This document shows, in pieces, positions 1 to 64,000 of a stretch of 64,000 bases of DNA. The stretch is from Macrostomum lignano (lineage: Eukaryota): contig NIVC01001184.1 of assembly GCA_002269645.1 (NCBI GenBank), forward strand, positions 278,540 through 342,539, given 5' to 3'. The notes under the pieces are model-generated. The model was not told the origin of the DNA. It saw only the letters and a list, made by a program, of their open reading frames with translations, and searched no databases. Made by a program: the position numbers and the translations under genes. The number at the start of each line of letters is the position of its first letter. Position 1 is the stretch's first letter.

Positions 1-318
1 AAAATTGTTAGATGCATGATATTTTGCTTTGATATTATGCTTAGGATGTTGAACTTTGTGACTTAGGAGCCAAAAGTATAGTAATTTAATATTAACATTC
101 TTGTAAATATTAAATTAAAGCATTAAGCTTTCTTCAACTTCAATAGGTCTGAGGCTTAAGGGTAAAGTATAGATATTAGTACTTAATTTGATTGTCCATT
201 GTTTATAGTTCCTTAGTGAGGTCCATATTTTTTTCATATAAATTCATGTTACTAAATGCAATCCTCTGGTAAAAAAGTCAAATCTATCAAATTTTAATTT
301 TGTTTGGCATCATTACAG

Positions 319-3300
319 GGCTGCAATTGCCACATTGACAGCCGTGTAGCCTGGCTCAATTGGCCAGAAGCTACCAATGTAGAATTCACAACCGCAGATG
401 AGCTGGACTCAGCTGTTGACGATGCTGACTTGGTTGATGGAGTTCCAACTTTAAGATTTCTCTCTGCTGCAGCACTAACAGAGGACTCAAACTTTCTAAG
501 AAATCGCTGTCTATCATTGAGTCCGCCTAGATCTGTTTGGCCTCAATTAGTTCGCAGTGCCATTAAACAGGGTCACAGTCTCAGCTTGGTTCATCTGGCC
601 ACTGTATGGCCTTTTGATGAGTTCTCAGTACTAGATACTGCGCCACTGTCTTTCACCGCAACAATTGACAGTCTTCAGAAGCCTAGTAGCTGTCGAAATC
701 TTGCCCTGTCAGAAATCTGGTCATTAATCTGCCTGGCTGTGATCAATCGATGCCGAAATAACTCGGCTTCATCCGCAACTGCACCAGCATCGATTCGCTA
801 TCATTTGCCTGGTCAGCCGCCGTCTGCGCAGCAGCAGTTTGCTTTCCTTGATCAGCTAGCAAGTTGCGGCGATGTTAGCAGATCTGTTCAAGTTGATCTT
901 GACGTTGCTGTTGAAGGTCAAAATGAACTGTTGCGCCTAGCGTCTGTTGTATCGCGCTGTTATCGGGGTCAGCTACGCTTGCGACGACTTTGTGTAGCAT
1001 CGGTGCATCCAATGAAACTGTTGAGCGTTGTAAACGAACTTAAAATTGGTAGCTGGAGAAGTATTAATGAAGAGGTGGGTTTTCATAACAGCGTATTCAG
1101 ATTTTGTGAATATAGATTTTAGTATATAGGACTAGCAATCAGCGCCCCCCCCATTGGGGCGGGGAGGCAACATATATAGAAATGAACATTTTTGGGATAA
1201 ACTACATGTAAGTCTTTTAACATGTACTGTTAGTATCCTAAGGAAAACGTGTTAAAAAGCAGAAAAGATCCCCTGTAATCTTTGGAATTTTAAGCCCTGG
1301 CCTAAGCCTAATTCTCCTTCGATCTACCTTTGGCTTGACCAACAACTTTCAATTGAGCCTTGGCATCTATGTCAGCGATTCTCCCCAAGAACAAAAAAAC
1401 ACAAGTTCGAACCAGATAGACGAATTCAGTATCGAATAAAACATGAGTAGCTGATGTGTTTATCAAGTTACCCGATCCTAAAAACCTTACAGGCATATGC
1501 TGTTACCCTAACAAAATTAAACTAAGCTAGAGGGCCCTTACTTTCTTTTCGTTATAAATCGCACACACGACTAGCGTCTATCTTGACATACATGCGCAAC
1601 CTTGGGAATCACTCGGCCGTTTCTATTGGCAACACACGCATGTAAGTCGCTATTGGCTGAGAGCAGTCACGTGACTACTATTCCGTCCAATAGCGACTTA
1701 CATGTGTGTGTTGCCAATAGAAACGGCCGGGTGAATCCCTAGGTTGCGCCCAAGCATGTATCCTGTATTTGCAGCAAAAGTTAATCTATATTTTTCTTCC
1801 CCAGTCGCTACCGATCAGTGTTTGTCTGACAGACACCGATCTGAGCATTGGCAGCCTATCTCAGGTCAATGCTAGTCAACTTTGGCAAAGTCTTCTTGAC
1901 AATGCAACCTGCCTGGACCTGAGCCGTAGTCGCCTTGATCGTCGTTCAGTTATTAGCCTTGGAGCACTGTTAGGCTTGGCCTCAGTTGATCCCAATAATG
2001 CAGCAAATGCAACACCAATGAGCAGCCGTTTGCAGCATCTCAATTTAAGCGGCAATCCTGGCATCCAGCTGCCTTCTTTTGGTTCTATAGTCGGTAATTT
2101 GACTGCTTTGTGCCTTGCCGGCTGCAGATTGCGAGCGAACTCATCAGATCTGTTGGCTGTTATAAACGCTTGTCGTTTGACTTTGCAGCATTTGGATCTG
2201 TCCGATAATCCTTTGCTGCTCCCGGTGGAAATGATTGAAACTTCCGGCGCTTCGTTCTATGGTAAACAGCCTTGTATGAGGGTTTTACACCCCGTGTCCT
2301 TCGTTGGTTGTACACCCCGTATCCTTATATAGTTGTGTGACCCGTGTTCTTAGATAGTAGGGCACACCCCGTGTCCTTAGGTTGTTGTAAACCAGGGTCG
2401 GCAAACTTTTACCGCAAGGGCCAGATAGAGAATCTAGCGCATGACTGCGGGCCAGAGGATTGGAAGAGAGGAGAGAAAAGAGAGATAGGAGAAAGGAGAT
2501 GAGATAATAAAGAAGGAGAGAGGAGACGAGATGAGGGATGAAATCGAAGAGGGGGAAAAGGGAAGAAGAGAGGAGGAAGGGAAGAGGAGAGGAGGGAGAG
2601 GAGAGGAGAAAGGGAAGAGGAGAGGAGGGAGAGGAGAGGAGAAAGGGAAGAGGAGAGGAGGGAGGGAAGAGATTAGGGAGATAAGAGAGAGAAGGGAGCT
2701 GAGAAGAGAGGCAAACCTTGAGCAGGCCAGATTGCTATTGTGAAGTTTCAAAGAACCCGAGAACCGGATAGAGAGGCTTCGCGGGCCATAGTTTGCCGAC
2801 CCCTGTTGTAAACACTATCCTGTGTCCTTCAAGATGTGTCCATAGACCTTAGACAGTGCAGGGCCATTGGTGGACCCGTGTCTTAAAGAGATTCCGTTTC
2901 AAGTGTTACGATCGTGTCCTACTTGAACAATTTTCACTTCTCCAGCAGAACTGTTTCGTCTGCAACGGCTGTCCTCACTACGCCTAGCCTGTCTAACCAG
3001 TCCTGGTGGATTGGACAGGGAAATTGGAGCCAACGGAAGCAACTCTTCAGTAGCTTTACTATTAGACTCTGTGCTAACTGGCTGCCCTAAATTGTGCCGG
3101 TTAGACATTAGCGATTGGCCAGTTGGCACTAGAGATTGGGCCACTAGCTTGCTGCCGATACTACTAACTAGTAGCGATGTGAGTAGGTCGCACTCTCTGA
3201 AATTGCTAGTGCTCAGCTGGCCTAGAGGCTATCAAGCGGACGATTGGTCCGATGGAAGCGGCGAATTTCGTGACGCTGAGGATGGCGAAGATTTCGAAGA

Positions 3301-3394
3301 ATTTCAAGCCGAGCTGGATATTGAAGCCAGGGACTCCTATGCTGCTGGTGTAGATCGTTTGCAGTCTGCTGGCTGCGGTCTTGTTTGGGTCTAA
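319..3394 (+). CDS. Leucine-rich-repeat (RNI-like) protein, 3 exons visible
   Basis: Exons 319-1074, 1775-2261 and 2946-3394 join in frame through GT-AG introns (phase 0, phase 1). LRR motifs include LQHLNLSGN, LQHLDLSDN and LCRLDISDW. An in-frame TAA lies at 295 and there is no early Met, so the start must be spliced on (upstream exon or SL). Confidence 0.7.
1587..1760. mobile_element. Palindromic (fold-back) MITE-like element, copy 1, in LRR intron 1
   Basis: Self-complementary arms (gcgcaacct-ggga-t...cggccgtttctattggcaacacac-catgtaagtcgctattgg) centred on agtcacgtgact. A near-identical reverse-complement copy lies at 8283-8457. Confidence 0.8.
2393..2805. mobile_element. hAT-type MITE with purine-only (GA) core
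   Basis: TIRs cagggtcggcaaact / agtttgccgacccctg, with a perfect 8-bp TSD TTGTAAAC at 2385-2392 and 2806-2813. Related copies near 6340-6462, 20269-21499 and 31904-32240. Confidence 0.85.
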
Positions 3395-3465
3395 TATTTC
3401 CATATTTGTAGGCTCTCTGTGATTTCTAATGTTGTCAATTTGTTTGCGATTAACTATTGAGATTT

Positions 3466-3812
3466 TCAGACCGGAAGTGTCAAAATAGCTAATGAGGCTT
3501 CCAGACCGGAAGTGTCAAATTAGCTAATTAGGCTTCCGGACCGGAAGTGTCAAATTAGCTAATTAGGCTTCCAGACCGGAAGTGTCAAAATAGCTAATTA
3601 GGCTTCCAGACCGGAAGTGTCAAATTAGCTAATTAGGCTTCCAGACCGGAAGTGTCAAATTAGCTAATTAGTCTTCCAGACCGGAAGTGTCAAATTAGCT
3701 AATCAGGCTTCCAGACCGGAAGTGTCAGATTAGCTATTCAATAATTAGGCTTCCAGACCGGAAGTGTCAAATTAGCTAGTTAGGCTTCCAGACCGGAAGT
3801 GTCAAATTAGCT
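3466..3812. repeat. 35-bp minisatellite, about 10 units (ggcttccagaccggaagtgtcaaattagctaatta)
   Basis: Unit read directly from the sequence. Confidence 0.9.
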
Positions 3813-4234
3813 ACCGAGACTATCAGTAGCTTGTTAAAACATAGATTTTCCTGACTATTTTTTTGGCGTGGACCTTGATTGTTGCTAATTGATTCTTGAA
3901 CGACGATTTGCCTTTCAGTTTTAATTGGAAAATACTGTCTCACTGTTTGATCAACGCTTTAAATTGCTTTATTTATGTGCCAATAAATAAATATTCGACT
4001 ATTCATGCCAATGAATAGTATTTATTTAATTAATAAATACATATTTTATTTAAATAAACTTGGTTACTAATTTTAAAAAGTTAGATTTGGCTTACAGCTT
4101 TTTTGAGTTTTATTGGCAGCAATTAATTTCACTAGATCCAAATCTAAAGTCTTAGACTTTACATCGTACGCCTCATCCCAATCCCTTTATTAAACAATTC
4201 ACCCAAATCCCTACCTCAAACCCTTCACCAGATC

Positions 4235-4610
4235 CCTAATTCAACCCTTCGCCCAGATCCGTACTTCAAAACCTTCACCCAGATCCCTACTTCAAAACCT
4301 TCACCCAGATCCCTACTTCAAAACCTTCATCCAGATCCCTACTTCAACCCTTTCACCCAGATCCCTACTTCAACCATTTCACCCAGATCCCTACTTCAAC
4401 ACTTTCACCCAGATCCCTACTTCAACCCTTTCACCCAGATCCCTACTTCAACACTTTCACCCAGATCCCTACTTCAACCCTTTCACCCAGATCCCTACTT
4501 CAAAACCTTCACCCAGATCCCTACTTCAACACTTTCACCCAGATCCCTACTTCAAAACCTTCATCCAGATCCCTACTTCAACCATTTACCCAGATCCCTA
4601 CTTCAACCAA
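4235..4610. repeat. ~26-bp minisatellite (acccagatccctacttcaaaaccttc)
   Basis: Unit read directly; a related, more degenerate array lies at 10890-11540. Confidence 0.85.
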
Positions 4611-5300
4611 AAAAATCCTGCTATGGACCATAGACATCAAATCATTTTTTAAAACTTGTCTTAACGTTCTTAACGTTCTCGGCTTCGCCTCGTTCAATAA
4701 ACAAGTCACTCAAGCATTTATTTCCCTAGCACTGGTTTAAATGGGGAATAATATGTACCTTAGGCAGCGGCTATTATTTCAGCGACTATCGTTTCTAGCT
4801 GTCTCAGCTAGTCAGCGGATGAGACAACACTGACCATAGATGGCCATGGAGGAAAAGTATGAAATCAGTCATTCCCCGTTTAAAAAATAGTAATACGTGT
4901 GTTCCTCACCATCTCAACATACTTTAGCTTAACTATTAACTCTTAACAGAATTCAGCTTGCTCCCCTTAGCAGATTCAAAACTCAGCACCAAAGCATAGG
5001 CCACAGACGAAAAGTCCAAAGTCTATTACAGAGATAGGAAAAACAGGTTTTTGGACATTTTCACCCATTTCTTAAGGTGGCACCCTATTTTTTATTAGCC
5101 TAAAACATATTCTGGAAAATTTCTCGTCTATTAGTCCAAGTCACATCTTTCTACGACTTACCGTTTAAGAGGAAATGCCGCACAAACAAACATACGCCAC
5201 GGTCTCAGAGTGAGTTTTAGTATTAGGAAGATAGATAGATCAGTAGAACATACAGTTTTTTCTTTCCCCTTTTATGCTCTGAATCGTCCATTAACTTAGA

Positions 5301-5582
5301 ATGTCGGCCCAGTCGCCAGCCTCAATGTCGCTAATGGAACAGGAGCTGAATCAGGCTCAGATTCGAGAGATTTTCACCTCGTTCAATCGATCGCATCAGC
5401 GCTGCTTCACCGATTGCGTTAACAAATTCGACAGGCGAAGCGTTAGCGATTCGGAGAAGAATTGCGTAGCAAACTGCGTGGCCAAGTATATGAATACTAC
5501 TCAGAGAATTTCTATGCGATTCCAGGAGCACCAGGCCATGATCACGGGCGGCGGGGCTGTTGCTCAAGGCCAGGGAAAATAG
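5301..5582 (+). CDS. TIMM9: Mitochondrial intermembrane-space small Tim chaperone Tim9
   Basis: 93 aa with twin CX3C motifs (CFTDC, CVANC) and the TQRISMRFQE segment typical of Tim9. A polypyrimidine tract and AG acceptor (5298-5299) lie 1 nt before the ATG. Confidence 0.9.
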   Translation: MSAQSPASMSLMEQELNQAQIREIFTSFNRSHQRCFTDCVNKFDRRSVSDSEKNCVANCVAKYMNTTQRISMRFQEHQAMITGGGAVAQGQGK

Positions 5583-6020
5583 ACTGCTTTGCGAATGTTT
5601 TTATAGTCTGGTTGGCATTTTAAGCATCCTAGTAAAGTACATAATTTAATAATTGTCAACAACTATTGTCTGTTTTGTCCGCAACAAAAAGTGCAATTTT
5701 GTCTTTCTTTCTTTCAGATTCAGATTCAGACTAGTAAAACAGTAGGATAGGATCACTGGAGGTTGGTTTTTTAGTTGCAAATAGATTTGCGAGATATGAA
5801 GTTTTCTGGGTTTTAGCACTGTATCGACAGAATACCATCTTCTGAATTTTTGAATTGCAAATGAAACGAATTGATTAAGGAGTAAATTTTTAACAGGCCT
5901 TAGCAATCCATGGCTCCGGGCCAGATGAGAGAGGAAAGGAGAGGGAACAAAGAGAGAAAAGAGAAGATAAAAGATGACAAGATAAAATTTTTGCACTTAC
6001 TTTCATATACGGCAATCTTT

Positions 6021-6314
6021 TTAGCGGTTGTGAAGTTTCGCGGTTGTGAAAGTAGGTGATTTAGCGGTTGTGAAGTTTCGCGGTTGTGAAAGTAGGTGAT
6101 TTAGCGGTTGTGAAGTTTCGCGGTTGTGAAAGTAGGTGATTTAGCGGTTGTGAAGTTTCGCGGTTGTGAAAGTAGGTGATTTAGCGGTTGTGAAATTTCG
6201 CGTTTGTGAAAGCAATCCGTCTTGCTCAAGGACACAAATTGTTCTTATTAGCATCGGGAATAGAACCCCGTACCTTCAAGTCGTGCGTCCGACGCTCTGA
6301 CCACTAGGCTATTG
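6021..6314 (-). mobile_element. tRNA-derived SINE with tandemly amplified 3' part
   Basis: The minus strand reads A-box-like TAGCCTAGTGG, B-box-like GGTTCTATTCC, then GTGTCCTTGAGCAAGAC (a conserved SINE core-like motif). About 4.5 copies of a 40-bp unit follow (6021-6211). Confidence 0.65.
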
Positions 6315-6807
6315 TAAAAACCCCTTTAGAAGATTGAAAGAGTTGAAAGGAGAGAGGAGGTAAGACAGCTGAAAAGAGACCTTGAGCGGGCCGGATCGCC
6401 ATTGTGAGTTTCAAAGGACCCCAAGACCGGATAGAAGCTTCGCGAGCCGGAGTTTGCCGACCAACTCCTGGACTAGAAAAGGCACACTTGAGCACAAGCA
6501 CAACAAAAATTTCCATCAGAACGTCTTTTGCCTGATTGCTCGCCTCCATGGCTAGAAAAGAATAGTTTGATTAACTTGCGAAAGACACTTTGGTATTTTG
6601 CTCCATATAAAATTCGGAACCTCAGAAGGTGAAGTTTTGTCTGTATTTTGTGGCGATAACCAGCCTCCAGTGAAATTTGAGTGCAGAGTCCTGCTTTGAT
6701 TATCCATGGTCAAAAGTCAGTTGCGTATCTGAGATGAAATTTCATCGACAGCTCCAAAAGTGGAAAAAAAGTCCAACTTTTAAATATTTGTAATATAAAT
6801 TCTTCAG

Positions 6808-7983
6808 GAAAGCCAACCGTCTGCTGTAACAGTGGCAGCAACAGCGCCACAGTGCGTCGCAGCTGAAGCTTCACATTCATCTGAGAGCCAAGTTGAAGTT
6901 AACACACTAGTTGAACTAACAGATTGCAATCTTAACTTAGAAGCAAGCCAGGGTCGAAGTCAGCAAGCTAATAAACAACGATTTAAACAAGCGCGAGCGC
7001 CTCCGCCTGCAAAACAACAAGCTGAGGCATGCCAGTCATTGAATTTCCGTAATCCAGTAACCGCACGTTATCCAAACACGGATCAGTTGTGGCACAGAGT
7101 TGGAGAATTATCCCTATTCGATTGGTCAGTGTCCGGCAACGAGACTTGCATAGTAGTTCGCGGTCGAGGCTTCTGCATCGCTCTAGACGTTGGCGTCTGC
7201 CCGCCGCAGGCTGTGGACGCCGATCACGTGTTTATTAGTCACGGTCACGTTGATCATTGCGGCGCATTGCACATGCATATTAGAAAGCGTCAGTTGCTTA
7301 GACTGCCACCGGCTGTCTACTACATGCCCGAATGTCTAATAAATCCAATGCAATCTACATTGGCTGCATTTGTTACCATGCAAGGTGACAGCGACTATGC
7401 GGAAATGGTGTCCAACTCTAGACTTGTCGGTTTGAAAGTTGGCGATCGAGTTCCAATTAGTAATGACAATAATCAGCCTGCCGATGCAGCCAGTCTGACC
7501 TTGAGCGTATTCGCTACTGATCATCGGGTGCCCAGTTTGGGCTGCATATTGCGCCGTAGACACATCGTTTTGCTGCCTGAATGTCGTCGACTGAGCCAGG
7601 ATGAGCTGCGAGCACGGGTTGCTCAGGGCCTGCCAGTGCGCGGTCCCGAGTGGGAGCCGTTGCTAGGCTACACTGGAGACACCAGATTCAATGTATTCTT
7701 AACGCCGCAAGATCCGGACTTGTTGCGCGTTAGATTGCTCATTTCCGAGTTGACATTTTTGAGTGGTTCGATTGAACGCGCAGATAGTTTTGGACATTGT
7801 CACGTTGATCAATTTGCGCAGCATTGGAGACTGTTTGGCGCTGTGAATCGGCTTGTGTTTGTGCACTTTAGCAATAAGGTTTTGCCGGAAGAGATTCTTG
7901 AGCGGGTGTACTCAACTTTGCCTCAACAGCTGGGTCGCAGAGTCTACTGCGGACTGATTGCCAAGAGATTGCTGTATTCATGA
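6808..7983 (+). CDS. TM-type (plant/Thermotoga-like) short-form tRNase Z, paralog 1
   Basis: Motifs DWSVSGNETC, FISHGHVDHCG (MBL His motif), FATDHRVPS, GYTGDT, SELT, GHCH and HFS. Intronless. The ORF is open from the acceptor at 6806-6807; in-frame TAA at 6796; the first in-frame Met lies after the His motif. Confidence 0.8.
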   Translation, partial: ESQPSAVTVAATAPQCVAAEASHSSESQVEVNTLVELTDCNLNLEASQGRSQQANKQRFKQARAPPPAKQQAEACQSLNFRNPVTARYPNTDQLWHRVGELSLFDWSVSGNETCIVVRGRGFCIALDVGVCPPQAVDADHVFISHGHVDHCGALHMHIRKRQLLRLPPAVYYMPECLINPMQSTLAAFVTMQGDSDYAEMVSNSRLVGLKVGDRVPISNDNNQPADAASLTLSVFATDHRVPSLGCILRRRHIVLLPECRRLSQDELRARVAQGLPVRGPEWEPLLGYTGDTRFNVFLTPQDPDLLRVRLLISELTFLSGSIERADSFGHCHVDQFAQHWRLFGAVNRLVFVHFSNKVLPEEILERVYSTLPQQLGRRVYCGLIAKRLLYS

Positions 7984-8282
7984 GCCATGGACTACAAAAT
8001 GAAAGAGAAACTTTCCAAACAGAGCTTGTTATCCTTAAGTAATTTGCTTGTACACAAGCTTGGTAACTATATGTGCAATAGACAGACTGATATGTACCGA
8101 AACAAATCTGATATAGCTGAATATGAGCAACCATTCTCAACCATCCGATTTATCGTGGCTTTGAGGCAAGCATAGAAATCGAACACCAAAATGGTGTACA
8201 CTTCTTCTCTGAGATAAAAAGACTGTATAGGATTGCTCATCTGCAAAATGGCTGCGGTTAAAAGGGTCCTCAAAAATTGAGA

Positions 8283-8457
8283 ACATGCTTGGGCGCAACC
8301 TAGGGATTCGCCCGGCCGTTTCTATTGGCAAAACACACATGTAAGTCGCTATTGGACGGAATAGTAGTCACGTGACTGCTCTCAGCCAATAGCGACTTAC
8401 ATGTGTGTGTGTTGCCAATAGAAACGGCCGAGTGATTCCCAAGGTTGCGCATGTATG
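8283..8457. mobile_element. Palindromic MITE-like element, copy 2
   Basis: Reverse complement of 1587-1760 with few differences. Confidence 0.8.
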
Positions 8458-8777
8458 AATTTGAGAAACTACTCGTATATTGGTTGCTGAAGTTTTTAAA
8501 ATACTTCTACCAGTGAATATTATTGGTTGATGCAGGGAAATCCGCTGCTCACGAATTTAATCTCTCATTCAACTGAGAAAAGTAAACTCGGTCGTTTAAG
8601 ACACAGACAAGTAACTTTATAGCCTCGCAGATAATCTTCACGACCATAGGCAACTTTTGGGAGGACTCCAGGCTTTGCCATGCTTCAAGGCTTCAAGATT
8701 AAGTATTGAAAACAGCACGAAACAAACAATGAAACTTAGTCTATGTTAGAAAGCTCCCTGGACTAATACTTTACATA

Positions 8778-9350
8778 CGAGGGTCATCCCAAAAGTTCTC
8801 TGTGTCACTGAATTGCTCCTACGAACTGGCACCAATTTTGAAGAAACTGCACACAAACTTGCACCAATATCTGCACACAACATTGATGAATTTTCATAAA
8901 AAAATCTCCATGCAATTAGAAATAACAAGCTGAGTTGTCCAACACCTTCAGAGCAAATGGACAGCTCTCACATTGACTTCTTTAACTGGCACAGTGCAGC
9001 TCGTGCAGCATCACCGACCAGTCATGCGAGTCAGCCAGTCATTCAAGAATAAATGATGGAATTCTTGTCAAGTTCATTCACTTTTCTGCTTGTGACACTT
9101 GCCTATTCAGTCGGTGATGCTGCACGAGCTGCACTGTGCCAGTTAAAGAAGTCAATGTGAGAGCTGTCCATTTGCTCTGAAGGTGTTGGACAACTCAGCT
9201 TGTTATTTCTAATTGCATGGAGATTTTTTTATGAAAATTCATCAATGTTGTGTGCAGATATTGGTGCAAGTTTGTGTGCAGTTTCTTCAAAATTGGTGCC
9301 AGTTCGTAGGAGTGGTTCAGTGATACAGAGAACTTTTGGGATGACCCTCG
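8778..9350. mobile_element. Tc1/mariner-type MITE with ~240-bp TIRs
   Basis: TA|cgagggtcatcccaaaagttctctgt ... acagagaacttttgggatgaccctcg|TA. The arms (about 8778-9018 and 9110-9350) are nearly perfectly complementary, with a TA TSD. Confidence 0.85.
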
Positions 9351-9962
9351 TATGGTGGGAATAATTAATACTATTTATTAACTTAAAATATGAAAGGAAA
9401 TGTCCCAAATTTTGAGGATTTTCGACCACAGAGACATTTCGTGGACCGAGCAGTCCATCACGTTTCGTTATCTATGCCAGGCTAATTTTGCTCAGTCTGG
9501 TTTGGATTTAATTAATTGCTGTATGGACTGCTTGGGGTTGGTTGCCTTTTAACTGAAAAATTTATGGTTGTATATGAGTGTGTTCTTAGACGAATAAGAC
9601 GAAGACGAATAATAAAACAATGCCATGCATTTCAGCGTATTGGCTCTTGTATTTCTTTTGTTTTTGTTTACGTATTTTAGTTCTTACTAGGTATTTTACT
9701 TGTAGTAAAAAATCTTTTGTGTATAGTACTGACTCAGTAGCTAGTGTGGTTCGCTTAATATAAAAACTCCCTTAGAATAACAAAATAGCTTCTACCTAGG
9801 AATTCCGTGTGACAGTGACAGTAGCTCAAAAAGATATTCTTAGAGATATTTTTGAATCCTGAATTTCGCACAGCAATTCTGATGCTTAGAAAAACCAGTA
9901 GCTCAAAAAGACACTCACGCTACATATCGGCTGGTTTCCCATGATTTTTGTCCCTATTCCAG

Positions 9963-10835
9963 TGTCTGTCAGTGCCCGATCCCCTCCTGCCCCTGCCGGC
10001 ATGGATGGCTGGCCTGTTTGCCCTGCTAATCGCTGTTGGCTTTGTGCTCAGCCTGTACCTGTGGGAGCTCGGCTCGGCCAATGCTCGAGCTGGGGTTGAT
10101 CGCGACAATCCTAAAGTGATTATTCGCAGGTTTCTCGGCGTCTCAGCGGTTAGTTTAAGCGTGCTGATCTGCTATAGGTACTTTCTGATGAAGCCGACAG
10201 CTGCCAGCTGGTCAGATGTGCTTCAGCTGATCGGTCTGAGATGGTCCGGAATGCTGCCAGCTGTTGGAGCATCCTTGTTGCTAACCGCTATCCTGTTCAC
10301 TGGCCCGATTCTGCTAGCCTGGGAGACTGGCGACGGATTCTTTGATAGGGAACCGCTGCTGAGTTTGAGATGCTGCCGCACTTTAGTGTTGGCTCCGGTC
10401 ACTGAAGAGCTGTGCTTTCGCGCCCTGATGCTGCCGGTGCTGTGCGTTCATCTCTCTTGCACTCGGGCGGCCTTCCTGTCGCCGCTGTTCTTCGGCTTGG
10501 CGCATTTTCATCATTTGATTAACCGGCTACAGCGCGGCTATCCGCTTGTGCCCAGCCTGATTCAGGCAACGTTTCAATTCTCCTACACTTACATATTCGG
10601 CGTGTATTCGGCCTACTTGTATTTGAGAACTGGCCAGTTAGCTGCCGCCTGCGCCGCGCATTCCTTCTGCAATCTGATGGGTTTCCCAGATTTTGAGGCG
10701 CTGGCCAATCTGCGAGGAATTAAACTGGCGGTGCACGGCGGCGCCTTTGTTTTGGGATTGGTTGGTTGGCTGGCCCTGCTGGGGCGGCTGACCGAACCAG
10801 CGATGTTTGCTTCGCAGTGCGACTGCTTCTGGTAG
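9963..10835 (+). CDS. RCE1: CAAX prenyl protease 2 (Rce1)
   Basis: Multi-TM protein with APVTEELCFR, FFGLAHFHH and HSFCNLMGFP motifs. Intronless. The frame starts at the acceptor 9961-9962; first genomic Met at 10005. Confidence 0.9.
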   Translation, partial: CLSVPDPLLPLPAWMAGLFALLIAVGFVLSLYLWELGSANARAGVDRDNPKVIIRRFLGVSAVSLSVLICYRYFLMKPTAASWSDVLQLIGLRWSGMLPAVGASLLLTAILFTGPILLAWETGDGFFDREPLLSLRCCRTLVLAPVTEELCFRALMLPVLCVHLSCTRAAFLSPLFFGLAHFHHLINRLQRGYPLVPSLIQATFQFSYTYIFGVYSAYLYLRTGQLAAACAAHSFCNLMGFPDFEALANLRGIKLAVHGGAFVLGLVGWLALLGRLTEPAMFASQCDCFW

Positions 10836-10889
10836 CGAGTTGTTTGATCCATCTATTAACTGTTGTTGCGAGTTTAATTGCTTTTTATA

Positions 10890-11540
10890 TACATCTAACC
10901 CTTCGAAAATCCCTGCAATAAACCCCTCACACAGATCCCTACATCAAACCCTTCACAAATCCCTACATTAAGCCCTTCACACAGATCCCTACATCAAACC
11001 CTTCACAAATCCCTACATTAAGCCCTTCACACATATCCCTGCACCAAACCCTTCACAGAGATACCTACATTAAACCATTCACAGATCCCTACATTAAACC
11101 CCTCACACAGATTCCTACATCTAACCCTTCACACAGATCCCTACATCTAACCCTTCACATGAATCCTACGTCTAACCCTTCACATAGTTCCCTACATCTA
11201 ACCACACTGATCCCTACACCTAACCTTCACACAGTTTCCTACATCTAACCTTCACACAGTTTCCTACACCTAACCTTCACACAGTTTCCTACATCTAACC
11301 TTCACACAGTTTCCTACATCTAACCCTTCATATGGATCATACGTCTAATCCTTCACACAGATCCCTATATCTATATAACCCTTCACACAGTTCCCTTCAT
11401 CTAACCCTTCACTTGGATCTTACATCTAACCCTCCACACAGATCCCTGCATATAACCCTTCACACATCCCTAAATCTAATTCTTTACACAGATTCCTACA
11501 TTAAACCCTTCACACATTCCTACATTATTCTTACCCTTCA
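10890..11540. repeat. Degenerate ~26-bp minisatellite (cacagatccctacatcaaaccctt)
   Basis: Read directly; same family as 4235-4610. Confidence 0.75.
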
Positions 11541-12154
11541 CAAGAGGTCCCTGCACAAAACCAGTCAGCCAGTTTAAGCCTAAAATCCCCAACTTCAATA
11601 AAATATTTGTGAATCTTCATTTTTGCGTCCTAAAAATGGTGTGGCTTTACTTGTTAGTACTTTTCAAATATCAGTTTGTTAGTTGTTTCTGCAAGAACAT
11701 TTGCACTCTTCTATCAGCTAAGGTTTATGTTTACTCTTGTAAGTTTTGTTACATTGTTTGTACATGTACGTTAAGCATTGAGAGTTTTCTACTCAACGAA
11801 TCAGTCAATCAATCGATATTTATTCAAATTTGCTGAAAAAGTTAAACTGAATTTAATCTGTTGGCAGTCACTTTTCCTGATTTTTAATTCATACTTTTGT
11901 AAGTTTTTATTTTCAATTTCTCATTTATGCGACTTTGGTTATTATTCCTAACAGTGTGGCAAAGAGATTACTTTTTTCAATAAATGTATTACGGACGGCA
12001 TTACTGGCTACTTTCCTACTTGACAAGCTGGTTTAACTTACTTAATTATATTTAGTTTTACCAGACTTATTCTTATTTTCCTGATTGCGCCAGGCGCTTA
12101 AACCATTGTTGTAGGAATGTAAAGGTAGTTATTTGTTTATTAGATTTTAAGGCC

Positions 12155-13010
12155 GTTGCAGTAATCAGGGATTGTAGCGGGGTTGCAGTGTTGCAGTAAT
12201 CAGGGATTGTGTCGGGGTTGCAGTGTTGCAGTAATCAGAGATTGTGGCGGGGTTGCAGTGTTGCAGTAATCAGGGATTGTGTCGGGGTTGCAGTGTTGCA
12301 GTAATCAGGGATTGTAGCGGGGTTGCAGTGTTGAAGTAATCAGGGATTGTGTCGGGGTTGCAGTGTTGCAGTAATCAGGGATTGTGTCAGGGTTGCAGTG
12401 TTGCAGTAATCAGGGATTGTGTCGGGGTTGGAGTGTTGCAATAATCAGGGATTGTGTCGGGGTTGCAGTGTTGCAGTAATCAAGGATTGTGTCGGGGTTG
12501 CAGTGTTGCAGTAATCAGGGATTGTGTCGGGGTTGCAGTGTTGCAGTAATCAGGGATTGTGTTGGGGTTGCAGTGTTGCAGTAATCAGGGATTGTAGCGG
12601 GGTTGCAGTGTTGCAGTAATCAGGGATTGTGTCGGGGTTGCAGTGTTGCAGTAATCAGGGATTGTGTCGGGGTTGCAGTGTTGCAGTAATCAGGGATTGT
12701 GTTGGGGTTGCAGTGTTGCAGTAATCAGGGATTGTAGCGGGGTTGCAGTGTTGCAGTAATCAGGGATTGTAGCGGGGTTGCAGTGTTGCAGTATTCAGGG
12801 ATAGTGTCGGGGTTGCAGTGTTGCAGTAATCAGGGATAGTGTCGGGGTTGCAGTGTTGCAGTAATCAGGGATTGTGTCGGGGTTGCAGTGTTGCAGTAAT
12901 CAGGGATTGTGTCGGGGTTGCAGTGTTGCAGTAATCAGGGATTGTAGCGGGGTTGCAGTGTTGCAGTAATCAGGGATTGTGTCGGGGTTGCAGTGTTGCA
13001 GTAATCAGGG
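12155..13010. repeat. 35-bp minisatellite, ~24 units (gttgcagtaatcagggattgtgtcggggttgcagt)
   Basis: Read directly. Confidence 0.9.
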
Positions 13011-13188
13011 CAATTAATACACGTGCCGTTAATGGTATTTAGCTCATTGCATTATAATATATGAACTGAGTGTTTTAAAAAGAAGAAAATTCGTTGGAAT
13101 TCATGTACCATTGCGTAAGAATAAAGGCAGAAAATACAAAAACAGGTTTTGGCTGTCCTGAGCAGCTAGTTCAAGCCGAGGTGACACA

Positions 13189-14217
13189 ATGTCCCATAAT
13201 GACGAAGGTGCAGAGACCGCCAAAGCGGCCAGTTGGGTCGAGTTTTTCGCCGACCAACCGCAGAACAAGATGCGAGTGTTCGACTGGTCAGTGTCCGGCT
13301 TTGAGACTTGCATAGTAGTCCACGGTCCCAGCTTCCGTCTGGCGCTGGACATTGGCGCCTGTCCGCCGCAGGCAATCAGCGCCGATCACGTGTTCATTAG
13401 TCACGGTCACGTGGACCATTGCGGAGCACTGCACCAGCACATGCGCCGGCGTCAACTGGTAGGCCTACCACCAGCTACGTACTACGTGCCGGAGCATCTG
13501 GTCCAGCCGCTGATTGACATTGCTCGGCTATTCAGCGTCGTACATGGCGACGAAGACGAGGACAACGAAGGAGGTTCTGCGAAACTGTCGACGAAAGATA
13601 AAAAATCCAAGAAAGAGGATGCCACTGTCGCAGACGGTGCCTCAGCCGAAGCTGGGAGTGACGAAATAAGAATCTACGGCAAAATTGTAGCCGCTAGTCC
13701 GGGTGACGATTTGCAACTGTCAAAGAATCTTCGCATCCGTCCGTTCGCCACAGATCATCGAGTACCCAGCATTGGCTGTCTGGTGTACTGCAAGCGCAGC
13801 CAGTTGCTACCCAAATATGCCGGCCTGCCGGGTGCGGAACTTGCCGAACTGGCTCGCAACGGGGAACAGTTACGAGAGGCTCGGTGGGAACCCGCTATCG
13901 GCTACACAGGGGATACCAGATTCACTGTTCTAGCGTGTCCTCCCGAGCCCGACCTGCTCAAGGTTAGACTGTTAGTCTGCGAGCTAACCTACGTTGAAGG
14001 GCCGACAGATACAGCTGAGAAATACGGTCATTGTCATTTGCACGATTTCTCGTCGCGTGCAAATCTGTTTGACAATGTTGGCCAGCTGTTGTTTGTGCAC
14101 TTCAGTAGGCGGCACTCGCCTAACCAAGTGATTAACGCTGTGCTGACTTCGCTGCCAGAGGAGCTACGGTCTAAAGTCTACTGCGGACTCAATGCTCTGC
14201 GGTTCTATCGTTCCTGA
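13189..14217 (+). CDS. TM-type short-form tRNase Z, paralog 2
   Basis: 342 aa with DWSVSGFETC, FISHGHVDHCG, TM-type arm LLPKYAGLPGAELAEL, GYTGDT, CELT, GHCH and HFSRRH. Clearly paralogous to 6808-7983. Confidence 0.85.
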   Translation: MSHNDEGAETAKAASWVEFFADQPQNKMRVFDWSVSGFETCIVVHGPSFRLALDIGACPPQAISADHVFISHGHVDHCGALHQHMRRRQLVGLPPATYYVPEHLVQPLIDIARLFSVVHGDEDEDNEGGSAKLSTKDKKSKKEDATVADGASAEAGSDEIRIYGKIVAASPGDDLQLSKNLRIRPFATDHRVPSIGCLVYCKRSQLLPKYAGLPGAELAELARNGEQLREARWEPAIGYTGDTRFTVLACPPEPDLLKVRLLVCELTYVEGPTDTAEKYGHCHLHDFSSRANLFDNVGQLLFVHFSRRHSPNQVINAVLTSLPEELRSKVYCGLNALRFYRS

Positions 14218-14448
14218 TGATACTGACTTATTTTACTATTCTATCTTACACTAAATAAAGTTTATACTGATGCTTTGCCATTGTTTTCTCAGACAGTTTT
14301 TTTAATAAAAAGTTTTAAACATCGTGTCTTTAATTAATTTAACTTTCTATTTTACAAAATAAACTGTAAAAATTTCAGCTAGAATTTCACTGCCGTAACT
14401 ACAAAACTGAGCTGATTTCGATTCGGAGCTGCACTCCAAACATTAATT

Positions 14449-15174
14449 ATGACTGCTGAGGTTAAACATGCTGCGGGGCTGGACAGCCGGCAGCCTGCTA
14501 TGAAAGAGGTGGGTTTGGCACTTTCTGTAGGAGTGGCCTGTTGTGTGCCTTGTCTGTCTGCCCTGTCCTATTCTGTCTGTGTGTTCTGTCTGCCCTGTCC
14601 TGTTCTGTCTGCGTGTTCTGCCTGTCCTATTCTGTCTGTCTGTTCTGTCTGCCCTGTCCTGTTCTGTCTGTGTGTTCTGCCTGTCCTGTTCTGTCTGTGT
14701 GTTCTGTCTGTCCTGTCCTGTTCTGTCTGTCTGTTCTGTCTGCCCTGTCCTGTTCTGTCTGTGTGTTCTGTCTGCCCTGTCCTGTTCTGTCTGCGTGTTC
14801 TGCCTGTCCTATTCTGTCTGTCTGTTCTGTCTGCCCTGTCCTGTTCTGTCTGTGTGTTCTGCCTGTCCTGTTCTGTCTGTGTGTTCTGTCTGTCCTGTCC
14901 TGTTCTGTCTGTCTGTTCTGTCTGCCCTGTCCTGTTCTGTCTGTCTGTTCTGTCTGTCCTGTCCTGTTCTGTCTGTGTGTTCTGCCTGTCCTGTTCTGTC
15001 TGTGTGTTCTGTCTGCCCTGTCCTGTTCTGTCTGTGTGTTCTGTCTGCCCTGTCCTGTTCTGTCTGTGTGTTCTGTCTGCCCTGTCCTGTTCTGTCTGTG
15101 TTCTGTCTGTCCTGTCCTGTTCTGTCTGTCTCTTCTGTCTGTGTGTTCTGCCTGTCCTGTTCTGTCTGTCCTGT

Positions 15175-15207
<33 letters not shown>

Positions 15208-15269
15208 GTCTGTTCTGTCTGCCCGGTTCTGTTCTGTTTGTCTGTCTGTCTGTCTCTCTGTCTGTCTGG

Positions 15270-15323
<54 letters not shown>

Positions 15324-15326
15324 GGT

Positions 15327-15423
<97 letters not shown>

Positions 15424-15454
15424 GGTTGTTTGTCTGTCTGTCTGTCTGTCTGTG

Positions 15455-15487
<33 letters not shown>

Positions 15488-18400
15488 GGTTGTCTGTCTG
15501 TCCTGCAGACCTGTATGATCCACCTTACTACTCCATTTGCATTCCATCCCAGCTGCAATTCGCTGTCAACATGACCTGTCAATCATGCGCCGACTCGGTC
15601 AGTCGAGTTCTATCCAGTCACCAGCCGGCAAGCGACTTCGCGGACATCCGAATTCAACTGACTGAACAGCGGGTCATCCTGCGCACTTCGCTGCACGTTG
15701 ACTCGGTGCTGGAGCTGCTGGAGACCACCGGCTGTCGGGCTTTGCTGCAAGGCGTTGGCACAGCCAGCCAGGGCATGCGGGGTCAGGACTTCGCATCTGG
15801 CGTCGTACAATTGGAATCAGTTTATACTACTAATACTAGTAGTGTCCAGGGAGTAGTTCGAATTTTGCAGCCAGATGATCAGCAGTGCCTGTTCGATGGC
15901 ACAGTGGACGGTCTGGAGCCCGGCAGTTGGTACAGCCTCGAGGTCCGTCAGGGCGGTGATCTGTCTGGGGGGTCTGACACATGCGGCCCGGTGTATAATG
16001 ACGGCTCTGATGATGCACAGGTGCGTTCTGTGTTATATATCCCTGTTTTTGTCTGTCTGCATCTTGGGGTGTACGCTCTCTCACCTTACAGCATTCGCTC
16101 TCTCACCTTACAGCATCCGCTCTCTCACCTTACAGCATTCGCTCTCTCACCTTACAGCATCCGCTCTCTCATAAGTTAAGGCATCCGCTCTCATCTTACA
16201 GCATCCGCTCTGTCTCCTTACAGCATCCGCTCTGTCACCTTACAGCATCCGCTCCCTCATCAGTTACAGCATCCTCTCTCTTAGCTTACAGCATCCGCTC
16301 CCTCATCAGTTACAGCATCCTCTCTCTTAGATTACAGCATCCGCTCCCTCATCAGTTACAGCATCCTCTCTTTTAGCTTACAGCATCCGCTCTCTCACCT
16401 TACAGCATCCGCTCTCTCACCTTACAGCATCCGCTCCCTCATCAGTTACAGCATCCGCTCCCTCATCAGTTACAGCATCCGCTCCCTCATCAGTTACAGC
16501 ATCCGCTCCCTCATCAGTTACAGCATCTGCTTCCTCATCGGTTAGAGCATCCGCCCCTTACTGTACTAGTATCTTTCAGCATCTGTCTCGTTTTGCGAAC
16601 TCAAAAATATCTGATAGAGTTATTTCTTTAGACAGGTTTAGCTGTAAATGTTTTCAGACTGCCAAAAAGACATACAATATACCAGTACATAGAAACATAC
16701 AAAAAATCAACTAACAACAGCGTCTCCATGGCAACTCAAATGCCTACGGCCTGACCAGCGTACTGGCGGACGAGTTGACCTGCCCGCGGCCTCATCTAGT
16801 CCCAGTCGCCTCAGGTTTCCTATCCAACGATTTGCGACCGCTAAGCGGCTTGCAAAAGTTTCTGGCCGCTAATTTTCCCGCCCCAGACTTGCGGCATCTG
16901 AAGCGGGCCGCCCGGCCGCCTCCGCGCCTGACTGCAGTCGCCGATTTCGCGTTCTCCTTTGCCACGCCGCCGACTTACCTAATTTGGAATGTTCTGAAGA
17001 ATTTTCAACGATTTGGAGACCTAAATTAGATAGCGTAGAAATTGTTATGGCGCCGGGTAGTGCGCCGCGTACCAGGCAACAATGGGAGCTCACTTCCGGT
17101 TATTGGCCCTGCTCGTTTCATGCTGACAAGTCTATCGAATCGGAGCTGTCGTTGGATTGCTTTACTAAAGCTGAAGGTGTCGCTTGTCTGAGGCATATGC
17201 TGCGCTCGCTGGCTCTCGGTCGAACTTCCGGTTCCACGTCTGCCGATACTTCCGGTCTGAAACCCGCTTCCGGTTTCACGTCTGCCGATACTTCCGGTTT
17301 GAAACCCGCATCCACTTCCGGTTCCACGTCTGCTGATACTTTCGGCCTGAAACCCGCTTCCATTTCCGGAGCCGCGTCTACCGATACTTCCGGTCTGAAA
17401 CCCGGTTCCACGTCTGCTGATACTTCCGGTCTGAAACCCGGTTCCACGTCTGCTGATACTTCCGGTCTGAAACCCGGTTCCACGTCTGCTGATACTTCCG
17501 GTCTGAAACCCGGTTCCACGTCTGCTGATACTTCCTGTCTGAAACCCGCTTCCACTTCCGGTCCTGCATCCGCTTCATCTTCTTCTGCATTCGCCGCTCT
17601 GCGCCTCCCAGTCCCCCAATCGGCCTGCCTAATCGTGGACCCTCGCAACGACACGGTGCTGGTGGAATGCCAAGACGAGCGCCACCTCTGCCCGACCTGG
17701 CACGCCACCCTCCGGGCCGTCCAACAGCTGGGCGGCCGAGGCGACTACCTGTGCACCGGCCTGGACGCTTACGTCACCGACGAGCCGTGCCACATGTGCG
17801 CTATGGCGCTGCTGCACTCCCGGGTGGCTCGGGTTTTCTACTGCCGACCGAGGCCGCGCGGCGCCCTCGGCAGCATCGCCAAACTGCACTGCCATCCGCG
17901 ATTGAATCATCGGTTCCGCGTGTACCGACTTTTCCCTCTGAGTGCGGCTCGAACTGGGGAGAGTTGACGGTTGGATTGCGATTCTTGCTTGCTCTTTAAC
18001 CTGGCCCTTTGTCAGCCACCGTTGTCCTTCAGTTGGTGTAGCAACCTTTCAGTTGGTGTAGCAACCTTTCAGTTGGTGTAGCAACCTTTCAGTTGGTGTA
18101 CCTACCCTTCAATTGGTGTAGCTACCCTTCAGTTGGTGTAGCTACCCTTCAGTTGGTGTAGCTACCCTTCAGTTGGTGTAGCAACCCTTTAGTTGGTGTA
18201 GCAACCCTTCAGTTGGTGTAGCTACCCTTCAGTTGGTGTAGCTACCCTTCAGTTGGTGTACCTACCCTTCAGTTGGTGTAGCAACCTTTCAGTTGGTGTA
18301 GCTACCTTTCAGTTGGTGTAGCAACCCTTCAGTTGGTGTAGCAACCCTTCAGTTGGTGTAGCTACCCTTCAGTTGGTGTACCTACCCTTCAGTTGGTGTA

Positions 18401-20010
18401 CCTACCCTTCAGTTGGTGTACCTACCCTTCAGTTGGTGTAGCAACACTTCAGTTGGTGTAGCTACCCTTCAGTTGGTGTAGCTACCCTTCAGTTGGTGTA
18501 GCTACCCTTCAGTTGGTGTAGCTACCCTTCAGTTGGTGTAGCAACCCTTCAGTTGGTGTAGCTACCCTTCAGTTGGTGTAGCTACCCTTCAGTTGGTGTA
18601 CCTACCCTTCAGTTGGTGTACCTACCCTTCAGTTGGTGTACCTACCCTTCAGTTGGTGTACCTACCCTTCAGTTGGTGTACCTACCCTTCAGTTGGTGTA
18701 GCAACACTTCAGTTGGTGTAGCTACCCTTCAGTTAGTGTACCTACCCTTCAGTTGGTGTAGCTACCCTTCAGTTGGTGTAGCTACCCTTCAGTTGGTGTA
18801 GCTACCCTTCAGTTGGTGTAGCTACCCTTCAGTTGGTGTAGCTACCCTTCAGTTGGTGTAGCTACCCTTCAGTTGGTGTAGCTACCCTTCAGTTGGTGTA
18901 GCTACTCTTCAGTTGGTGTAGCTACCCTTCAGTTGGTGTAGCTACCCTTCAGTTGGTGTAGCTACCCTTCAGTTGGTGTAGCTACCTTTCAGTTGGTGTA
19001 GCTACCCTTCAGTTGGTGTAGCTACCCTTCAGTTGGTGTAGCTACCCTTCAGTTGGTGTAGCTACCCTTCAGTTGGTGTAGCTACCCTTCAGTTGGTGTA
19101 GCTACTCTTCAGTTGGTGTAGCTACCCTTCAGTTGGTGTAGCTACCCTTCAGTTGGTGTAGCTACCCTTCAGTTGGTGTAGCTACCCTTCAGTTGGTGTA
19201 GCTACCCTTCAGTTGGTGTAGCTACTCTTCAGTTGGTGTAGCTACCCTTCAGTTGGTGTAGCAACCCTTCAGTTGGTGTAGCTACCCTTCAGTTGGTGTA
19301 GCTACCCTTCAGTTGGTGTAGCTACTCTTCAGTTGGTGTAGCTACTCTTCAGTTGGTGTAGCTACCCTTCAGTTGGTGTAGCTACCTTTCAGTTGGTGTA
19401 GCAACCCTTCAGTTGGTGTACCTACCCTTCAGTTAGTGTACCTACCCTTCCGTTGGTGTAAGCAACCCTTCAGTTTTTCCACTACCCAGTCTACTCTGTA
19501 CCCTAATCTTCTGCGTTCTACTTGTTCTCCTGCGCATAAATCTATGGCATAAATAAAAGCCAATTGAAGTGAAAAAATTGACGCCTGCATTTATAGCATT
19601 TTGTCTCGCTTCTTATTGGGACACTTTAAAACAATTAATGCAAATTTTTATTACAATGTTCGTATCATACTACTTTTTCGTTAGTTATTTTTTCAATCAA
19701 TCCTTCCCAGTCTGACGATCCCTCCGGACTGGTCGGTCGAGTTCACACTGGGCCGAGTGGGCGGCTTCGATTCAGCTTGATTTCGAATCGACTTCGCTTA
19801 TGGAATCTTGTGGGCCGCTGCCTCACAGTGAGCAAGTCTGCCGGTTGCAGCGAGAACGTCTGCGCCGCAGGCATTGTGGCGCGATCTGCAGGGCTATTCG
19901 CCAACGACAAACGAATCTGCTCCTGCGATGGCGTTGAAATTTGGAGCGAACGCGACGTGCCATCGGTTGGGGCTGGTAGAGCCGCTGCTGCGGCCGCTTT
20001 GAAAAAGTGA
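14449..20010 (+). CDS. CCS: Copper chaperone for superoxide dismutase, 3 exons
   Basis: Exons 14449-14508, 15553-16020 and 19711-20010, all joined in phase 0 by GT-AG introns. Domain [11 protein letters not shown], a SOD-like domain II, and domain [28 protein letters not shown]. Confidence 0.9.
14540..15505. repeat. CTGT-based micro/minisatellite filling CCS intron 1
   Basis: Read directly. Confidence 0.9.
16075..16555. repeat. ~22-bp minisatellite (tacagcatccgctctctcacct) in CCS intron 2
   Basis: Read directly. Confidence 0.85.
16721..17967 (+). CDS. ADAT3: tRNA adenosine-34 deaminase non-catalytic subunit, nested in CCS intron 2; one apparent frameshift near 16908
   Basis: N-terminal VLADEL...HLKR in one frame. 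[23 protein letters not shown] (pseudo-catalytic), [14 protein letters not shown] and LNHRFRVY in the next frame. Adding one T (aag cgg g[t]c cgc) restores HLKRVR and a 415-codon frame. Confidence 0.8.
18026..19465. repeat. 20-bp minisatellite, ~70 units (agttggtgtagctacccttc)
   Basis: Read directly; lies between the ADAT3 stop and an AATAAA at 19552. Confidence 0.9.
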
Positions 20011-20268
20011 ATGCATTCAGTCTGACGATATGTATCGAAATAATATTTTTATTGCACTTTAAAAATTTATGAGCTTTGCTCTGCAGGAAACTTGAGTACG
20101 AGTCATTATTTTACAAGCGTACAAATTAGATCTTATGTAGCCGATATGTATCGGAAATTGTCTAGTTACTTAAAATCGTTATCAGAATTGATTTAACTTG
20201 CAGCCTAATTTTATACGAGCTATGCCACCATTTGGAGTCGGATTTGGAATTTTTTTTATCTCAATGGT

Positions 20269-21499
20269 CAGGGAAAGAAAACAGAGCATTACTGCGGGCC
20301 AGAGGAGGGGAGAAAGGAGATAGAGGAATAAGAGGAGAGGAGATGAAAGATAAAATAGGAGAGAAGGAAAGGGAGAGCTGATGGAGAAGATGAGAGAGAG
20401 TAGAGAAGAGAGAGGAGTGGAGAGGAGAGAAGGGAAGGGAGAGGAGAGAAGGGAAGGGAGAGGAGAGGAGGGAAGGGAGAGAAGAGGAGGGTAGGGAAGG
20501 GAGAGGAGAGAAGGGAAGGGAGAGGAGAGGAGGGAAGGGAGGGAAGGGAGAGGAGAGGAGAGAGGGAAGGGAGAGGAGAGGAGAGAAGGGAAGGGAGAGG
20601 AGAGGAGAGAAGGGAAGGGAGAGGAGAGGAGGGAAGGGAGAGGAGAGGAGAGGAGAGGAGAGAAGGGAAGGGAGAGGAGGGAAGGGAGAGGAGAGGAGAG
20701 AAGGGAAGGGAGAGGAGAGGAGAGAAGGGAAGGGAGAGGAGAGGAGGGAAGGGAGAGGAGAGGAGAGGAGAGGAGGGAAGGTAATGGAGAGGAGAGGAGA
20801 GAAGGGAATGGAGAGGAGAGGAGAGAAGGGAAGGGAGAGGAGAGGAGAGAAGGGAAGGGAGAGGAGAGGAGGGAAGGGAGAGGAGAGGAGAGGAGAGAAG
20901 GGAATGGAGAGGAGAGGAGAGAAGGGAAGGGAGAGGAGAGGAGAGAAGGGAGAGGAGAGGAGGGAAGGGAGAGGAGAGAAGGGAATGGAGAGTAGAGGAG
21001 AGAAGGGAAGGGAGAGGAGAGGAGAGAAGGGAAGGGAGAGGAGAGGAGAGGAGGGAAGCGAGAGAAGAGGAGGGAAGGTAATGGAGAGGAGAGGAGAGAA
21101 GAGGAGAGGAGAGAAGGGAGAGGAGAGGAGGGAAGGGAGAGGAGAGAAGGGAATGGAGAGGAGAGGAGAGAAGGGAAGGGAGAGGAGAGGAGGGAAGGTA
21201 ATGGAGAGGAGAGGAGGGAAGGGAGAGGAGAGGAGAGGAGGGAAGGGAGAGGAGAGAAGGGAATGGAGAGGAGAGAAGGGAAGGAAGAGGAGAGGAGGGA
21301 AGGAAGAGGAGAGGAGAGAAGGGAAGGGAGAGAAAAGGAGAGGAGAGGAGGAGTGGAGAGAAGGGAAGGGGAGACGAAAGGAGACTAGAGAAGGGAGCTA
21401 GAAGAGACGTTCACCTTGAGCGGGCCGGATTGCTATTGTGAATTTTAAAATTAAAACCCGGATACAGAGGCTCTGCGGGCCGAAGTTTGCGGACCCCTG
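20269..21499. mobile_element. GA-core hAT MITE copy with ~1.1 kb expanded purine tract
   Basis: Shares actgcgggccagagg and ccttgagc-ggcc-gattgctattgtga...agtttgc-gacccctg with 2393-2805. The left TIR is degenerate. Confidence 0.7.
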
Positions 21500-21907
21500 A
21501 TTCGAGCAATAATGTATCGTAAAAAATTCAGTCAAATATTTTCTAGAAAACCAGATCATTTTTCCGATATGTATCGAAAGTAGTATTTGTCAAGCGCAAA
21601 TTACACAAAGCATTGAAGAGACTGACAAAGACTGACTTTCTTTGTTATAACGCGTCTATTTACGTGCTTCGACCGTACAGTTTTGCTACATTCATCAAAA
21701 TAAAAGTGCATTCATATCCATTAACCAGCCAGAGAAATTTGGGCTTTCCAACACTGAAAATCCATACATATTGAACCACTCAAAAAAACCACCTTTCTAG
21801 TTTGCATTAATTATCGAAATCTGCTGATAATAACTTTAATCTGAAGTCGAGGAAGTGCTTGCTCAGCAAAATCAATCGTCTGTAGTGTAATGAGCTGTGA
21901 TGGCTTT

Positions 21908-21921
21908 GTTACCGTGGCAAC
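21908..21921. promoter_or_regulatory. RFX X-box-like motif
   Basis: GTTACCGTGGCAAC closely matches the 14-bp X-box consensus and lies 1.4 kb upstream of the DEG/ENaC ATG. Confidence 0.4.
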
Positions 21922-22414
21922 AAGTTCGGCGCACATCTTTTATAGACTTCCAACCTTTGAGTGGCAGATTTTGTTGCATCAAATTTCTCCCAAAGGATTT
22001 CATGTTGAGTCTAAAGCAGAGATTTAAACAATAGAAAATACCAGAGTGTTTGCTTTTGTAGACGAAAATTTGCTCATGCTAGATTCCAATCGATTGTAGA
22101 TGTCTGAGCAGGCCACTAGATAGATGACTATTTAAATTTGCTTCTGTCTTTGCAACTGCAATCTGAATGTGAGCTATTCTAGCTCTGAAGCTGCAGCCTT
22201 CATCGATCGTTCAGGGACATTGCGTAAGATTGTCACTGCTGTTTGTGCTTTCTTGTTATAATATTAAATTGTATGGGGCAATAAATTTGCATTTTTGTCA
22301 ATTATCGCAAAAATATGGTGCGCAGGCTGAGGCCCTTAAAATGAATAAATAGAGGTGCCCTGAAATGCTTAGAAGTGGCGCTATGAGGTGCTTAGATCTG
22401 GCGTCATGAGTTGC

Positions 22415-23115
22415 TTAGGTTTGGCCCTATGGGAGTGCCTAGATGCTTAGAGCTAGGTGCCTAGATTTGGGCCCATGGGAGTGCTTAAATGCTTATAGTT
22501 GGGGTGCCTAGATTTGGGCCCATGGAGTGCTTAGATGCTTAGAGCTGAAGTGCCTAGATTTGGGCCCATAGGAGTGCTTAGATGCTTATAGCTGAAGTGC
22601 CTAGATTTGGGCCCATAGGAGTGCTTAGATGCTTATAGCTGGGGTGCGTAGATTTGGGCCCATAGGAGTGCTTAGATGCTTAGAGCTGAAGTGCCTAGAT
22701 TTGGGCCCATAGGAGTGCTTAGATGCTTATAGCTGGGGTGCCTAGATTTGGGCCCATAGGAGTGCTTAGATGCTTATAGCTGGGGTGCGTAGATTTGGGC
22801 CCATAGGAGTGCTTAGATGCTTAGAGCTGAAGTGCCTAGATTTGGGCCCATAGGAGTGCTTAGATGCTTATAGCTGGGGTGCCTAGATTTGGGCCCATAG
22901 GAGTGCTTAGATGCTTATAGCTGGGGTGCGTAGATTTGGGCCCATAGGAGTGCTTAGATGCTTAGAGCTGAAGTGCCTAGATTTGGGCCCATAGGAGTGC
23001 TTAGATGCTTATAGCTGGGGTGCCTAGATTTGGGCCCATGGAGTGCTTAGATGCTTATAACTAGGTGCCTAGATTTGGGCCCATGGGAGTGCTTAGATGC
23101 TTAGAGCTAGGTGCT
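22415..23115. repeat. ~48-bp minisatellite (gtgcctagatttgggcccataggagtgcttagatgcttatagctggg)
   Basis: Read directly. Confidence 0.85.
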
Positions 23116-23297
23116 TGTACATGTAGATCTGGCGCTATGTAATCGCTAAAATTATTAAGAGGCTCAATAACGTGCGCAGAGCTCCAAGAAAACCAATGCA
23201 TGTTCGCAGAAGATATAACACAGGATTTTGTTAAATTGTTTCAAACTTACTCGTTCCTAGCATGAGATCCAAACAAAACTAGCATAGCAACCAAACT

Positions 23298-25583
23298 ATG
23301 CTGACGCCTCGTTCTTCGTTCCGCTCCATCGTCTATCAATTCGCCAACGATTCGAGCGTTCACGGGCTGTCCCGTTTAGTTGGCAATCGGCCAATTCACC
23401 TCAAACTGTGCTGGTGTCTCAGCTGCCTCCTGCTAGCCGGCTGGTTCGCCTTCTCGCTGTCAATCTGCGTAGGTAAACTGCTCAGCCGCAGGCATAGCAC
23501 CGCTATTTACACTGAAGACGTGGATTTCCAGTTCCCGGATGTGTACATCTGCCCGACTAGTCCGTTCTCGGGCAGCTATTCGGTCAGCCTGAGCCAGTCG
23601 GGTGCTGGGCAGCTGCGGACTAAACTGAAGGAAGTGGAAAGCTGGCTCAATGGAAGTCAGGCGAGTGCATGGCGGTTGGGGTGGTGGGTTATTGTGCAGT
23701 GTACATATGTGCATGTACAGTCTGGGTGGGTGTCTATGATGGCTCTGGTTTAGATAGATTAAATAATTAAGGGAAGACCAACTGACTCAGGAGTGAATGG
23801 GGGCAAATTGGGGTGAATGAGGGCGGATGGAGTGAATTGAGGCGAATGAAGTGAATTAAGGCGGATTGAGTTAATAGAAGTGAATGGGTTGCGGATGGAG
23901 TGAGTGGGTTTGCGGATGGAGTGAATGGGTTGCGGATGGAGTGAATGGGGTTGCGGATGGAGTGAATGGGGTTGCGGATGGAGTGAATGGATTGCGGATG
24001 GAGTGAATGGGGTTGCGGATGGAGTGAATTGGGCTGTTGGTGTGAATGAGTTCCGCATAGAGTGAACAGCTAGGATCACCATAAACCCCAATTCGCAGAC
24101 CGCAGCCAGCGGACAAGTGTCCGACCAAATAAAAGTGGCCGTGAACTCGCTGCCCTACCAGCTGCTGGCGGACACTATTGGCCATAGACTATCGCAGATG
24201 GTCCCCCTATCCAGATTCCGAGGCGCCTGGACTGTTGGCCACCTGATGGACGGCAGCCTGCGCCAAGTTCGCTGGGAGCCATTCTACCATCCGGAGCACC
24301 TGCGCTGCGCTAAACTGTTATTATCCGACCTTGAACAGCTAATGCTGAGTCTACCGATGAATCATCTGGAGATTCTATTAATAGCTGATTCGGCTACCCA
24401 GCTATTCTCACTGACCGACACGATTCATTTCTACGGTTCCGACGGCCCGAGACGGATTGCGGTGCCGGCAGCAAAGTGGAGCTTAGCCAATGGGTTTGAT
24501 GGCTTCAACTCGGCGGGGCTGAGGCTGCTGCTCACTGAGAAGAACACGTATCCTGGTGCACAGTCCGCTGGGATGCTGCTGTCGCCTGGGCTCGCTGTTG
24601 AAGCTAGAATCAGCATGCTGGAGACGAGGCACAATGTTGCCGAGTTCGGCGAAGAAGACTGCCTCGGCAAAGAGGTTGCCGGGCGCACCGTGTACTTTCT
24701 TAATCCTTACGATCATGCTAATCCGTACGAGTTTCGGTACAGCCAGGATTACTGCTATTATGCGGGTGAGTGGGTGGGGCTTGAGGTAGTGTATGGTTGT
24801 GGTAACCCTAACCCTAGACCCTAACCCCACCCCAACCCTGAACCGATCAACCGCTTGCCAGAACTCCTCAGGCGGCAGTTTGGGCACTTCAACTGCAGCG
24901 AAGGCCAGTACCCCGCGCCGATGCCCGTCGTCAGCCCCGGCGGCGATGGCAAAGTGACTCTGGGCAGCTGCTACAACTGGTCTCTAGCCGCATCAATGTC
25001 ATTCGGAGACGGCCTCAATCTCACCACTTTGAGAGCCGCACCGCGAGACGCGGCTCTCGCCTGCGCCAAGCAAAGACCCTGCCAACGACGGACCTACAGC
25101 GTGGCCTGGTCTGCGGCCATGTGGCCAAGCGAATCCGACGCCGTCCCTCTGGTTGCAGCTTTCCGCAGTCGCCTACAAGAAAAGCCGGCCGAACCGAAGC
25201 CGCTGTTTCACTATCTGGTCAATAACTGCTCGGTTGGAGATGCCAAATTGTACAGCAGTCTGCGGGCTCAGGCCATGCTGCTGAAGCTGTCGGCAGCGAA
25301 CCAGCTGTCCAGCCGGGTGCAGGTGTCCCTAGCTTACACCAGCTACGAGATGTTCGCAGAGGTTGGCGGCATACTTGGCTTGTATCTGGGCTGCTCTATT
25401 CTAACCATAGTTGAAGTGCTGGAATTGTTGCACAATCTATTAGCGCTGATGCTGTGTCCGACTACTAGCAGTAGTGATGACTGGGAGGAGCAGCCGAAAT
25501 CTGACCAGGCCTCGGATTGGAAAGAAAATTCAACACCGGCAACCAACGAGATGTCGCTGCAGAGTCTCGAGGCCGACGGATGA
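23298..25583 (+). CDS. DEG/ENaC (ASIC-like) sodium channel subunit, 3 exons, ~583 aa
   Basis: Exons 23298-23660, 24099-24765 and 24862-25583. FANDSSVHG (HG motif), TM1, FPDVYIC and TM2 AEVGGILGLYLGCSILT. The first intron appears to be GC-AG. Confidence 0.85.
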
Positions 25584-27074
25584 AAATTTAATCTAACACT
25601 ATCGAGAGCCTTCGAGACGGATACAGTCAAGTACAAGTGTTAAACTTTTTTGTATAGTGGACTAGCAATCAGCGCCCCCCCCCCGCTGGGGACGCGATAG
25701 AGAAAGGAATCAATGTTTTTGAAAAAAACTACATGCAGTTTTTAACCTTTCACTCTCTCTGATGCTTGGCCTATCAACAACTCCCAATTGACCCTTGGCA
25801 TATCAACAACTCCCAATTGACCCTTGGCATATCAACAATCCCCCAAGAGCCACAGCATTTCAGCGATTCCCCGTGAGCCTTAACGTCTTGGCAATTTTCC
25901 TAAACTAAATTCACAAGATCTCACCTTCTAGACAATTTCCAATTCCCGAGGGCAGCTTATCCGAGTTGATTTACAAGCCGAGTTATGTATAATTTTGAGG
26001 TTTTACCATAGACAAAACTTGCTTAGAAACGTAAGGAAATGCGACCAGATAAAATACACTAATGGTATGGGTACTGTTCAATACCTTTGCAACAGGCATT
26101 GTAAAAAATTGAATAAAAAACCGAACTAGGCACTATAAGTAGTATTTATCTAGTAAAGAAGTTGTGTTCAAATAGAACTACGAACTTCAATGCTGAAAAC
26201 AAAGACAAGTTACCCGAGGGCAATAGATAAAACGGTTTATTATCGAATACAACAGACTATAATTACAACAGCAATTAAGGTGTAACATTATTTTGCTTCG
26301 TTTGTTAATCTGCTAAAATCATAGTGACATAAGACGATAAAACCTACTTATAGCAAAAGTACTTATAGGAAATATACTTCGATTTATCACAAAACTCAAA
26401 AACGCATTTGAAAAATTATAAGCTTCAATTTTTCTTCTCTTGCAAAATGCATTTAAATAAAGTAGAAAAAATGTATAAAAAAACAAATCACAAAACTGGT
26501 AGATCTGCTAATTAAAGGACTAGATTACATTTTTAGCTAAGCACAACAACGAGCTAACGGACGTGACCCCTGTTGGGCGAGAATTTGCATTGAAAATATT
26601 GGATTTTATGAATAATTGTTTATATATCAGCAGCAGATAATTCACAGTTAAAAGTTATAAAAATAAGCAACGGAAAGTTTCGCTAAACTCTACTCATGCA
26701 GGCCAAACATAGTCAGTTGCACTGCGGGCTGCTAGTAAATAATTTTATAGGAGTAAATATGGAAGGATACTGCAAGCATAAAATCTACATTTCATTTTTT
26801 GGTTTTGCACAAAAATGATATTGAGGCTGCACTAACTACTGTTAGTACTGTACTGTGGAAGTAATAGGATAGGGAATATAGTAAGACTACAAGGTTTGCA
26901 ACAAAATAAAGGACTGAGTTTATTATTTTACGGAAAACATCAAGATGAGTAATAAAATAAATCTGATCTAATATGTGCGGATAAATCTAAATAAAAACTT
27001 CATCAAATCTAATGAATGAAACAACAAAAAACGTTTTTTATGTGCCGTGTGCTGTGTTGCTCAGCGGTTGCACC

Positions 27075-27910
27075 ATTAGGTAGACAGCGAATCCCTATTA
27101 GGTAGACAGCGAATCCCCATTAGGTAGACAGCGGATCCCAATTAGGTAGACAGCGGATCCCTATTAGGTAGACAGCGGATCCCAATTAGGTAGACAGCGG
27201 ATCCCTATTAGGTTGATAGCGGATCCCTAATTAGGTTGATAGCAGATCCCCATGTGGTAGACAGCGGATCCCTGTCAGGTAGACAGCGAATCCCCATTAG
27301 GTAGACAGCGGATCCCAATTAGGTAGACAGCGGATCCCAATTAGGTAGACAGCGGATCCCAATTAGGTAGACAGCGGATCCCCGTTAGTTAGATAGCGGA
27401 TTCCTATTAGTAGACAGCGGATCCCTATCAGGTAGACAGAGAATCCCCATTAGGTAGACAGCGGATCCCTAATAGGTAGACAGCGGATCCCTATTAGGTT
27501 GATAGCGGATCCCTATCAGGTAGACAGCGAATCCCCATTAGGTAGACAGCGGATCCCTAATAGGTAGACAGCGGATCCCTATTAGGTTGATAGCGGATCC
27601 CTATTAGGTTGATAGCGGATCCCTATCAGGTAGACAGAGAATCCCCATTAGGTAGACAGCGGATCCCTAATAGGTAGACAGCGGATCCCTATTAGGTTGA
27701 TAGCGGATCCCTAACAGGTAGACAGCGAATCCCCATTAGGTAGACAGCGGATCCCTAATAGGTAGACAGCGGATCCCTAATAGGTAGACAGCGGATCCTC
27801 ATTAGGTAGACAGCGGATCCCCGTTAGTTAGATAGCGGATTCCTATTAGTAGACAGCGAATACCAATTAGGTAGACAGCGGATCCCCATTAGGTAGACGG
27901 CGGATCCCCA
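27075..27910. repeat. ~22-23-bp minisatellite (ttaggtagacagcggatcccta)
   Basis: Read directly; starts immediately after the GABA-B R1 stop on the - strand. Confidence 0.85.
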
Positions 27911-27921
27911 AATCTCGCAGT

Positions 27922-30900
27922 TCACAGGTAGGTCTCAGTAGACAGCAGGTCGGTAGAAGCAACGGGACAATTCCTCTGCTGCTGCTGAGAGTGCAGCATC
28001 CGACTTGATGAGGCCACCACATCCGAGCAAGAGTAGAATCCGCTGGTAGCTTCGGCAACTTCGATGCCCAAACCGCCGCCACCGCGATGGCCTGCAGCCC
28101 CGCGACCCACGGCGCCGCCTCCGCCACTTTCGCTGCGAACTCTACCGCCAGCTCCGCCGTCGCCTCCGCCGCTAGCGCCGCAATTATCCATCCAATCAGC
28201 CAGCTGTTTGTGCAGGCTGCGCAATCTTACTTCGCAATTGCTAATCTGGCCTCTTAATTTGTCGTTCTCTTCTAGCATCTGTGCGTAGCGCTCCTCCTCC
28301 TCTTTAGACACCTGCTAGTATTATGATTATTTGTTGAAAAATGTCGTCAAAATTCACTACTTGTCTACTGAATAGTAGAGTAGATGCAGAAATTATATTT
28401 GTAAGACAATATTCGCTACTTGGCTTCATATAAGTAGCGTATTTAGCGCATTAACAATCAAAACCCACAAATTTCACGGGGACGAAATTTCGTAAATTTT
28501 TCTCGTAAATATATTTAAGTAGGCAATAGGCAATATTTGCTACTTAGCTACTTTAAGTAGAATAGTTAGCATACAGACAAATGGTTGTGAAAGCCATTTG
28601 GAAAACCGGTAATAAGCAAGCGAGCCCCACACGTAAATGACTCACTGTTCCTCCGCCTGCTCCGTCCGGTCCGCTGCTGGTCCCGCCGTTGCTCTTGGAT
28701 TCGCTCGACTGCGACTTCACCACCTCGGCCACTTTGGGTAGAAACAGCAAGCCGAGGCTTAGCACGCAGCACAGCCAGGCGGCTATGCTCACGAAAGCAA
28801 AGATAGCGGTCTCCTGGGCGCTGATGATCAGAGTGACCGGGGCTGTGATGACGCACAGCACTACGGTGTTGTATACAGCCATGCCTGCGAAACGGCTGTC
28901 CCACACCTGCGGTTGATAGCGATAACCCTCATTGTTGGTTAATCTATTTCACAGGTGGATTAGATAGGGAGAGGGCGTATGAGGGGAGGGGCGGGCGGGT
29001 AGAGGAAGGGTGGATAGGTAAAGGGGCAGATAGGTAGAGGGGCGGATAGAGAAGCGGATAGAGGAGCAGATATAGGAGCGGATAGAGGAGCGGATAGGTA
29101 GAGAAGCGGACAGAGGAGCGGACAGGTAAAGAGGCGGACAGGTAGAGAGGCGGACAGGTAGAGAGGCGGACGGACAGGTAGAGAGGCGGACAGGTAGAGA
29201 GGCGGACAGGTAGAGAGGCGGACAGGTAGAGAGGCGGACAGGTAGAGAGGCGGACAGGTAGAGAGGCGGACAGGTAGAGAGGCGGACAGGTAGAGAGGCG
29301 GACAGGTAGAGAGGCGGACAGGTAGAGAGGCGGACAGGTAGAGAAGCGGACAGAGGAGCGGACAGGTAGAGAGGCGGACAGGTAGAGAGGCGGACAGGTA
29401 GAGAGGCGGACAGGTAGAGAAGCGGACAGGTAGAGAGGCGGACAGGTAGAGAGGCGGACAGGTAAAGAGGCGGACAGAGGAGCGGACAGAGGAGCGGACA
29501 GGTAGAGAGGCGGACAGGTAAAGAGGCGGACAGAGGAGCGGACAGGTAGAGAGGCGGACAGGTAGAGAGGCGGACAGGTAAAGAGGCGGACAGAGGAGCG
29601 GACAGAGGAGCGGACAGCTAGAGGCGGACAGGCTGAGAAAACAAGTCGCACAGCAGTCCTGGAGCGCCCACCTGTTTCAGCTTGACATTCCTGGTCTCGT
29701 ACGCCAGCAGCAGGCCAAACAGCAGCAGCAGTCCCTTCCAGCCGAGCAGCACGCCGAGCCAGACCGCCCCATTCTTAGATTCGCAGCTGTTGCTATAGGG
29801 CTCGTATTCAACATCGTCATCCGAGCGTTCAATACGGAACAGTTCCCGTTTCATGCTCAGCGGATCGTTCACCTGCCAGGCGGTTAGGAAGGCTGCATCC
29901 AACAGGAACAGCACAGCAACGAAAGCGTAGGGCTCGAGTTGGGTGGCGCCCCGGCGACCGGTTGCCAGGCGATAGACGCTCCAGGTTTTGGCGAACAAAG
30001 AGCCGTAGCCGCCGGTGAAGCCAAGCGATAGAAGCCAGGCCTGAAGTGTGCGTGATTTAATTAAATGTCGTATTCGCGCTTATATTGCTACTGATGAAAG
30101 AGTAGCTTAAGTAGTGTGAAGCGCGCTTTTTATACAAACACCGACATCCCATCTAAAGCCATTGGTGTAAATGTTCTAAAATCGATAGCAACTCTTCTAA
30201 ATAAATAATCTAAAGACACATCATGAACATAGTATTTAGAAACACTGACACAGCATCTAGAGACACTGTCACAGCATCTAGAGACACTGACACAGCATCT
30301 AGAGACACTGACACAGCATCTAAAGACACTGACACAGCATCTAAAGACACTGACACAGCATCTAAAGACACTGACACAGCATCTAAAGACACTGGCACAG
30401 CATCTAAAGACACTGACACAGCATCTAAAGACACTGACACAGCATCTAAAGACACTGACAGCATCTAGAGACACTGACACAGCATCTAAACACACTGACA
30501 CAGCATCTAAAGACACTGACACAGCATCTAAAGACACTGACACAGCATCTAGAGACACTGACACAGCATCTAAAGACACTGGCACAGCATCTAAAGACAC
30601 TGACACAGCATCTAAAGACACTGGCACAGCATCTAGAGACACTGACACAGCATCTAAAGGCACTGACACAGCATCTAAAGACACTGACACAGCATCTAAA
30701 CACACTGACACAGCATCTAAAGACACTGACACAGCATCTAAACACACTGACACAGCATCTAAAGACACTGACACAGCATCTAAAAACACTGGCACAGCAT
30801 CTAAAGACACTGGCACAGCATCTAAAGACACTGACACAGCTAGCCTATAGTTAAAAAAATTCCTAGCAAGCCTTCAACTACTAACGCAAGTAGTGCAACA

Positions 30901-33900
30901 AGGTCACTACTAACAAACCTTAGCATGGCACAGGACCCGAAACGACCCCGGCGACAGGTTCACGAAGCCGCCGCTGAACCGATCGAACCCGTAGACGATG
31001 ACTGCCAGCAGGCTCAGCGAGCAACCTGCTAGCATGACTGCGTGCAGCACCGGCTGGCTGCAGGCCACCACCCGGTGACGCCGGTAGCGCCACAGGAAAA
31101 CCGCGCAACCAGCGCAAGCCAGCAGACCCAGACAGGCTAGCAGCGACATAATCCAATACAGAACGGCGTTGACGGGGCGGAATAGCGGCTGGATTAGCGG
31201 CTCGGAGCGGGGTCGAACTCCGCCAGGCCAAACTGGTTCCCGTTGGAGTTCGAGTTTATCCTCCTGCACCTGGTAGCGTCCGATGGTTCTGTACCGGCCG
31301 TTGACTAGCTGCTCAATCTGTGTCCAAGCGATCCGATTGCCAAGGGAGTCGAAGAAGACTCTGGAGCTGACCCCGTCAAAGTTAGTAGCGTTCATTGCTC
31401 GGTAGAGTTCAAAGAATACAGGATTGTCCGGCTGTTGATGCGTAAAATTCAACAGTCGAAGGCCGCGACTTTTTAGTCTGGAAAAATAAAATACGACTAT
31501 CAAATTCACTACTTGCCTACTGATAAGTAGAAGAGTGGAATTGCTAAAAATTCAATTATCATTAAAATTTTACGACGTAATTTAAATTATACCATAAATA
31601 TTCTTTGCTTGGCTACTTAAAAGTAGTGCAATTTGAGTATTCAATCATTTTTTACAGAAAAATAACCTTGCTTCAGCCGAGTGCATAGCCAAAGCCAGGG
31701 CCCAGACAGCGTCGTAGGCGAACGGCGACTCCGGGAAGCCGAGAATGCTGCCAATATCGCTGCGATTCTTGCCGAGCCGTTCCAGTACACGATTTTGAAA
31801 CTGCCGAGCCGTCTAAAAGTTCGGTTAGTTGTAAATAACCATTACTTATGCGAAAAGTCGGACTTGTCCGTAAGAGATGTAATGCGAGTATGCGAGTAGA
31901 ACCTAGCGCATGACTACGGCTAGAGGAGTGAAGAGGAGAGGGGAAAGAGAAGAGAGAAGGTAGATAGAAGAAAGGAGAGGCGAGGGAATAGAGTACAAGA
32001 GGGGAGACGAGAGGAGAGGAGAGAGGAGAAGAGAAGAGAGGAAAGAGGAGAGAGGAGAGAAGAGGAAGGGAGAAAAGAGAGAGGAGAAAGGAGAGGAGAG
32101 AGAAGAGGAGAGATAAGACAAGAGGAGATAAATGAGAAGAGAGAGGACATTAGAGAGAAGAGAGCTGAGAAGAGAGACAAACCTTGAGCAGGCTGGATTG
32201 CTATTGTGAAGTTTCAAAGGACCCGATACAGTAGGCCCGCAGACTTACAATTCCAGAATAGGTTGGCTGGTCAAGCTCATTCCAAGTCATACTCTCCGTG
32301 GTCAAGTGCAAATCAGCGGCCATAGACATTTCGTCTGGGGTGCAGTTGACTCGCTCCGCAGCCGGCCATTTCAAATACCAATCGTCCGAGTACCAACCAA
32401 TTAGAAGCCATTGATAGCGGGGGCCGAACAGACCCTATAGGTACAGTTTTATTAGTGCATTAAATATTATGTCATGGGTTGGTGTTTTACACAATCAACA
32501 AACACGTACAGTTAGTTTTTTTTTTCTATTTTACCTGTTTATAAGCCTGACAGAATATCTGGCGGGCCAGTGGATCGTAGAACAGGCCGATTATTATTCT
32601 GCAGTTGGTGGCAATTATGATTTTGTAACTGTCTGCTCGTTGAAGAAGTCCAGGCAGCGATACGAGTTATACAGGGCTGTTTAAGCCCAGATTAGGGAAT
32701 GGTTTAAAGGGCTCTTTAAGCTCAGATTAGGGAATGGTTTAAAGGGCTGTTGAAGCCCAGATTAGGGAATGGTTTAAAGGGCTGTTGAAGCTCAGATTAG
32801 AGAATGGTTTAAAGGGCTGTTTAAGTACAGATTAGGGAATGGTTTAAAGGGCTGTTTAAGTACATATTAGGGAATGGTATAAAGGGCTGTTTAAGTACAG
32901 ATTAGGGAATGGTTTAAAGGGCTGTTGAAGCCCAGATTAGGGAATGGTTTAAAGGGCTGTTGAAGCCCAGATTAGGGAATGGTTAAAGGGCTGTTGAAGC
33001 TCAGATTAGGGAATGGTTTAAAGGGCTGTTTAAGTACAGATTAGGGAATGGCTTAAAGGGCTGTTGAAGCCCAGATTAGGGAATGGTTTAAAGGGCTGTT
33101 GAAGCTCAGATTAGGGAATGGTTTAAAGGGCTGTTGAAGCCCAGATTAGGGAATGGTTAAAGGGCTGTTGAAGCTCAGATTAGGGAATGGTTTAAAGGGC
33201 TGTTGAAGCCCAGATTAGGGAATGGTTAAAGGGCTGTTGAAGCCCAGATTAGGGAATGGTTTAAAGGGCTGTTGAAGCCCAGATTAGGGAATGGTTTAAA
33301 GGGCTGTTGAAGCCCAGATTAGGGAATGGTTAAAGGGCTGTTGAAGCACAGACTAGGGAATGGTTTAAATGACGGTTCAAGTGTTAAAAGACTGTTTACT
33401 GTAAGCACATAGCAGATTTACTAATTCTAACCTAGCCTCCTTGCTCTTCAGCTGTTTAACAGCCTGCCCAGCATCGAACACAATCTCGGTCATAACGCTA
33501 CAATTATTCCGTCTCAACAGCTGCTCCAAATCTTTAGCAGTCGAAGCGAACACTTCCTCATTGGAGCGCAGCACAAACACTCGAGTCCAGTTGTATCTCT
33601 GCAGCAGTTTCAATCGAGTCGGGTTGTTCAACGCAGCGCTGGGGTGGGTACGAAAAAATGTTGGAAATCTGCTGCGATCGGAGAGCGCTGGCGAACTGCT
33701 GCCGTAGGACAGCACAACCAAATTCCACATGTGAGCAGCCTGGGCTACGTAGGTAGACACAGTTGAGCAGCCGGTGAGCAGGGTTACTACTCGGCTATTG
33801 TTGCTAGGGTGGTACAGCAGTTCGTACATCTTTCTGGCACCCAAGCCCGGATCGCATTGGCTGTCCTGGGGGTGCAGGACCAGGCGATAGTCTGGCAGGA

Positions 33901-34108
33901 TGTCCGGGTGATCATTCACACTCTGCAGGGCCATCTCAACAGCTGGCCAGCAGGCAATACCGCCAGCCCAGTCGCCAGACATTGGGAACAGGGCACCGAT
34001 ATGTAGAAGGTCCAACGGTTTTTCTCTCTGATTAGATGCCAGACAAAGACTAGCAGTGGACAAGATCAGCGACCAAGTAAGACTCACAATACAGCTGGAT
34101 TGCCGCAT
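27922..34108 (-). CDS. GABBR1: Metabotropic GABA-B receptor subunit 1, 8 exons, 883 aa, no sushi domains
   Basis: Exons 34108-33432, 32598-32535, 32434-32249, 31812-31667, 31477-30919, 30040-29672, 28906-28646 and 28311-27922 join in frame via GT-AG introns. Signal peptide, GALFPMSG, SYGSSSPALS, FFRTHPSA, 7TM with AYETRNVK and DSRFAGMAVYN, and a C-terminal coiled coil. Confidence 0.92.
28990..29635. repeat. 16-bp minisatellite (gacaggtagagaggcg) in a GABBR1 intron
   Basis: Read directly. Confidence 0.9.
30240..30842. repeat. 21-bp minisatellite (gacactgacacagcatctaaa) in a GABBR1 intron
   Basis: Read directly. Confidence 0.9.
31904..32240. mobile_element. Truncated GA-core MITE copy in a GABBR1 intron
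   Basis: agcgcatgact-cgg...GA tract...ccttgagcaggctggattgctattgtgaagtttcaaaggaccc, shared with 2393-2805. Confidence 0.7.
32672..33368. repeat. 35-bp minisatellite (gggctgttgaagcccagattagggaatggtttaaa) in GABBR1 intron 1
   Basis: Read directly. Confidence 0.9.
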
Positions 34109-36029
34109 GGCAGATTTTTGTTTTACTGTTTACTTTTTGGAATTTTGTAGATGGCAGCAATTAATTGATACAATTAATATAGGAATCTATCTCTTTTTAT
34201 AGTTCTATAGAGTATCATAGTAATAAAATATTCATATTAAAATTTAAACTCAGGTGCAAATCCAGAAAATTTTGAATGGGGGGCGCAGATTACTAAAGGT
34301 ACATGTACAATATCTATGTACATGTACACTATATGTACATGATAATGTGTATTTTCCATATAAAACATAAAAATTCAAAGTTGACATGGGGCGCATGCCC
34401 TGTGCATCTCCTCTCTCTGAATCTGCTACTGATTTAAGTTAAAATAAATTCAAAATACAACAAATCAGCTTTAAACTTTATGACATTACAAATACTAAAA
34501 AAGTCAATTAGCAAAAAAACAATATAAATACCACTGAGTATATACTATTGATATATAGGATGGTTAAATTTAATAGGTTAACATAGAATTGATCTATTTT
34601 TAAATTTAGCATGAAAAGCTATGATAATTACAATAGCAAAACTAATGAATCTTTATTAGACTTCATTACAGGTATTAAAACTAGCTAATTTTAAATTTAA
34701 ATTTATTTGAAGCTAAACATTACACCAAACTAATGAATTTCTATGAATTTGGTTTTGTCTAGCTTCCATAGAAAATATAATAACTTAGTCATAATTAAGT
34801 ATTAAAACCCTCATTGTAATTTAGGAAAGCTTTTTATGGATTTAATTTACAATTAAGGCAAAAATAAGATAGACTGCTAGATTACCTATCATAAACTCAG
34901 AAATAAATTCTAAAGTGATACTTTACAAACTGTGTAATCTTTTGAAACTTTTTGGTCCTTGCTTTTTAGATACTTTTAAACAATAACCAACTGAGTGAGT
35001 TTGAAGCTATATAAAATTATTGTAGGGCCTATCTAAAATTAGATTAAAAATCCAAATATCACTTAAAAATTTGATCAAATACTTTGCTGCAAATTTGACA
35101 ACTTTACTTCAAAAAGGCCGAAAATTCACTTTTAACAGATACACAAATAATACAAAAAAGATACAGAAAAAGCATGTGTGCATGCATGGAATGTATATAA
35201 TGATGACTCAAAGCCCGAAAATAAAAAAATTAACGATAAAAACAATAAATACTGAATTAGTGCTTTATATTTTGGACCAATACAGAATTCTTGATATTGT
35301 TTAGAGAAGAAGCGCAATTAAGAACAAATTTGGTGTGAATAAGAGATTAGATGTAAAATGATTGAAGCACATTTGAACATTTGTTATAGCGCTTTGATAA
35401 AAACGAAATATTTATAAATGTTTATATAAAGAAAATAAGTTACCATAAAAATTCCCAATAATGTTCATAATAAAAGATGAAAAATAAATGTCCCGAAATA
35501 AATGACTAAAATTCTTAATTACGAAAGTACTAAATAAATGGATGTTAGCATACAATTTTAGGTTTAACTACCGTTTTGTTGACGTAACAGACTTGGAAAA
35601 ACCTCAAATTTTTTATCGTTATATACTGCTAGTGGTATTTGAGTAAAACTTAATTATCCTTGCCTAAAGTTTTTGAATGCACTACTTGTAGATCGTACAC
35701 TTAATTTACACAATACTATACATGTATAAGAAGAGCGATGTTACTGGTACTTCGTCACTATATCATTAATAAAGGTGCAATTCAAGTATAGTAGCTAGTA
35801 ATCCCATCTTAATATCAAGTCAAAGTGTGCTTTCTAGTTATCGATTCTGATTTTTCGTTCTCCAATTACATTTTGTTATCGTGCAGTCGTAGTGTACATG
35901 TGCAAGCACAACTTTACATTTTGAAAAAAACAAAAGTTTGGATAATTCCTATACGATTCCTATACACCATGCATGATTTATTCTACCTCTCAAGCTGACA
36001 TAATCATGTGCACTTTTACTTTGTAAATA

Positions 36030-37355
36030 CTGGGTGATTGGTAAAAATCTGGACATGGTTAGTTTTTGCCATAGACAAAATTTAACGAGGCGAATTTATT
36101 GAGCTGATGCTTTTGAGCAATACTGGGGGTCTTCCTCACAACTTAAGTTGTTTTTTTCACTCGTTTGCCCCGTCACGTCTGAGATGCAGTCTCTAAATGA
36201 AGAGTAGCGGCGTAAAATGGTTGTACAATATAAAATTGAGCACCCTGGGCTGAGCAAAAATGCAATCGCAAAATATTTTGCTGAGCTTGGTGTCCCAAGA
36301 TCAACCATTTATGGAATTCTGGATCGCTACTCAGCAACTGGAGAAGATTCTGTGCTACGCAAGGAGGGGTCAGGACGACCAGCTACCAAGGTCACTGCCA
36401 CTTTGATGGAGAAGATGTCAAATGATGCCAGGACGGGTCTGTCCCAGCGCGAAATTGCACGCAAATATGACATCAGCCAGCCGTACGTCAACGAGATTCT
36501 CAAGAAGCAGGGACTAAGTGCATACAAGAAAGAAAAAGTGCCATTTGTGTCGTTTGAGCAGAAAGAGCGCCAGCGTGTGAGGATTGACAGGCTCTACCGT
36601 GCTGTGCTGGCAGGAGATGACGGCGGACTGGACATTGTCATGGACGATGAATCGTACTTCTCTCTGTCATCCAATGTCATCCCTGGTAACAGGTTCTATT
36701 ATGCAACAGCTCGAGGTGATGCACCTGATGAGGTCAGGTGTTCACCCAGCAAGAAATTTGAGGCCAAAGTCTTAGTCTGGCTGGCCATCAGCAAGAAGGG
36801 CATGTCCAAGGTCTTCTTCTGCCACGGCAGCTCAATGAACAAAGAGATCTACATAAGGGAGTGCATTCACAAGCGTCTATTGCCATTTATTAAGGAACAG
36901 CATGCTGACGGCAACTACCTGTTCTGGCCTGACCTGGCGAGCTGTCACTATGCTCGTGACGTCATTGACACATTTGAAGAGGAAGGTGTCAATTTTGTCA
37001 GCAAGGAGCTCAATCCTCCCAATGTACCACAGCTGCGACCAATTGAGAACTTCTGGGGGATGTTGAAGCAAAAGGTTTACCATCACAATTGGACGGCGGA
37101 CAGTCTGGAACAGCTGGAAAATCGCATTCGCTACTGCCTCCGCCAGGTGGATCTGCACTGTGTACAGGAGATGATGACCAATGTCAAGTCCGGGATTCGC
37201 CGAGCTCGGGCTAATGGTGTCGGAGCCGTTTGGCAATGAGCCAGACAATCCCTTATATATTGAACTTAAGCCAAGTTAAAAGACATGTGTTCAATTTGTT
37301 TATTGTTGTCTTGCTAAAACAAATAAAAATGTCCAGATTTTTACCAATCACCCAG
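36030..37355 (+). mobile_element. Tc1/mariner superfamily DNA transposon, DD37E type, 1326 bp
   Basis: Perfect 27-bp TIRs ctgggtgattggtaaaaatctggacat, with TA TSD at 36028-36029 and 37356-37357. Confidence 0.9.
36217..37239 (+). CDS. DD37E transposase
   Basis: Two HTH-like segments, then MDDESYF, WPDLASCHY and PPNVPQLRPIENFW; 37 residues lie between the second D and the E. Confidence 0.88.
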   Translation: MVVQYKIEHPGLSKNAIAKYFAELGVPRSTIYGILDRYSATGEDSVLRKEGSGRPATKVTATLMEKMSNDARTGLSQREIARKYDISQPYVNEILKKQGLSAYKKEKVPFVSFEQKERQRVRIDRLYRAVLAGDDGGLDIVMDDESYFSLSSNVIPGNRFYYATARGDAPDEVRCSPSKKFEAKVLVWLAISKKGMSKVFFCHGSSMNKEIYIRECIHKRLLPFIKEQHADGNYLFWPDLASCHYARDVIDTFEEEGVNFVSKELNPPNVPQLRPIENFWGMLKQKVYHHNWTADSLEQLENRIRYCLRQVDLHCVQEMMTNVKSGIRRARANGVGAVWQ

Positions 37356-37914
37356 TATGCAAGTACCTACTGGTATAAAATAAAAAATCCACTCATTCAA
37401 CATAATCGAAGACATGTTTATAAAGGCAGCACACATTAAATAGAAGCTTTAATATATAATAAACGTGCGACGTCGACTGCAAATACTTCAAAGTTTACTA
37501 TAAAAGTTGCTGTATATTTATACTGAAAAATAATAAATATATACAAACACACTCACACAGTAACACAGACTGTATGTAACAAACAATAGCAGTGGGAAAA
37601 TGTGTATTTTATGCAATTGCTCATTTTGACTGGAAAGCAGGCATGCAGCACAGGGATAGCAATGCAATAATTAAATGTGTAGACAAACGTGAAATATTTA
37701 AACTATATAAAATTGGATGGGGATACGAACAGTGAATATATGCTAGAAATTCAATTGCTCATTCGTCTTTAGGATTATAAAAATTGAAAAATACTTGGTG
37801 CCCCACTGGGCTCGAACTAAACTCAAAACTTGACTCAAGTCATAATTGGTTAAGTTAATGCATCTCTCTATACGCTAAGTCTAAAGGGGCCAATAAAGCA
37901 TATGCATAGAATTT

Positions 37915-39276
37915 TTACACTCGCAACACTTCCAGACAGTTGTTGTAGCAGATGGCAATCCAGTCCGTGAGCAGGCTGCCCCACTGAACCTGATTGATTT
38001 CGCCTGCGGCTGTGTAAGCCAATATCGGATCGTCCACTGGCCGGGGCACGGACTGAATGTCCCAGATTAGGGCCTGGTGATCGTCGCCTGGACAATTGGG
38101 ATGGTTAACAGTCAGTAGGTAGGTAGGTAGGTAGGTAGGTAAGTAGGTAGGTAGGTAGGTAGAGATGCAGATTTGAAATCTCGGTGTTGACTACTTGGGC
38201 CAAAAGAGTGAGTGAGCAGTACTCAAGGTGGGGCAAATAGTACACAGTGTACTTACTCCCCACACCAGATAGGCAGGTAGATATAAGGTGAAAAATTAGA
38301 CAAGCTAGTGGGTGGTTAAGTATATGTAGATTACATGTAAGTAGGTAGGTAGATATATAGATAGAGTTAGACGTGGATAGGCAGTAAAATAGGATAGGTG
38401 AATAAGCAGATAGTTAGATATGTAAGCAGGTATGCAGGTAGATAGATAAGTAGGCAGGTAGACAAATAGGTAGGTAGCTACGAAGATAGATAGATCAGTA
38501 GACAGGTAGACAAATAGGTAGGTAGCTACGAAGGTAGATAGATCAGTAGACAGGTAGACAAATAGGTAGGTAGCTACGAAGGTAGATAGATCAGTAGACA
38601 GGTAGACGAATAGGTAGGTACGCAAGTAGATAGATAAGTAGGCAGGTAGACAAATAGGTAGGTAGCTACGAAGGTAGACAGATAAGTAGGCAGGTAGACA
38701 AATAGGTACGTAGCTAGAAGGTAGATAAATAAGTAGGCAGATAGACAGATACGTAGGTAGGTACAAAAGGTAGATAGATAAGTAGACAGGTAGGTCAGTA
38801 CTCGTAGATAGATAGTAGACAAGAAGACAGTCAGGCAGCTCGAGCCAACTCACCCGCAGTGCAGATGTGCTTAGGAGAGTGCGGCGCCCAGGCGAAGCCG
38901 TTAACGCAGGCCCGGTGATTGGTCAGCTTGGCAACCGGGGTGCAGGGCACCCGAGTGTCCAGCAGGGCCACCTCGTTGGAATCGGCAGCAAAGGTGGCCA
39001 GGTAGTTCGGATCCTGACGGTTCCAGGCCAGGCGGAGCAGGGCGCTGTGACTGGGGTCCTCGTAGATGATGGTGGAGTGCTCCAGGTGGCGCAGGTCGAA
39101 CATTCGGACCGAACCGTCGGCGCCAACGCTGGCGAAGAGGTCGCGACCGTTGCCCTGACGGCTGAACGCGATGTCGTAAACTTCTTTGTCGTGCGCGATC
39201 AGCTGCGTCTTGACGTGGCCGCTGACCACTCGGCTGATGGCTTGGCCCGTCTGTGGGGGAGGGGATTGCCTAGTGT

Positions 39277-39350
<74 letters not shown>

Positions 39351-39378
39351 GGACAGACAGACAGACAGACAGGCAGGC

Positions 39379-39419
<41 letters not shown>

Positions 39420-39426
39420 GGCAGGC

Positions 39427-39471
<45 letters not shown>

Positions 39472-39492
39472 GGCAGGCAGACAGACAGACAC

Positions 39493-39537
<45 letters not shown>

Positions 39538-39580
39538 TAGACAGACAGACAGACAGATAGACAGACAGACAGACAGACAC

Positions 39581-39622
<42 letters not shown>

Positions 39623-40838
39623 GGAGAGCAGCTTACCTCCAGGCCCCAGATAGTGCAGGTAGTATCAATAGACGCAGTGCCAATAATATTAGGATCGGTC
39701 TCATTCCAGTCGAAGGAGGTGAGCGGGGCGCAGAAGTCGGAGTTCTTATTATTATTGAGCAGGCACTCCAGCTTGGCTTCGGAGTCGGCTACCCGCCACA
39801 CCCGCAGATAGTCGCCGCTGGTGGCCAGCAGGTCTGCTTGGCAGGTGGCCGCTGCGCCGGCATTTTTAGCGTCGGGCAGCCACATGACTTTGGTGGTTGG
39901 GTAGGGATGGTCGAACAAGCATTTCGGTGTCAGGCGGTCGTCTTCCATGCAGACAATCTGCGGGAAGTGTGGAAATGCCACTTTGTGTCTCAATGTCTGT
40001 CTAGATGTCTCAATACCTGTCCAGGTGCCCCATAATCTGTCCAGGTGTCTCAATGTCGGTCCAGGTGTCTCAATATCTGTCCAGGTGTCTCAATACCTGT
40101 CCAGGTGTCTCAATATCTGTCCAGGTGTACTAATACCTGTCCAGGTGTCTCAATGTCGGTCCAGGTGTCTCAATACTTGTCCAGGTGTCTCAATACCTGC
40201 CCAGGTGTCTCAATACCTGTCCAGGTGTCTCAATGTCGGTCCAGGTGTCTCAATACTTGTCCAGGTGTCTCAATACCTGCCCAGGTGTCTCAATATCTGT
40301 CCAGGTGTACTAATACCTGTCCAGGTGTCTCAATGTCGGTCCAGGTGTCTCAATACTTGTCCAGGTGTCTCAATACCTGCTCAGGTGTCTCAATATCTGT
40401 CCAGGTGTACTAATACCTGTCCATGTCCTAATACCTGTCCAGGTGTCCTAATACCTGTCCAGGTGTCCCAGTATCTATCCAGGTGTCTCAATATCTGTCC
40501 AGGTGTCCTAATACCTGTCCAGGTGTCCCAATATTAATCCAGGTGTCTCAATATCAATCCAGGTGTCTCAATATCTGTTCAGGTATCTTAATATCTGTCT
40601 AAGAGTCATAATGCAGAAAACAAACCTGCACTTTATTATTGTATTCTTCAACAAACGATCCTAACGCCAACCGAAATCCTTTATCCGGCCTGGCAGACCA
40701 ATTCATACTGTACACAGGCCACGGCGCCTCGTATTTATAAATTTCTTTGCGCTTGGCGCCGCCATGCGCAACGCCGCCACTGACGCCGCTGCCCACGCCG
40801 ACGCCCATGCCGGTGACGATGCCCGCGTATTGAGACAT
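37915..40838 (-). CDS. DCAF7: WD40 scaffold DCAF7/WDR68/AN11, 4 exons, 367 aa
   Basis: Exons 40838-40626, 39957-39637, 39250-38854 and 38087-37915. [54 protein letters not shown] and [11 protein letters not shown]. Confidence 0.95.
38112..38820. repeat. TAGG/GATA-type low-complexity repeat in DCAF7 intron 3
   Basis: Read directly. Confidence 0.8.
39277..39622. repeat. (GACA)n microsatellite in DCAF7 intron 2
   Basis: Read directly. Confidence 0.9.
39985..40590. repeat. 20-bp minisatellite (ccaggtgtctcaatacctgt) in DCAF7 intron 1
   Basis: Read directly. Confidence 0.9.
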
Positions 40839-41589
40839 AAAAAAATGAATTTTCTCTTAGTAAATAATACTGTTAAAAATCCTTTTAACTCTACTAGTAG
40901 TAGGCTAATTTAGACATTTGTATAAATTTTAATTTCTAAAATCGGAAAAAATTGACAATACAATGAAGTCTTCTTCGAAACGATAAAAAATGTTATCAGA
41001 TTTAAACAGATTCATTCGCTTGCATTTTTTTCGTTATCGAATATTTTTCCACTACGGCGATAGGGGAGTTGCGTAGATCTGCTGTAGCAAGCAAAACAAT
41101 GAGAAATCACATTCAAACAGGCCAAACAAATGACACAATGTACTATTTCGCTAAAAGACACGAAAAGCAACTAAACTATATGAACTATATTGTGAAACGA
41201 TTGGTATACTTAAGTTAGGCATCTTGAGCAGTTACAGCTAAGAAAAAAGATCTCCAAGTTTTGTTGCAAAAAATGGGCAGAATATCTCAGTTGAACTTCT
41301 ATTAGACTAAAGAGTTTATCACACATTTTTATAAGGTCTGTTAACCTGCCTGTCTGTCTCAGTGTCTAGAGTATTGTATGGACATATATGAGAAGTACAA
41401 AGAGAAATCGCTAAGCAGATATTATATAGCTCTCTAAAGTAGATTTGTGAACAATGCAAACTGAATCACGCATGTACAATTGAATAAAGGATAGTCGCAG
41501 TAGACAACAATAGTGTGATAACATTTTTAAGACATTCAAAAACCTGTCTATTTAAGACAAATTCTCAGTCTATTTTCACTCTGAGTTTC

Positions 41590-42410
41590 AAGTCACACTC
41601 CGATAGTGCCTAATTGTCACTCCGATAGTGCCTAATTGTCAGTCCAATAGTGCCTAATTGTCACTCCGATAGTGCCTAATTGTCACTCCGATAGTGCCTA
41701 ATTGTCACTCCGATAGTGCCTAATTGTCACTCCGATAGTGCCTAATTGTCAGTCCAATAGTGCCTAATTGTCACTCCGATAGTGCCTAATTGTCACTCCG
41801 ATAGTGCCTAATTGTCACTCCGATAGTGCCTAATTGTCAGTCCAATAGTGCCTAATTGTCACTCCGATAGTGCCTAATTGTCACTCCGATAGTGCCTAAT
41901 TGTCACTCCGATAGTGCCTAATTGTCAGTCCAATAGTGCCTAATTGTCACTCCGATAGTGCCTAATTGTCTCTCTTATAGTGCTAATTGTCACTCCAACT
42001 GTATCGAAATGTCAATCCGATTGTATCGGAAATGTCACTCCGATTGTATCGGAAATGTCACTCCGACTGTATCGAAAATCTCACTTTGACTGTATCGAAA
42101 ATTTCACTCCGACTGTATCGAAAATGTCACTCCGACTGTATCGAAAATGTCACTCCGACTGCATCGGAAATGTCACTCCGACTGCATCGGAAATGTCACT
42201 CCGACTGTATTGGAAATGTCACTCCGACTGCATCGGAAATGTCACTCCGACTGTATCGAAAATTTCACTCTGACTGCATCGAAAATGTCACTCCGACTGC
42301 ATCGGAAATGTCACTCCGACTGCATCGGAAATGTCACTCCGACTGTATTGGAAATGTCACTCCGACTGTATCGAAAATTTCACTCCGACTGTATCGGAAT
42401 GTCACTGCAA
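41590..42410. repeat. Two abutting minisatellites (22-bp tgtcactccgatagtgcctaat, then ~23-bp tgtcactccgactgtatcggaaa)
   Basis: Read directly; the unit switches at about 41990. Confidence 0.85.
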
Positions 42411-42695
42411 CTGAATCCGAAGTGAAAATCCGAACTGAATTCTGAACAAGAATCAATAAGCTCTCAGCATTAAGTGAACCATAACTCAGGTAAAGAAACG
42501 TGCCCTGTCAGCACTATTCTTTAAACTGGTTTATCTACTAAATTAAATTAGAAATGAACAAAATCGATAAACTTGTTTGCAAGAGAAAAGCAACACAATT
42601 CTAAATAGCTGCTTTTAGCGCTGTCAGCCCCGCTCTGCATGTCAGTGAAGTAAGTGTCAGTGAATCGTAGCGCGAATGGATCTCCACGCGTAACT

Positions 42696-44414
42696 TCAGT
42701 CGGTCTGCCACTGCTTAAAGAAATCGTTGCCTTTATTGTCAACCACGATAAAAGCTGGGAAATTCTCCACCTCAACGCGCCACACGGCCTCCATGCCGAG
42801 CTCCTGATATTCCAGCACTTCAACTTTTTTAATGCTGTTCTGCGCCAGGATGGCGGCGGGACCGCCGATGCTGCCCAGGTAGAAGCCGCCGTGTTTTTTG
42901 CAGGCCTCCGTGACAGCTCGGGACCGGTTGCCTTTGGCCAACATCACCATGCTGCCGCCGGCCGCCTGCGGTGCGTAGGGAGGGGACTGTGGTTCACAAT
43001 GCTGAGCCTCATTCACTCTATCTTTCACTCACAACAATTATTGACTTACAACAATCATTCACTCACGAAAATCGTTCACTCAAACGTCAATCCATTCACT
43101 CACACATCAATCATTGACACACACACATCAATCATTCACTCACCCATCAACTATTGACACACACACATCAATCATTCACTCACCCATCAACCATTGACTT
43201 ACAAATCAAACATTCACTCACAACAATCATTCACTCACAACAATCATTCACTCACAATAATCATTCACTCAAACGTCAATCCATTCACTCACACATCAAT
43301 CATTGACACACACACATCAATCATTCACTCACCCATCAACCATTGACTTACAAATCAAACATTCACTCACAACAATTATTTACTCACACATCAATCATTC
43401 ACTCACAACAATCATTCACTCACAATAATCATTCACTCAAACGTCAATCCATTCACTCACACATCAATCATTCACTCACCCATTGACTTACAAATCAAAC
43501 ATTCACTCAAACGTCAATCCATTCACTCACCCATCAATCATTCACTCACACATCAAACATTCACTCACATGCCAAAATCAACACTTTCACACTCTCAGAA
43601 CCAGAAAATTCACATTTAAACAACCTGAACATTAAAGCTCACATTAGAAACACAATTATGAATCAATCACTCATTCAATAGCTATTAGCAGTAAACCCTA
43701 AAAGCAGTGGGCAAACTACCCAACGCACCTGGAACTGGTCCACATAGGAGTCCATCCTTCCGGCCGTAGTAGGGCCAAACGAGCCGCTAGCATAGCCCTC
43801 CGGAGTTTTAGCCGGGCCAGCGTAATAAACCGGATGATCTTTTATGTACTGCGGCAGGCCCTGGCCAGAGTCTAAACGCTGCTTCAGCTTGGCATGCGCA
43901 ATGTCCCTAGCAACCACTAGGGTGCCGCTTAGCGACAGTCTAGTCCGAACTGGGTACTTGGACAGCAGCGACAGCACCTTATCCATTGGCTGGTTGAGAT
44001 CTACTTTAACAACTTCATTGCCAAGATCCGAGTCGCGTATTTCTGGCAAATATTTGCTCGGGTCGGTTTCCAATTGTTCCAGGTAGACTCCGGTCTCGTC
44101 TATTTTGCCCAGCGCCTGCCGATCAGCTGAACAGGACACGCCGATGCCTGCAATGGGGCAACAGTTTGATGGGGCACGTCTAGTCACAGTGTCTCTTTAA
44201 TATAGATGAACTAAAACTACTGGTAATACTCTCTTTATATGTCTGCTCATACTACATGTAATTGCTGGTGATTAACCTATCACAGCTGTCCGTAAGTCTG
44301 CCTGTCCGTATATAAACAGGTCTGTCTGTCTTTTGGTTCTTCGTCTGCCCATCTTAGTCTGTCAGGTGGTTTGGTGTCTGTATTGGTCTGTCTGTCTGTC
44401 TGTCTGTCTTAGCT

Positions 44415-44477
<63 letters not shown>

Positions 44478-44510
44478 TAGCTTCTGTCTGTCTGTCTGTC
44501 TGTCTTAGCT

Positions 44511-44569
<59 letters not shown>

Positions 44570-44654
44570 TAGCTTCTGTCTGTCTGTCTGTCTGTCTTAG
44601 CTTCTGTCTGTCTGTCTGTCTGTCTTAGCTTCTGTCTGTCTGTCTGTCTTAGCT

Positions 44655-44705
<51 letters not shown>

Positions 44706-44806
44706 TAGCTTCTGTCTGTCTGTCTGTCTTAGCTTCTGTCTGTCTGTCTGTCTTAGCTTCTGTCTGTCTGTCTGTCTTAGCTTCTGTCTGTCTGTCTGTC
44801 TTAGCT

Positions 44807-44853
<47 letters not shown>

Positions 44854-44974
44854 TAGCTTCTGGCTGTCTGTCTGTCTGTCTGTCTGTCTTAGCTTCTGTC
44901 TGTCTGTCTGTCTTAGCTTCTGTCTGTCTGTCTGTCTTAGCTTCTGTCTGTCTGTCTGTCTGTCTGTCTTAGCT

Positions 44975-45025
<51 letters not shown>

Positions 45026-47402
45026 TAGCGTCTGTCTGTCTGTCTTAGCTTCTGTCTGTGTCTGTCTGTCTGTCTGTCTGCCAGCCCAGCGGTCCCCCAG
45101 CTAACCAATGGGGCAGGAGGCGCCGTGCCGGGGCAGGCGCACCACCCGCACATCGTGGCAGAAGTATTTGCCGCCGAACTGAGCTCCGATGCCGCACTGT
45201 CTGGTGAGAGCCAGCACCTGCTCCTCGAACTGATGATCGCGGAACGCTCGACCATGCTCGTTGCCAGAGTCGTGCAGATTGTCAAGGTAGCGAGCGGAGG
45301 CGAGTTTCACAGTCTTCAGACAGGCCTCAGCTGAGGTGCCGCCAATCACAATGGCCAGATGATAGGGCGGGCAGGCCGCTGTGCCTAAAGTCTTGATTTT
45401 TTCATCAACAAATTTGAGCAGCTTCTCAGGATTGAGCACAGATTTAGTCTGCTGATAGAGAAAGGTCTTGTTAGCCGAGCCGCCGCCTTTGGCCATGAAC
45501 AAGAATTTGTACTCGCGACCGGGGGTTGAGTACAGCTCAATTTGTGCTGGCAGATTAGTGCCAGTGTTCTTCTCCTCGTACATGTCCAAGGGCGACACCT
45601 GGATGGTAGGTGGACAGCTGTACTTTGAGGATCTATTAGTACAGAAGCTGTACTTTGAGGATCTATTAGTACAGAAGCTGTACTTTGAGGATCTATTAGT
45701 ACAGAAGCTGTACTTTGAGGATCTATTAGAACAGAAGCTTTACTTTGAGGATCTATTAGAACAGAAGCTGTACTTTGAGGATCTATTAGTGCAGAAGCTG
45801 TACTTTGAGGATCTATTAGAACAGAAGCTGTACTTTGAGGATCTATTAGAACAGAAGCTTTACTTTGAGGATCTATTAGAACAGAAGCTGTACTTTGAGG
45901 ATCTATTAGAACAGAAGCTTTACTTTGAGGATCTATTAGAACAGAAGCTGTACTTTGAGGATCTATTAGTACAGAAGCTGTACTTTGAGGATCTATTAGA
46001 ACAGAAGCTGTACTTTGAGGATCTATTAGTACAGAAGCTGTACTTCGAGGATCTATTGGTACAGAAGCTGTACTTTGAGGATCTATTAGAACAGAAGCTG
46101 TACTTTGAGGATCTATTAGTACAGAAGCTGTACTTTGAGGATCTATTAGAACAGAAGCTGTACTTTGAGGATCTATTAGTACAGAAGCTGTACTTTGAGG
46201 ATCTATTGGTACAGAAGCTGTACTTTGAGGATCTTTTAATTACAGAAGCTGTACTTTGAGGATCTTTTAATTACAGAAGCTGTACTTTGAGGATCTTTTA
46301 ATTACAGAAGCTGTACTTTAAGGATCTTTTAATTACAGAAGCTGTACTTTAAGGATCTTTTAATTACAGAAGCTGTACTTTCAGGATCTTTTTTTAGTAC
46401 AGAAGCTGTACTTTGAGGATCTATTAGTTGGTACAGAAGCTGTACTTTGAGGATCTATTAGTTGGTACAGAAGCTGTACTTTGAGGATCTTTTAATTACA
46501 GAAGCTGTACTTTGAGGATCTTTTAATTACAGAAGCTGTACTTTAAGGATCTTTTAATTACAGAAGCTGTACTTTCAGGATCTTTTTTTAGTACAGAAGC
46601 TGTACTTTCAGGATCTATTAGTTGGTACAGAAGCTGTACTTTGAGGATCTATTAGTTGGTACAGAAGCTGTACTTTGAGGATCTATTAGTTGGTACAGAA
46701 GCTGTACTTTGAGGATCTATTAGTACAGAAGCTGTACTTTGAGGATCCATTTTAGAACAGAAGCTGTACTTTGAGGATCTATTAGTACAGAAGTAGCTGT
46801 ATTGAAGAGAGTTATAAATCTATAACGCGGCTGCACCCTGCCAAATGAATATAATTATAATAAAATCTGTTTCTCACCTGAGAGTAGCGCAGATTAGTGC
46901 CCGTATAGGTATTATAGACGCCATGACTCAAAGCGCTAGCATCATCAGCGCAATGCGTCATAACGTATTGACCCTTCTTGCCAATGACAATGGCGGTGCC
47001 GGTGTCCTGACAGCCAGGCAGCACCATATTAGCGGCAATGTTGGCATTCTTTAACAGTTCTAAAGCCACAAATTTGTCATTCTTAGACGCTTCGGAATCT
47101 TTCAGAATGTTAGCCAGAGACTGAAGATGGCCCGGCCGCAACAGGTGAGCAATGTCAACCATGGCAGTTTGAGCAAGCAGGGTCAGCGCTTTGCCATCAA
47201 CGTGCAGAATTTTCTTGCCCAAATGCTCGCTGGTGCACACATAGTCGGTGGTTAGCTTTTTGTAAGGCGTATCACTGTCTGCCGGTCGGGTCATCTCCAT
47301 CACGTCCTGATAGTGAAACGGTCGTGGCGCCGTTGCTAAGCAACGGGATGAAAGGCGTGAGAGACGCCAGCTGGAGTCTAGCAGTCTTGGCAATGATTGC
47401 AT
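42696..47402 (-). CDS. Class I (Fe-S) fumarate hydratase, mitochondrial, 4 exons, 568 aa
   Basis: Exons 47402-46878, 45598-45106, 44147-43729 and 42965-42696. Arg/Ser/Leu-rich presequence, three Fe-S Cys motifs ([21 protein letters not shown]), [17 protein letters not shown] and [15 protein letters not shown]; FumA/FumB-like. Confidence 0.93.
43015..43600. repeat. Degenerate (tcattcactcac...) repeat in FH intron 3
   Basis: Read directly. Confidence 0.8.
44385..45080. repeat. (CTGT)n with cttagctt interruptions in FH intron 2
   Basis: Read directly. Confidence 0.9.
45615..46795. repeat. 30-bp minisatellite, ~38 units (agctgtactttgaggatctattagtacaga) in FH intron 1
   Basis: Read directly. 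Confidence 0.9.
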
Positions 47403-49145
47403 TGTCTGTAATGGTGTCAATAGTAATTATATGTAGCGTGAGTATTCATATTAACATGTGATTTTTAATAGCATAATCTTTTTAAGCTTTCTAGGTTAAT
47501 CCAATATTGTTAAATGCTTATTTCACTAAAAAACTTTCATATTAATTGTAGTACAATAATAAACATTTTCTGGATTCGATTTTCTGATCAAGACAATAAC
47601 CAGTGACAATGAACCAGTGTATGAAAATGATATTTATATAATAAATGCTCAACTAGCGTCTAGCAATAGGAGCTAGAACAGAAGCATGAAAAAGCTAAAG
47701 ACAACTGATTTTAGATTTTAAATAAATACATTTATAAATTATTTTACTACAAACAATACATGTTTGCCCACTATAATTTAATATTTTTCTTTCTCAGACC
47801 CCCTGTCTAATTAGGCTAGCAAACGCATTCAATGGAACTGCTAAAAAATGAATGGCAAAAAATTCTGCTCAGCCACTTTCATGTGGGACACAAAGCAGCC
47901 GAGGCACATTGCAAGTTATCGCAGCTGATGGGTCCACATGCACCCTCTAAGTCATCAGTGTATGAGTGGTTCTCATGTTTTTCTGAATAGAACTTGAGAC
48001 TATGAGCTGCAGAACAGGCCAAGGTTAGGCTGACCCCCAGCTGCTGATAGCAATGCCATTCTCCAACCCCTTGAGGACCCCTTGAGCAGAGGAGAGCCAT
48101 GGCCTCAAGTTAAAAGAATGTAAATTATATTCTCCTCAAGTAGGTCTAATAGAATATATCATCTGGTTTTTCCTTTTTGCTTCCTAAAAGGGAAGAAAAT
48201 TGCATTCTAGGTTGTAAAAATTGCATCTTAAGAAAAAACCTAAAGCCTAGGCCACACTCAAAATGATGTCCTTCTGCCTAGAAAAATTCTGGCACACAGA
48301 AGCCTTCTTAGATCCATATGTCAGCACAATCAATGCAGAAACCACACTGTGCAGTGTAGAGGTGCAGTACAGTGCAAGCTATGCTATGTTAAAAATGCAA
48401 TGTAGCAAAGTATAAAAATATAAAAGTGTGATTTAAGGGTCAATTAAAAAAATTACTTTTAAACAATTTTTATTAACAACTCCAGTGAGATTTTGAAAGG
48501 TATGTTTTAGTAATCTTGTCTATTTTATTTGATAAATCCTATTGCCCTAAGTAAAAAGATACCTTATTTTTTTAAATTGGTAAGCAATAAAAGTTACAAA
48601 ACTTTTTGTCTTTTTATATCTTTTATTTTATATCATTTTTCAACATTTGCATCAAAAATTCAAGTATATCTAAAACAAAATATTAGGTAATTAAGAATTC
48701 AAAATATATATATATTGCATTTGGCTTTGTATTTTAATGACTTTTGATACATTGCTAGAACATAGGCCCCAACTAATTTTCTTTAACTTTAAAAATACAA
48801 AAGCATGAAGAGGATAGTGACCCCTGGTCTCCCACCTTTAATGTCCAGGGTTGGTGGCGCACAGATGTGGCGCAATGAGCAGGTGGGTACAAGGGCACCT
48901 AAATGGCCACATCCAAGGTGCACTTGCACTTGTTGGCCACAAGCACATAGTTTTTGTAAATTTGTTTTTTCAAACTTATTTTTATGAAAAAGATGACATA
49001 GTTCATTATTATTCCAAAATAAAGCCTAGATAGTAATGTTTCTTCTTTATAGCAACTCCAAATAGCAATTTTATGAAGCACAAAAAAGACATTTTGTAGT
49101 CTGAGCTCATTTGGGTCACTCAATAGGTGGAACACAACTTTTCTT

Positions 49146-50150
49146 TTGTATCCAGCTTTGACTCCACAGTTGCTTTTAGGAGAATGTTTCCTGATTTATC
49201 AATTGCAAGACTTTTTGTTTGGCAGGATAAAAGTGACATACTTGACTATTAAAACACTAGAACCAGAATTTATGGCAATGCTAATTGAGAAGCTATCAAA
49301 ATGCCCATTCTTGGTTCTTCTCAATGAAAAAACAAGCAAAAATAGGTCCTTTGTTGCCTTTCTAGTGCACCATTTAGATCTAGATAAGAAAGAGGTCATT
49401 ACTATTTGCTTAATACCATGAGAAGTGAAAAGGGTAGTATAATTGCAAAACTACAAAAGGAACCCAGCTTTAGCATATTCTCAATCTTGGTGGTTGCTCA
49501 CTACACCATGTGCACAATGCGACCAAGTATGCTATCACTGCACTGGGAGAAATAGAGCAATTTGCTAAAAGCATCTTCAACTACTTTTGCTATGCCAAAC
49601 GAAGGAAGAATATTAAAGTGATTCAACAAGAGTTACAAATTCTGGAACTTTCTCTATTCTAGCCATTTGAGACCCGCAGGTTGCAGATGCATCTAGTCAT
49701 CAGTCAGCTTCTTGTTGTGTGGCCTGCTTTGAAACACTTCAGCCAAGCTCCAGATGATTCCAATGAAGACACAGAGAACAAGATGCAACTAAAGCATATC
49801 AAGCTTGCGACTACAAACAATACCAGACTCCTGAAACTCCAATTTCTTTAGGATGCACTGCAGCAATGCAAGAAGTTTGAACTTCTTTTTCAAAGGAATG
49901 AACCTCTGATTCATGTCCTTTTCCAGAAGATGGATGATCTGTTCAAGTCTGTTTTTGTCTGCTTTGTCTCACTCAAAGGAAGCCATAGAAGGCAGGGCTA
50001 TGCAACAGATTGACTTCAAAAATTATGTCAACCACCTTTCAGCCAAGCAGATAATTATTGGCAAACTCACACAGACAGCTACCAAGAAGCATAAAGAAGC
50101 AATGCATTTACTAATTAGTGCTGAAAAAGATGATCAAAAGACTCTGTAGA
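49146..50150 (+). pseudogene. Degraded hAT-like transposase fragments
   Basis: Broken frames read PFLVLLNEKTS and SIFNYFCYAKRRK...F*PFETRRL...WPALKHF, resembling the hAT DE-TS and TRW regions, with stops. Confidence 0.5.
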
Positions 50151-51734
50151 AGGAGTGCTAGAACCTGTTGAGTCCCTAGATTCCCCAGTCAGGGGGGCCT
50201 TTGCATCAGAGTTCAAGGTGCACTAGCACTGGCATGGTGTCAACTATGGTTCAGGGCACATCCAGTAAGAAGAGGAAGGACTGATCCTTCAATGTAATCA
50301 TTAGTTGATTTTTTTAATGCAAATGCACAGACTTACAACAATATACCATTGTGTTTTTTTAATGTTCTCAAGAACACAAATGTAATGTCAGTATTAGTAA
50401 TTAAAATTAGCTAGATTAGTTGTATAAGAATTATGTTCAATTCAAACTTACTCTCTACTAAGTTTTAATTCTTACAATTTCATTTGAACTTCACTTAAAA
50501 AAAGACTAGTTGCTTAATTAGATCATTAATTAGATGTTGAGGTACTTTTGTTACTTAAAAGTGTCATAGTTACTCCCACTATTTACCTTATTACTTTTTG
50601 CTTATATTTGGAAACACATTTGAATTTTTAGATTTAGAAATTTTTGGACATTAAGATTTGGTTTTAAAAAACTTGCAAAAATCTTTATTTGGTCTTATCA
50701 TTACATGGGACCCTCATTGAAGTCTTTACTTTTATAGTTTTTTTTATTTTTATGAGCAGAGCTTATATTTTTTTGTCTATTATACTACAGTACTATATTA
50801 TATATATTATATAAGTAAAAGCTTTTTATTACTTTTGCTACAAAAAGTGAATAAAAAATTTTAAGTGGCTAGGCCAAGGTCTAATAATTTGCTAGGCAGC
50901 TTTTTAAAGAAAATGTTATTATCTACAAAAATAAATGGATAAATATAAATATAATATAGATAATCCTAGGTCGATTTGGTAAGAAAACATTTTAGTGATA
51001 ATAACTTTGGTGACAACTTAGGACATTTCAATGACACTAGTGGTAAATTCAATGACAAGGTTTTTAGACTTGATTTTACTAAACTTCTTTATTAAAATAA
51101 AAAAATGTAAAAAAAATAAAAAAATTTTTTATAACAAAATTTGTTTAAAAAATTAAAAAAATTTTAAAAAACACTAGGCCTATCATTAATATTTTATTTG
51201 AGTGCATTTGATAGCATAAAATTATATTATAGTAGCATGCCATTCATATCCAATGGCTTAAATTGTGTCTACTTAAGTCAATGACAATTCTTTGATGCTT
51301 TGTTTTTTACCTTTAATTCTCATGGACCTGGGACAAGAACTGCAATTATCAACTTCCTTGTCTCCAATATGCCTCCCTACTTGGGCATGACAAGAAGTTG
51401 CTATGAAATATAAAGGAAACACATGCAGCTTGACTAGCTTGATTTCAATAGTGTTCTACCATAGCCATAGCTATAGCTATAAGATCCTATGGCAAATATA
51501 GTAAAATAGGTGCCTATGGGCTATGGCAGCTATGGATACGCCTAGGGCCTATGGTAGCTAGCTACTCTTATGGCTACAACTACAGAAATATAATAGTTGC
51601 TGTCATATTCCATAGATTCCTATAGGCCTAGCTATAGTTATTTATTTAAAAAAATGAAAAAACATTTGAAACAGGTAGAGTAAAACAAAGATACTTTAGT
51701 TAATTGTATTATCAACTTAGAAACTTATAAAATA

Positions 51735-52146
51735 TAGAGGTCGGACGGGATCCTGATCCCAATCCTGAAATCTCGGGATCCCAAAGAAAATTGAATTCCT
51801 GCGGGACCAGAATTCTGACCCTAAAAAACTCAAGATTTGGGAACAGGTCTTTTGATTAAAAATTTATAGAATTAGTGATTACTTGAAGGTATTTTGCTTT
51901 AACTTGTACTTGTTATATTATTTACTTTGTTGGTTACAAAACTTCATATCAATTTCATTATGTTTTACTTCTTGATCTTGACAATCTTTTCTCAATTTTG
52001 TTTAACTTTGCATGGACAATATACTAGGCCTATAAGACCTGATCCTGATTCTCAAATCCCAATCCCGATCCCAATCCCAAGAAAAAAATTAGGGCTTATT
52101 CCCAATCCTAATCCCACCTGAAGATTTCAATCCCATCCAACCTCTA
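51735..52146. mobile_element. Degenerate MITE with TIR tagaggtcggacggga / tcccatccaacctcta
   Basis: Imperfect TIRs and internal atccc repeats; no matching TSD found. Confidence 0.4.
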
Positions 52147-54704
52147 GAATATACCTAATAAAGTACAATAAAACACTAGCAAACTCTAATTTTTATTTAT
52201 GTGAAAAAGTTTAGCATTAAGCCCTAGTACTTTTAGTAGCAATTAAGCATTTTTGCTTTATAAAAAGATAAAAAATATTATTTTACAAAGGTAATCAAGT
52301 TTTTCTTTTATTTTCTAACTTAATTTGCAGTTTTTTAAACACTAGGTTATCTTCTTTAGTTAAAATATTTTGTTTTCTAGACTTTTTGTTAAAACTATGG
52401 CTAGGCCTACGGCTATGGGAACTATCTATGGGAATATGGTTGGTAATATTGGGGAGAATTGGAATAACCCCTAGTTTTTACCCCTAGTTAGTAGCCATAG
52501 CTTATGGCTACAGCTATGGTACATGGACCCTCCTTACAGTGGAACACTAGATTTCAAATAATTGGAAAGCAGTTTATAAAAAACTACTGCAGTTGCTCTA
52601 TCTAGATTCTAGTATCTATTAGTATATTACCAACGAAAAGTAGTAAAATCAAGTCTAAAAAAAGCTTGTCACTGAATTGACTACCGGTATCACCGAAAAG
52701 CCTCAAGTTGTCACGAAGTTTTTGTCACCGAAATGTCTTGTCAGTTGTCACCGACACCAAGTTGATCTGGAACCATACCATATGATACAGATTACAGACA
52801 TATCTACGAAAGTAACAAAAATATATCGTTCCTTCGAACAAAGAACAAGATAGATCAAAGTCAAAGTCAAAGCACTGCCCATTTTTGCTACTAACATTAT
52901 GAATTAGCCTCGGCTTTGTATGGTTTGGTTGGTTGGTTTGATTTCTAACCAGATTCAAATTCATAAACCGGTTTGGCGTTTTAAAAACTCTGGTTCTAGG
53001 AAAAATCATTTTTTTGCAATCAAAGACTTGAAGAGTTAAAACAAATATCTGAATTGTTGTTAAGTATTTTTGTCACAGTGGTTTGTTATGAAATACATTT
53101 GAAAAATTTAAAATATGAAGATTAAAGACAGTAGATTTTCTCCGTTTCGAAATACTTTAAACGCTTAACTTTTTTTCAAAGTTTCGCGTTATAACTTATA
53201 GATCTTAACCCAAATGCATACCCCACTTCTAAAGTAAGCTGTATAGGTAAACTAAGATTGTGCGTGGTAATGTGCATATACATGTCATCATTCTTAACGA
53301 ATAAGAGTTACTTTCTAGGATTGAATGGTATCCCCTGTCAGAACTCATGATCAACAGCACTACTTGTAAAGCAACAAAATTGTGAGACATAAAGAATGAG
53401 TCTAAACAATCTCGTTTACACGTTTTTCAGACAACGAGCTGAAAAATCTATGGTTTTCTCAGCCAATATCACCTGTAACGTAGTAAAAAGCTCATGTGGA
53501 TTGCCAGGCTACGACGATGTACATGTACGCATTGTTGAACTGCACTTTCAAAATCAAACAATTTTTCTACGTATATATGTGTAGCATGTTGCAACCACGG
53601 TCCGGGTTGCAGGGGGAGCCCATTCATTTTTTTCGGGCATCTCCGCTCACGCTGAGGCCAGAGGCTTCGGCGTCGTCGGGGCATGCGGCCGCGCCGGCTC
53701 CCTGCCCCCGCTGCTGTCTCTCGCATAAAACTCCCCTCTGTAGCCTTACTGTCTGCACCTCGATTAGATCCGCATGGTTTTGCGACTGATCTTATGTAAT
53801 TCCCCTTAATTCCCTTATAATCCCCCTGTGGCGCTGTCTCATTATATTTGCATAAGTCTATCGCTTTTCTTATTCTCTCTCTATTTTCACTTAGCAGAAT
53901 TATCTAGAATACATTTATATGCCTCTAATTCCAGTATTTTCTGAATTATTTACTAGCTACGTCATCTTCCCCTAGTTTAGTGCCTCCTGTTAATGTTCTT
54001 TATAGTTTTTACTCTCGCACCTTTCCGATTTATACTTGCTTTTACATAGTGCACATCACTCATGATCAACTTCCCTCTTTCCCCTGTCCCTGTGCAAGCC
54101 CCAACTGCTCACGCAAATTCCGTCAGCATTGTTGCCTCCTTTCCCCCCCGCCAATCTATATTCTCTTCTATTGCTACTTGTAGTGATCATTTTCGTAAGA
54201 ATTGTCTTCCCTCTGATTCTTTTTCCTAGCCAAATGCACATGCAGTGTCTAGTCTATAGACATGTGTAGGCGATCATCCCTGCTCCCACCCCCTCTAAAT
54301 CTTCCTTTACCCTCATTTGTTCTACGCTTCACCCACACGTGATATAATCCTATTTTTAGAAACAGCTATCTCAGTGACGCCAGAGACCGCCAATCAGACA
54401 ATGCCAATCAGAGGCCTAGGGATCGTTATGGCAACGACCTTATAGAGCATGACGTGACCAGCTTTGGGACTCAGAAACCCTCAGACTCAAATCACTATCG
54501 GTGCTGTCGTGTCGCGATCACGAATCCTTTGAGTCCTGGACGTCCTAATTTTGCCGGACCGTGCTAGCAGCGTCATCTATGGCATTGATCCTACTGGGGA
54601 ACAATACCGGCATCAGCCTCAAAAGCCTGGCAGTCCCTGCCGCAACATTAGCCAGCATCATCATCAACTCGCTTCTAGCCGCCTCCCGGCCTGCGACGTG
54701 CTCT

Positions 54705-54950
54705 CTCCCCCCCCCTCTCTCTCTCTCTCTCCCTCTCTCTCTCCCTCTCTCTCTCTCTCTCCCTCTCTCCCCCCTCTCTCTCTCTCCCTCTCTCCCCCCT
54801 CTCTCTCTCTCCCTCTCTCTCTGCCTCTCTCCCTCTCTCTCTCTCTCCCTCTCTCTCTCCCTCTCTCCCTCTCTCCCCCCTCTCTCTCCCCCTCTCTCTT
54901 TCCCTCTCTCTCTCCCTCTCTATCTACCACTCTCTCCCTCCTCTCTCTCC

Positions 54951-54984
<34 letters not shown>

Positions 54985-54985
54985 T
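54705..54985. repeat. (CT)n pyrimidine microsatellite
   Basis: Read directly. Confidence 0.9.
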
Positions 54986-55778
54986 CTGCATTCTGCCTCC
55001 TGTGAGTCTGCTCCTGTCTGTCATCATCTGCTTGGCTCACTTTTGAGCCTGTGTTTGCACTTTGCTTATCGCTATACAGATACTGAGTCCGCGTTTACTG
55101 TAATTAACATTTTAAATTACTTAATAGAGAATCTATTAACCGAGCTGTACTTACTACTATTATTAAGCTTACTACTTTTTAATTTTCCTCATTTAAACTT
55201 CAATGACTTGCTAAGCCTGTCCTTCAGGCGGTGAAGCTTAAGAAAGCTGTAGAAAGCCGTGAACAGGTGGCCGGCGCTGTGAGTGCGGGAGTAGTATAGA
55301 AAAAGACGCTTCTAGACCCAGAGCACTTTTTTAATGACCGTTTTAAGGGTCTAGAGGGGGGACACGGGGGGTAAATAAAAAAACACATCTAAACACCATT
55401 AACACATCTAATCACCCATAATCACCCCTAACAATAAAAATCACTTCCCAACACTTCCAAACACTCCCCAACACCCCCCTCGCGTCCCCCCTCCTAAGAC
55501 CTTACAAACGGCCATTAAAATAAGGTCTGATCTAGAAGCGTCTTTTTCTATACTACTACTCTATAACCCCTTGCCCGCGCCGCAGGCGCGAAGGGTCGGA
55601 AAGAATAGAAGCTATTTATAGTCAGCTCACCTACCCACCCAACATTCCATTTAGACCAGATTTTAGACCAAACAAAACTAGACTATCGTTTTGGTTTTCG
55701 TTTTCAAAAATTTGGTCTAAAATCTGGTCTAAATGGAATGCAGACAATCTTTTTCTGTTACTAAAAATAGAACAAAAA

Positions 55779-56177
55779 ATGACACACGTTACACATATGC
55801 AAAATCTGAATGAATTGCAGGTAGGAGACCCAGTTGAATACCGAGGTGAGGGGCTTTTTGATGTGGTTGGAACAGCAGCAAATTTTGTTAAAGACAATAT
55901 GGGGCTTATAGGGCAAGCTGGCTCTGCAGCAGGCTCTATAACAAATGCTGTAAAAGGAGGAATTGAAGCAGCTAGAGCGGCAGAAGAACTAAAGAAATTG
56001 AGAGATTTTAACGACACCCTCTCACAAATAAATGCAATAAAAGATTTAAAGCTGGCACAAGCCGCACAACCAACAGAAACCCCCACGAAAAGCGCACCAA
56101 TAAGTAATAAAGATATTCAGGATTTTAATAAAATGTTAAATACTATTAAAGGTGGAAAAGGATTAAAGAAATTTTAA
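55779..56177 (+). CDS. Putative virion core protein (Gly-motif protein)
   Basis: 132 aa with GEGLFD, an amphipathic N-terminal half and a terminal KGGKGL; resembles protease-processed core proteins of polinton-like viruses. Confidence 0.55.
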   Translation: MTHVTHMQNLNELQVGDPVEYRGEGLFDVVGTAANFVKDNMGLIGQAGSAAGSITNAVKGGIEAARAAEELKKLRDFNDTLSQINAIKDLKLAQAAQPTETPTKSAPISNKDIQDFNKMLNTIKGGKGLKKF

Positions 56178-56187
56178 CAATATAAAA

Positions 56188-57183
56188 ATGGGCTCAGTTA
56201 ATGATGATGAAAACCGGTTATATTTTATAGGAGAAATTGTAGATACTTTAGATCTTGATGATAATAAGCAAACCCACACAATGTTAAAAAGATTGGATCG
56301 ATTAGGTAAAAAGTTTGACTACGACATCGATACATTTAAACTCGCAGCAAAATATGCACAAGAAGGAAGGCCAATATCCTTTAAGAATCGCGGCAGAAAT
56401 TATAGGTTGACAGACTCCGATGTGAAATTTTTAATGGAGACTCACACTAAAAAGGACGGCGGATTACTACCCATTCTACCGCTTCTTTTAGGGCTTGGCG
56501 CAGCTGGAGCAGTCGGTTTAGCCGGAAAAAGAATTCATGATAATGTAAAACAGCTAGGAGAGTTAAGAGCGAAACAGGGGGGAATCTTGCCCCTTGCAGC
56601 TTTGCTCCCAATAATTTTTGCAGGAATTGGAGCAGCTGGAGGAGTTGCTGGCGGAGCAGCTGGAATTGCAAAAGCAGTAAATGACAAAAAAGCTGCGGAC
56701 GAAAAAGCTAAAAGAGAGGCCGAATTTCAAAGACAGCAAATAACGCAGGACGCACAATTTAAACAAAAACTTATCGATACAATTAATAGTAGTTCAGCAA
56801 CAGCTGAGCAAAAAAGAAATGCAGAAGCTAGGTTATCAGCTGGAAAAGGGTTAATACTAAAAGGATCAAATCATGGCAATGGTTTACTTTTACAAGGAAC
56901 AACCCAAGGAAGTGGAGTTGTCGCAGATAAACTACACGAATTTGGTCAAACTTTAGAAAAAACGGGCGAGAAAGCTAAAGGATTTTTTGACAATATTGGA
57001 TCCAATTTTAGACCAGCTGTTCAGAAAATTTTTAATAAATTAGGAAAAGATTTTAATATCATTGAAAAACACGACGGAAGCGGATTATATCTCGAAATGA
57101 GACCAAAAGCAGGTTCAGGAATTTTCTTAAATTCAAACGTTATGGGCAATGGATTGCTATTACCAAAAGCAGATCTCGAATAG
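56188..57183 (+). CDS. Adenovirus pX(Mu)-like core/membrane protein with duplicated hydrophobic domain
   Basis: KDGG|LLPILPLLLGLGAAG and KQGG|ILPLAALLPIIFAGIGAAGGVAGGAAGIAKAVND resemble the pX C-terminus (RGG|ILPLLIPLIAAAIGA). Six G[KNS]G-hydrophobic repeats follow. Confidence 0.65.
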   Translation: MGSVNDDENRLYFIGEIVDTLDLDDNKQTHTMLKRLDRLGKKFDYDIDTFKLAAKYAQEGRPISFKNRGRNYRLTDSDVKFLMETHTKKDGGLLPILPLLLGLGAAGAVGLAGKRIHDNVKQLGELRAKQGGILPLAALLPIIFAGIGAAGGVAGGAAGIAKAVNDKKAADEKAKREAEFQRQQITQDAQFKQKLIDTINSSSATAEQKRNAEARLSAGKGLILKGSNHGNGLLLQGTTQGSGVVADKLHEFGQTLEKTGEKAKGFFDNIGSNFRPAVQKIFNKLGKDFNIIEKHDGSGLYLEMRPKAGSGIFLNSNVMGNGLLLPKADLE

Positions 57184-57267
57184 GCTCCTGGGGGGAGGGT
57201 CTGGACACCAAAAACACAAAATTAAAAAATCAATAATTCAAACATTATATAAATTTTATTCTATAAA

Positions 57268-57459
57268 ATGGAAGCAATTTTAGCTCAAATCGACAACCCT
57301 GAACTTAGAGCACAATTAATAGCTCAAATCGATGCACAACGAATTGCCGATAGGGCTGAAATAGAAGCAAGAATTAGGGCAGAAAATGAGATACGTTTAG
57401 AAAGACAATTAAATGATATTAATAACCCCAACCACAAGGACAAAATGGAGCTGAAGTAA
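57268..57459 (+). CDS. 63-aa ORF, probably the frameshifted N-terminus of polB
   Basis: The polB frame is open from 57426 and overlaps this ORF. One extra A in the A4 run at 57442-57445 fuses them into 1327 aa. Confidence 0.5.
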   Translation: MEAILAQIDNPELRAQLIAQIDAQRIADRAEIEARIRAENEIRLERQLNDINNPNHKDKMELK

Positions 57460-57509
57460 TATATATAGATATAGATATAAATACAAATTATAAAGAATAT
57501 TTTAAACAA

Positions 57510-60500
57510 ATGAAAGATAAATTAAAGACTATATTAAACAATTATACTATAAGGCCAAATAACAAACGACAGCCAATTAAGTATAAAATAGAAGTTGAAA
57601 CAGAATTTAAAAAACCAAATATTCTTAATGCAAATTCAGAAATTGAAGTAATAAATAACTTTTCACAAGAATCATATAAAACATTATTATCAATGGGAAA
57701 TTACAACAATCAATTCGATCAAATAGAAGCTGAGTTTGATGAATGGATAGATAAGATGACAGAAAACGGATCTGGGTTTATATTTGTATCCTGTAATTCA
57801 GCAATAGTAAAGATTGCACCTATAGAAATTCTTAAAGGACGATCACATATGAAGCTCAAATTTAAATCACCTATGATTATAAATCCAGACAATAAAGATA
57901 ATAAATGTTTATTATGGTGTTTATTAATTCATAAATATCACAATCAAGTAGAATCACACATTAATAAAATATATAATTATAGACAATATGAGGATGAAAT
58001 AATAATGAAAAACATATCATACCCAGTAGCAATAGATGATATATATAAGATTGAAAAAATGAATGGTTTAAATATTAATGTGTTTACAATTGAAGAACCA
58101 AAAGATCTAGAAGAAATTTTAACCGATCGGACGGAGTCCGCGACCCAACAGGTCGATCCAGAATGGTATAAGAAAAACTGTTATCTTGTTAAGCCAGCAA
58201 CTGATATAACAGCACCAGATCAAATCGATCTTTTGTACATGCAGCGCGAAAATGAAACACATTATATATACATAAAAGATATTAGTTCTTTTTTAAGAGA
58301 AAATAGAAATAGATATCCACTATGTAGAAATTGTTTTACATTTAAAAAGGATGAAACAGCTCTTAAAAATCATCAACGATTTTGTTTAGATCACAAATTT
58401 ACTAATGCTATAATGCCAGCATCTGAAGATGCAACCCTAAAGTTCCAACAACATTATATGGCAGTTAAAAAACCAATAGTAATATATGCTGATTTTGAAG
58501 CAACAAATGTTCCCTTAAAAGAATCACAGACGGTATCTGATGGCGGTGAATGCACAAAAAAATTGGCACAACAGTTTCCGAATAGTTATTGTATATATGT
58601 ACACTCTGTAGCTGATCATATATTTAAATCAAGGATGATTACTTACCACGGTAATGATGCAGCTAAGCACATGGCAGAATCATTAGTAAATGTATTTGAA
58701 TATATTCAAAATCAATATGATAAATTATCAAAAAATATTAATATGACAAATAAGGATAGAGACAATTATAAAAATGCAACAAATTGTTTTATGTGCAAAA
58801 GATATTTAAGTAAGAAAAATAAGATACGAGAACATTGTCATCTAACAGGAAATTATCGAGGGGCAGCATGTAGATCATGTAATGCAAAAGAAGGAAAAGG
58901 ATGTAAGGAAATACCAGTATTTTTTCATAATGGTTCCGGATATGATTTTCATTTCTTAGTTCGAGAATTGCTTCATTTAGGAAAGGATGAATATGAAATA
59001 AATATATTACCTAAAACATCAGAAAATTACATATCAATAACATATGGTAAGAAATACTCCCATCTAGTTTTTCTAGATTCCTTGAGATTCTTATCAACAT
59101 CTTTAGCAAATGTTGTTTCATCATTAGTTCCAAAACCATGGGATTTAGAAATAGTAAAGAAAAACTTTCCAATCTTATTGAATCGTTTCAAAAAAGAAAA
59201 ACTATCCGAGGAAGAACTAATGCTATTAACTCGTAAGGGCATCTACCCATATGAATATGTAACATCTAAAGAGGTATTTTCTCATACCGAATTACCCCCA
59301 ATTGAAAAGTTTTATTCAACATTATCACAAACAAATATAAGTGAATCGGATTATGAACACGCTCAAAAAGTATGGAAATACTTTAATTGTAAAACATTTA
59401 AAGATTATCATAATCTATATCTTAAAGCAGATGTTCTCCTATTAGCTGATGCATTTGAAAACTTTAGGAATCATACATATGAGAATTTTAAAATTGATCC
59501 CGCATATTGTTTCAGTGCACCGGGATTAACATGGGCTTGTGGTTTGAAACATACAGATGTTAAGATTGATTTACTAACTGATCATGATATGTTGTTAATG
59601 ATTGAGAGAGGAATTCGCGGCGGATTCTCGGGTGTACTAGGAGATAGATATACTAAAGTAAATAATAAATATCTACCAAATTATAATAAAAAAGAAAAAT
59701 CATCATATGTATTATATCTAGATGCAAACAATTTATACGGTGGTTGTATGAAACAAAAATTACCAATAGCTGATTTCCAATGGGAAGATGACCCCGATTA
59801 TTACAAAAATATTCCCGAAGGAAGGGGCTGTATTGTAGAGGTGGATTTGCAATATACTCGGGAAGCAAAAGCAAAAACATATAAATATCCTTTAGCTCCA
59901 GAGCATTGTTCAGTTAATGAAGATGATTTATCACAAACACAAAAAGATTATCTTAAAGCAGATAATGCAAAACATCTAGCAACAAAAAAATTAATATTAA
60001 ATTTACATGATAAGAAAAACTATGTAGTGCATTATAAGCTTCTACAATTTTATGAAAAACAGGGATTAAAAGTGTCTAAAGTACATCGAACAATATCGTT
60101 TATTGAGGAAGATTGGTTAGCTAAATATATTGACTTTAATTCAAATCAGAGACAGATGTCAAAAACAAATTTTGAGAAAGATTATTGGAAATTAATGAAT
60201 AATGCTTTTTATGGAAAAACGGTTGAAAATATTAGAGATAGAACCCAATTCCATTTAGAAAAGGATATTGATAAAGCAAAGAAATATTTCTCAAAACCTA
60301 ACTTTAAAGACTTTATAAAATTTGATGATAACTTTATGGGTATTCATATGAGAAATAAAACAACAAAATTTCTTAAACCAATATTTATTGGAATGGTTGT
60401 TTTAGATTTTGCAAAGCTAGTAATGTATGAATACTATTATGATGTTATAAATAAAACATGGCCAGATAACTATCCAATATATGCAGACACCGACAGTTTG

Positions 60501-61250
60501 GTATTTAAGGTTGAAACAGATGACCGGACGGAGTCCGCGAACCAAAGGTTCGATGTCTATAAAGATATGGAAAAAATTAAGGATACATTGGATACCTCCG
60601 ACTATCCGGATAACCATCCTTTAAAATCAGATCAAAATAAAAAAGTTGTACTTAAAATGAAAGATGAATTAAATAGCAAAATCATAACCGAGTTTATAGC
60701 AATAAGATCAAAATGCTATGCATTTAAGGTTTTAGGACAGGAGGGAGAGGTAAAAAAAATAAAAGGGGTATCAAGAGCAGCAGTAAAAAAGATAACATTT
60801 GATGATTATAAAAACGTACTTTTAGATTACCTTAATACAATTGAAAATTATCATGCTCCACAATATCGATTAAATTCAGATAAGCATCAGATGTTTGTCA
60901 TCGAGACAGATAAAAAAACATTAAGTCCATTTGATGATAAAAGATATTTAGATGATAAAATTAAAACATATCCATATGGTTTAAAAGAAGAGATAAAAAA
61001 TATGATAAAAGATAAAAAACAAAAAGAAGATATAATAAGTAAATATAATGAATACAAAGCGGCAATAAATAATTATTATTACGATTGTGATTGTGAATCC
61101 GAATGTGATTGTGAATATAATACATTTCTAGAATATGAAAAAGATATAGATAATTATTATTCAACATTTCCAAAAGAACTTAAAAAATTAAATAAGGAAA
61201 AAGTCTTGAATAACTGGAAGAGATTAACAGAAAAATTACTTATCGGATAA
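57510..61250 (+). CDS. polB: Protein-primed family B DNA polymerase
   Basis: Cys/His motifs NKCLLWC and THYIYIK (vOTU-like), a C2H2-like finger, ExoI IYADFE, EndoVII-like EHCHLTGNYRGAACRSCN, ExoII HNGSGYD, ExoIII YLKADV, and polymerase motifs YLDANNLYG, KLMNNAFYGK and YADTDS. Confidence 0.95.
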   Translation: MKDKLKTILNNYTIRPNNKRQPIKYKIEVETEFKKPNILNANSEIEVINNFSQESYKTLLSMGNYNNQFDQIEAEFDEWIDKMTENGSGFIFVSCNSAIVKIAPIEILKGRSHMKLKFKSPMIINPDNKDNKCLLWCLLIHKYHNQVESHINKIYNYRQYEDEIIMKNISYPVAIDDIYKIEKMNGLNINVFTIEEPKDLEEILTDRTESATQQVDPEWYKKNCYLVKPATDITAPDQIDLLYMQRENETHYIYIKDISSFLRENRNRYPLCRNCFTFKKDETALKNHQRFCLDHKFTNAIMPASEDATLKFQQHYMAVKKPIVIYADFEATNVPLKESQTVSDGGECTKKLAQQFPNSYCIYVHSVADHIFKSRMITYHGNDAAKHMAESLVNVFEYIQNQYDKLSKNINMTNKDRDNYKNATNCFMCKRYLSKKNKIREHCHLTGNYRGAACRSCNAKEGKGCKEIPVFFHNGSGYDFHFLVRELLHLGKDEYEINILPKTSENYISITYGKKYSHLVFLDSLRFLSTSLANVVSSLVPKPWDLEIVKKNFPILLNRFKKEKLSEEELMLLTRKGIYPYEYVTSKEVFSHTELPPIEKFYSTLSQTNISESDYEHAQKVWKYFNCKTFKDYHNLYLKADVLLLADAFENFRNHTYENFKIDPAYCFSAPGLTWACGLKHTDVKIDLLTDHDMLLMIERGIRGGFSGVLGDRYTKVNNKYLPNYNKKEKSSYVLYLDANNLYGGCMKQKLPIADFQWEDDPDYYKNIPEGRGCIVEVDLQYTREAKAKTYKYPLAPEHCSVNEDDLSQTQKDYLKADNAKHLATKKLILNLHDKKNYVVHYKLLQFYEKQGLKVSKVHRTISFIEEDWLAKYIDFNSNQRQMSKTNFEKDYWKLMNNAFYGKTVENIRDRTQFHLEKDIDKAKKYFSKPNFKDFIKFDDNFMGIHMRNKTTKFLKPIFIGMVVLDFAKLVMYEYYYDVINKTWPDNYPIYADTDSLVFKVETDDRTESANQRFDVYKDMEKIKDTLDTSDYPDNHPLKSDQNKKVVLKMKDELNSKIITEFIAIRSKCYAFKVLGQEGEVKKIKGVSRAAVKKITFDDYKNVLLDYLNTIENYHAPQYRLNSDKHQMFVIETDKKTLSPFDDKRYLDDKIKTYPYGLKEEIKNMIKDKKQKEDIISKYNEYKAAINNYYYDCDCESECDCEYNTFLEYEKDIDNYYSTFPKELKKLNKEKVLNNWKRLTEKLLIG

Positions 61251-61377
61251 AATCCGCGACCCTTCGGGCGGAAAAAAACTAAAGCATGTAATTGTTTAAG
61301 CATAATATCCATTTCGATTTCATATAATATTGAAGGCCAATTTTCCTCGCAGTCGTCAGGGTAACTTAAACAATCCT

Positions 61378-61614
61378 TTATTTTTTTCCTAAGTTTTTTA
61401 TTTTTCTAACCAATCTATCTATTTCAATTTCAATTACTGTTTCAGCATAAGCAATTGCAGATTTAATAAAACGTTTTCTTTTATCCATTTCATATCGGAT
61501 GGGAAACATATCGTCCCCATACTCATGATATTTCTGAGATATAATTATATTTATTTTTTTATTAATATCATTAAGTTCACGCTCTTTAGTGATAAGGATT
61601 TTTATCGTATCCAT
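61378..61614 (-). CDS. Hypothetical viral protein (78 aa, helical)
   Basis: ATG-initiated ORF tightly packed with its neighbours. Confidence 0.5.
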   Translation of the reverse strand: MDTIKILITKERELNDINKKINIIISQKYHEYGDDMFPIRYEMDKRKRFIKSAIAYAETVIEIEIDRLVRKIKNLGKK

Positions 61615-61629
61615 TTTCTTATAAAAAAT

Positions 61630-61962
61630 TTAGTCTTCGTCGTCATCCTCCCAAACAGCCGCCAATTTTACAGTCCTATCACTCTTTTTATTATTTGTTT
61701 GTTTTAGTTTAAATTGCAATCCACCCTCGTTGCAGTATTTCATAACAAACGCTTTAGGTTTATTAATAACTAAAACAGGAAAATTTTTAACATCATCTCC
61801 GCTTAGACATAAAATTTTTTGCCCATCTAATTGTAAAAATATTGATTGAAGCCCAATAAATTTAACCTGTCTCAAACATATAATATTATATTCTTTATTC
61901 TCCAACATATTGGGTGTGAGATAATTAATCACATTAGAATCGGTTTTGAACCAGCTCTCCAT
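61630..61962 (-). CDS. Hypothetical viral protein with acidic tail (possible ssDNA-binding protein)
   Basis: 110 aa, beta-rich pattern, ends AVWEDDDED. Confidence 0.5.
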   Translation of the reverse strand: MESWFKTDSNVINYLTPNMLENKEYNIICLRQVKFIGLQSIFLQLDGQKILCLSGDDVKNFPVLVINKPKAFVMKYCNEGGLQFKLKQTNNKKSDRTVKLAAVWEDDDED

Positions 61963-62020
61963 TTTTAATCTAAAAAAATAATAAAAAAATGAAAGACATT
62001 TACGATGTAATAAATGTAAT

Positions 62021-62464
62021 GTGACTATGCACAGAGGGCAAACAGCAAACGGAGATATATATCATATGTGTTATTCATGTTCTAAAATATATCAATTTGA
62101 AAAAACAAAAAAGATTGAAAACTCATATTACTATTTTAAAAACACAATTTTAAGAAATCTTACAAGAGACATTTCTGATCCAATTTTAATTCCCGGAAAT
62201 AATGTTTATTTATATAATAACTTTTTCCATTTAAATAAAGGAAAGGGATTAAGTTCGAAAGACTCTGAAAGGATTTTAATTTTAGTTGGATATTATTTCA
62301 ATTTTCTTATTCGAGAGAATACAAAGTTTATAAGGATAGGTAACATACCTAACGAAATGTTATTGAAAAAGTCATTGGAATTTTTATGTATTGATAAAAA
62401 ATTTAAACCTAATCAGAAGAGAGTTACCACTTTGGGAAGAATATATAACATATGCATTAAATAA
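62021..62464 (+). CDS. Hypothetical viral protein (147 aa)
   Basis: Open frame in AT-rich DNA with an N-terminal CxxC; no family recognised. Confidence 0.45.
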   Translation: MTMHRGQTANGDIYHMCYSCSKIYQFEKTKKIENSYYYFKNTILRNLTRDISDPILIPGNNVYLYNNFFHLNKGKGLSSKDSERILILVGYYFNFLIRENTKFIRIGNIPNEMLLKKSLEFLCIDKKFKPNQKRVTTLGRIYNICIK

Positions 62465-62484
62465 AACTAAAACAACAATTAAGT

Positions 62485-63133
62485 TCAACAACTAAGTTCT
62501 ACGCACTTCCTGACCGGGCTTTGTGCCCCAGTAGCAATAGTTTCAGGTTCGTAAATACCTAATGTTTCTATAGGTGGAGCTTTGGGTTTGTCCAAACGTA
62601 ATTCTTTTAATTCCATATCGGTAAAAGTTTCAACATCTAAAATTCTATTTCTATCTTTTAAATATTTTTCATATAATTCAACCGCGGTTGATAATTCATG
62701 AATCGTTATCTCTCCGTCATCCAATATTTTTTGCACATATAAATATAATTGATTTTTATATTGCTTGCAACATCTCTTAATGATTTATATTTTTCCTTTC
62801 TTTTTTTAAGATATAATTTAATTGCTAAAAGTATTGATAAGTTTCTGATCAATTCAAAACCTGATATTGAGCCAATTGAAATACCTAAAAATAATTGAGA
62901 TAAATTAAGAGTTGGAATAGATTGTAAAATACCTAAAACGATTACACATAACATTGATAAGCTTCCAAATCCAATATTGAAAAATCCATATTTCTTATAT
63001 GGTTTGAAACTCTTCTTACTTTTTTAGTATATAAATCATAATCATAATTTATTCGATCAACATTACTTAACATCTGACCTTTACGTTGGTTGAACCGGTC
63101 GCGTTCCCATTTATCTGCTTCAGATACCGACAT
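62485..63133 (-). pseudogene. Single transmembrane viral gene split into three ORFs by two 1-nt gaps
   Basis: Adding one base to the runs at 62980-62984 and 62753-62757 gives a 216-aa frame: charged N-terminus, two hydrophobic segments, then KKRKEKY...VQKILDDGEIT. This matches my recollection of a common polinton-associated membrane protein. Confidence 0.55.
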
Positions 63134-63446
63134 TCTCGTCTATTTTTAATAGCACCAAAATGAATTCCCCACGCTCTTTGGGGATTTGTCCCGAGCTTAA
63201 TAGGTATTGTATTGGAGTTATTCTTTCTTTTTTCTCCCATTTAAATCCTATTTTCCAAAACTCTTGAAGTATAATATGATTTTTTAATAACTTAATTAAT
63301 TCTTGAAGCTTCTTATTATCCTGAACATTTACAGTACTAAATAAAAATTTGGTATGAGATTTGAATGTTTTTATATTTGATTCTTGTTTAGGAATAGGAA
63401 TAATAACATTATTTTGCCGCATCGATGGAGTTCTACTAAAAGCCAT
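63120..63446 (-). CDS. Hypothetical viral protein (108 aa)
   Basis: ATG-initiated; overlaps the next gene by 14 nt. Confidence 0.5.
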   Translation of the reverse strand: MAFSRTPSMRQNNVIIPIPKQESNIKTFKSHTKFLFSTVNVQDNKKLQELIKLLKNHIILQEFWKIGFKWEKKERITPIQYLLSSGQIPKERGEFILVLLKIDENVGI

Positions 63447-63504
63447 TTATTATATAAATATTTATGTTTATCGCCCCATAGGTCGCAGCATTAGCTGATT
63501 TAAG

Positions 63505-63999
63505 TTATTTCGGTTTGTGGCCGTTCCAAATATGCGGTCGCAGCAAAATCATATCCTGCTGATGTGCTACCACAAACGGCTGCACACGAATAAAATGTGC
63601 AGCATCCGATCCTCCAGTTCGAGCACCAAAACCCATAAGAGTTCCCGTTTTATCTAAATCTCCCCAAGTTCCACTATCATATGTAAAAAAGTTTTGCCCA
63701 ATTAGCGTATATGTATTAGCTGATACATTGTATGTGCTTATTTGATACCAAACTCTTTGATTTAAAATATTAATTTCAAAAAGATGCCAATCGCCGTTAT
63801 CAATATTAGCATAGGTTATAGTTTGATCTGCGTCATTAAGAACATCATTACGACTGTTGCTCCGTCTGATTTTATATTGCCTCCAAACAACCCCAACTCT
63901 ATCATGCCATTCACTCGCAAACACAATCAAGCCGGCGCGGGTTGTTAACCCGGATCCAAATTCACTTGTTGGACGTTCGTGACAATATGCATAAAACCA
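63505..63999 (-). CDS. C-terminal part of a ConA/L-type-lectin-like protein (candidate fibre/receptor-binding protein)
   Basis: The frame is open to the window edge. NGDWHLFEI and MGFGARTGGSDAAHFI resemble L-lectin C-terminal strands (GFxAxTGG...H). Confidence 0.55.
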   Translation of the reverse strand, partial: WFYAYCHERPTSEFGSGLTTRAGLIVFASEWHDRVGVVWRQYKIRRSNSRNDVLNDADQTITYANIDNGDWHLFEINILNQRVWYQISTYNVSANTYTLIGQNFFTYDSGTWGDLDKTGTLMGFGARTGGSDAAHFIRVQPFVVAHQQDMILLRPHIWNGHKPK

Positions 64000-64000
64000 A

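What the first reader, a model, noticed from the sequence alone, without database searches (positions are those of the whole stretch)
319..16775. Genes with no start codon of their own: frames begin exactly at 3' splice acceptors (candidate spliced-leader-donated AUG)
Seen: four + strand ORFs start in frame at the first base after a putative AG acceptor, with an in-frame stop just upstream. LRR: cag|GGC at 319, TAA at 295. RNase Z-1: ttcttcag|GAA at 6808, TAA at 6796. RCE1: ttccag|TGT at 9963, TGA at 9942. ADAT3: caacag|CGT at 16721, TAA at 16712. RNase Z-1 has no in-frame Met until after its catalytic His motif, and ADAT3 has none in its N-terminal domain. The FH acceptor (47405) is also in frame. 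Established: flatworm spliced leaders end in AUG, which can serve as the initiator Met. Inference: these genes have outsourced initiation to the SL and cannot be translated without trans-splicing.
Basis: partly seen in the sequence, partly recalled or inferred. Interest (0 to 1): 0.8.

Follow-up and report, generated by a model that had tools for sequence, protein, structure and literature searches.

The report
Flatworm genes using spliced-leader start codon
In this Macrostomum lignano flatworm segment, several genes begin right after a splice acceptor with no usable start codon, so they most likely take their AUG from the trans-spliced leader RNA, a mechanism already described in flatworms.

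Summary
The window is Macrostomum lignano (Mlig_3_7 contig NIVC01001184.1). Its 35-nt spliced leader (SL) ends in ATG. All four + strand sites are as described: an AG, an open frame from the next base, and an in-frame stop 9-24 nt upstream. GenBank annotates LRR, RNase Z-1 and RCE1 as 5'-partial CDSs. These start 3-24 nt after exactly these AGs in every annotated copy, and none has an upstream exon. RNase Z-1 has its HGHVDH motif before its first in-frame ATG. ADAT3 has its conserved N-terminal motifs before its first in-frame ATG.

Corrections:
- RCE1 has its own in-frame ATG at codon 15.
- FH lies on the minus strand and has its own ATG at codon 2.
- ADAT3 in this copy has a 1-nt deletion (16911-16913) that breaks the frame. 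Two other copies are intact.
- ADAT3 is nested in a CCS intron, and its acceptor would also be in frame with the CCS donor.

No SL-junction reads could be examined, so the trans-splice sites and SL-AUG initiation remain inferred. [quoted passage not shown] These are therefore new examples of a known mechanism.

The parts
313..318 (+). LRR trans-splice acceptor candidate TTACAG (fits [T/C]TNCAG). An in-frame TAA lies at 295-297.
319..3394 (+). LRR gene. Exons are 319(328)-1074, 1805-2261 and 2949-3394. It is GenBank PAA71138.1 'Mlig026845g1, partial', and the annotated CDS starts at 328. The first in-frame ATG is codon 232 (1012).
6802..6807 (+). RNase Z-1 acceptor candidate CTTCAG. An in-frame TAA lies at 6796-6798.
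6808..7983 (+). Single-exon ORF for the RNase Z-like metallo-beta-lactamase-fold protein (391 codons). The annotated partial CDS starts at 6817. HGHVDH is at 7240-7257 and the first in-frame ATG is at 7273.
9957..9962 (+). RCE1 acceptor candidate TTCCAG. An in-frame TGA lies at 9942-9944.
9963..10835 (+). RCE1 (CAAX prenyl protease 2) single-exon ORF. Its own in-frame ATG is at 10005. An out-of-frame ATG at 10001 has G at -3 and G at +4. Other copies are annotated 'Mlig025095g4, partial', starting 3 nt after the AG.
16715..16720 (+). ADAT3 acceptor CAACAG. It does not fit the motif and has an A-rich upstream tract. An in-frame TAA lies at 16712-16714.
16721..17967 (+). ADAT3-like gene: N-domain, a 36-nt in-frame minisatellite, then the CMP/dCMP deaminase domain. 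The frame is broken in this copy by a 1-nt deletion at 16911-16913. The first ATG in the deaminase frame is at 17047 (codon 110 of the intact copies).
14449..20010 (+). CCS (copper chaperone for SOD) host gene, 275 aa. Exons are 14449-14508, 15553-16020 (donor CAG|gtgcgt, phase 0) and 19711-20010. ADAT3 lies in its last intron.
46812..47405 (-). First coding exon of class I fumarate hydratase. The acceptor is attacag|ACA ATG. An SL AUG would be in frame, but the gene has its own ATG at 47402-47400.
5301..5582 (+). Tim10-like gene with its own ATG (Mlig025095g2). It serves as an in-cluster contrast.
13189..14217 (+). RNase Z-2, a paralogue 43% identical to RNase Z-1, with its own ATG (Mlig003964g5/g1). 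It serves as an in-cluster contrast.

Best explanation
The region is a same-strand cluster of seven genes in Macrostomum lignano: LRR, Tim10, RNase Z-1, RCE1, RNase Z-2, and CCS with ADAT3 nested inside it. The genes appear to be transcribed as long precursor units and resolved into mRNAs by spliced-leader trans-splicing.

At 319, 6808, 9963 and 16721 the 35-nt leader, which ends ...UUGCAUG, would be joined to the first base of the reading frame. The mature mRNA would then read AUG|GGC..., AUG|GAA..., AUG|UGU... and AUG|CGU.... The SL AUG, at nt 33-35 from the cap, would be the first AUG a scanning ribosome meets, and it is in frame.

- RNase Z-1 and LRR: this is the only AUG that can yield the full protein.
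- ADAT3 (intact copies): it is the only AUG that includes the conserved N-domain.
- RCE1: it adds 15 residues (the SL Met plus 14) ahead of an available internal AUG.
- FH: it adds two residues ahead of the gene's own AUG.
The stop codon just upstream of each acceptor means the unprocessed precursor cannot feed these frames.

Shown here: the host identity, the sequence anatomy, the 5'-partial annotation at these exact sites, and conserved residues lying upstream of the first ATG.
Inferred: SL addition at exactly these AGs, and initiation at the SL AUG.
For: - Host and SL. UniRef M. lignano models contain the window's 16721 peptide at 100% identity. The window's proteins are GenBank BOX15_Mlig entries on NIVC01001184.1. 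The SL sequence and the acceptor motif come from PMC8629364.
- Annotation. The CDSs are 5'-partial and begin 3-24 nt after these AGs in all annotated copies: three for LRR and RNase Z-1, two for RCE1. Consecutive genes share transcriptional-unit prefixes (Mlig021034 g1-g3, Mlig025095 g2-g4). Gene boundaries were derived from SL and poly(A) reads.
- Conserved residues ahead of the first ATG. In RNase Z-1, invariant G110, E112, D127, G129 and H145-H150 precede Met156. In ADAT3, invariant V14, L15, D17, P53, L57, H59, K61 and R62 precede Met110. Homologues have only 9-40 residues before that first motif, against 13 here.
- No alternative 5' exon. No ATG-bearing phase-0 mini-exon with a GT[AG]AG donor exists between the upstream gene and the acceptor for RNase Z-1, RCE1 or ADAT3.
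- Composition. GC rises from 0.26-0.39 to 0.48-0.62 exactly at each acceptor.
- Precedent. In S. mansoni more than 40 cDNAs need the SL AUG. In E. granulosus 143 of 187 SL clusters are full length only with the SL ATG. The Macrostomum SL 'final ATG (translation start codon)' is noted in PMC10468722.
Against: - No SL-containing read, cDNA or peptide was available. The protein collection holds no transcript-derived 'M+ESQ...' form.
- The annotated CDS starts are 3-24 nt downstream of the AGs and differ between copies, so they do not pinpoint the junction. One LRR copy starts right after a different AG (window-equivalent 342), where an SL AUG would be out of frame.
- LRR has no homologues outside M. 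lignano, so its N-terminus cannot be checked. Three chance mini-exon candidates lie in the 5 kb upstream of it.
- The ADAT3 acceptor is a poor match to the motif and ADAT3 is not annotated in GenBank.
- RCE1 and FH have their own in-frame ATGs.
Confidence: 0.7

Rival explanations
1. Each acceptor is an ordinary cis-splice acceptor. A short upstream exon carrying the real ATG was missed by the annotation and by me.
For: Any internal exon looks like this: an AG, an open frame, and stops in the intron. The annotated 5' ends are imprecise, 3-24 nt off and variable between copies. LRR is the first gene of its unit, with 10 kb of unannotated DNA upstream and three possible GT[AG]AG mini-exons there. 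Parasitic flatworms often share acceptors between cis- and trans-splicing.
Against: RNA-seq-based models in all annotated copies (three for LRR and RNase Z-1, two for RCE1) lack any upstream exon and are flagged partial. No consensus-donor, phase-0 ATG mini-exon exists upstream of RNase Z-1, RCE1 or ADAT3. RNase Z-1 and RCE1 are internal genes (g3, g4) of multi-gene units.
Confidence: 0.12
2. ADAT3 is not SL-initiated. One option is cis-splicing from CCS exon 2 (donor at 16020, phase 0), giving a CCS-ADAT3 fusion that starts at the CCS ATG 14449. The other is translation from its internal Met (17047) as an N-truncated protein.
For: The donor CAG|gtgcgt at 16020 and the acceptor at 16721 are both phase 0, so the join is in frame. 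Several automated UniRef models make exactly this fusion (...DDAQ|RLHGNSN). The acceptor lacks the trans-splice motif and a pyrimidine tract. GenBank annotates no separate ADAT3.
Against: Being in frame has a 1-in-3 chance. The annotated 275-aa CCS skips ADAT3. A fusion would place a truncated SOD-like domain on ADAT3. Starting at Met110 would delete the N-domain motifs conserved with other eukaryotic ADAT3 proteins.
Confidence: 0.25
3. RCE1 is translated from its own ATG at 10005. The SL AUG, if present, is bypassed by leaky scanning, so RCE1 does not depend on the SL.
For: An in-frame ATG at codon 15 sits immediately before a hydrophobic stretch that I read as the first transmembrane helix. 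A UniRef model starts there. The SL AUG would have a weak context (U at -3, U at +4).
Against: An out-of-frame ATG at 10001 has G at -3 and G at +4 and lies 4 nt before the in-frame one. It would capture ribosomes that skip the SL AUG. GenBank models keep the frame open to within 3 nt of the acceptor.
Confidence: 0.35
4. The ATG-less frames belong to decaying gene copies or to assembly or annotation artefacts of a polyploid, repeat-rich PacBio assembly.
For: The window's ADAT3 copy carries a frame-breaking 1-nt homopolymer difference. The genome holds three near-identical copies of the region.
Against: The LRR, RNase Z-1 and RCE1 frames are intact in every copy examined, and catalytic residues are conserved. 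ADAT3 is intact in two of three copies.
Confidence: 0.05

Closest known systems
Schistosoma SL-AUG-initiated mRNAs (Cheng, Cohen, Ndegwa & Davis 2006, J Biol Chem 281:733; as summarised in PMC9851317 and PMC3510090)
   Same: The flatworm SL ends in AUG. The acceptor is in phase with the main ORF. A subset of mRNAs has no other AUG able to give the conserved N-terminus.
   Different: There the junctions came from SL-bearing cDNAs, and the SL AUG was reported able to act as initiator in vivo (as cited in PMC3510090). Here the junctions and the initiation are inferred from genome sequence and annotation in a free-living macrostomid.
Echinococcus granulosus SL-bearing transcripts (PMC3510090)
   Same: 143 of 187 SL clusters are full length only if the SL ATG is the start. 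Some have another ATG within a few codons (like FH, and less closely RCE1). Others strictly need the SL ATG (like RNase Z-1).
   Different: That was an EST-based survey with no genomic operon context.
M. lignano SL trans-splicing and operons (PMC5730564, PMC8629364)
   Same: Same organism and same SL. The acceptor motif is [T/C]TNCAG. Multi-gene transcriptional units are cut at SL sites, and the intergenic spacers are repeat-rich.
   Different: In the passages I searched, those papers do not analyse use of the SL ATG as initiator. The spacers here (1.2-2.4 kb raw) exceed their 1-kb repeat-adjusted operon threshold unless repeats are subtracted, which I did not compute.
slORFs in nematodes, Oikopleura and trypanosomes (slORFfinder, PMC9851317)
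   Same: The SL supplies the start codon for an ORF in the recipient mRNA.
   Different: Those mostly use near-cognate NUG codons inside the SL and were found by ribosome profiling.

Membership tests
SL-AUG-initiated trans-spliced flatworm mRNA | The host has an SL RNA whose leader ends in AUG immediately before the GU donor. | tested here: met
   The host was identified as M. lignano. The published SL ends ...TTGCATG and is followed by GTAAG. The SL gene itself is not in the window.
SL-AUG-initiated trans-spliced flatworm mRNA | The SL is joined to the mRNA at the proposed AG (SL-bearing reads or cDNA). | not testable with these tools
   Only indirect evidence is available. The 5'-partial GenBank CDSs start 3-24 nt after these AGs in all annotated copies. 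Three of the four acceptors fit the motif.
SL-AUG-initiated trans-spliced flatworm mRNA | The acceptor is in phase 0 with the main ORF, with no stop between the junction and conserved sequence. | tested here: met
   Met at 319, 6808, 9963 and 47405(-). Met at 16721 in the two intact copies. In the window copy a 1-nt deletion breaks the frame 190 nt downstream.
SL-AUG-initiated trans-spliced flatworm mRNA | No in-frame AUG of the gene's own lies upstream of residues needed for function (strict dependence). | tested here: inconclusive
   Met for RNase Z-1 (HGHVDH lies before Met156) and for ADAT3 (N-domain motifs lie before Met110). For LRR the first Met is codon 232, but there are no homologues to judge by. 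Not met for RCE1 (ATG at codon 15) or FH (ATG at codon 2).
SL-AUG-initiated trans-spliced flatworm mRNA | Translation starts at the SL AUG (N-terminal peptide, Ribo-seq or reporter). | not testable with these tools
   No such data are reachable with these tools.
SL-resolved polycistronic unit (operon) of M. lignano | Adjacent same-strand genes are co-transcribed, and the downstream genes are SL trans-spliced. | tested here: inconclusive
   Seven + strand genes lie in 20 kb. Locus tags share unit prefixes with consecutive g numbers, which I read as gene order within a unit following. CCS starts 232 nt after the RNase Z-2 stop. The other spacers are 1.2-2.4 kb and filled with tandem repeats. I did not compute repeat-adjusted distances.

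The most novel reading that the evidence does not exclude
ADAT3 is generally regarded as an essential subunit of the tRNA A34 deaminase (background knowledge, not tested here). It may have neither a promoter nor a start codon of its own. It sits inside the last intron of the copper-chaperone gene CCS, and it could be expressed only when the CCS pre-mRNA is trans-spliced at 16721 instead of cis-spliced across it. In that case one precursor molecule would yield either a CCS mRNA or an ADAT3 mRNA, with the SL supplying both the cap and the AUG.
Probability: 0.3. Interest if true: 0.5.

Novelty: new member of a known kind. Interest (0 to 1): 0.3.

Why it matters
There are three practical consequences.
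- Annotation: these M. lignano CDSs are deposited as 'partial' although they are probably complete once the SL's ATG is added. Other models fuse or truncate them (the CCS-ADAT3 fusions, and RCE1 started at Met15).
- Transgenes: a construct built from such a gene needs either an acceptor kept in phase with the SL or an added ATG.
- Biology: the cases extend SL-AUG dependence from parasitic flatworms to an early-branching free-living one. That is consistent with the terminal AUG being an old functional feature of flatworm SLs.

The mechanism itself is not new.

Tried and rejected
- I looked for transcript-derived proteins beginning M+ESQ..., M+GCN... and so on. The 90%-identity clusters hold only GenBank partial and UniRef genomic models, so no direct junction evidence exists there.
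- I searched supplementary files of two M. lignano papers for the gene IDs and found nothing.
- I compared the three assembly copies upstream of RNase Z-1 to look for a hidden conserved exon. The copies are more than 99% identical throughout, so this is uninformative.
- I searched for homologues of the LRR N-terminal exon across 1.84 billion representatives and in the PDB. There were no informative hits outside M. lignano, so no N-terminus test is possible. A resemblance to LRRC14/PRAME that I recalled from memory could not be tested and is not used.
- I tried to explain the 3-24 nt offsets of the annotated CDS starts as alternative AG acceptors. This works for only one LRR copy (an AG at window-equivalent 340-341), so the offsets remain unexplained.
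- I looked for an SL RNA gene, Rfam families and tRNAs in the window and found none.
- I do not claim enrichment of in-frame acceptors. The sites were selected because they are in frame, and the other cluster genes (Tim10, RNase Z-2, CCS) have their own ATGs.


Full report
**Identity of the window**

The RNase Z-like ORF at 6808-7983 is 100% identical to a GenBank protein of Macrostomum lignano, 'BOX15_Mlig...g3, partial'. The encoding contig is NIVC01001184.1 of assembly GCA_002269645.1 (Mlig_3_7). Window position p corresponds to record position 278539+p. Two further near-identical copies of the region exist, on NIVC01000206.1 and NIVC01001119.1. That fits the known partial genome duplication of the sequenced line.

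The M. lignano spliced leader is CGGTCTCTTACTGCGAAGACTCAATTTATTGCATG. It ends in ATG and is followed by GTAAG in the SL RNA gene. The top motif enriched at trans-splice acceptors is [T/C]TNCAG (PMC8629364). The SL gene is not in the window.

**Check of the observation**

All four + strand sites are as stated.

| Gene | Acceptor and first codon | In-frame stop upstream | First in-frame ATG |
|---|---|---|---|
| LRR | cattacag\|GGC at 319 | TAA 295 | codon 232 |
| RNase Z-1 | ttcttcag\|GAA at 6808 | TAA 6796 | 7273 (codon 156) |
| RCE1 | tattccag\|TGT at 9963 | TGA 9942 | 10005 (codon 15) |
| ADAT3 | aacaacag\|CGT at 16721 | TAA 16712 | none before the ORF ends at 17029 (this copy) |

Three of the four acceptors fit the published motif. 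The ADAT3 site does not, and its upstream tract is A-rich rather than pyrimidine-rich. GC content rises from 0.26-0.39 to 0.48-0.62 exactly at each acceptor.

The window contains 380 motif sites on both strands. Only five combine an ORF of at least 190 codons from the first base with an in-frame stop within 24 nt upstream. They are 319, 6808, 9963, the FH site, and one site that I read as an internal exon of a minus-strand receptor gene.

Three corrections are needed.
- RCE1 has its own in-frame ATG at 10005, and a UniRef model starts there.
- The 'FH acceptor' is on the minus strand (attacag|ACA ATG CAA). The gene has its own ATG one codon after the junction.
- In this window the ADAT3 frame that opens at 16721 stops at 17029. 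A C-run at 16911-16913 has three Cs here and four in both other copies. In those copies one ORF of 375 or 477 codons runs from the acceptor through the deaminase domain, with its first in-frame ATG at codon 110, equivalent to window 17047.

**Are these the first exons of the mRNAs?**

This question decides the matter, because any internal exon also starts after an AG with an open frame.

The Mlig_3_7 annotation was built from RNA-seq. Transcriptional units were cut into genes at positions marked by SL-containing reads and poly(A) reads (PMC5730564). GenBank annotates the three genes as follows.
- LRR: PAA71138.1, PAA88015.1 and PAA72032.1.
- RNase Z-1: PAA88017.1, PAA72034.1 and the window's own copy.
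- RCE1: PAA88018.1 and one more copy.

All are labelled 'partial'. None has an upstream exon.

The neighbouring Tim10, RNase Z-2 and CCS genes are annotated complete, each with its own ATG. Consecutive genes share unit prefixes: Mlig021034 g1 LRR, g2 Tim10, g3 RNase Z-1; and Mlig025095 g2 Tim10, g3 RNase Z-1, g4 RCE1. Following the naming example in the paper's supplement, I read these as several genes cut out of one precursor.

I could not explain why the annotated starts are a few nucleotides off and vary between copies. One LRR copy starts right after a different AG (window-equivalent 340-341), where an SL AUG would be out of frame.

**Is an AUG from outside needed?**

- **RNase Z-1.** An alignment with its paralogue and with cestode, snail and oomycete homologues puts invariant G110, E112, D127, G129 and the HGHVDH metal-binding motif (H145-H150, window 7240-7257) before the first in-frame Met at 156. 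A start at that Met would give a dead enzyme.
- **ADAT3 (intact copies).** Invariant V14, L15, D17, P53, L57, H59, K61 and R62 (the VLADE and HLKR motifs of the N-domain) precede Met110. Homologues have only 9-40 residues before the first motif, against 13 here, so there is little room for a missing coding exon.
- **LRR.** The first in-frame Met is codon 232 of 552. The N-terminal exon has no detectable homologue outside M. lignano, so this case rests on the annotation alone.
- **RCE1.** The in-frame ATG at 10005 sits immediately before a hydrophobic stretch that I read as the first transmembrane helix. An out-of-frame ATG at 10001 has G at -3 and G at +4 and lies 4 nt ahead of it. It would take most ribosomes that skipped an SL AUG. 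Use of the SL AUG is therefore plausible but not required.

I also looked for a hidden first exon that starts with ATG, ends in phase 0 and has the consensus GT[AG]AG donor. None exists between the upstream gene and the acceptor for RNase Z-1 (1.2 kb), RCE1 (2.0 kb) or ADAT3 (0.7 kb). Three chance candidates exist in the 5 kb upstream of LRR.

**ADAT3 and CCS**

The 275-aa CCS gene has exons at 14449-14508, 15553-16020 and 19711-20010. ADAT3 (16721-17967) lies wholly inside the last CCS intron on the same strand. GenBank does not annotate it.

The CCS donor at 16020 and the ADAT3 acceptor are both phase 0, so a cis-splice would be in frame. Automated UniRef models make that fusion...DDAQ|RLHGNSN. 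This is a real rival for ADAT3. A recent survey of parasitic flatworms reports frequent sharing of acceptors between cis- and trans-splicing.

**Most likely mechanism**

A long precursor covering several genes is processed by SL trans-splicing. At phase-0 acceptors the leader's terminal AUG becomes codon 1. The predicted N-termini are M-GCNCHIDSR (LRR), M-ESQPSAVTV (RNase Z-1), M-CLSVPDPLL (RCE1) and [10 protein letters not shown] (ADAT3). In the chimeric mRNAs the SL AUG is the first AUG. The first recipient base gives +4 G for LRR and RNase Z-1, the two strictly dependent genes. The stop codons 9-24 nt upstream of each acceptor keep the unprocessed precursor from feeding these frames.

The anatomy, the annotation and the conservation are shown here. 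SL addition at these exact bases and initiation at the SL AUG are inferred.

**Comparison with what is known**

The mechanism is established.
- In S. mansoni the SL AUG is in frame in 28% of trans-spliced transcripts, and more than 40 cDNAs need it (Cheng et al. 2006, as summarised in PMC9851317).
- In E. granulosus 143 of 187 SL-bearing clusters are full length only with the SL ATG. Some have a nearby second ATG and some strictly need the SL ATG (PMC3510090).
- All reported parasitic-flatworm SLs end in ATG (PMC12582326).

These four genes are therefore new, unvalidated examples of a known kind. In the papers I could search I found no analysis of SL-AUG dependence gene by gene in M. lignano.

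**Verdict**

Support is strong for RNase Z-1, good for LRR and moderate for ADAT3. For RCE1 the SL AUG is not required, and for FH it is redundant. Interest is low to moderate.

Noticed in passing
window 16911-16913: The ADAT3 copy in this window has CCC where both other assembly copies have CCCC. This shifts the frame so the N-domain ORF stops at 17029. The same shifted reading (…[17 protein letters not shown]) appears in UniRef models that may come from an earlier assembly (source not checked). It may therefore be a real allele or decaying copy rather than a homopolymer error.
   Followed up: partly
window 14449-20010 (ADAT3 at 16721-17967 inside the intron 16021-19710): ADAT3 is nested on the same strand in the last intron of the copper-chaperone gene CCS. 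GenBank does not annotate it as a separate gene in any copy. Older automated models fuse RNase Z-2, CCS, ADAT3 and a downstream ASC channel into one protein.
   Followed up: partly
window 16074-16554 and 18026-19475: Two tandem arrays flank ADAT3 inside the CCS intron. One has 22-nt units containing CCTTACAG. The other has 72 copies of a 20-nt unit containing CCTTCAG. Every unit in both carries the trans-splice acceptor motif [T/C]TNCAG on the coding strand.
   Followed up: no
window 17224-17555: An in-frame 36/48-nt minisatellite (…[12 protein letters not shown]… repeats) sits between the ADAT3 N-domain and the deaminase domain. Its copy number differs among the three assembly copies, giving ORFs of 375, 415 (after correcting the frameshift) and 477 codons.
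   Followed up: partly
window 328, 6817; L002 696, 12914; L003 2506, 10001: The GenBank 5'-partial CDS starts lie 3, 9, 12 or 24 nt downstream of the AG acceptors and differ between near-identical copies. I found no rule that explains these offsets.
   Followed up: partly
window 6808-7983 and 13189-14217: Two RNase Z-like paralogues, only 43% identical, lie 5 kb apart in the same cluster. One has its own ATG (MSHNDEG…). The other has a non-conserved N-terminal extension about 75 residues longer than its paralogue's and no ATG.
   Followed up: partly
window 10001-10007: Two overlapping ATGs (ATGGATG). The out-of-frame one at 10001 has the stronger context and opens a 33-codon ORF. It lies 4 nt ahead of RCE1's in-frame ATG.
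   Followed up: partly
window 14373-14449: CCS starts 232 nt after the RNase Z-2 stop. A candidate acceptor TTTCAG| at 14373-14378 would put an SL AUG out of frame. That would open a 27-codon ORF ending just past the CCS ATG.
   Followed up: no
window ~6250-6315, minus strand: A tRNA-like fragment (…GGGGTTCTATTCCC… on the reverse complement) lies in the Tim10 to RNase Z-1 spacer, next to a 40-nt tandem array at 6020-6212 that is expanded by about 430 nt in one copy. ARAGORN calls no tRNA here. It may be a tRNA-derived SINE.
   Followed up: no
window 36217-37239 and 57510-61250: There is a Tc1/mariner-type transposase ORF (HTH plus DDE_3). There is also a 1246-codon ORF with an Endonuclease VII domain in a 27-30% GC block (about 57-63 kb), which differs in composition from the rest of the window.
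   Followed up: no

Follow-up and report, generated by a model that had tools for sequence, protein, structure and literature searches.

In the flatworm Macrostomum lignano, ADAT3 is encoded by a single exon that lies, on the same strand, inside intron 2 of CCS, and the conserved reading frame of this exon lacks a start codon. As the most likely source of a translatable ADAT3 mRNA we propose, with middling confidence, that SL trans-splicing at the acceptor ending at 16720 supplies the start codon, with the 3′ end made at the AATAAA at 19552. The locus is a fresh instance of already known phenomena. The window referred to throughout is the whole stretch of DNA that was analyzed, 64,000 nt forming the final 64 kb of contig NIVC01001184.1 in the M. 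lignano assembly Mlig_3_7 (locus copy L002). The same nesting, with identical order and splice sites, occurs on NIVC01001119.1 and NIVC01000206.1, and the two additional copies are designated L001 and L003. The features of the locus, in window coordinates, are as follows.

13189-14217, + strand: tRNase Z, short form, a single exon with a metallo-beta-lactamase fold and an HGHVDH motif
14254-14259, + strand: AATAAA after the tRNase Z stop, the first of three (the others at 14304 and 14358), where the upstream cistron putatively ends
14373-14378, + strand: TTTCAG, a putative SL acceptor of CCS, matching YTNCAG, ∼120 nt downstream of the first AATAAA
14449-14508, + strand: coding portion of CCS exon 1 (20 aa), with the phase-0 donor GAG/GTGGGT
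14551-15505, + strand: TGTC-rich tandem array, occupying most of CCS intron 1 (14509-15552)
15553-16020, + strand: CCS exon 2, with HMA (MTCQSC), the N-terminal half of SOD1-like domain II, and a phase-0 donor
16021-19710, + strand: CCS intron 2 (3690 nt), host of ADAT3
16074-16554, + strand: tandem array with 22/46-nt units, 3′ of the CCS exon 2 donor and 5′ of the ADAT3 acceptor
16719-16720, + strand: AG acceptor of the ADAT3 exon, in the context AATCAACTAACAACAG/CGTCTC
16721-17967, + strand: ADAT3 single coding exon, with N-terminal domain, repeat linker, deaminase domain, and TGA at 17965-17967; out of frame from 16911 in the window
16911-16913, + strand: shortened C-run inside the ADAT3 N-domain, CCC vs. 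CCCC in L001 and L003
17224-17555, + strand: in-frame coding minisatellite of the ADAT3 linker, with 36/48-nt units and a 12-aa repeat
18026-19475, + strand: 20-nt array, unit CCTTCAGTTGGTGTAGCTAC, about 72 units, the presumed ADAT3 3′ UTR
19552-19557, + strand: AATAAA, the presumed ADAT3 poly(A) signal and the sole AATAAA from the ADAT3 stop to CCS exon 3
19711-20010, + strand: CCS exon 3, with the rest of domain II, domain III with a CSC motif, and a TGA stop

The host gene is identified by its annotated product. Splicing of 14449-14508, 15553-16020, and 19711-20010 yields a 275 aa protein that equals the NCBI entry PAA71141.1 (BOX15_Mlig003964g3) letter for letter, in agreement with the proposal of the initial annotation that CCS domain II is split between an exon 2 that ends at 16020 and an exon 3 that starts at 19711. 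The boundaries of this junction read CAG/GTGCGT at 16020 and TTCCCAG/TCT at 19711, and the alignment with human CCS (6fp6_B; E=1e-42) covers residues 14-270 and is unbroken over the exon 2/3 junction. The domain set is complete, with both the MTCQSC and CSC motifs present and with Pfam matches to HMA and Sod_Cu. The annotated, RNA-seq-guided gene model at this locus is the CCS mRNA without ADAT3. With exons of 60 and 468 nt, both CCS donors are in phase 0, as is the ADAT3 acceptor, and the coordinates originally assigned to the CCS exons, the ADAT3 acceptor, and the AATAAA are correct on recomputation. Upstream, the stretch from the tRNase Z stop to the CCS ATG contains a single YTNCAG match, the TTTCAG at 14373-14378, which may serve as the SL acceptor of CCS.

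Within the tRNA A34 deaminase, ADAT3 is the partner subunit without catalytic activity, and inosine at the tRNA wobble position requires it. An ADAT3-like frame is seen directly after the AG at 16719-16720, and its CDA-fold deaminase domain matches Pfam PF00383 (E=8e-11). The best PDB matches are mouse ADAT3 chains, with the N-domain and the deaminase domain both aligned in 7nz7_B (E=1.8e-36); in L001 and L003, N-domain residues 38-170 align with residues 52-186 of mouse ADAT3. All 13 columns that are invariant over 74 homologs are kept in the M. lignano protein, and the zinc ligands H277, P305, C306, and C309, themselves invariant over these homologs, are present. In the motif WHATL, a Thr stands at the catalytic Glu position of HAE, and loss of this Glu is what sets ADAT3 apart from ADAT2/TadA; among the 74 aligned homologs, V occurs here in 30, A in 19, T in 12, and E in none. 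Homology to a complete ADAT3 (P0004) begins at residue 10 (P0004 residue 17), and 58 residues precede the HLKR motif, vs. a median of ∼69 in homologs. Between the window and L001 the ADAT3 coding sequence diverges by 0.8%, compared with ∼4%, plus indels, in flanking unique non-coding sequence, and we count this lower coding divergence as a signature of selection.

The layout is conserved among the assembly copies: the two gene identities, the nesting on one strand, and the compatible phases described in the initial annotation are present in 3/3 of them. The copy number of the linker minisatellite varies between locus copies, and the 20-nt array has ∼72 units in the window vs. 7 in L001 and 24 in L003; the array originally described in the intron thus corresponds to 72 copies of 20 nt. 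Between the ADAT3 stop and CCS exon 3 there is no canonical signal other than this AATAAA; its distance from exon 3, originally put at about 150 nt, measures 159 nt in the window and 159-163 nt in 3/3 copies. Neither ncRNA nor tRNA genes concealed in CCS intron 2 were found, and no SL RNA gene was found within the 64-kb window.

The initial annotation had also assigned a full ADAT3 frame to the window, and in this it overlooked the 1-nt shorter C-run at 16911-16913, by which the frame is broken. In the window, the frame that follows the acceptor runs into a stop at codon 102 (17027-17029), the deaminase half lies in a +1-shifted frame that is open over 16873-17967, and the N-terminal domain (HLKR … WP.SFHEDK) is split by the frameshift. 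In the other copies, the ORF is uninterrupted from the acceptor, with 477 codons in L001 and 375 in L003. A GT-AG intron bridging both window frames was considered and rejected: all 21 of the 21 candidates have poor sites or lose conserved residues, and L001 and L003 reveal a plain 1-nt difference. The frame break reflects an error of the assembly or else a pseudogenizing mutation of very recent date in one of several near-identical copies.

The first in-frame ATG in ADAT3 is codon 110 (17047). Codons 1-109 are without ATG in any copy, and an in-frame TAA is located at 16712, three codons 5′ of the first codon of the exon. Reading of the sequence from 16021 to 16720 yielded no ATG-bearing mini-exon able to feed the ADAT3 acceptor in frame. 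The 35 nt 5′ of this acceptor are identical in 3/3 copies, and include a branch-like CTAAC motif. Other YTNCAG sites were tried as the ADAT3 5′ end and dropped for lack of an in-frame start, namely those at 16574 and 16652 (which hit TAA or are out of frame) and those in the units of the 22/46-nt array, almost every one of which contains TTACAG (19 YTNCAG matches). An origin of ADAT3 as a retrocopy of an SL-bearing mRNA was also rejected, SL-like sequence being absent 5′ of the exon.

The M. lignano SL (CGGTCTCTTACTGCGAAGACTCAATTTATTGCATG, 35 nt) ends in …TTGCATG, and is added to ∼30% of genes, with the acceptor motif YTNCAG (PMC8629364). The AUG that ends this SL is in phase 0 with the ADAT3 ORF at the 16719-16720 acceptor, which makes SL trans-splicing the most likely source of the start codon. 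Such a route also fits the organism, which has one ATG-ending SL and an ADAT3 ORF dependent on an external AUG in just this phase. Flatworm SL AUGs serve as initiators elsewhere, and more than 40 S. mansoni cDNAs depend on the SL AUG (Cheng, 2006, cited in PMC9851317).

In the mechanism that we propose, the SL would be trans-spliced to the AG at 16719-16720, and its AUG would open the ADAT3 ORF; the ADAT3 3′ end would then be made at the single AATAAA at 19552, ∼135-160 nt before CCS exon 3. For the CCS mRNA, the donor at 16020 would instead be joined to 19711, and ADAT3 would be discarded with the intron. The precursor of ADAT3 could be either the CCS pre-mRNA or a transcript from its own promoter in 16021-16720, and where the precursor is common to both genes, each transcript would yield CCS or ADAT3, never both. 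Two features of the acceptor count against SL addition: it reads CAACAG, which is off the enriched YTNCAG motif and is without a pyrimidine tract, and the in-phase cis donors at 14508 and 16020 lie upstream of it. For acceptors with upstream cis donors, nematodes favor cis-splicing, and most flatworm SL acceptors are also used in cis (PMC12582326). The broken ORF of the window copy weighs on the same side, as does the negative search of protein collections for a stand-alone M. lignano ADAT3. Neither ADAT3 nor Mlig003964 was found in the supplements of M. lignano transcriptome studies, and Mlig003964 was also absent in a full-text search.

Cis-splicing from CCS exon 1 or exon 2 is the main rival to SL trans-splicing. 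Here, ADAT3 would be an alternative terminal exon of the CCS unit, and would obtain its start through a junction from 14508 to 16721 (+20 aa) or from 16020 to 16721 (+176 aa, comprising HMA and half of domain II), a possibility that we place on the unlikely side while still taking it seriously. Because the CCS donors and the ADAT3 acceptor are all in phase 0, both fusions are open, as the initial annotation had pointed out, although such agreement carries little weight, phase 0 being the most frequent of the phases. The ADAT3 acceptor is intronic with real donors upstream, many flatworm acceptors serve both cis- and trans-splicing (PMC12582326), and in human one promoter serves ADAT3 and SCAMP4 (PMC2568002). 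With exon 1 included, ∼78 residues would precede HLKR, a length inside the homolog range; the 176-aa extension with its half beta-barrel would be an outlier, since HMA or Sod_Cu occurs in 0/10 long ADAT3 homologs. UniProt models of the older ML2 assembly (P0001, P0002, and P0005) fuse …DDAQ straight to RLHGNSN…, but these models are chimeric, with tRNase Z joined on as well and frameshifts ignored, and they therefore look like ab initio artifacts and not like transcript evidence. The product on record for the gene is CCS, and the exon1::ADAT3 and exon1-2::ADAT3 products of L001 and L003 are absent from a 15-billion-protein collection (exact look-up). Across 14 predicted ADAT3 products (5′-partial, SL-Met, Met110-start, exon1:: and exon1-2:: fusions, and truncated window forms) there are 0 exact matches.

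It is also conceivable, if improbable, that the window ADAT3 is a dead copy, with the nested exon idle here and the function residing on other copies, or, more radically, that all copies yield a Met110-truncated protein or none. The frameshift at 16911-16913 falls within the conserved N-domain, the shifted frame is also found in the ML2 gene models P0001, P0003, and P0005, and an annotated ADAT3 protein was not found for M. lignano in a non-exhaustive protein search. However, besides the missing base, the window differs from the intact L003 by only one replacement and one silent change over 888 nt of non-repeat coding sequence, and the window ADAT3 has no further defects. Model P0001 combines L001-type substitutions with the CCC-type reading, yet L001 itself has CCCC, and the C-run thus seems error-prone or polymorphic. 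As to truncation, the 109 codons ahead of Met110 are open, conserved, and homologous to the ADAT3 N-domain, which argues for their translation. Neither a stand-alone M. lignano ADAT3 protein nor a second, diverged ADAT3 was found in protein collections by a word-index search, which is not exhaustive (it missed the CCS-containing P0002), so that its negatives are provisional.

By far the least probable explanation is that the nesting is an assembly artifact, with ADAT3 wrongly inserted between the CCS halves: the locus is rich in tandem arrays, there are several near-identical genomic copies, and the assembly was made by PacBio/Canu with Pilon polishing, but order and splice sites are equal in three separate contigs although the tandem arrays differ in length among them, CCS and ADAT3 sequences are linked in models of the independent ML2 assembly too, and the misassembly that the initial annotation had allowed for can therefore be set aside.

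Returning to SL trans-splicing as the preferred source of the ADAT3 start codon, the same-strand neighbor upstream of CCS raises the question of a larger unit. The tRNase Z ORF matches RNase ZS1 (PDB 7xgt) at E=2e-43, with weak Pfam Lactamase_B matches, and no exact match to the tRNase Z of the window was found on look-up. The spacer from tRNase Z to CCS is 231 nt, and on the other two contigs tRNase Z carries the same transcript-cluster name as CCS (Mlig003964 g1/g5); the naming rule is given with the assembly method and the RNA-seq-guided gene models (PMC5730564). We suggest, as a speculative extension that is more probably wrong than right, that the tRNase Z-CCS unit may be a polycistron, and that ADAT3 may be an intronic cistron freed from the same precursor by SL trans-splicing and intronic polyadenylation, with the SL as its only start codon and with each precursor giving CCS or ADAT3. 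If true, the CCS/ADAT3 ratio would be set by competing cis-splicing, trans-splicing, and cleavage, and one promoter would drive two tRNA-maturation enzymes, tRNase Z and ADAT3. Unrelated genes are grouped in flatworm operons. The coupling of copper/SOD1 maturation to tRNA editing that was put forward in the initial annotation is unsupported, tRNase Z being the more obvious functional neighbor in the cluster, and the locus alone gives no indication of a link between copper handling and tRNA editing.

The location of ADAT3 in CCS intron 2 is a concrete correction to the annotation of M. lignano, in which ADAT3 is likely unannotated because its ORF is without a genomic start codon and inside another gene. 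Since M. lignano permits transgenesis, the locus offers a compact natural test case for the use of the SL AUG as an initiator in flatworms outside the parasites, for the choice of an intronic acceptor between a cis donor and the SL, and for read-through of a nested poly(A) signal by the host gene.

Several known systems share elements of this arrangement. Among flatworm slORFs (Cheng et al., 2006, J Biol Chem; PMC9851317), the likeness consists of an SL that ends in AUG, an ORF that begins at the AG acceptor in phase 0, and, for ADAT3, a conserved N-terminus without a genomic ATG. The ADAT3 acceptor differs in lying within another gene's intron and not at the 5′ end of a free-standing gene, and SL addition is here a prediction; no reports of SL-AUG initiation in M. 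lignano were found in the literature searched. The SL operons of M. lignano and other flatworms (PMC8629364; PMC5730564; PMC12582326) likewise comprise same-strand clusters, as with tRNase Z and CCS at 231 nt from each other under one transcriptional-unit family name, and at both junctions the next acceptor follows AATAAA by ∼120-160 nt, a gap near the ∼100-nt mode of intergenic spacers. Classical cistrons are arranged in tandem, whereas ADAT3 is intronic, so its release would destroy the host mRNA of that transcript.

Human ADAT3 also has no free-standing transcription unit, although its partner is SCAMP4 (PMC2568002) and the M. lignano host is CCS. CCS is absent within 10 kb of one leech ADAT3 locus, and this, together with the different host in human, indicates that the arrangement is not ancient; for synteny with flatworm relatives, the best 150 ADAT3 representatives belong, where named, to other phyla. 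The cholinergic locus, with VAChT in the first intron of ChAT (PMC3053374), similarly has an intronless, sense-nested gene with possible shared 5′ exons and alternative processing. The products of VAChT and ChAT act in one pathway and those of CCS and ADAT3 do not, and the phases at CCS/ADAT3 permit a shared 5′ exon of this type, although a look-up of annotated products revealed none with such an exon. The initial annotation held that nesting is mostly antisense, which is a weaker rule than stated, since nested genes of mouse and human are “broadly similar” in frequency whether they run with the host or against it (PMC11694760). In the H13/Mcts2 pair (PMC13309782; surveyed in PMC11694760), a sense-nested gene also has its own intronic poly(A) signal, which the host must read through. 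Such mammalian cases depend on a nested promoter and transcriptional interference, whereas at CCS/ADAT3 trans-splicing could dispense with a nested promoter.

The gene for ADAT3, the inactive subunit of the tRNA A34 deaminase, lies in Macrostomum lignano on the same strand as, and within intron 2 of, the gene for the copper chaperone for SOD1 (CCS). This arrangement occurs in all three copies of the locus in the assembly: the window, L001 (on NIVC01001119.1) and L003 (on NIVC01000206.1). Window positions 4449-30010 are byte-for-byte the same as NIVC01001184.1 positions 282988-308549 (assembly GCA_002269645.1, Mlig_3_7); given matching orientation, the window would be the final 64 kb of this contig of 342,539 bp.

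Features of the CCS/ADAT3 region and its upstream neighbors in the window
5301-5582, + strand: Tim10, upstream of CCS
6832-7983, + strand: second tRNase Z paralog, short form, upstream of CCS
9948-10835, + strand: Rce1-like gene, upstream of CCS
13189-14217, + strand: tRNase Z, short form, 231 nt 5' of CCS (7xgt RNase ZS1, E=2e-43)
14449-14508, 15553-16020 and 19711-20010, + strand: CCS coding exons (translation, PAA71141.1)
16021-19710, + strand: CCS intron 2, between CCS exons 2 and 3
16074-16554, + strand: 22/46-nt array, first element of intron 2
16719-16720, + strand: AG acceptor of the ADAT3 exon, in intron 2
17965-17967, + strand: TGA ending the ADAT3-like coding exon, in intron 2
18026-19475, + strand: 20-nt array of ~72 units, in intron 2, 3' of the ADAT3 stop
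19552, + strand: single AATAAA, in intron 2, after the 20-nt array

The translated three-exon CCS is identical to PAA71141.1 (BOX15_Mlig003964g3, 275 aa), and a protein search with the spliced model matched BOX15_Mlig003964g2 at 98% identity. It contains the HMA and Sod_Cu domains, and human CCS (6fp6_B) aligns to residues 14-270 in a single alignment (E=1e-42) that spans the exon 2/3 junction and includes both the MTCQSC motif and the domain III CSC. The coordinates proposed in the initial annotation for the CCS exons, the acceptor, the array and the AATAAA at 19552 were all right, as was the phase 0 of both CCS donors (exons of 60 and 468 nt). The first 390 nt past the CCS stop contain neither AATAAA nor ATTAAA in the window sequence, so neither signal marks the CCS 3' end there; a purine-rich array of 1 kb (AGAGG and 19-24-nt units; 20331-21397) starts ~320 nt 3' of that stop.

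The annotation of the other two contigs lists the tRNase Z/CCS pair as Mlig003964 g1/g2 and g5/g6. A shared Mlig prefix denotes transcriptional units clustered at 95% identity, and the gN genes are pieces of such units, split by spliced leader (SL) and poly(A) evidence (PMC5730564). We infer co-transcription of tRNase Z and CCS, and CCS is probably trans-spliced; the sole match to YTNCAG, the M. lignano trans-splice acceptor motif, in the spacer between them is TTTCAG at 14373-14378, ~120 nt past the first AATAAA. Both tRNase Z paralogs share the strand of CCS and ADAT3, which brings two functions in tRNA maturation, 3' processing and A34 editing, together in this cluster. The intact 342-aa tRNase Z ORF of the window (13189-14217) has no protein record for NIVC01001184.1; its counterparts are recorded for the other two contigs. 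Downstream of CCS, three + strand ORFs (23298-25583) each align to a consecutive portion of PF00858, the amiloride-sensitive sodium channel family, and are exons of an ASIC/ENaC-like gene. The G+C content is 28-33% at 34001-36000 and 56001-64000, versus 40-55% in the rest of the window.

The 35 nt 5' of the acceptor and the CCS splice sites are identical in all three copies, and each has a single AATAAA 159-163 nt 5' of CCS exon 3. The first part of intron 2 measures 700 nt in the window, 814 nt in L001 and 1014 nt in L003, and motif counts for the 20-mer array give 69, 7 and 24 units, respectively. The same nested layout in three contigs with differing array sizes rules out misassembly, one of the refutations anticipated for the same-strand nesting. 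Between the window and L001, non-repeat ADAT3 coding sequence differs by 0.8%, compared with ~4% plus indels in flanking unique non-coding sequence, a disparity indicating that ADAT3 is under constraint; CCS and tRNase Z coding sequences differ by 1.7%. The copies form a mosaic over window positions 13000-20300: L003 is matched almost exactly by the window in the first part of intron 2 and in ADAT3, and by L001 in tRNase Z, in the spacer, in CCS exon 2 and on the 3' side of CCS. This pattern suggests that copies in this hidden-polyploid genome have exchanged sequence, through gene conversion or recombination.

Only M. lignano proteins matched a composite ADAT3 sequence with high identity. The intact-copy protein aligns with mouse ADAT3 (7nz7_B; E=1.8e-36) over two segments: the ADAT3-specific N-domain, where residues 38-170 correspond to mouse residues 52-186, and the deaminase domain. 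It keeps 13/13 columns that are invariant in an alignment of 74 homologs. In place of the catalytic Glu it has Thr, and Glu is absent from that column in all 74 homologs, which identifies the inactive ADAT3 subunit and not ADAT2. Between the two domains, the linker consists of 12-aa minisatellite units that stay in frame (17224-17555); their number varies among the window, L001 and L003 and accounts for the ORF lengths of 375 and 477 codons in the intact copies. The full ADAT3 frame described in the initial annotation is present in L001 (477 codons) and L003 (375 codons), both uninterrupted from the acceptor; in the window, it is broken at a C-run (16911-16913), with a stop at 17027 (codon 102) and the remainder in the next frame, open over 16873-17967. 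Codons 1-109 lack an in-frame ATG in every copy, and a TAA in the same frame stands three codons 5' of the first exon codon. Homology to P0004, a complete animal ADAT3, begins at residue 10 (residue 17 of P0004), and 58 residues precede the HLKR motif versus a homolog median of ~69; these two measures put the start of the exon very nearly where the natural N-terminus lies and imply that its first 109 codons are coding. Full-length ADAT3 requires an AUG supplied by another exon.

Three phase-0 sources of this AUG are possible: the SL itself, which ends in AUG, CCS exon 1 alone, or CCS exons 1-2 together. About 30% of genes in this free-living flatworm are trans-spliced to one 35-nt SL, CGGTCTCTTACTGCGAAGACTCAATTTATTGCATG, and operons hold ~15% of genes, with an intergenic spacer peak near 100 bp after repeats are subtracted (PMC8629364). 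We favor the SL, at roughly even confidence, given this frequency of trans-splicing, the flatworm SL AUGs documented as initiators (Cheng 2006, as related in PMC9851317), and an N-terminal length that would be typical of ADAT3. An ATG-less nested ORF is also the kind a pipeline would lose, and no stand-alone M. lignano ADAT3 protein was found in a non-exhaustive search of protein collections that missed obvious relatives; the three NCBI loci list no ADAT3 entry within the CCS range. Against the SL, the acceptor (CAACAG) lacks a pyrimidine tract and matches YTNCAG poorly, in-phase cis donors stand upstream of it, and flatworm acceptors commonly serve both cis- and trans-splicing (PMC12582326). 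Those donors would allow a start supplied by cis-splicing from CCS exon 1 or exons 1-2, adding 20 aa or 176 aa, a route we consider doubtful; the 176-aa extension would include half a beta-barrel and is unmatched among long ADAT3 homologs. Some UniProt models built on the earlier ML2 assembly do join DDAQ to RLHGNSN, but the same models fuse tRNase Z and cross frameshifts, and their junctions were treated as prediction artefacts. The ML2 models of the locus (P0001, P0002, P0003, P0005, P0012 and P0168) are chimeras of tRNase Z, CCS and ADAT3 pieces, some misframed, a known problem in which operon genes are merged into a single model.

YTNCAG occurs in essentially each unit of both intron 2 arrays (19 TTACAG in 16074-16554 and 70 CTTCAG in 18026-19475) and at 16574 and 16652; its average density across the window is ~4 per kb, and none of these intronic sites, which are possible decoy acceptors, would yield in-frame ADAT3. 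A small out-of-frame ORF (16729-16755) begins 9 nt inside the ADAT3 exon and would trap ribosomes skipping an upstream start codon.

Trans-splicing of ADAT3, as initially proposed, is plausible, and the shared CCS/ADAT3 precursor is unproven. Whatever the source of the AUG, such a locus-spanning precursor would yield either CCS (splicing of 16020 to 19711) or ADAT3 (acceptor 16720, cleavage after 19552), never both. Alternatively, ADAT3 may have its own promoter in 16021-16720, in which case the genes would be linked only via read-through of the nested poly(A) signal. The suggested link between copper handling and tRNA editing is unsupported.

In the window/L001 alignment, the broken frame is accounted for by one difference, GGGCCGCCCGGCC in the window versus GGGCCGCCCCGGCC in L001, and the mouse ADAT3 alignment passes straight across this site when read in the CCCC frame. 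An intron bridging both frames was also considered; 21 GT-AG intervals are possible in the window, none of them credible. Beyond the missing base, just a single replacement and a single silent change separate the window ADAT3 from that of L003. Both C-run readings occur among the ML2 models, and P0001 combines L001-type substitutions with the CCC-type frame, whereas L001 has CCCC. The assembly, Mlig_3_7, is a Canu assembly of PacBio reads that was then polished using Pilon (PMC5730564). A real, very recent mutation in one of several copies and a homopolymer error are about equally probable; intact ADAT3 copies with the same nested layout exist in either case.

Our literature search found no description of this CCS/ADAT3 locus, nor of SL-AUG use in M. 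lignano. At a leech ADAT3 locus, there is no CCS within 10 kb, which indicates that the nesting is not ancient. Nested genes had been described as usually antisense; in mouse and human, however, genes nested in the same and in the opposite orientation occur at broadly comparable frequencies (PMC11694760), and sense-nested genes are not rare. ChAT/VAChT is the textbook case of sense nesting in which 5' exons are shared (PMC3053374), human ADAT3 shares a promoter with SCAMP4 (PMC2568002), and H13/Mcts2 illustrates that a nested gene can drive intronic polyadenylation of its host (PMC13309782). SL-AUG initiation and SL-resolved operons are already established in flatworms. The distinctive feature of this locus is how these elements combine: an essential gene that lacks a start codon lies in an intron of a gene belonging to an operon-like unit. 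The locus adds a further example to kinds of organization already known, and it provides a useful annotation fix and a tidy experimental system.
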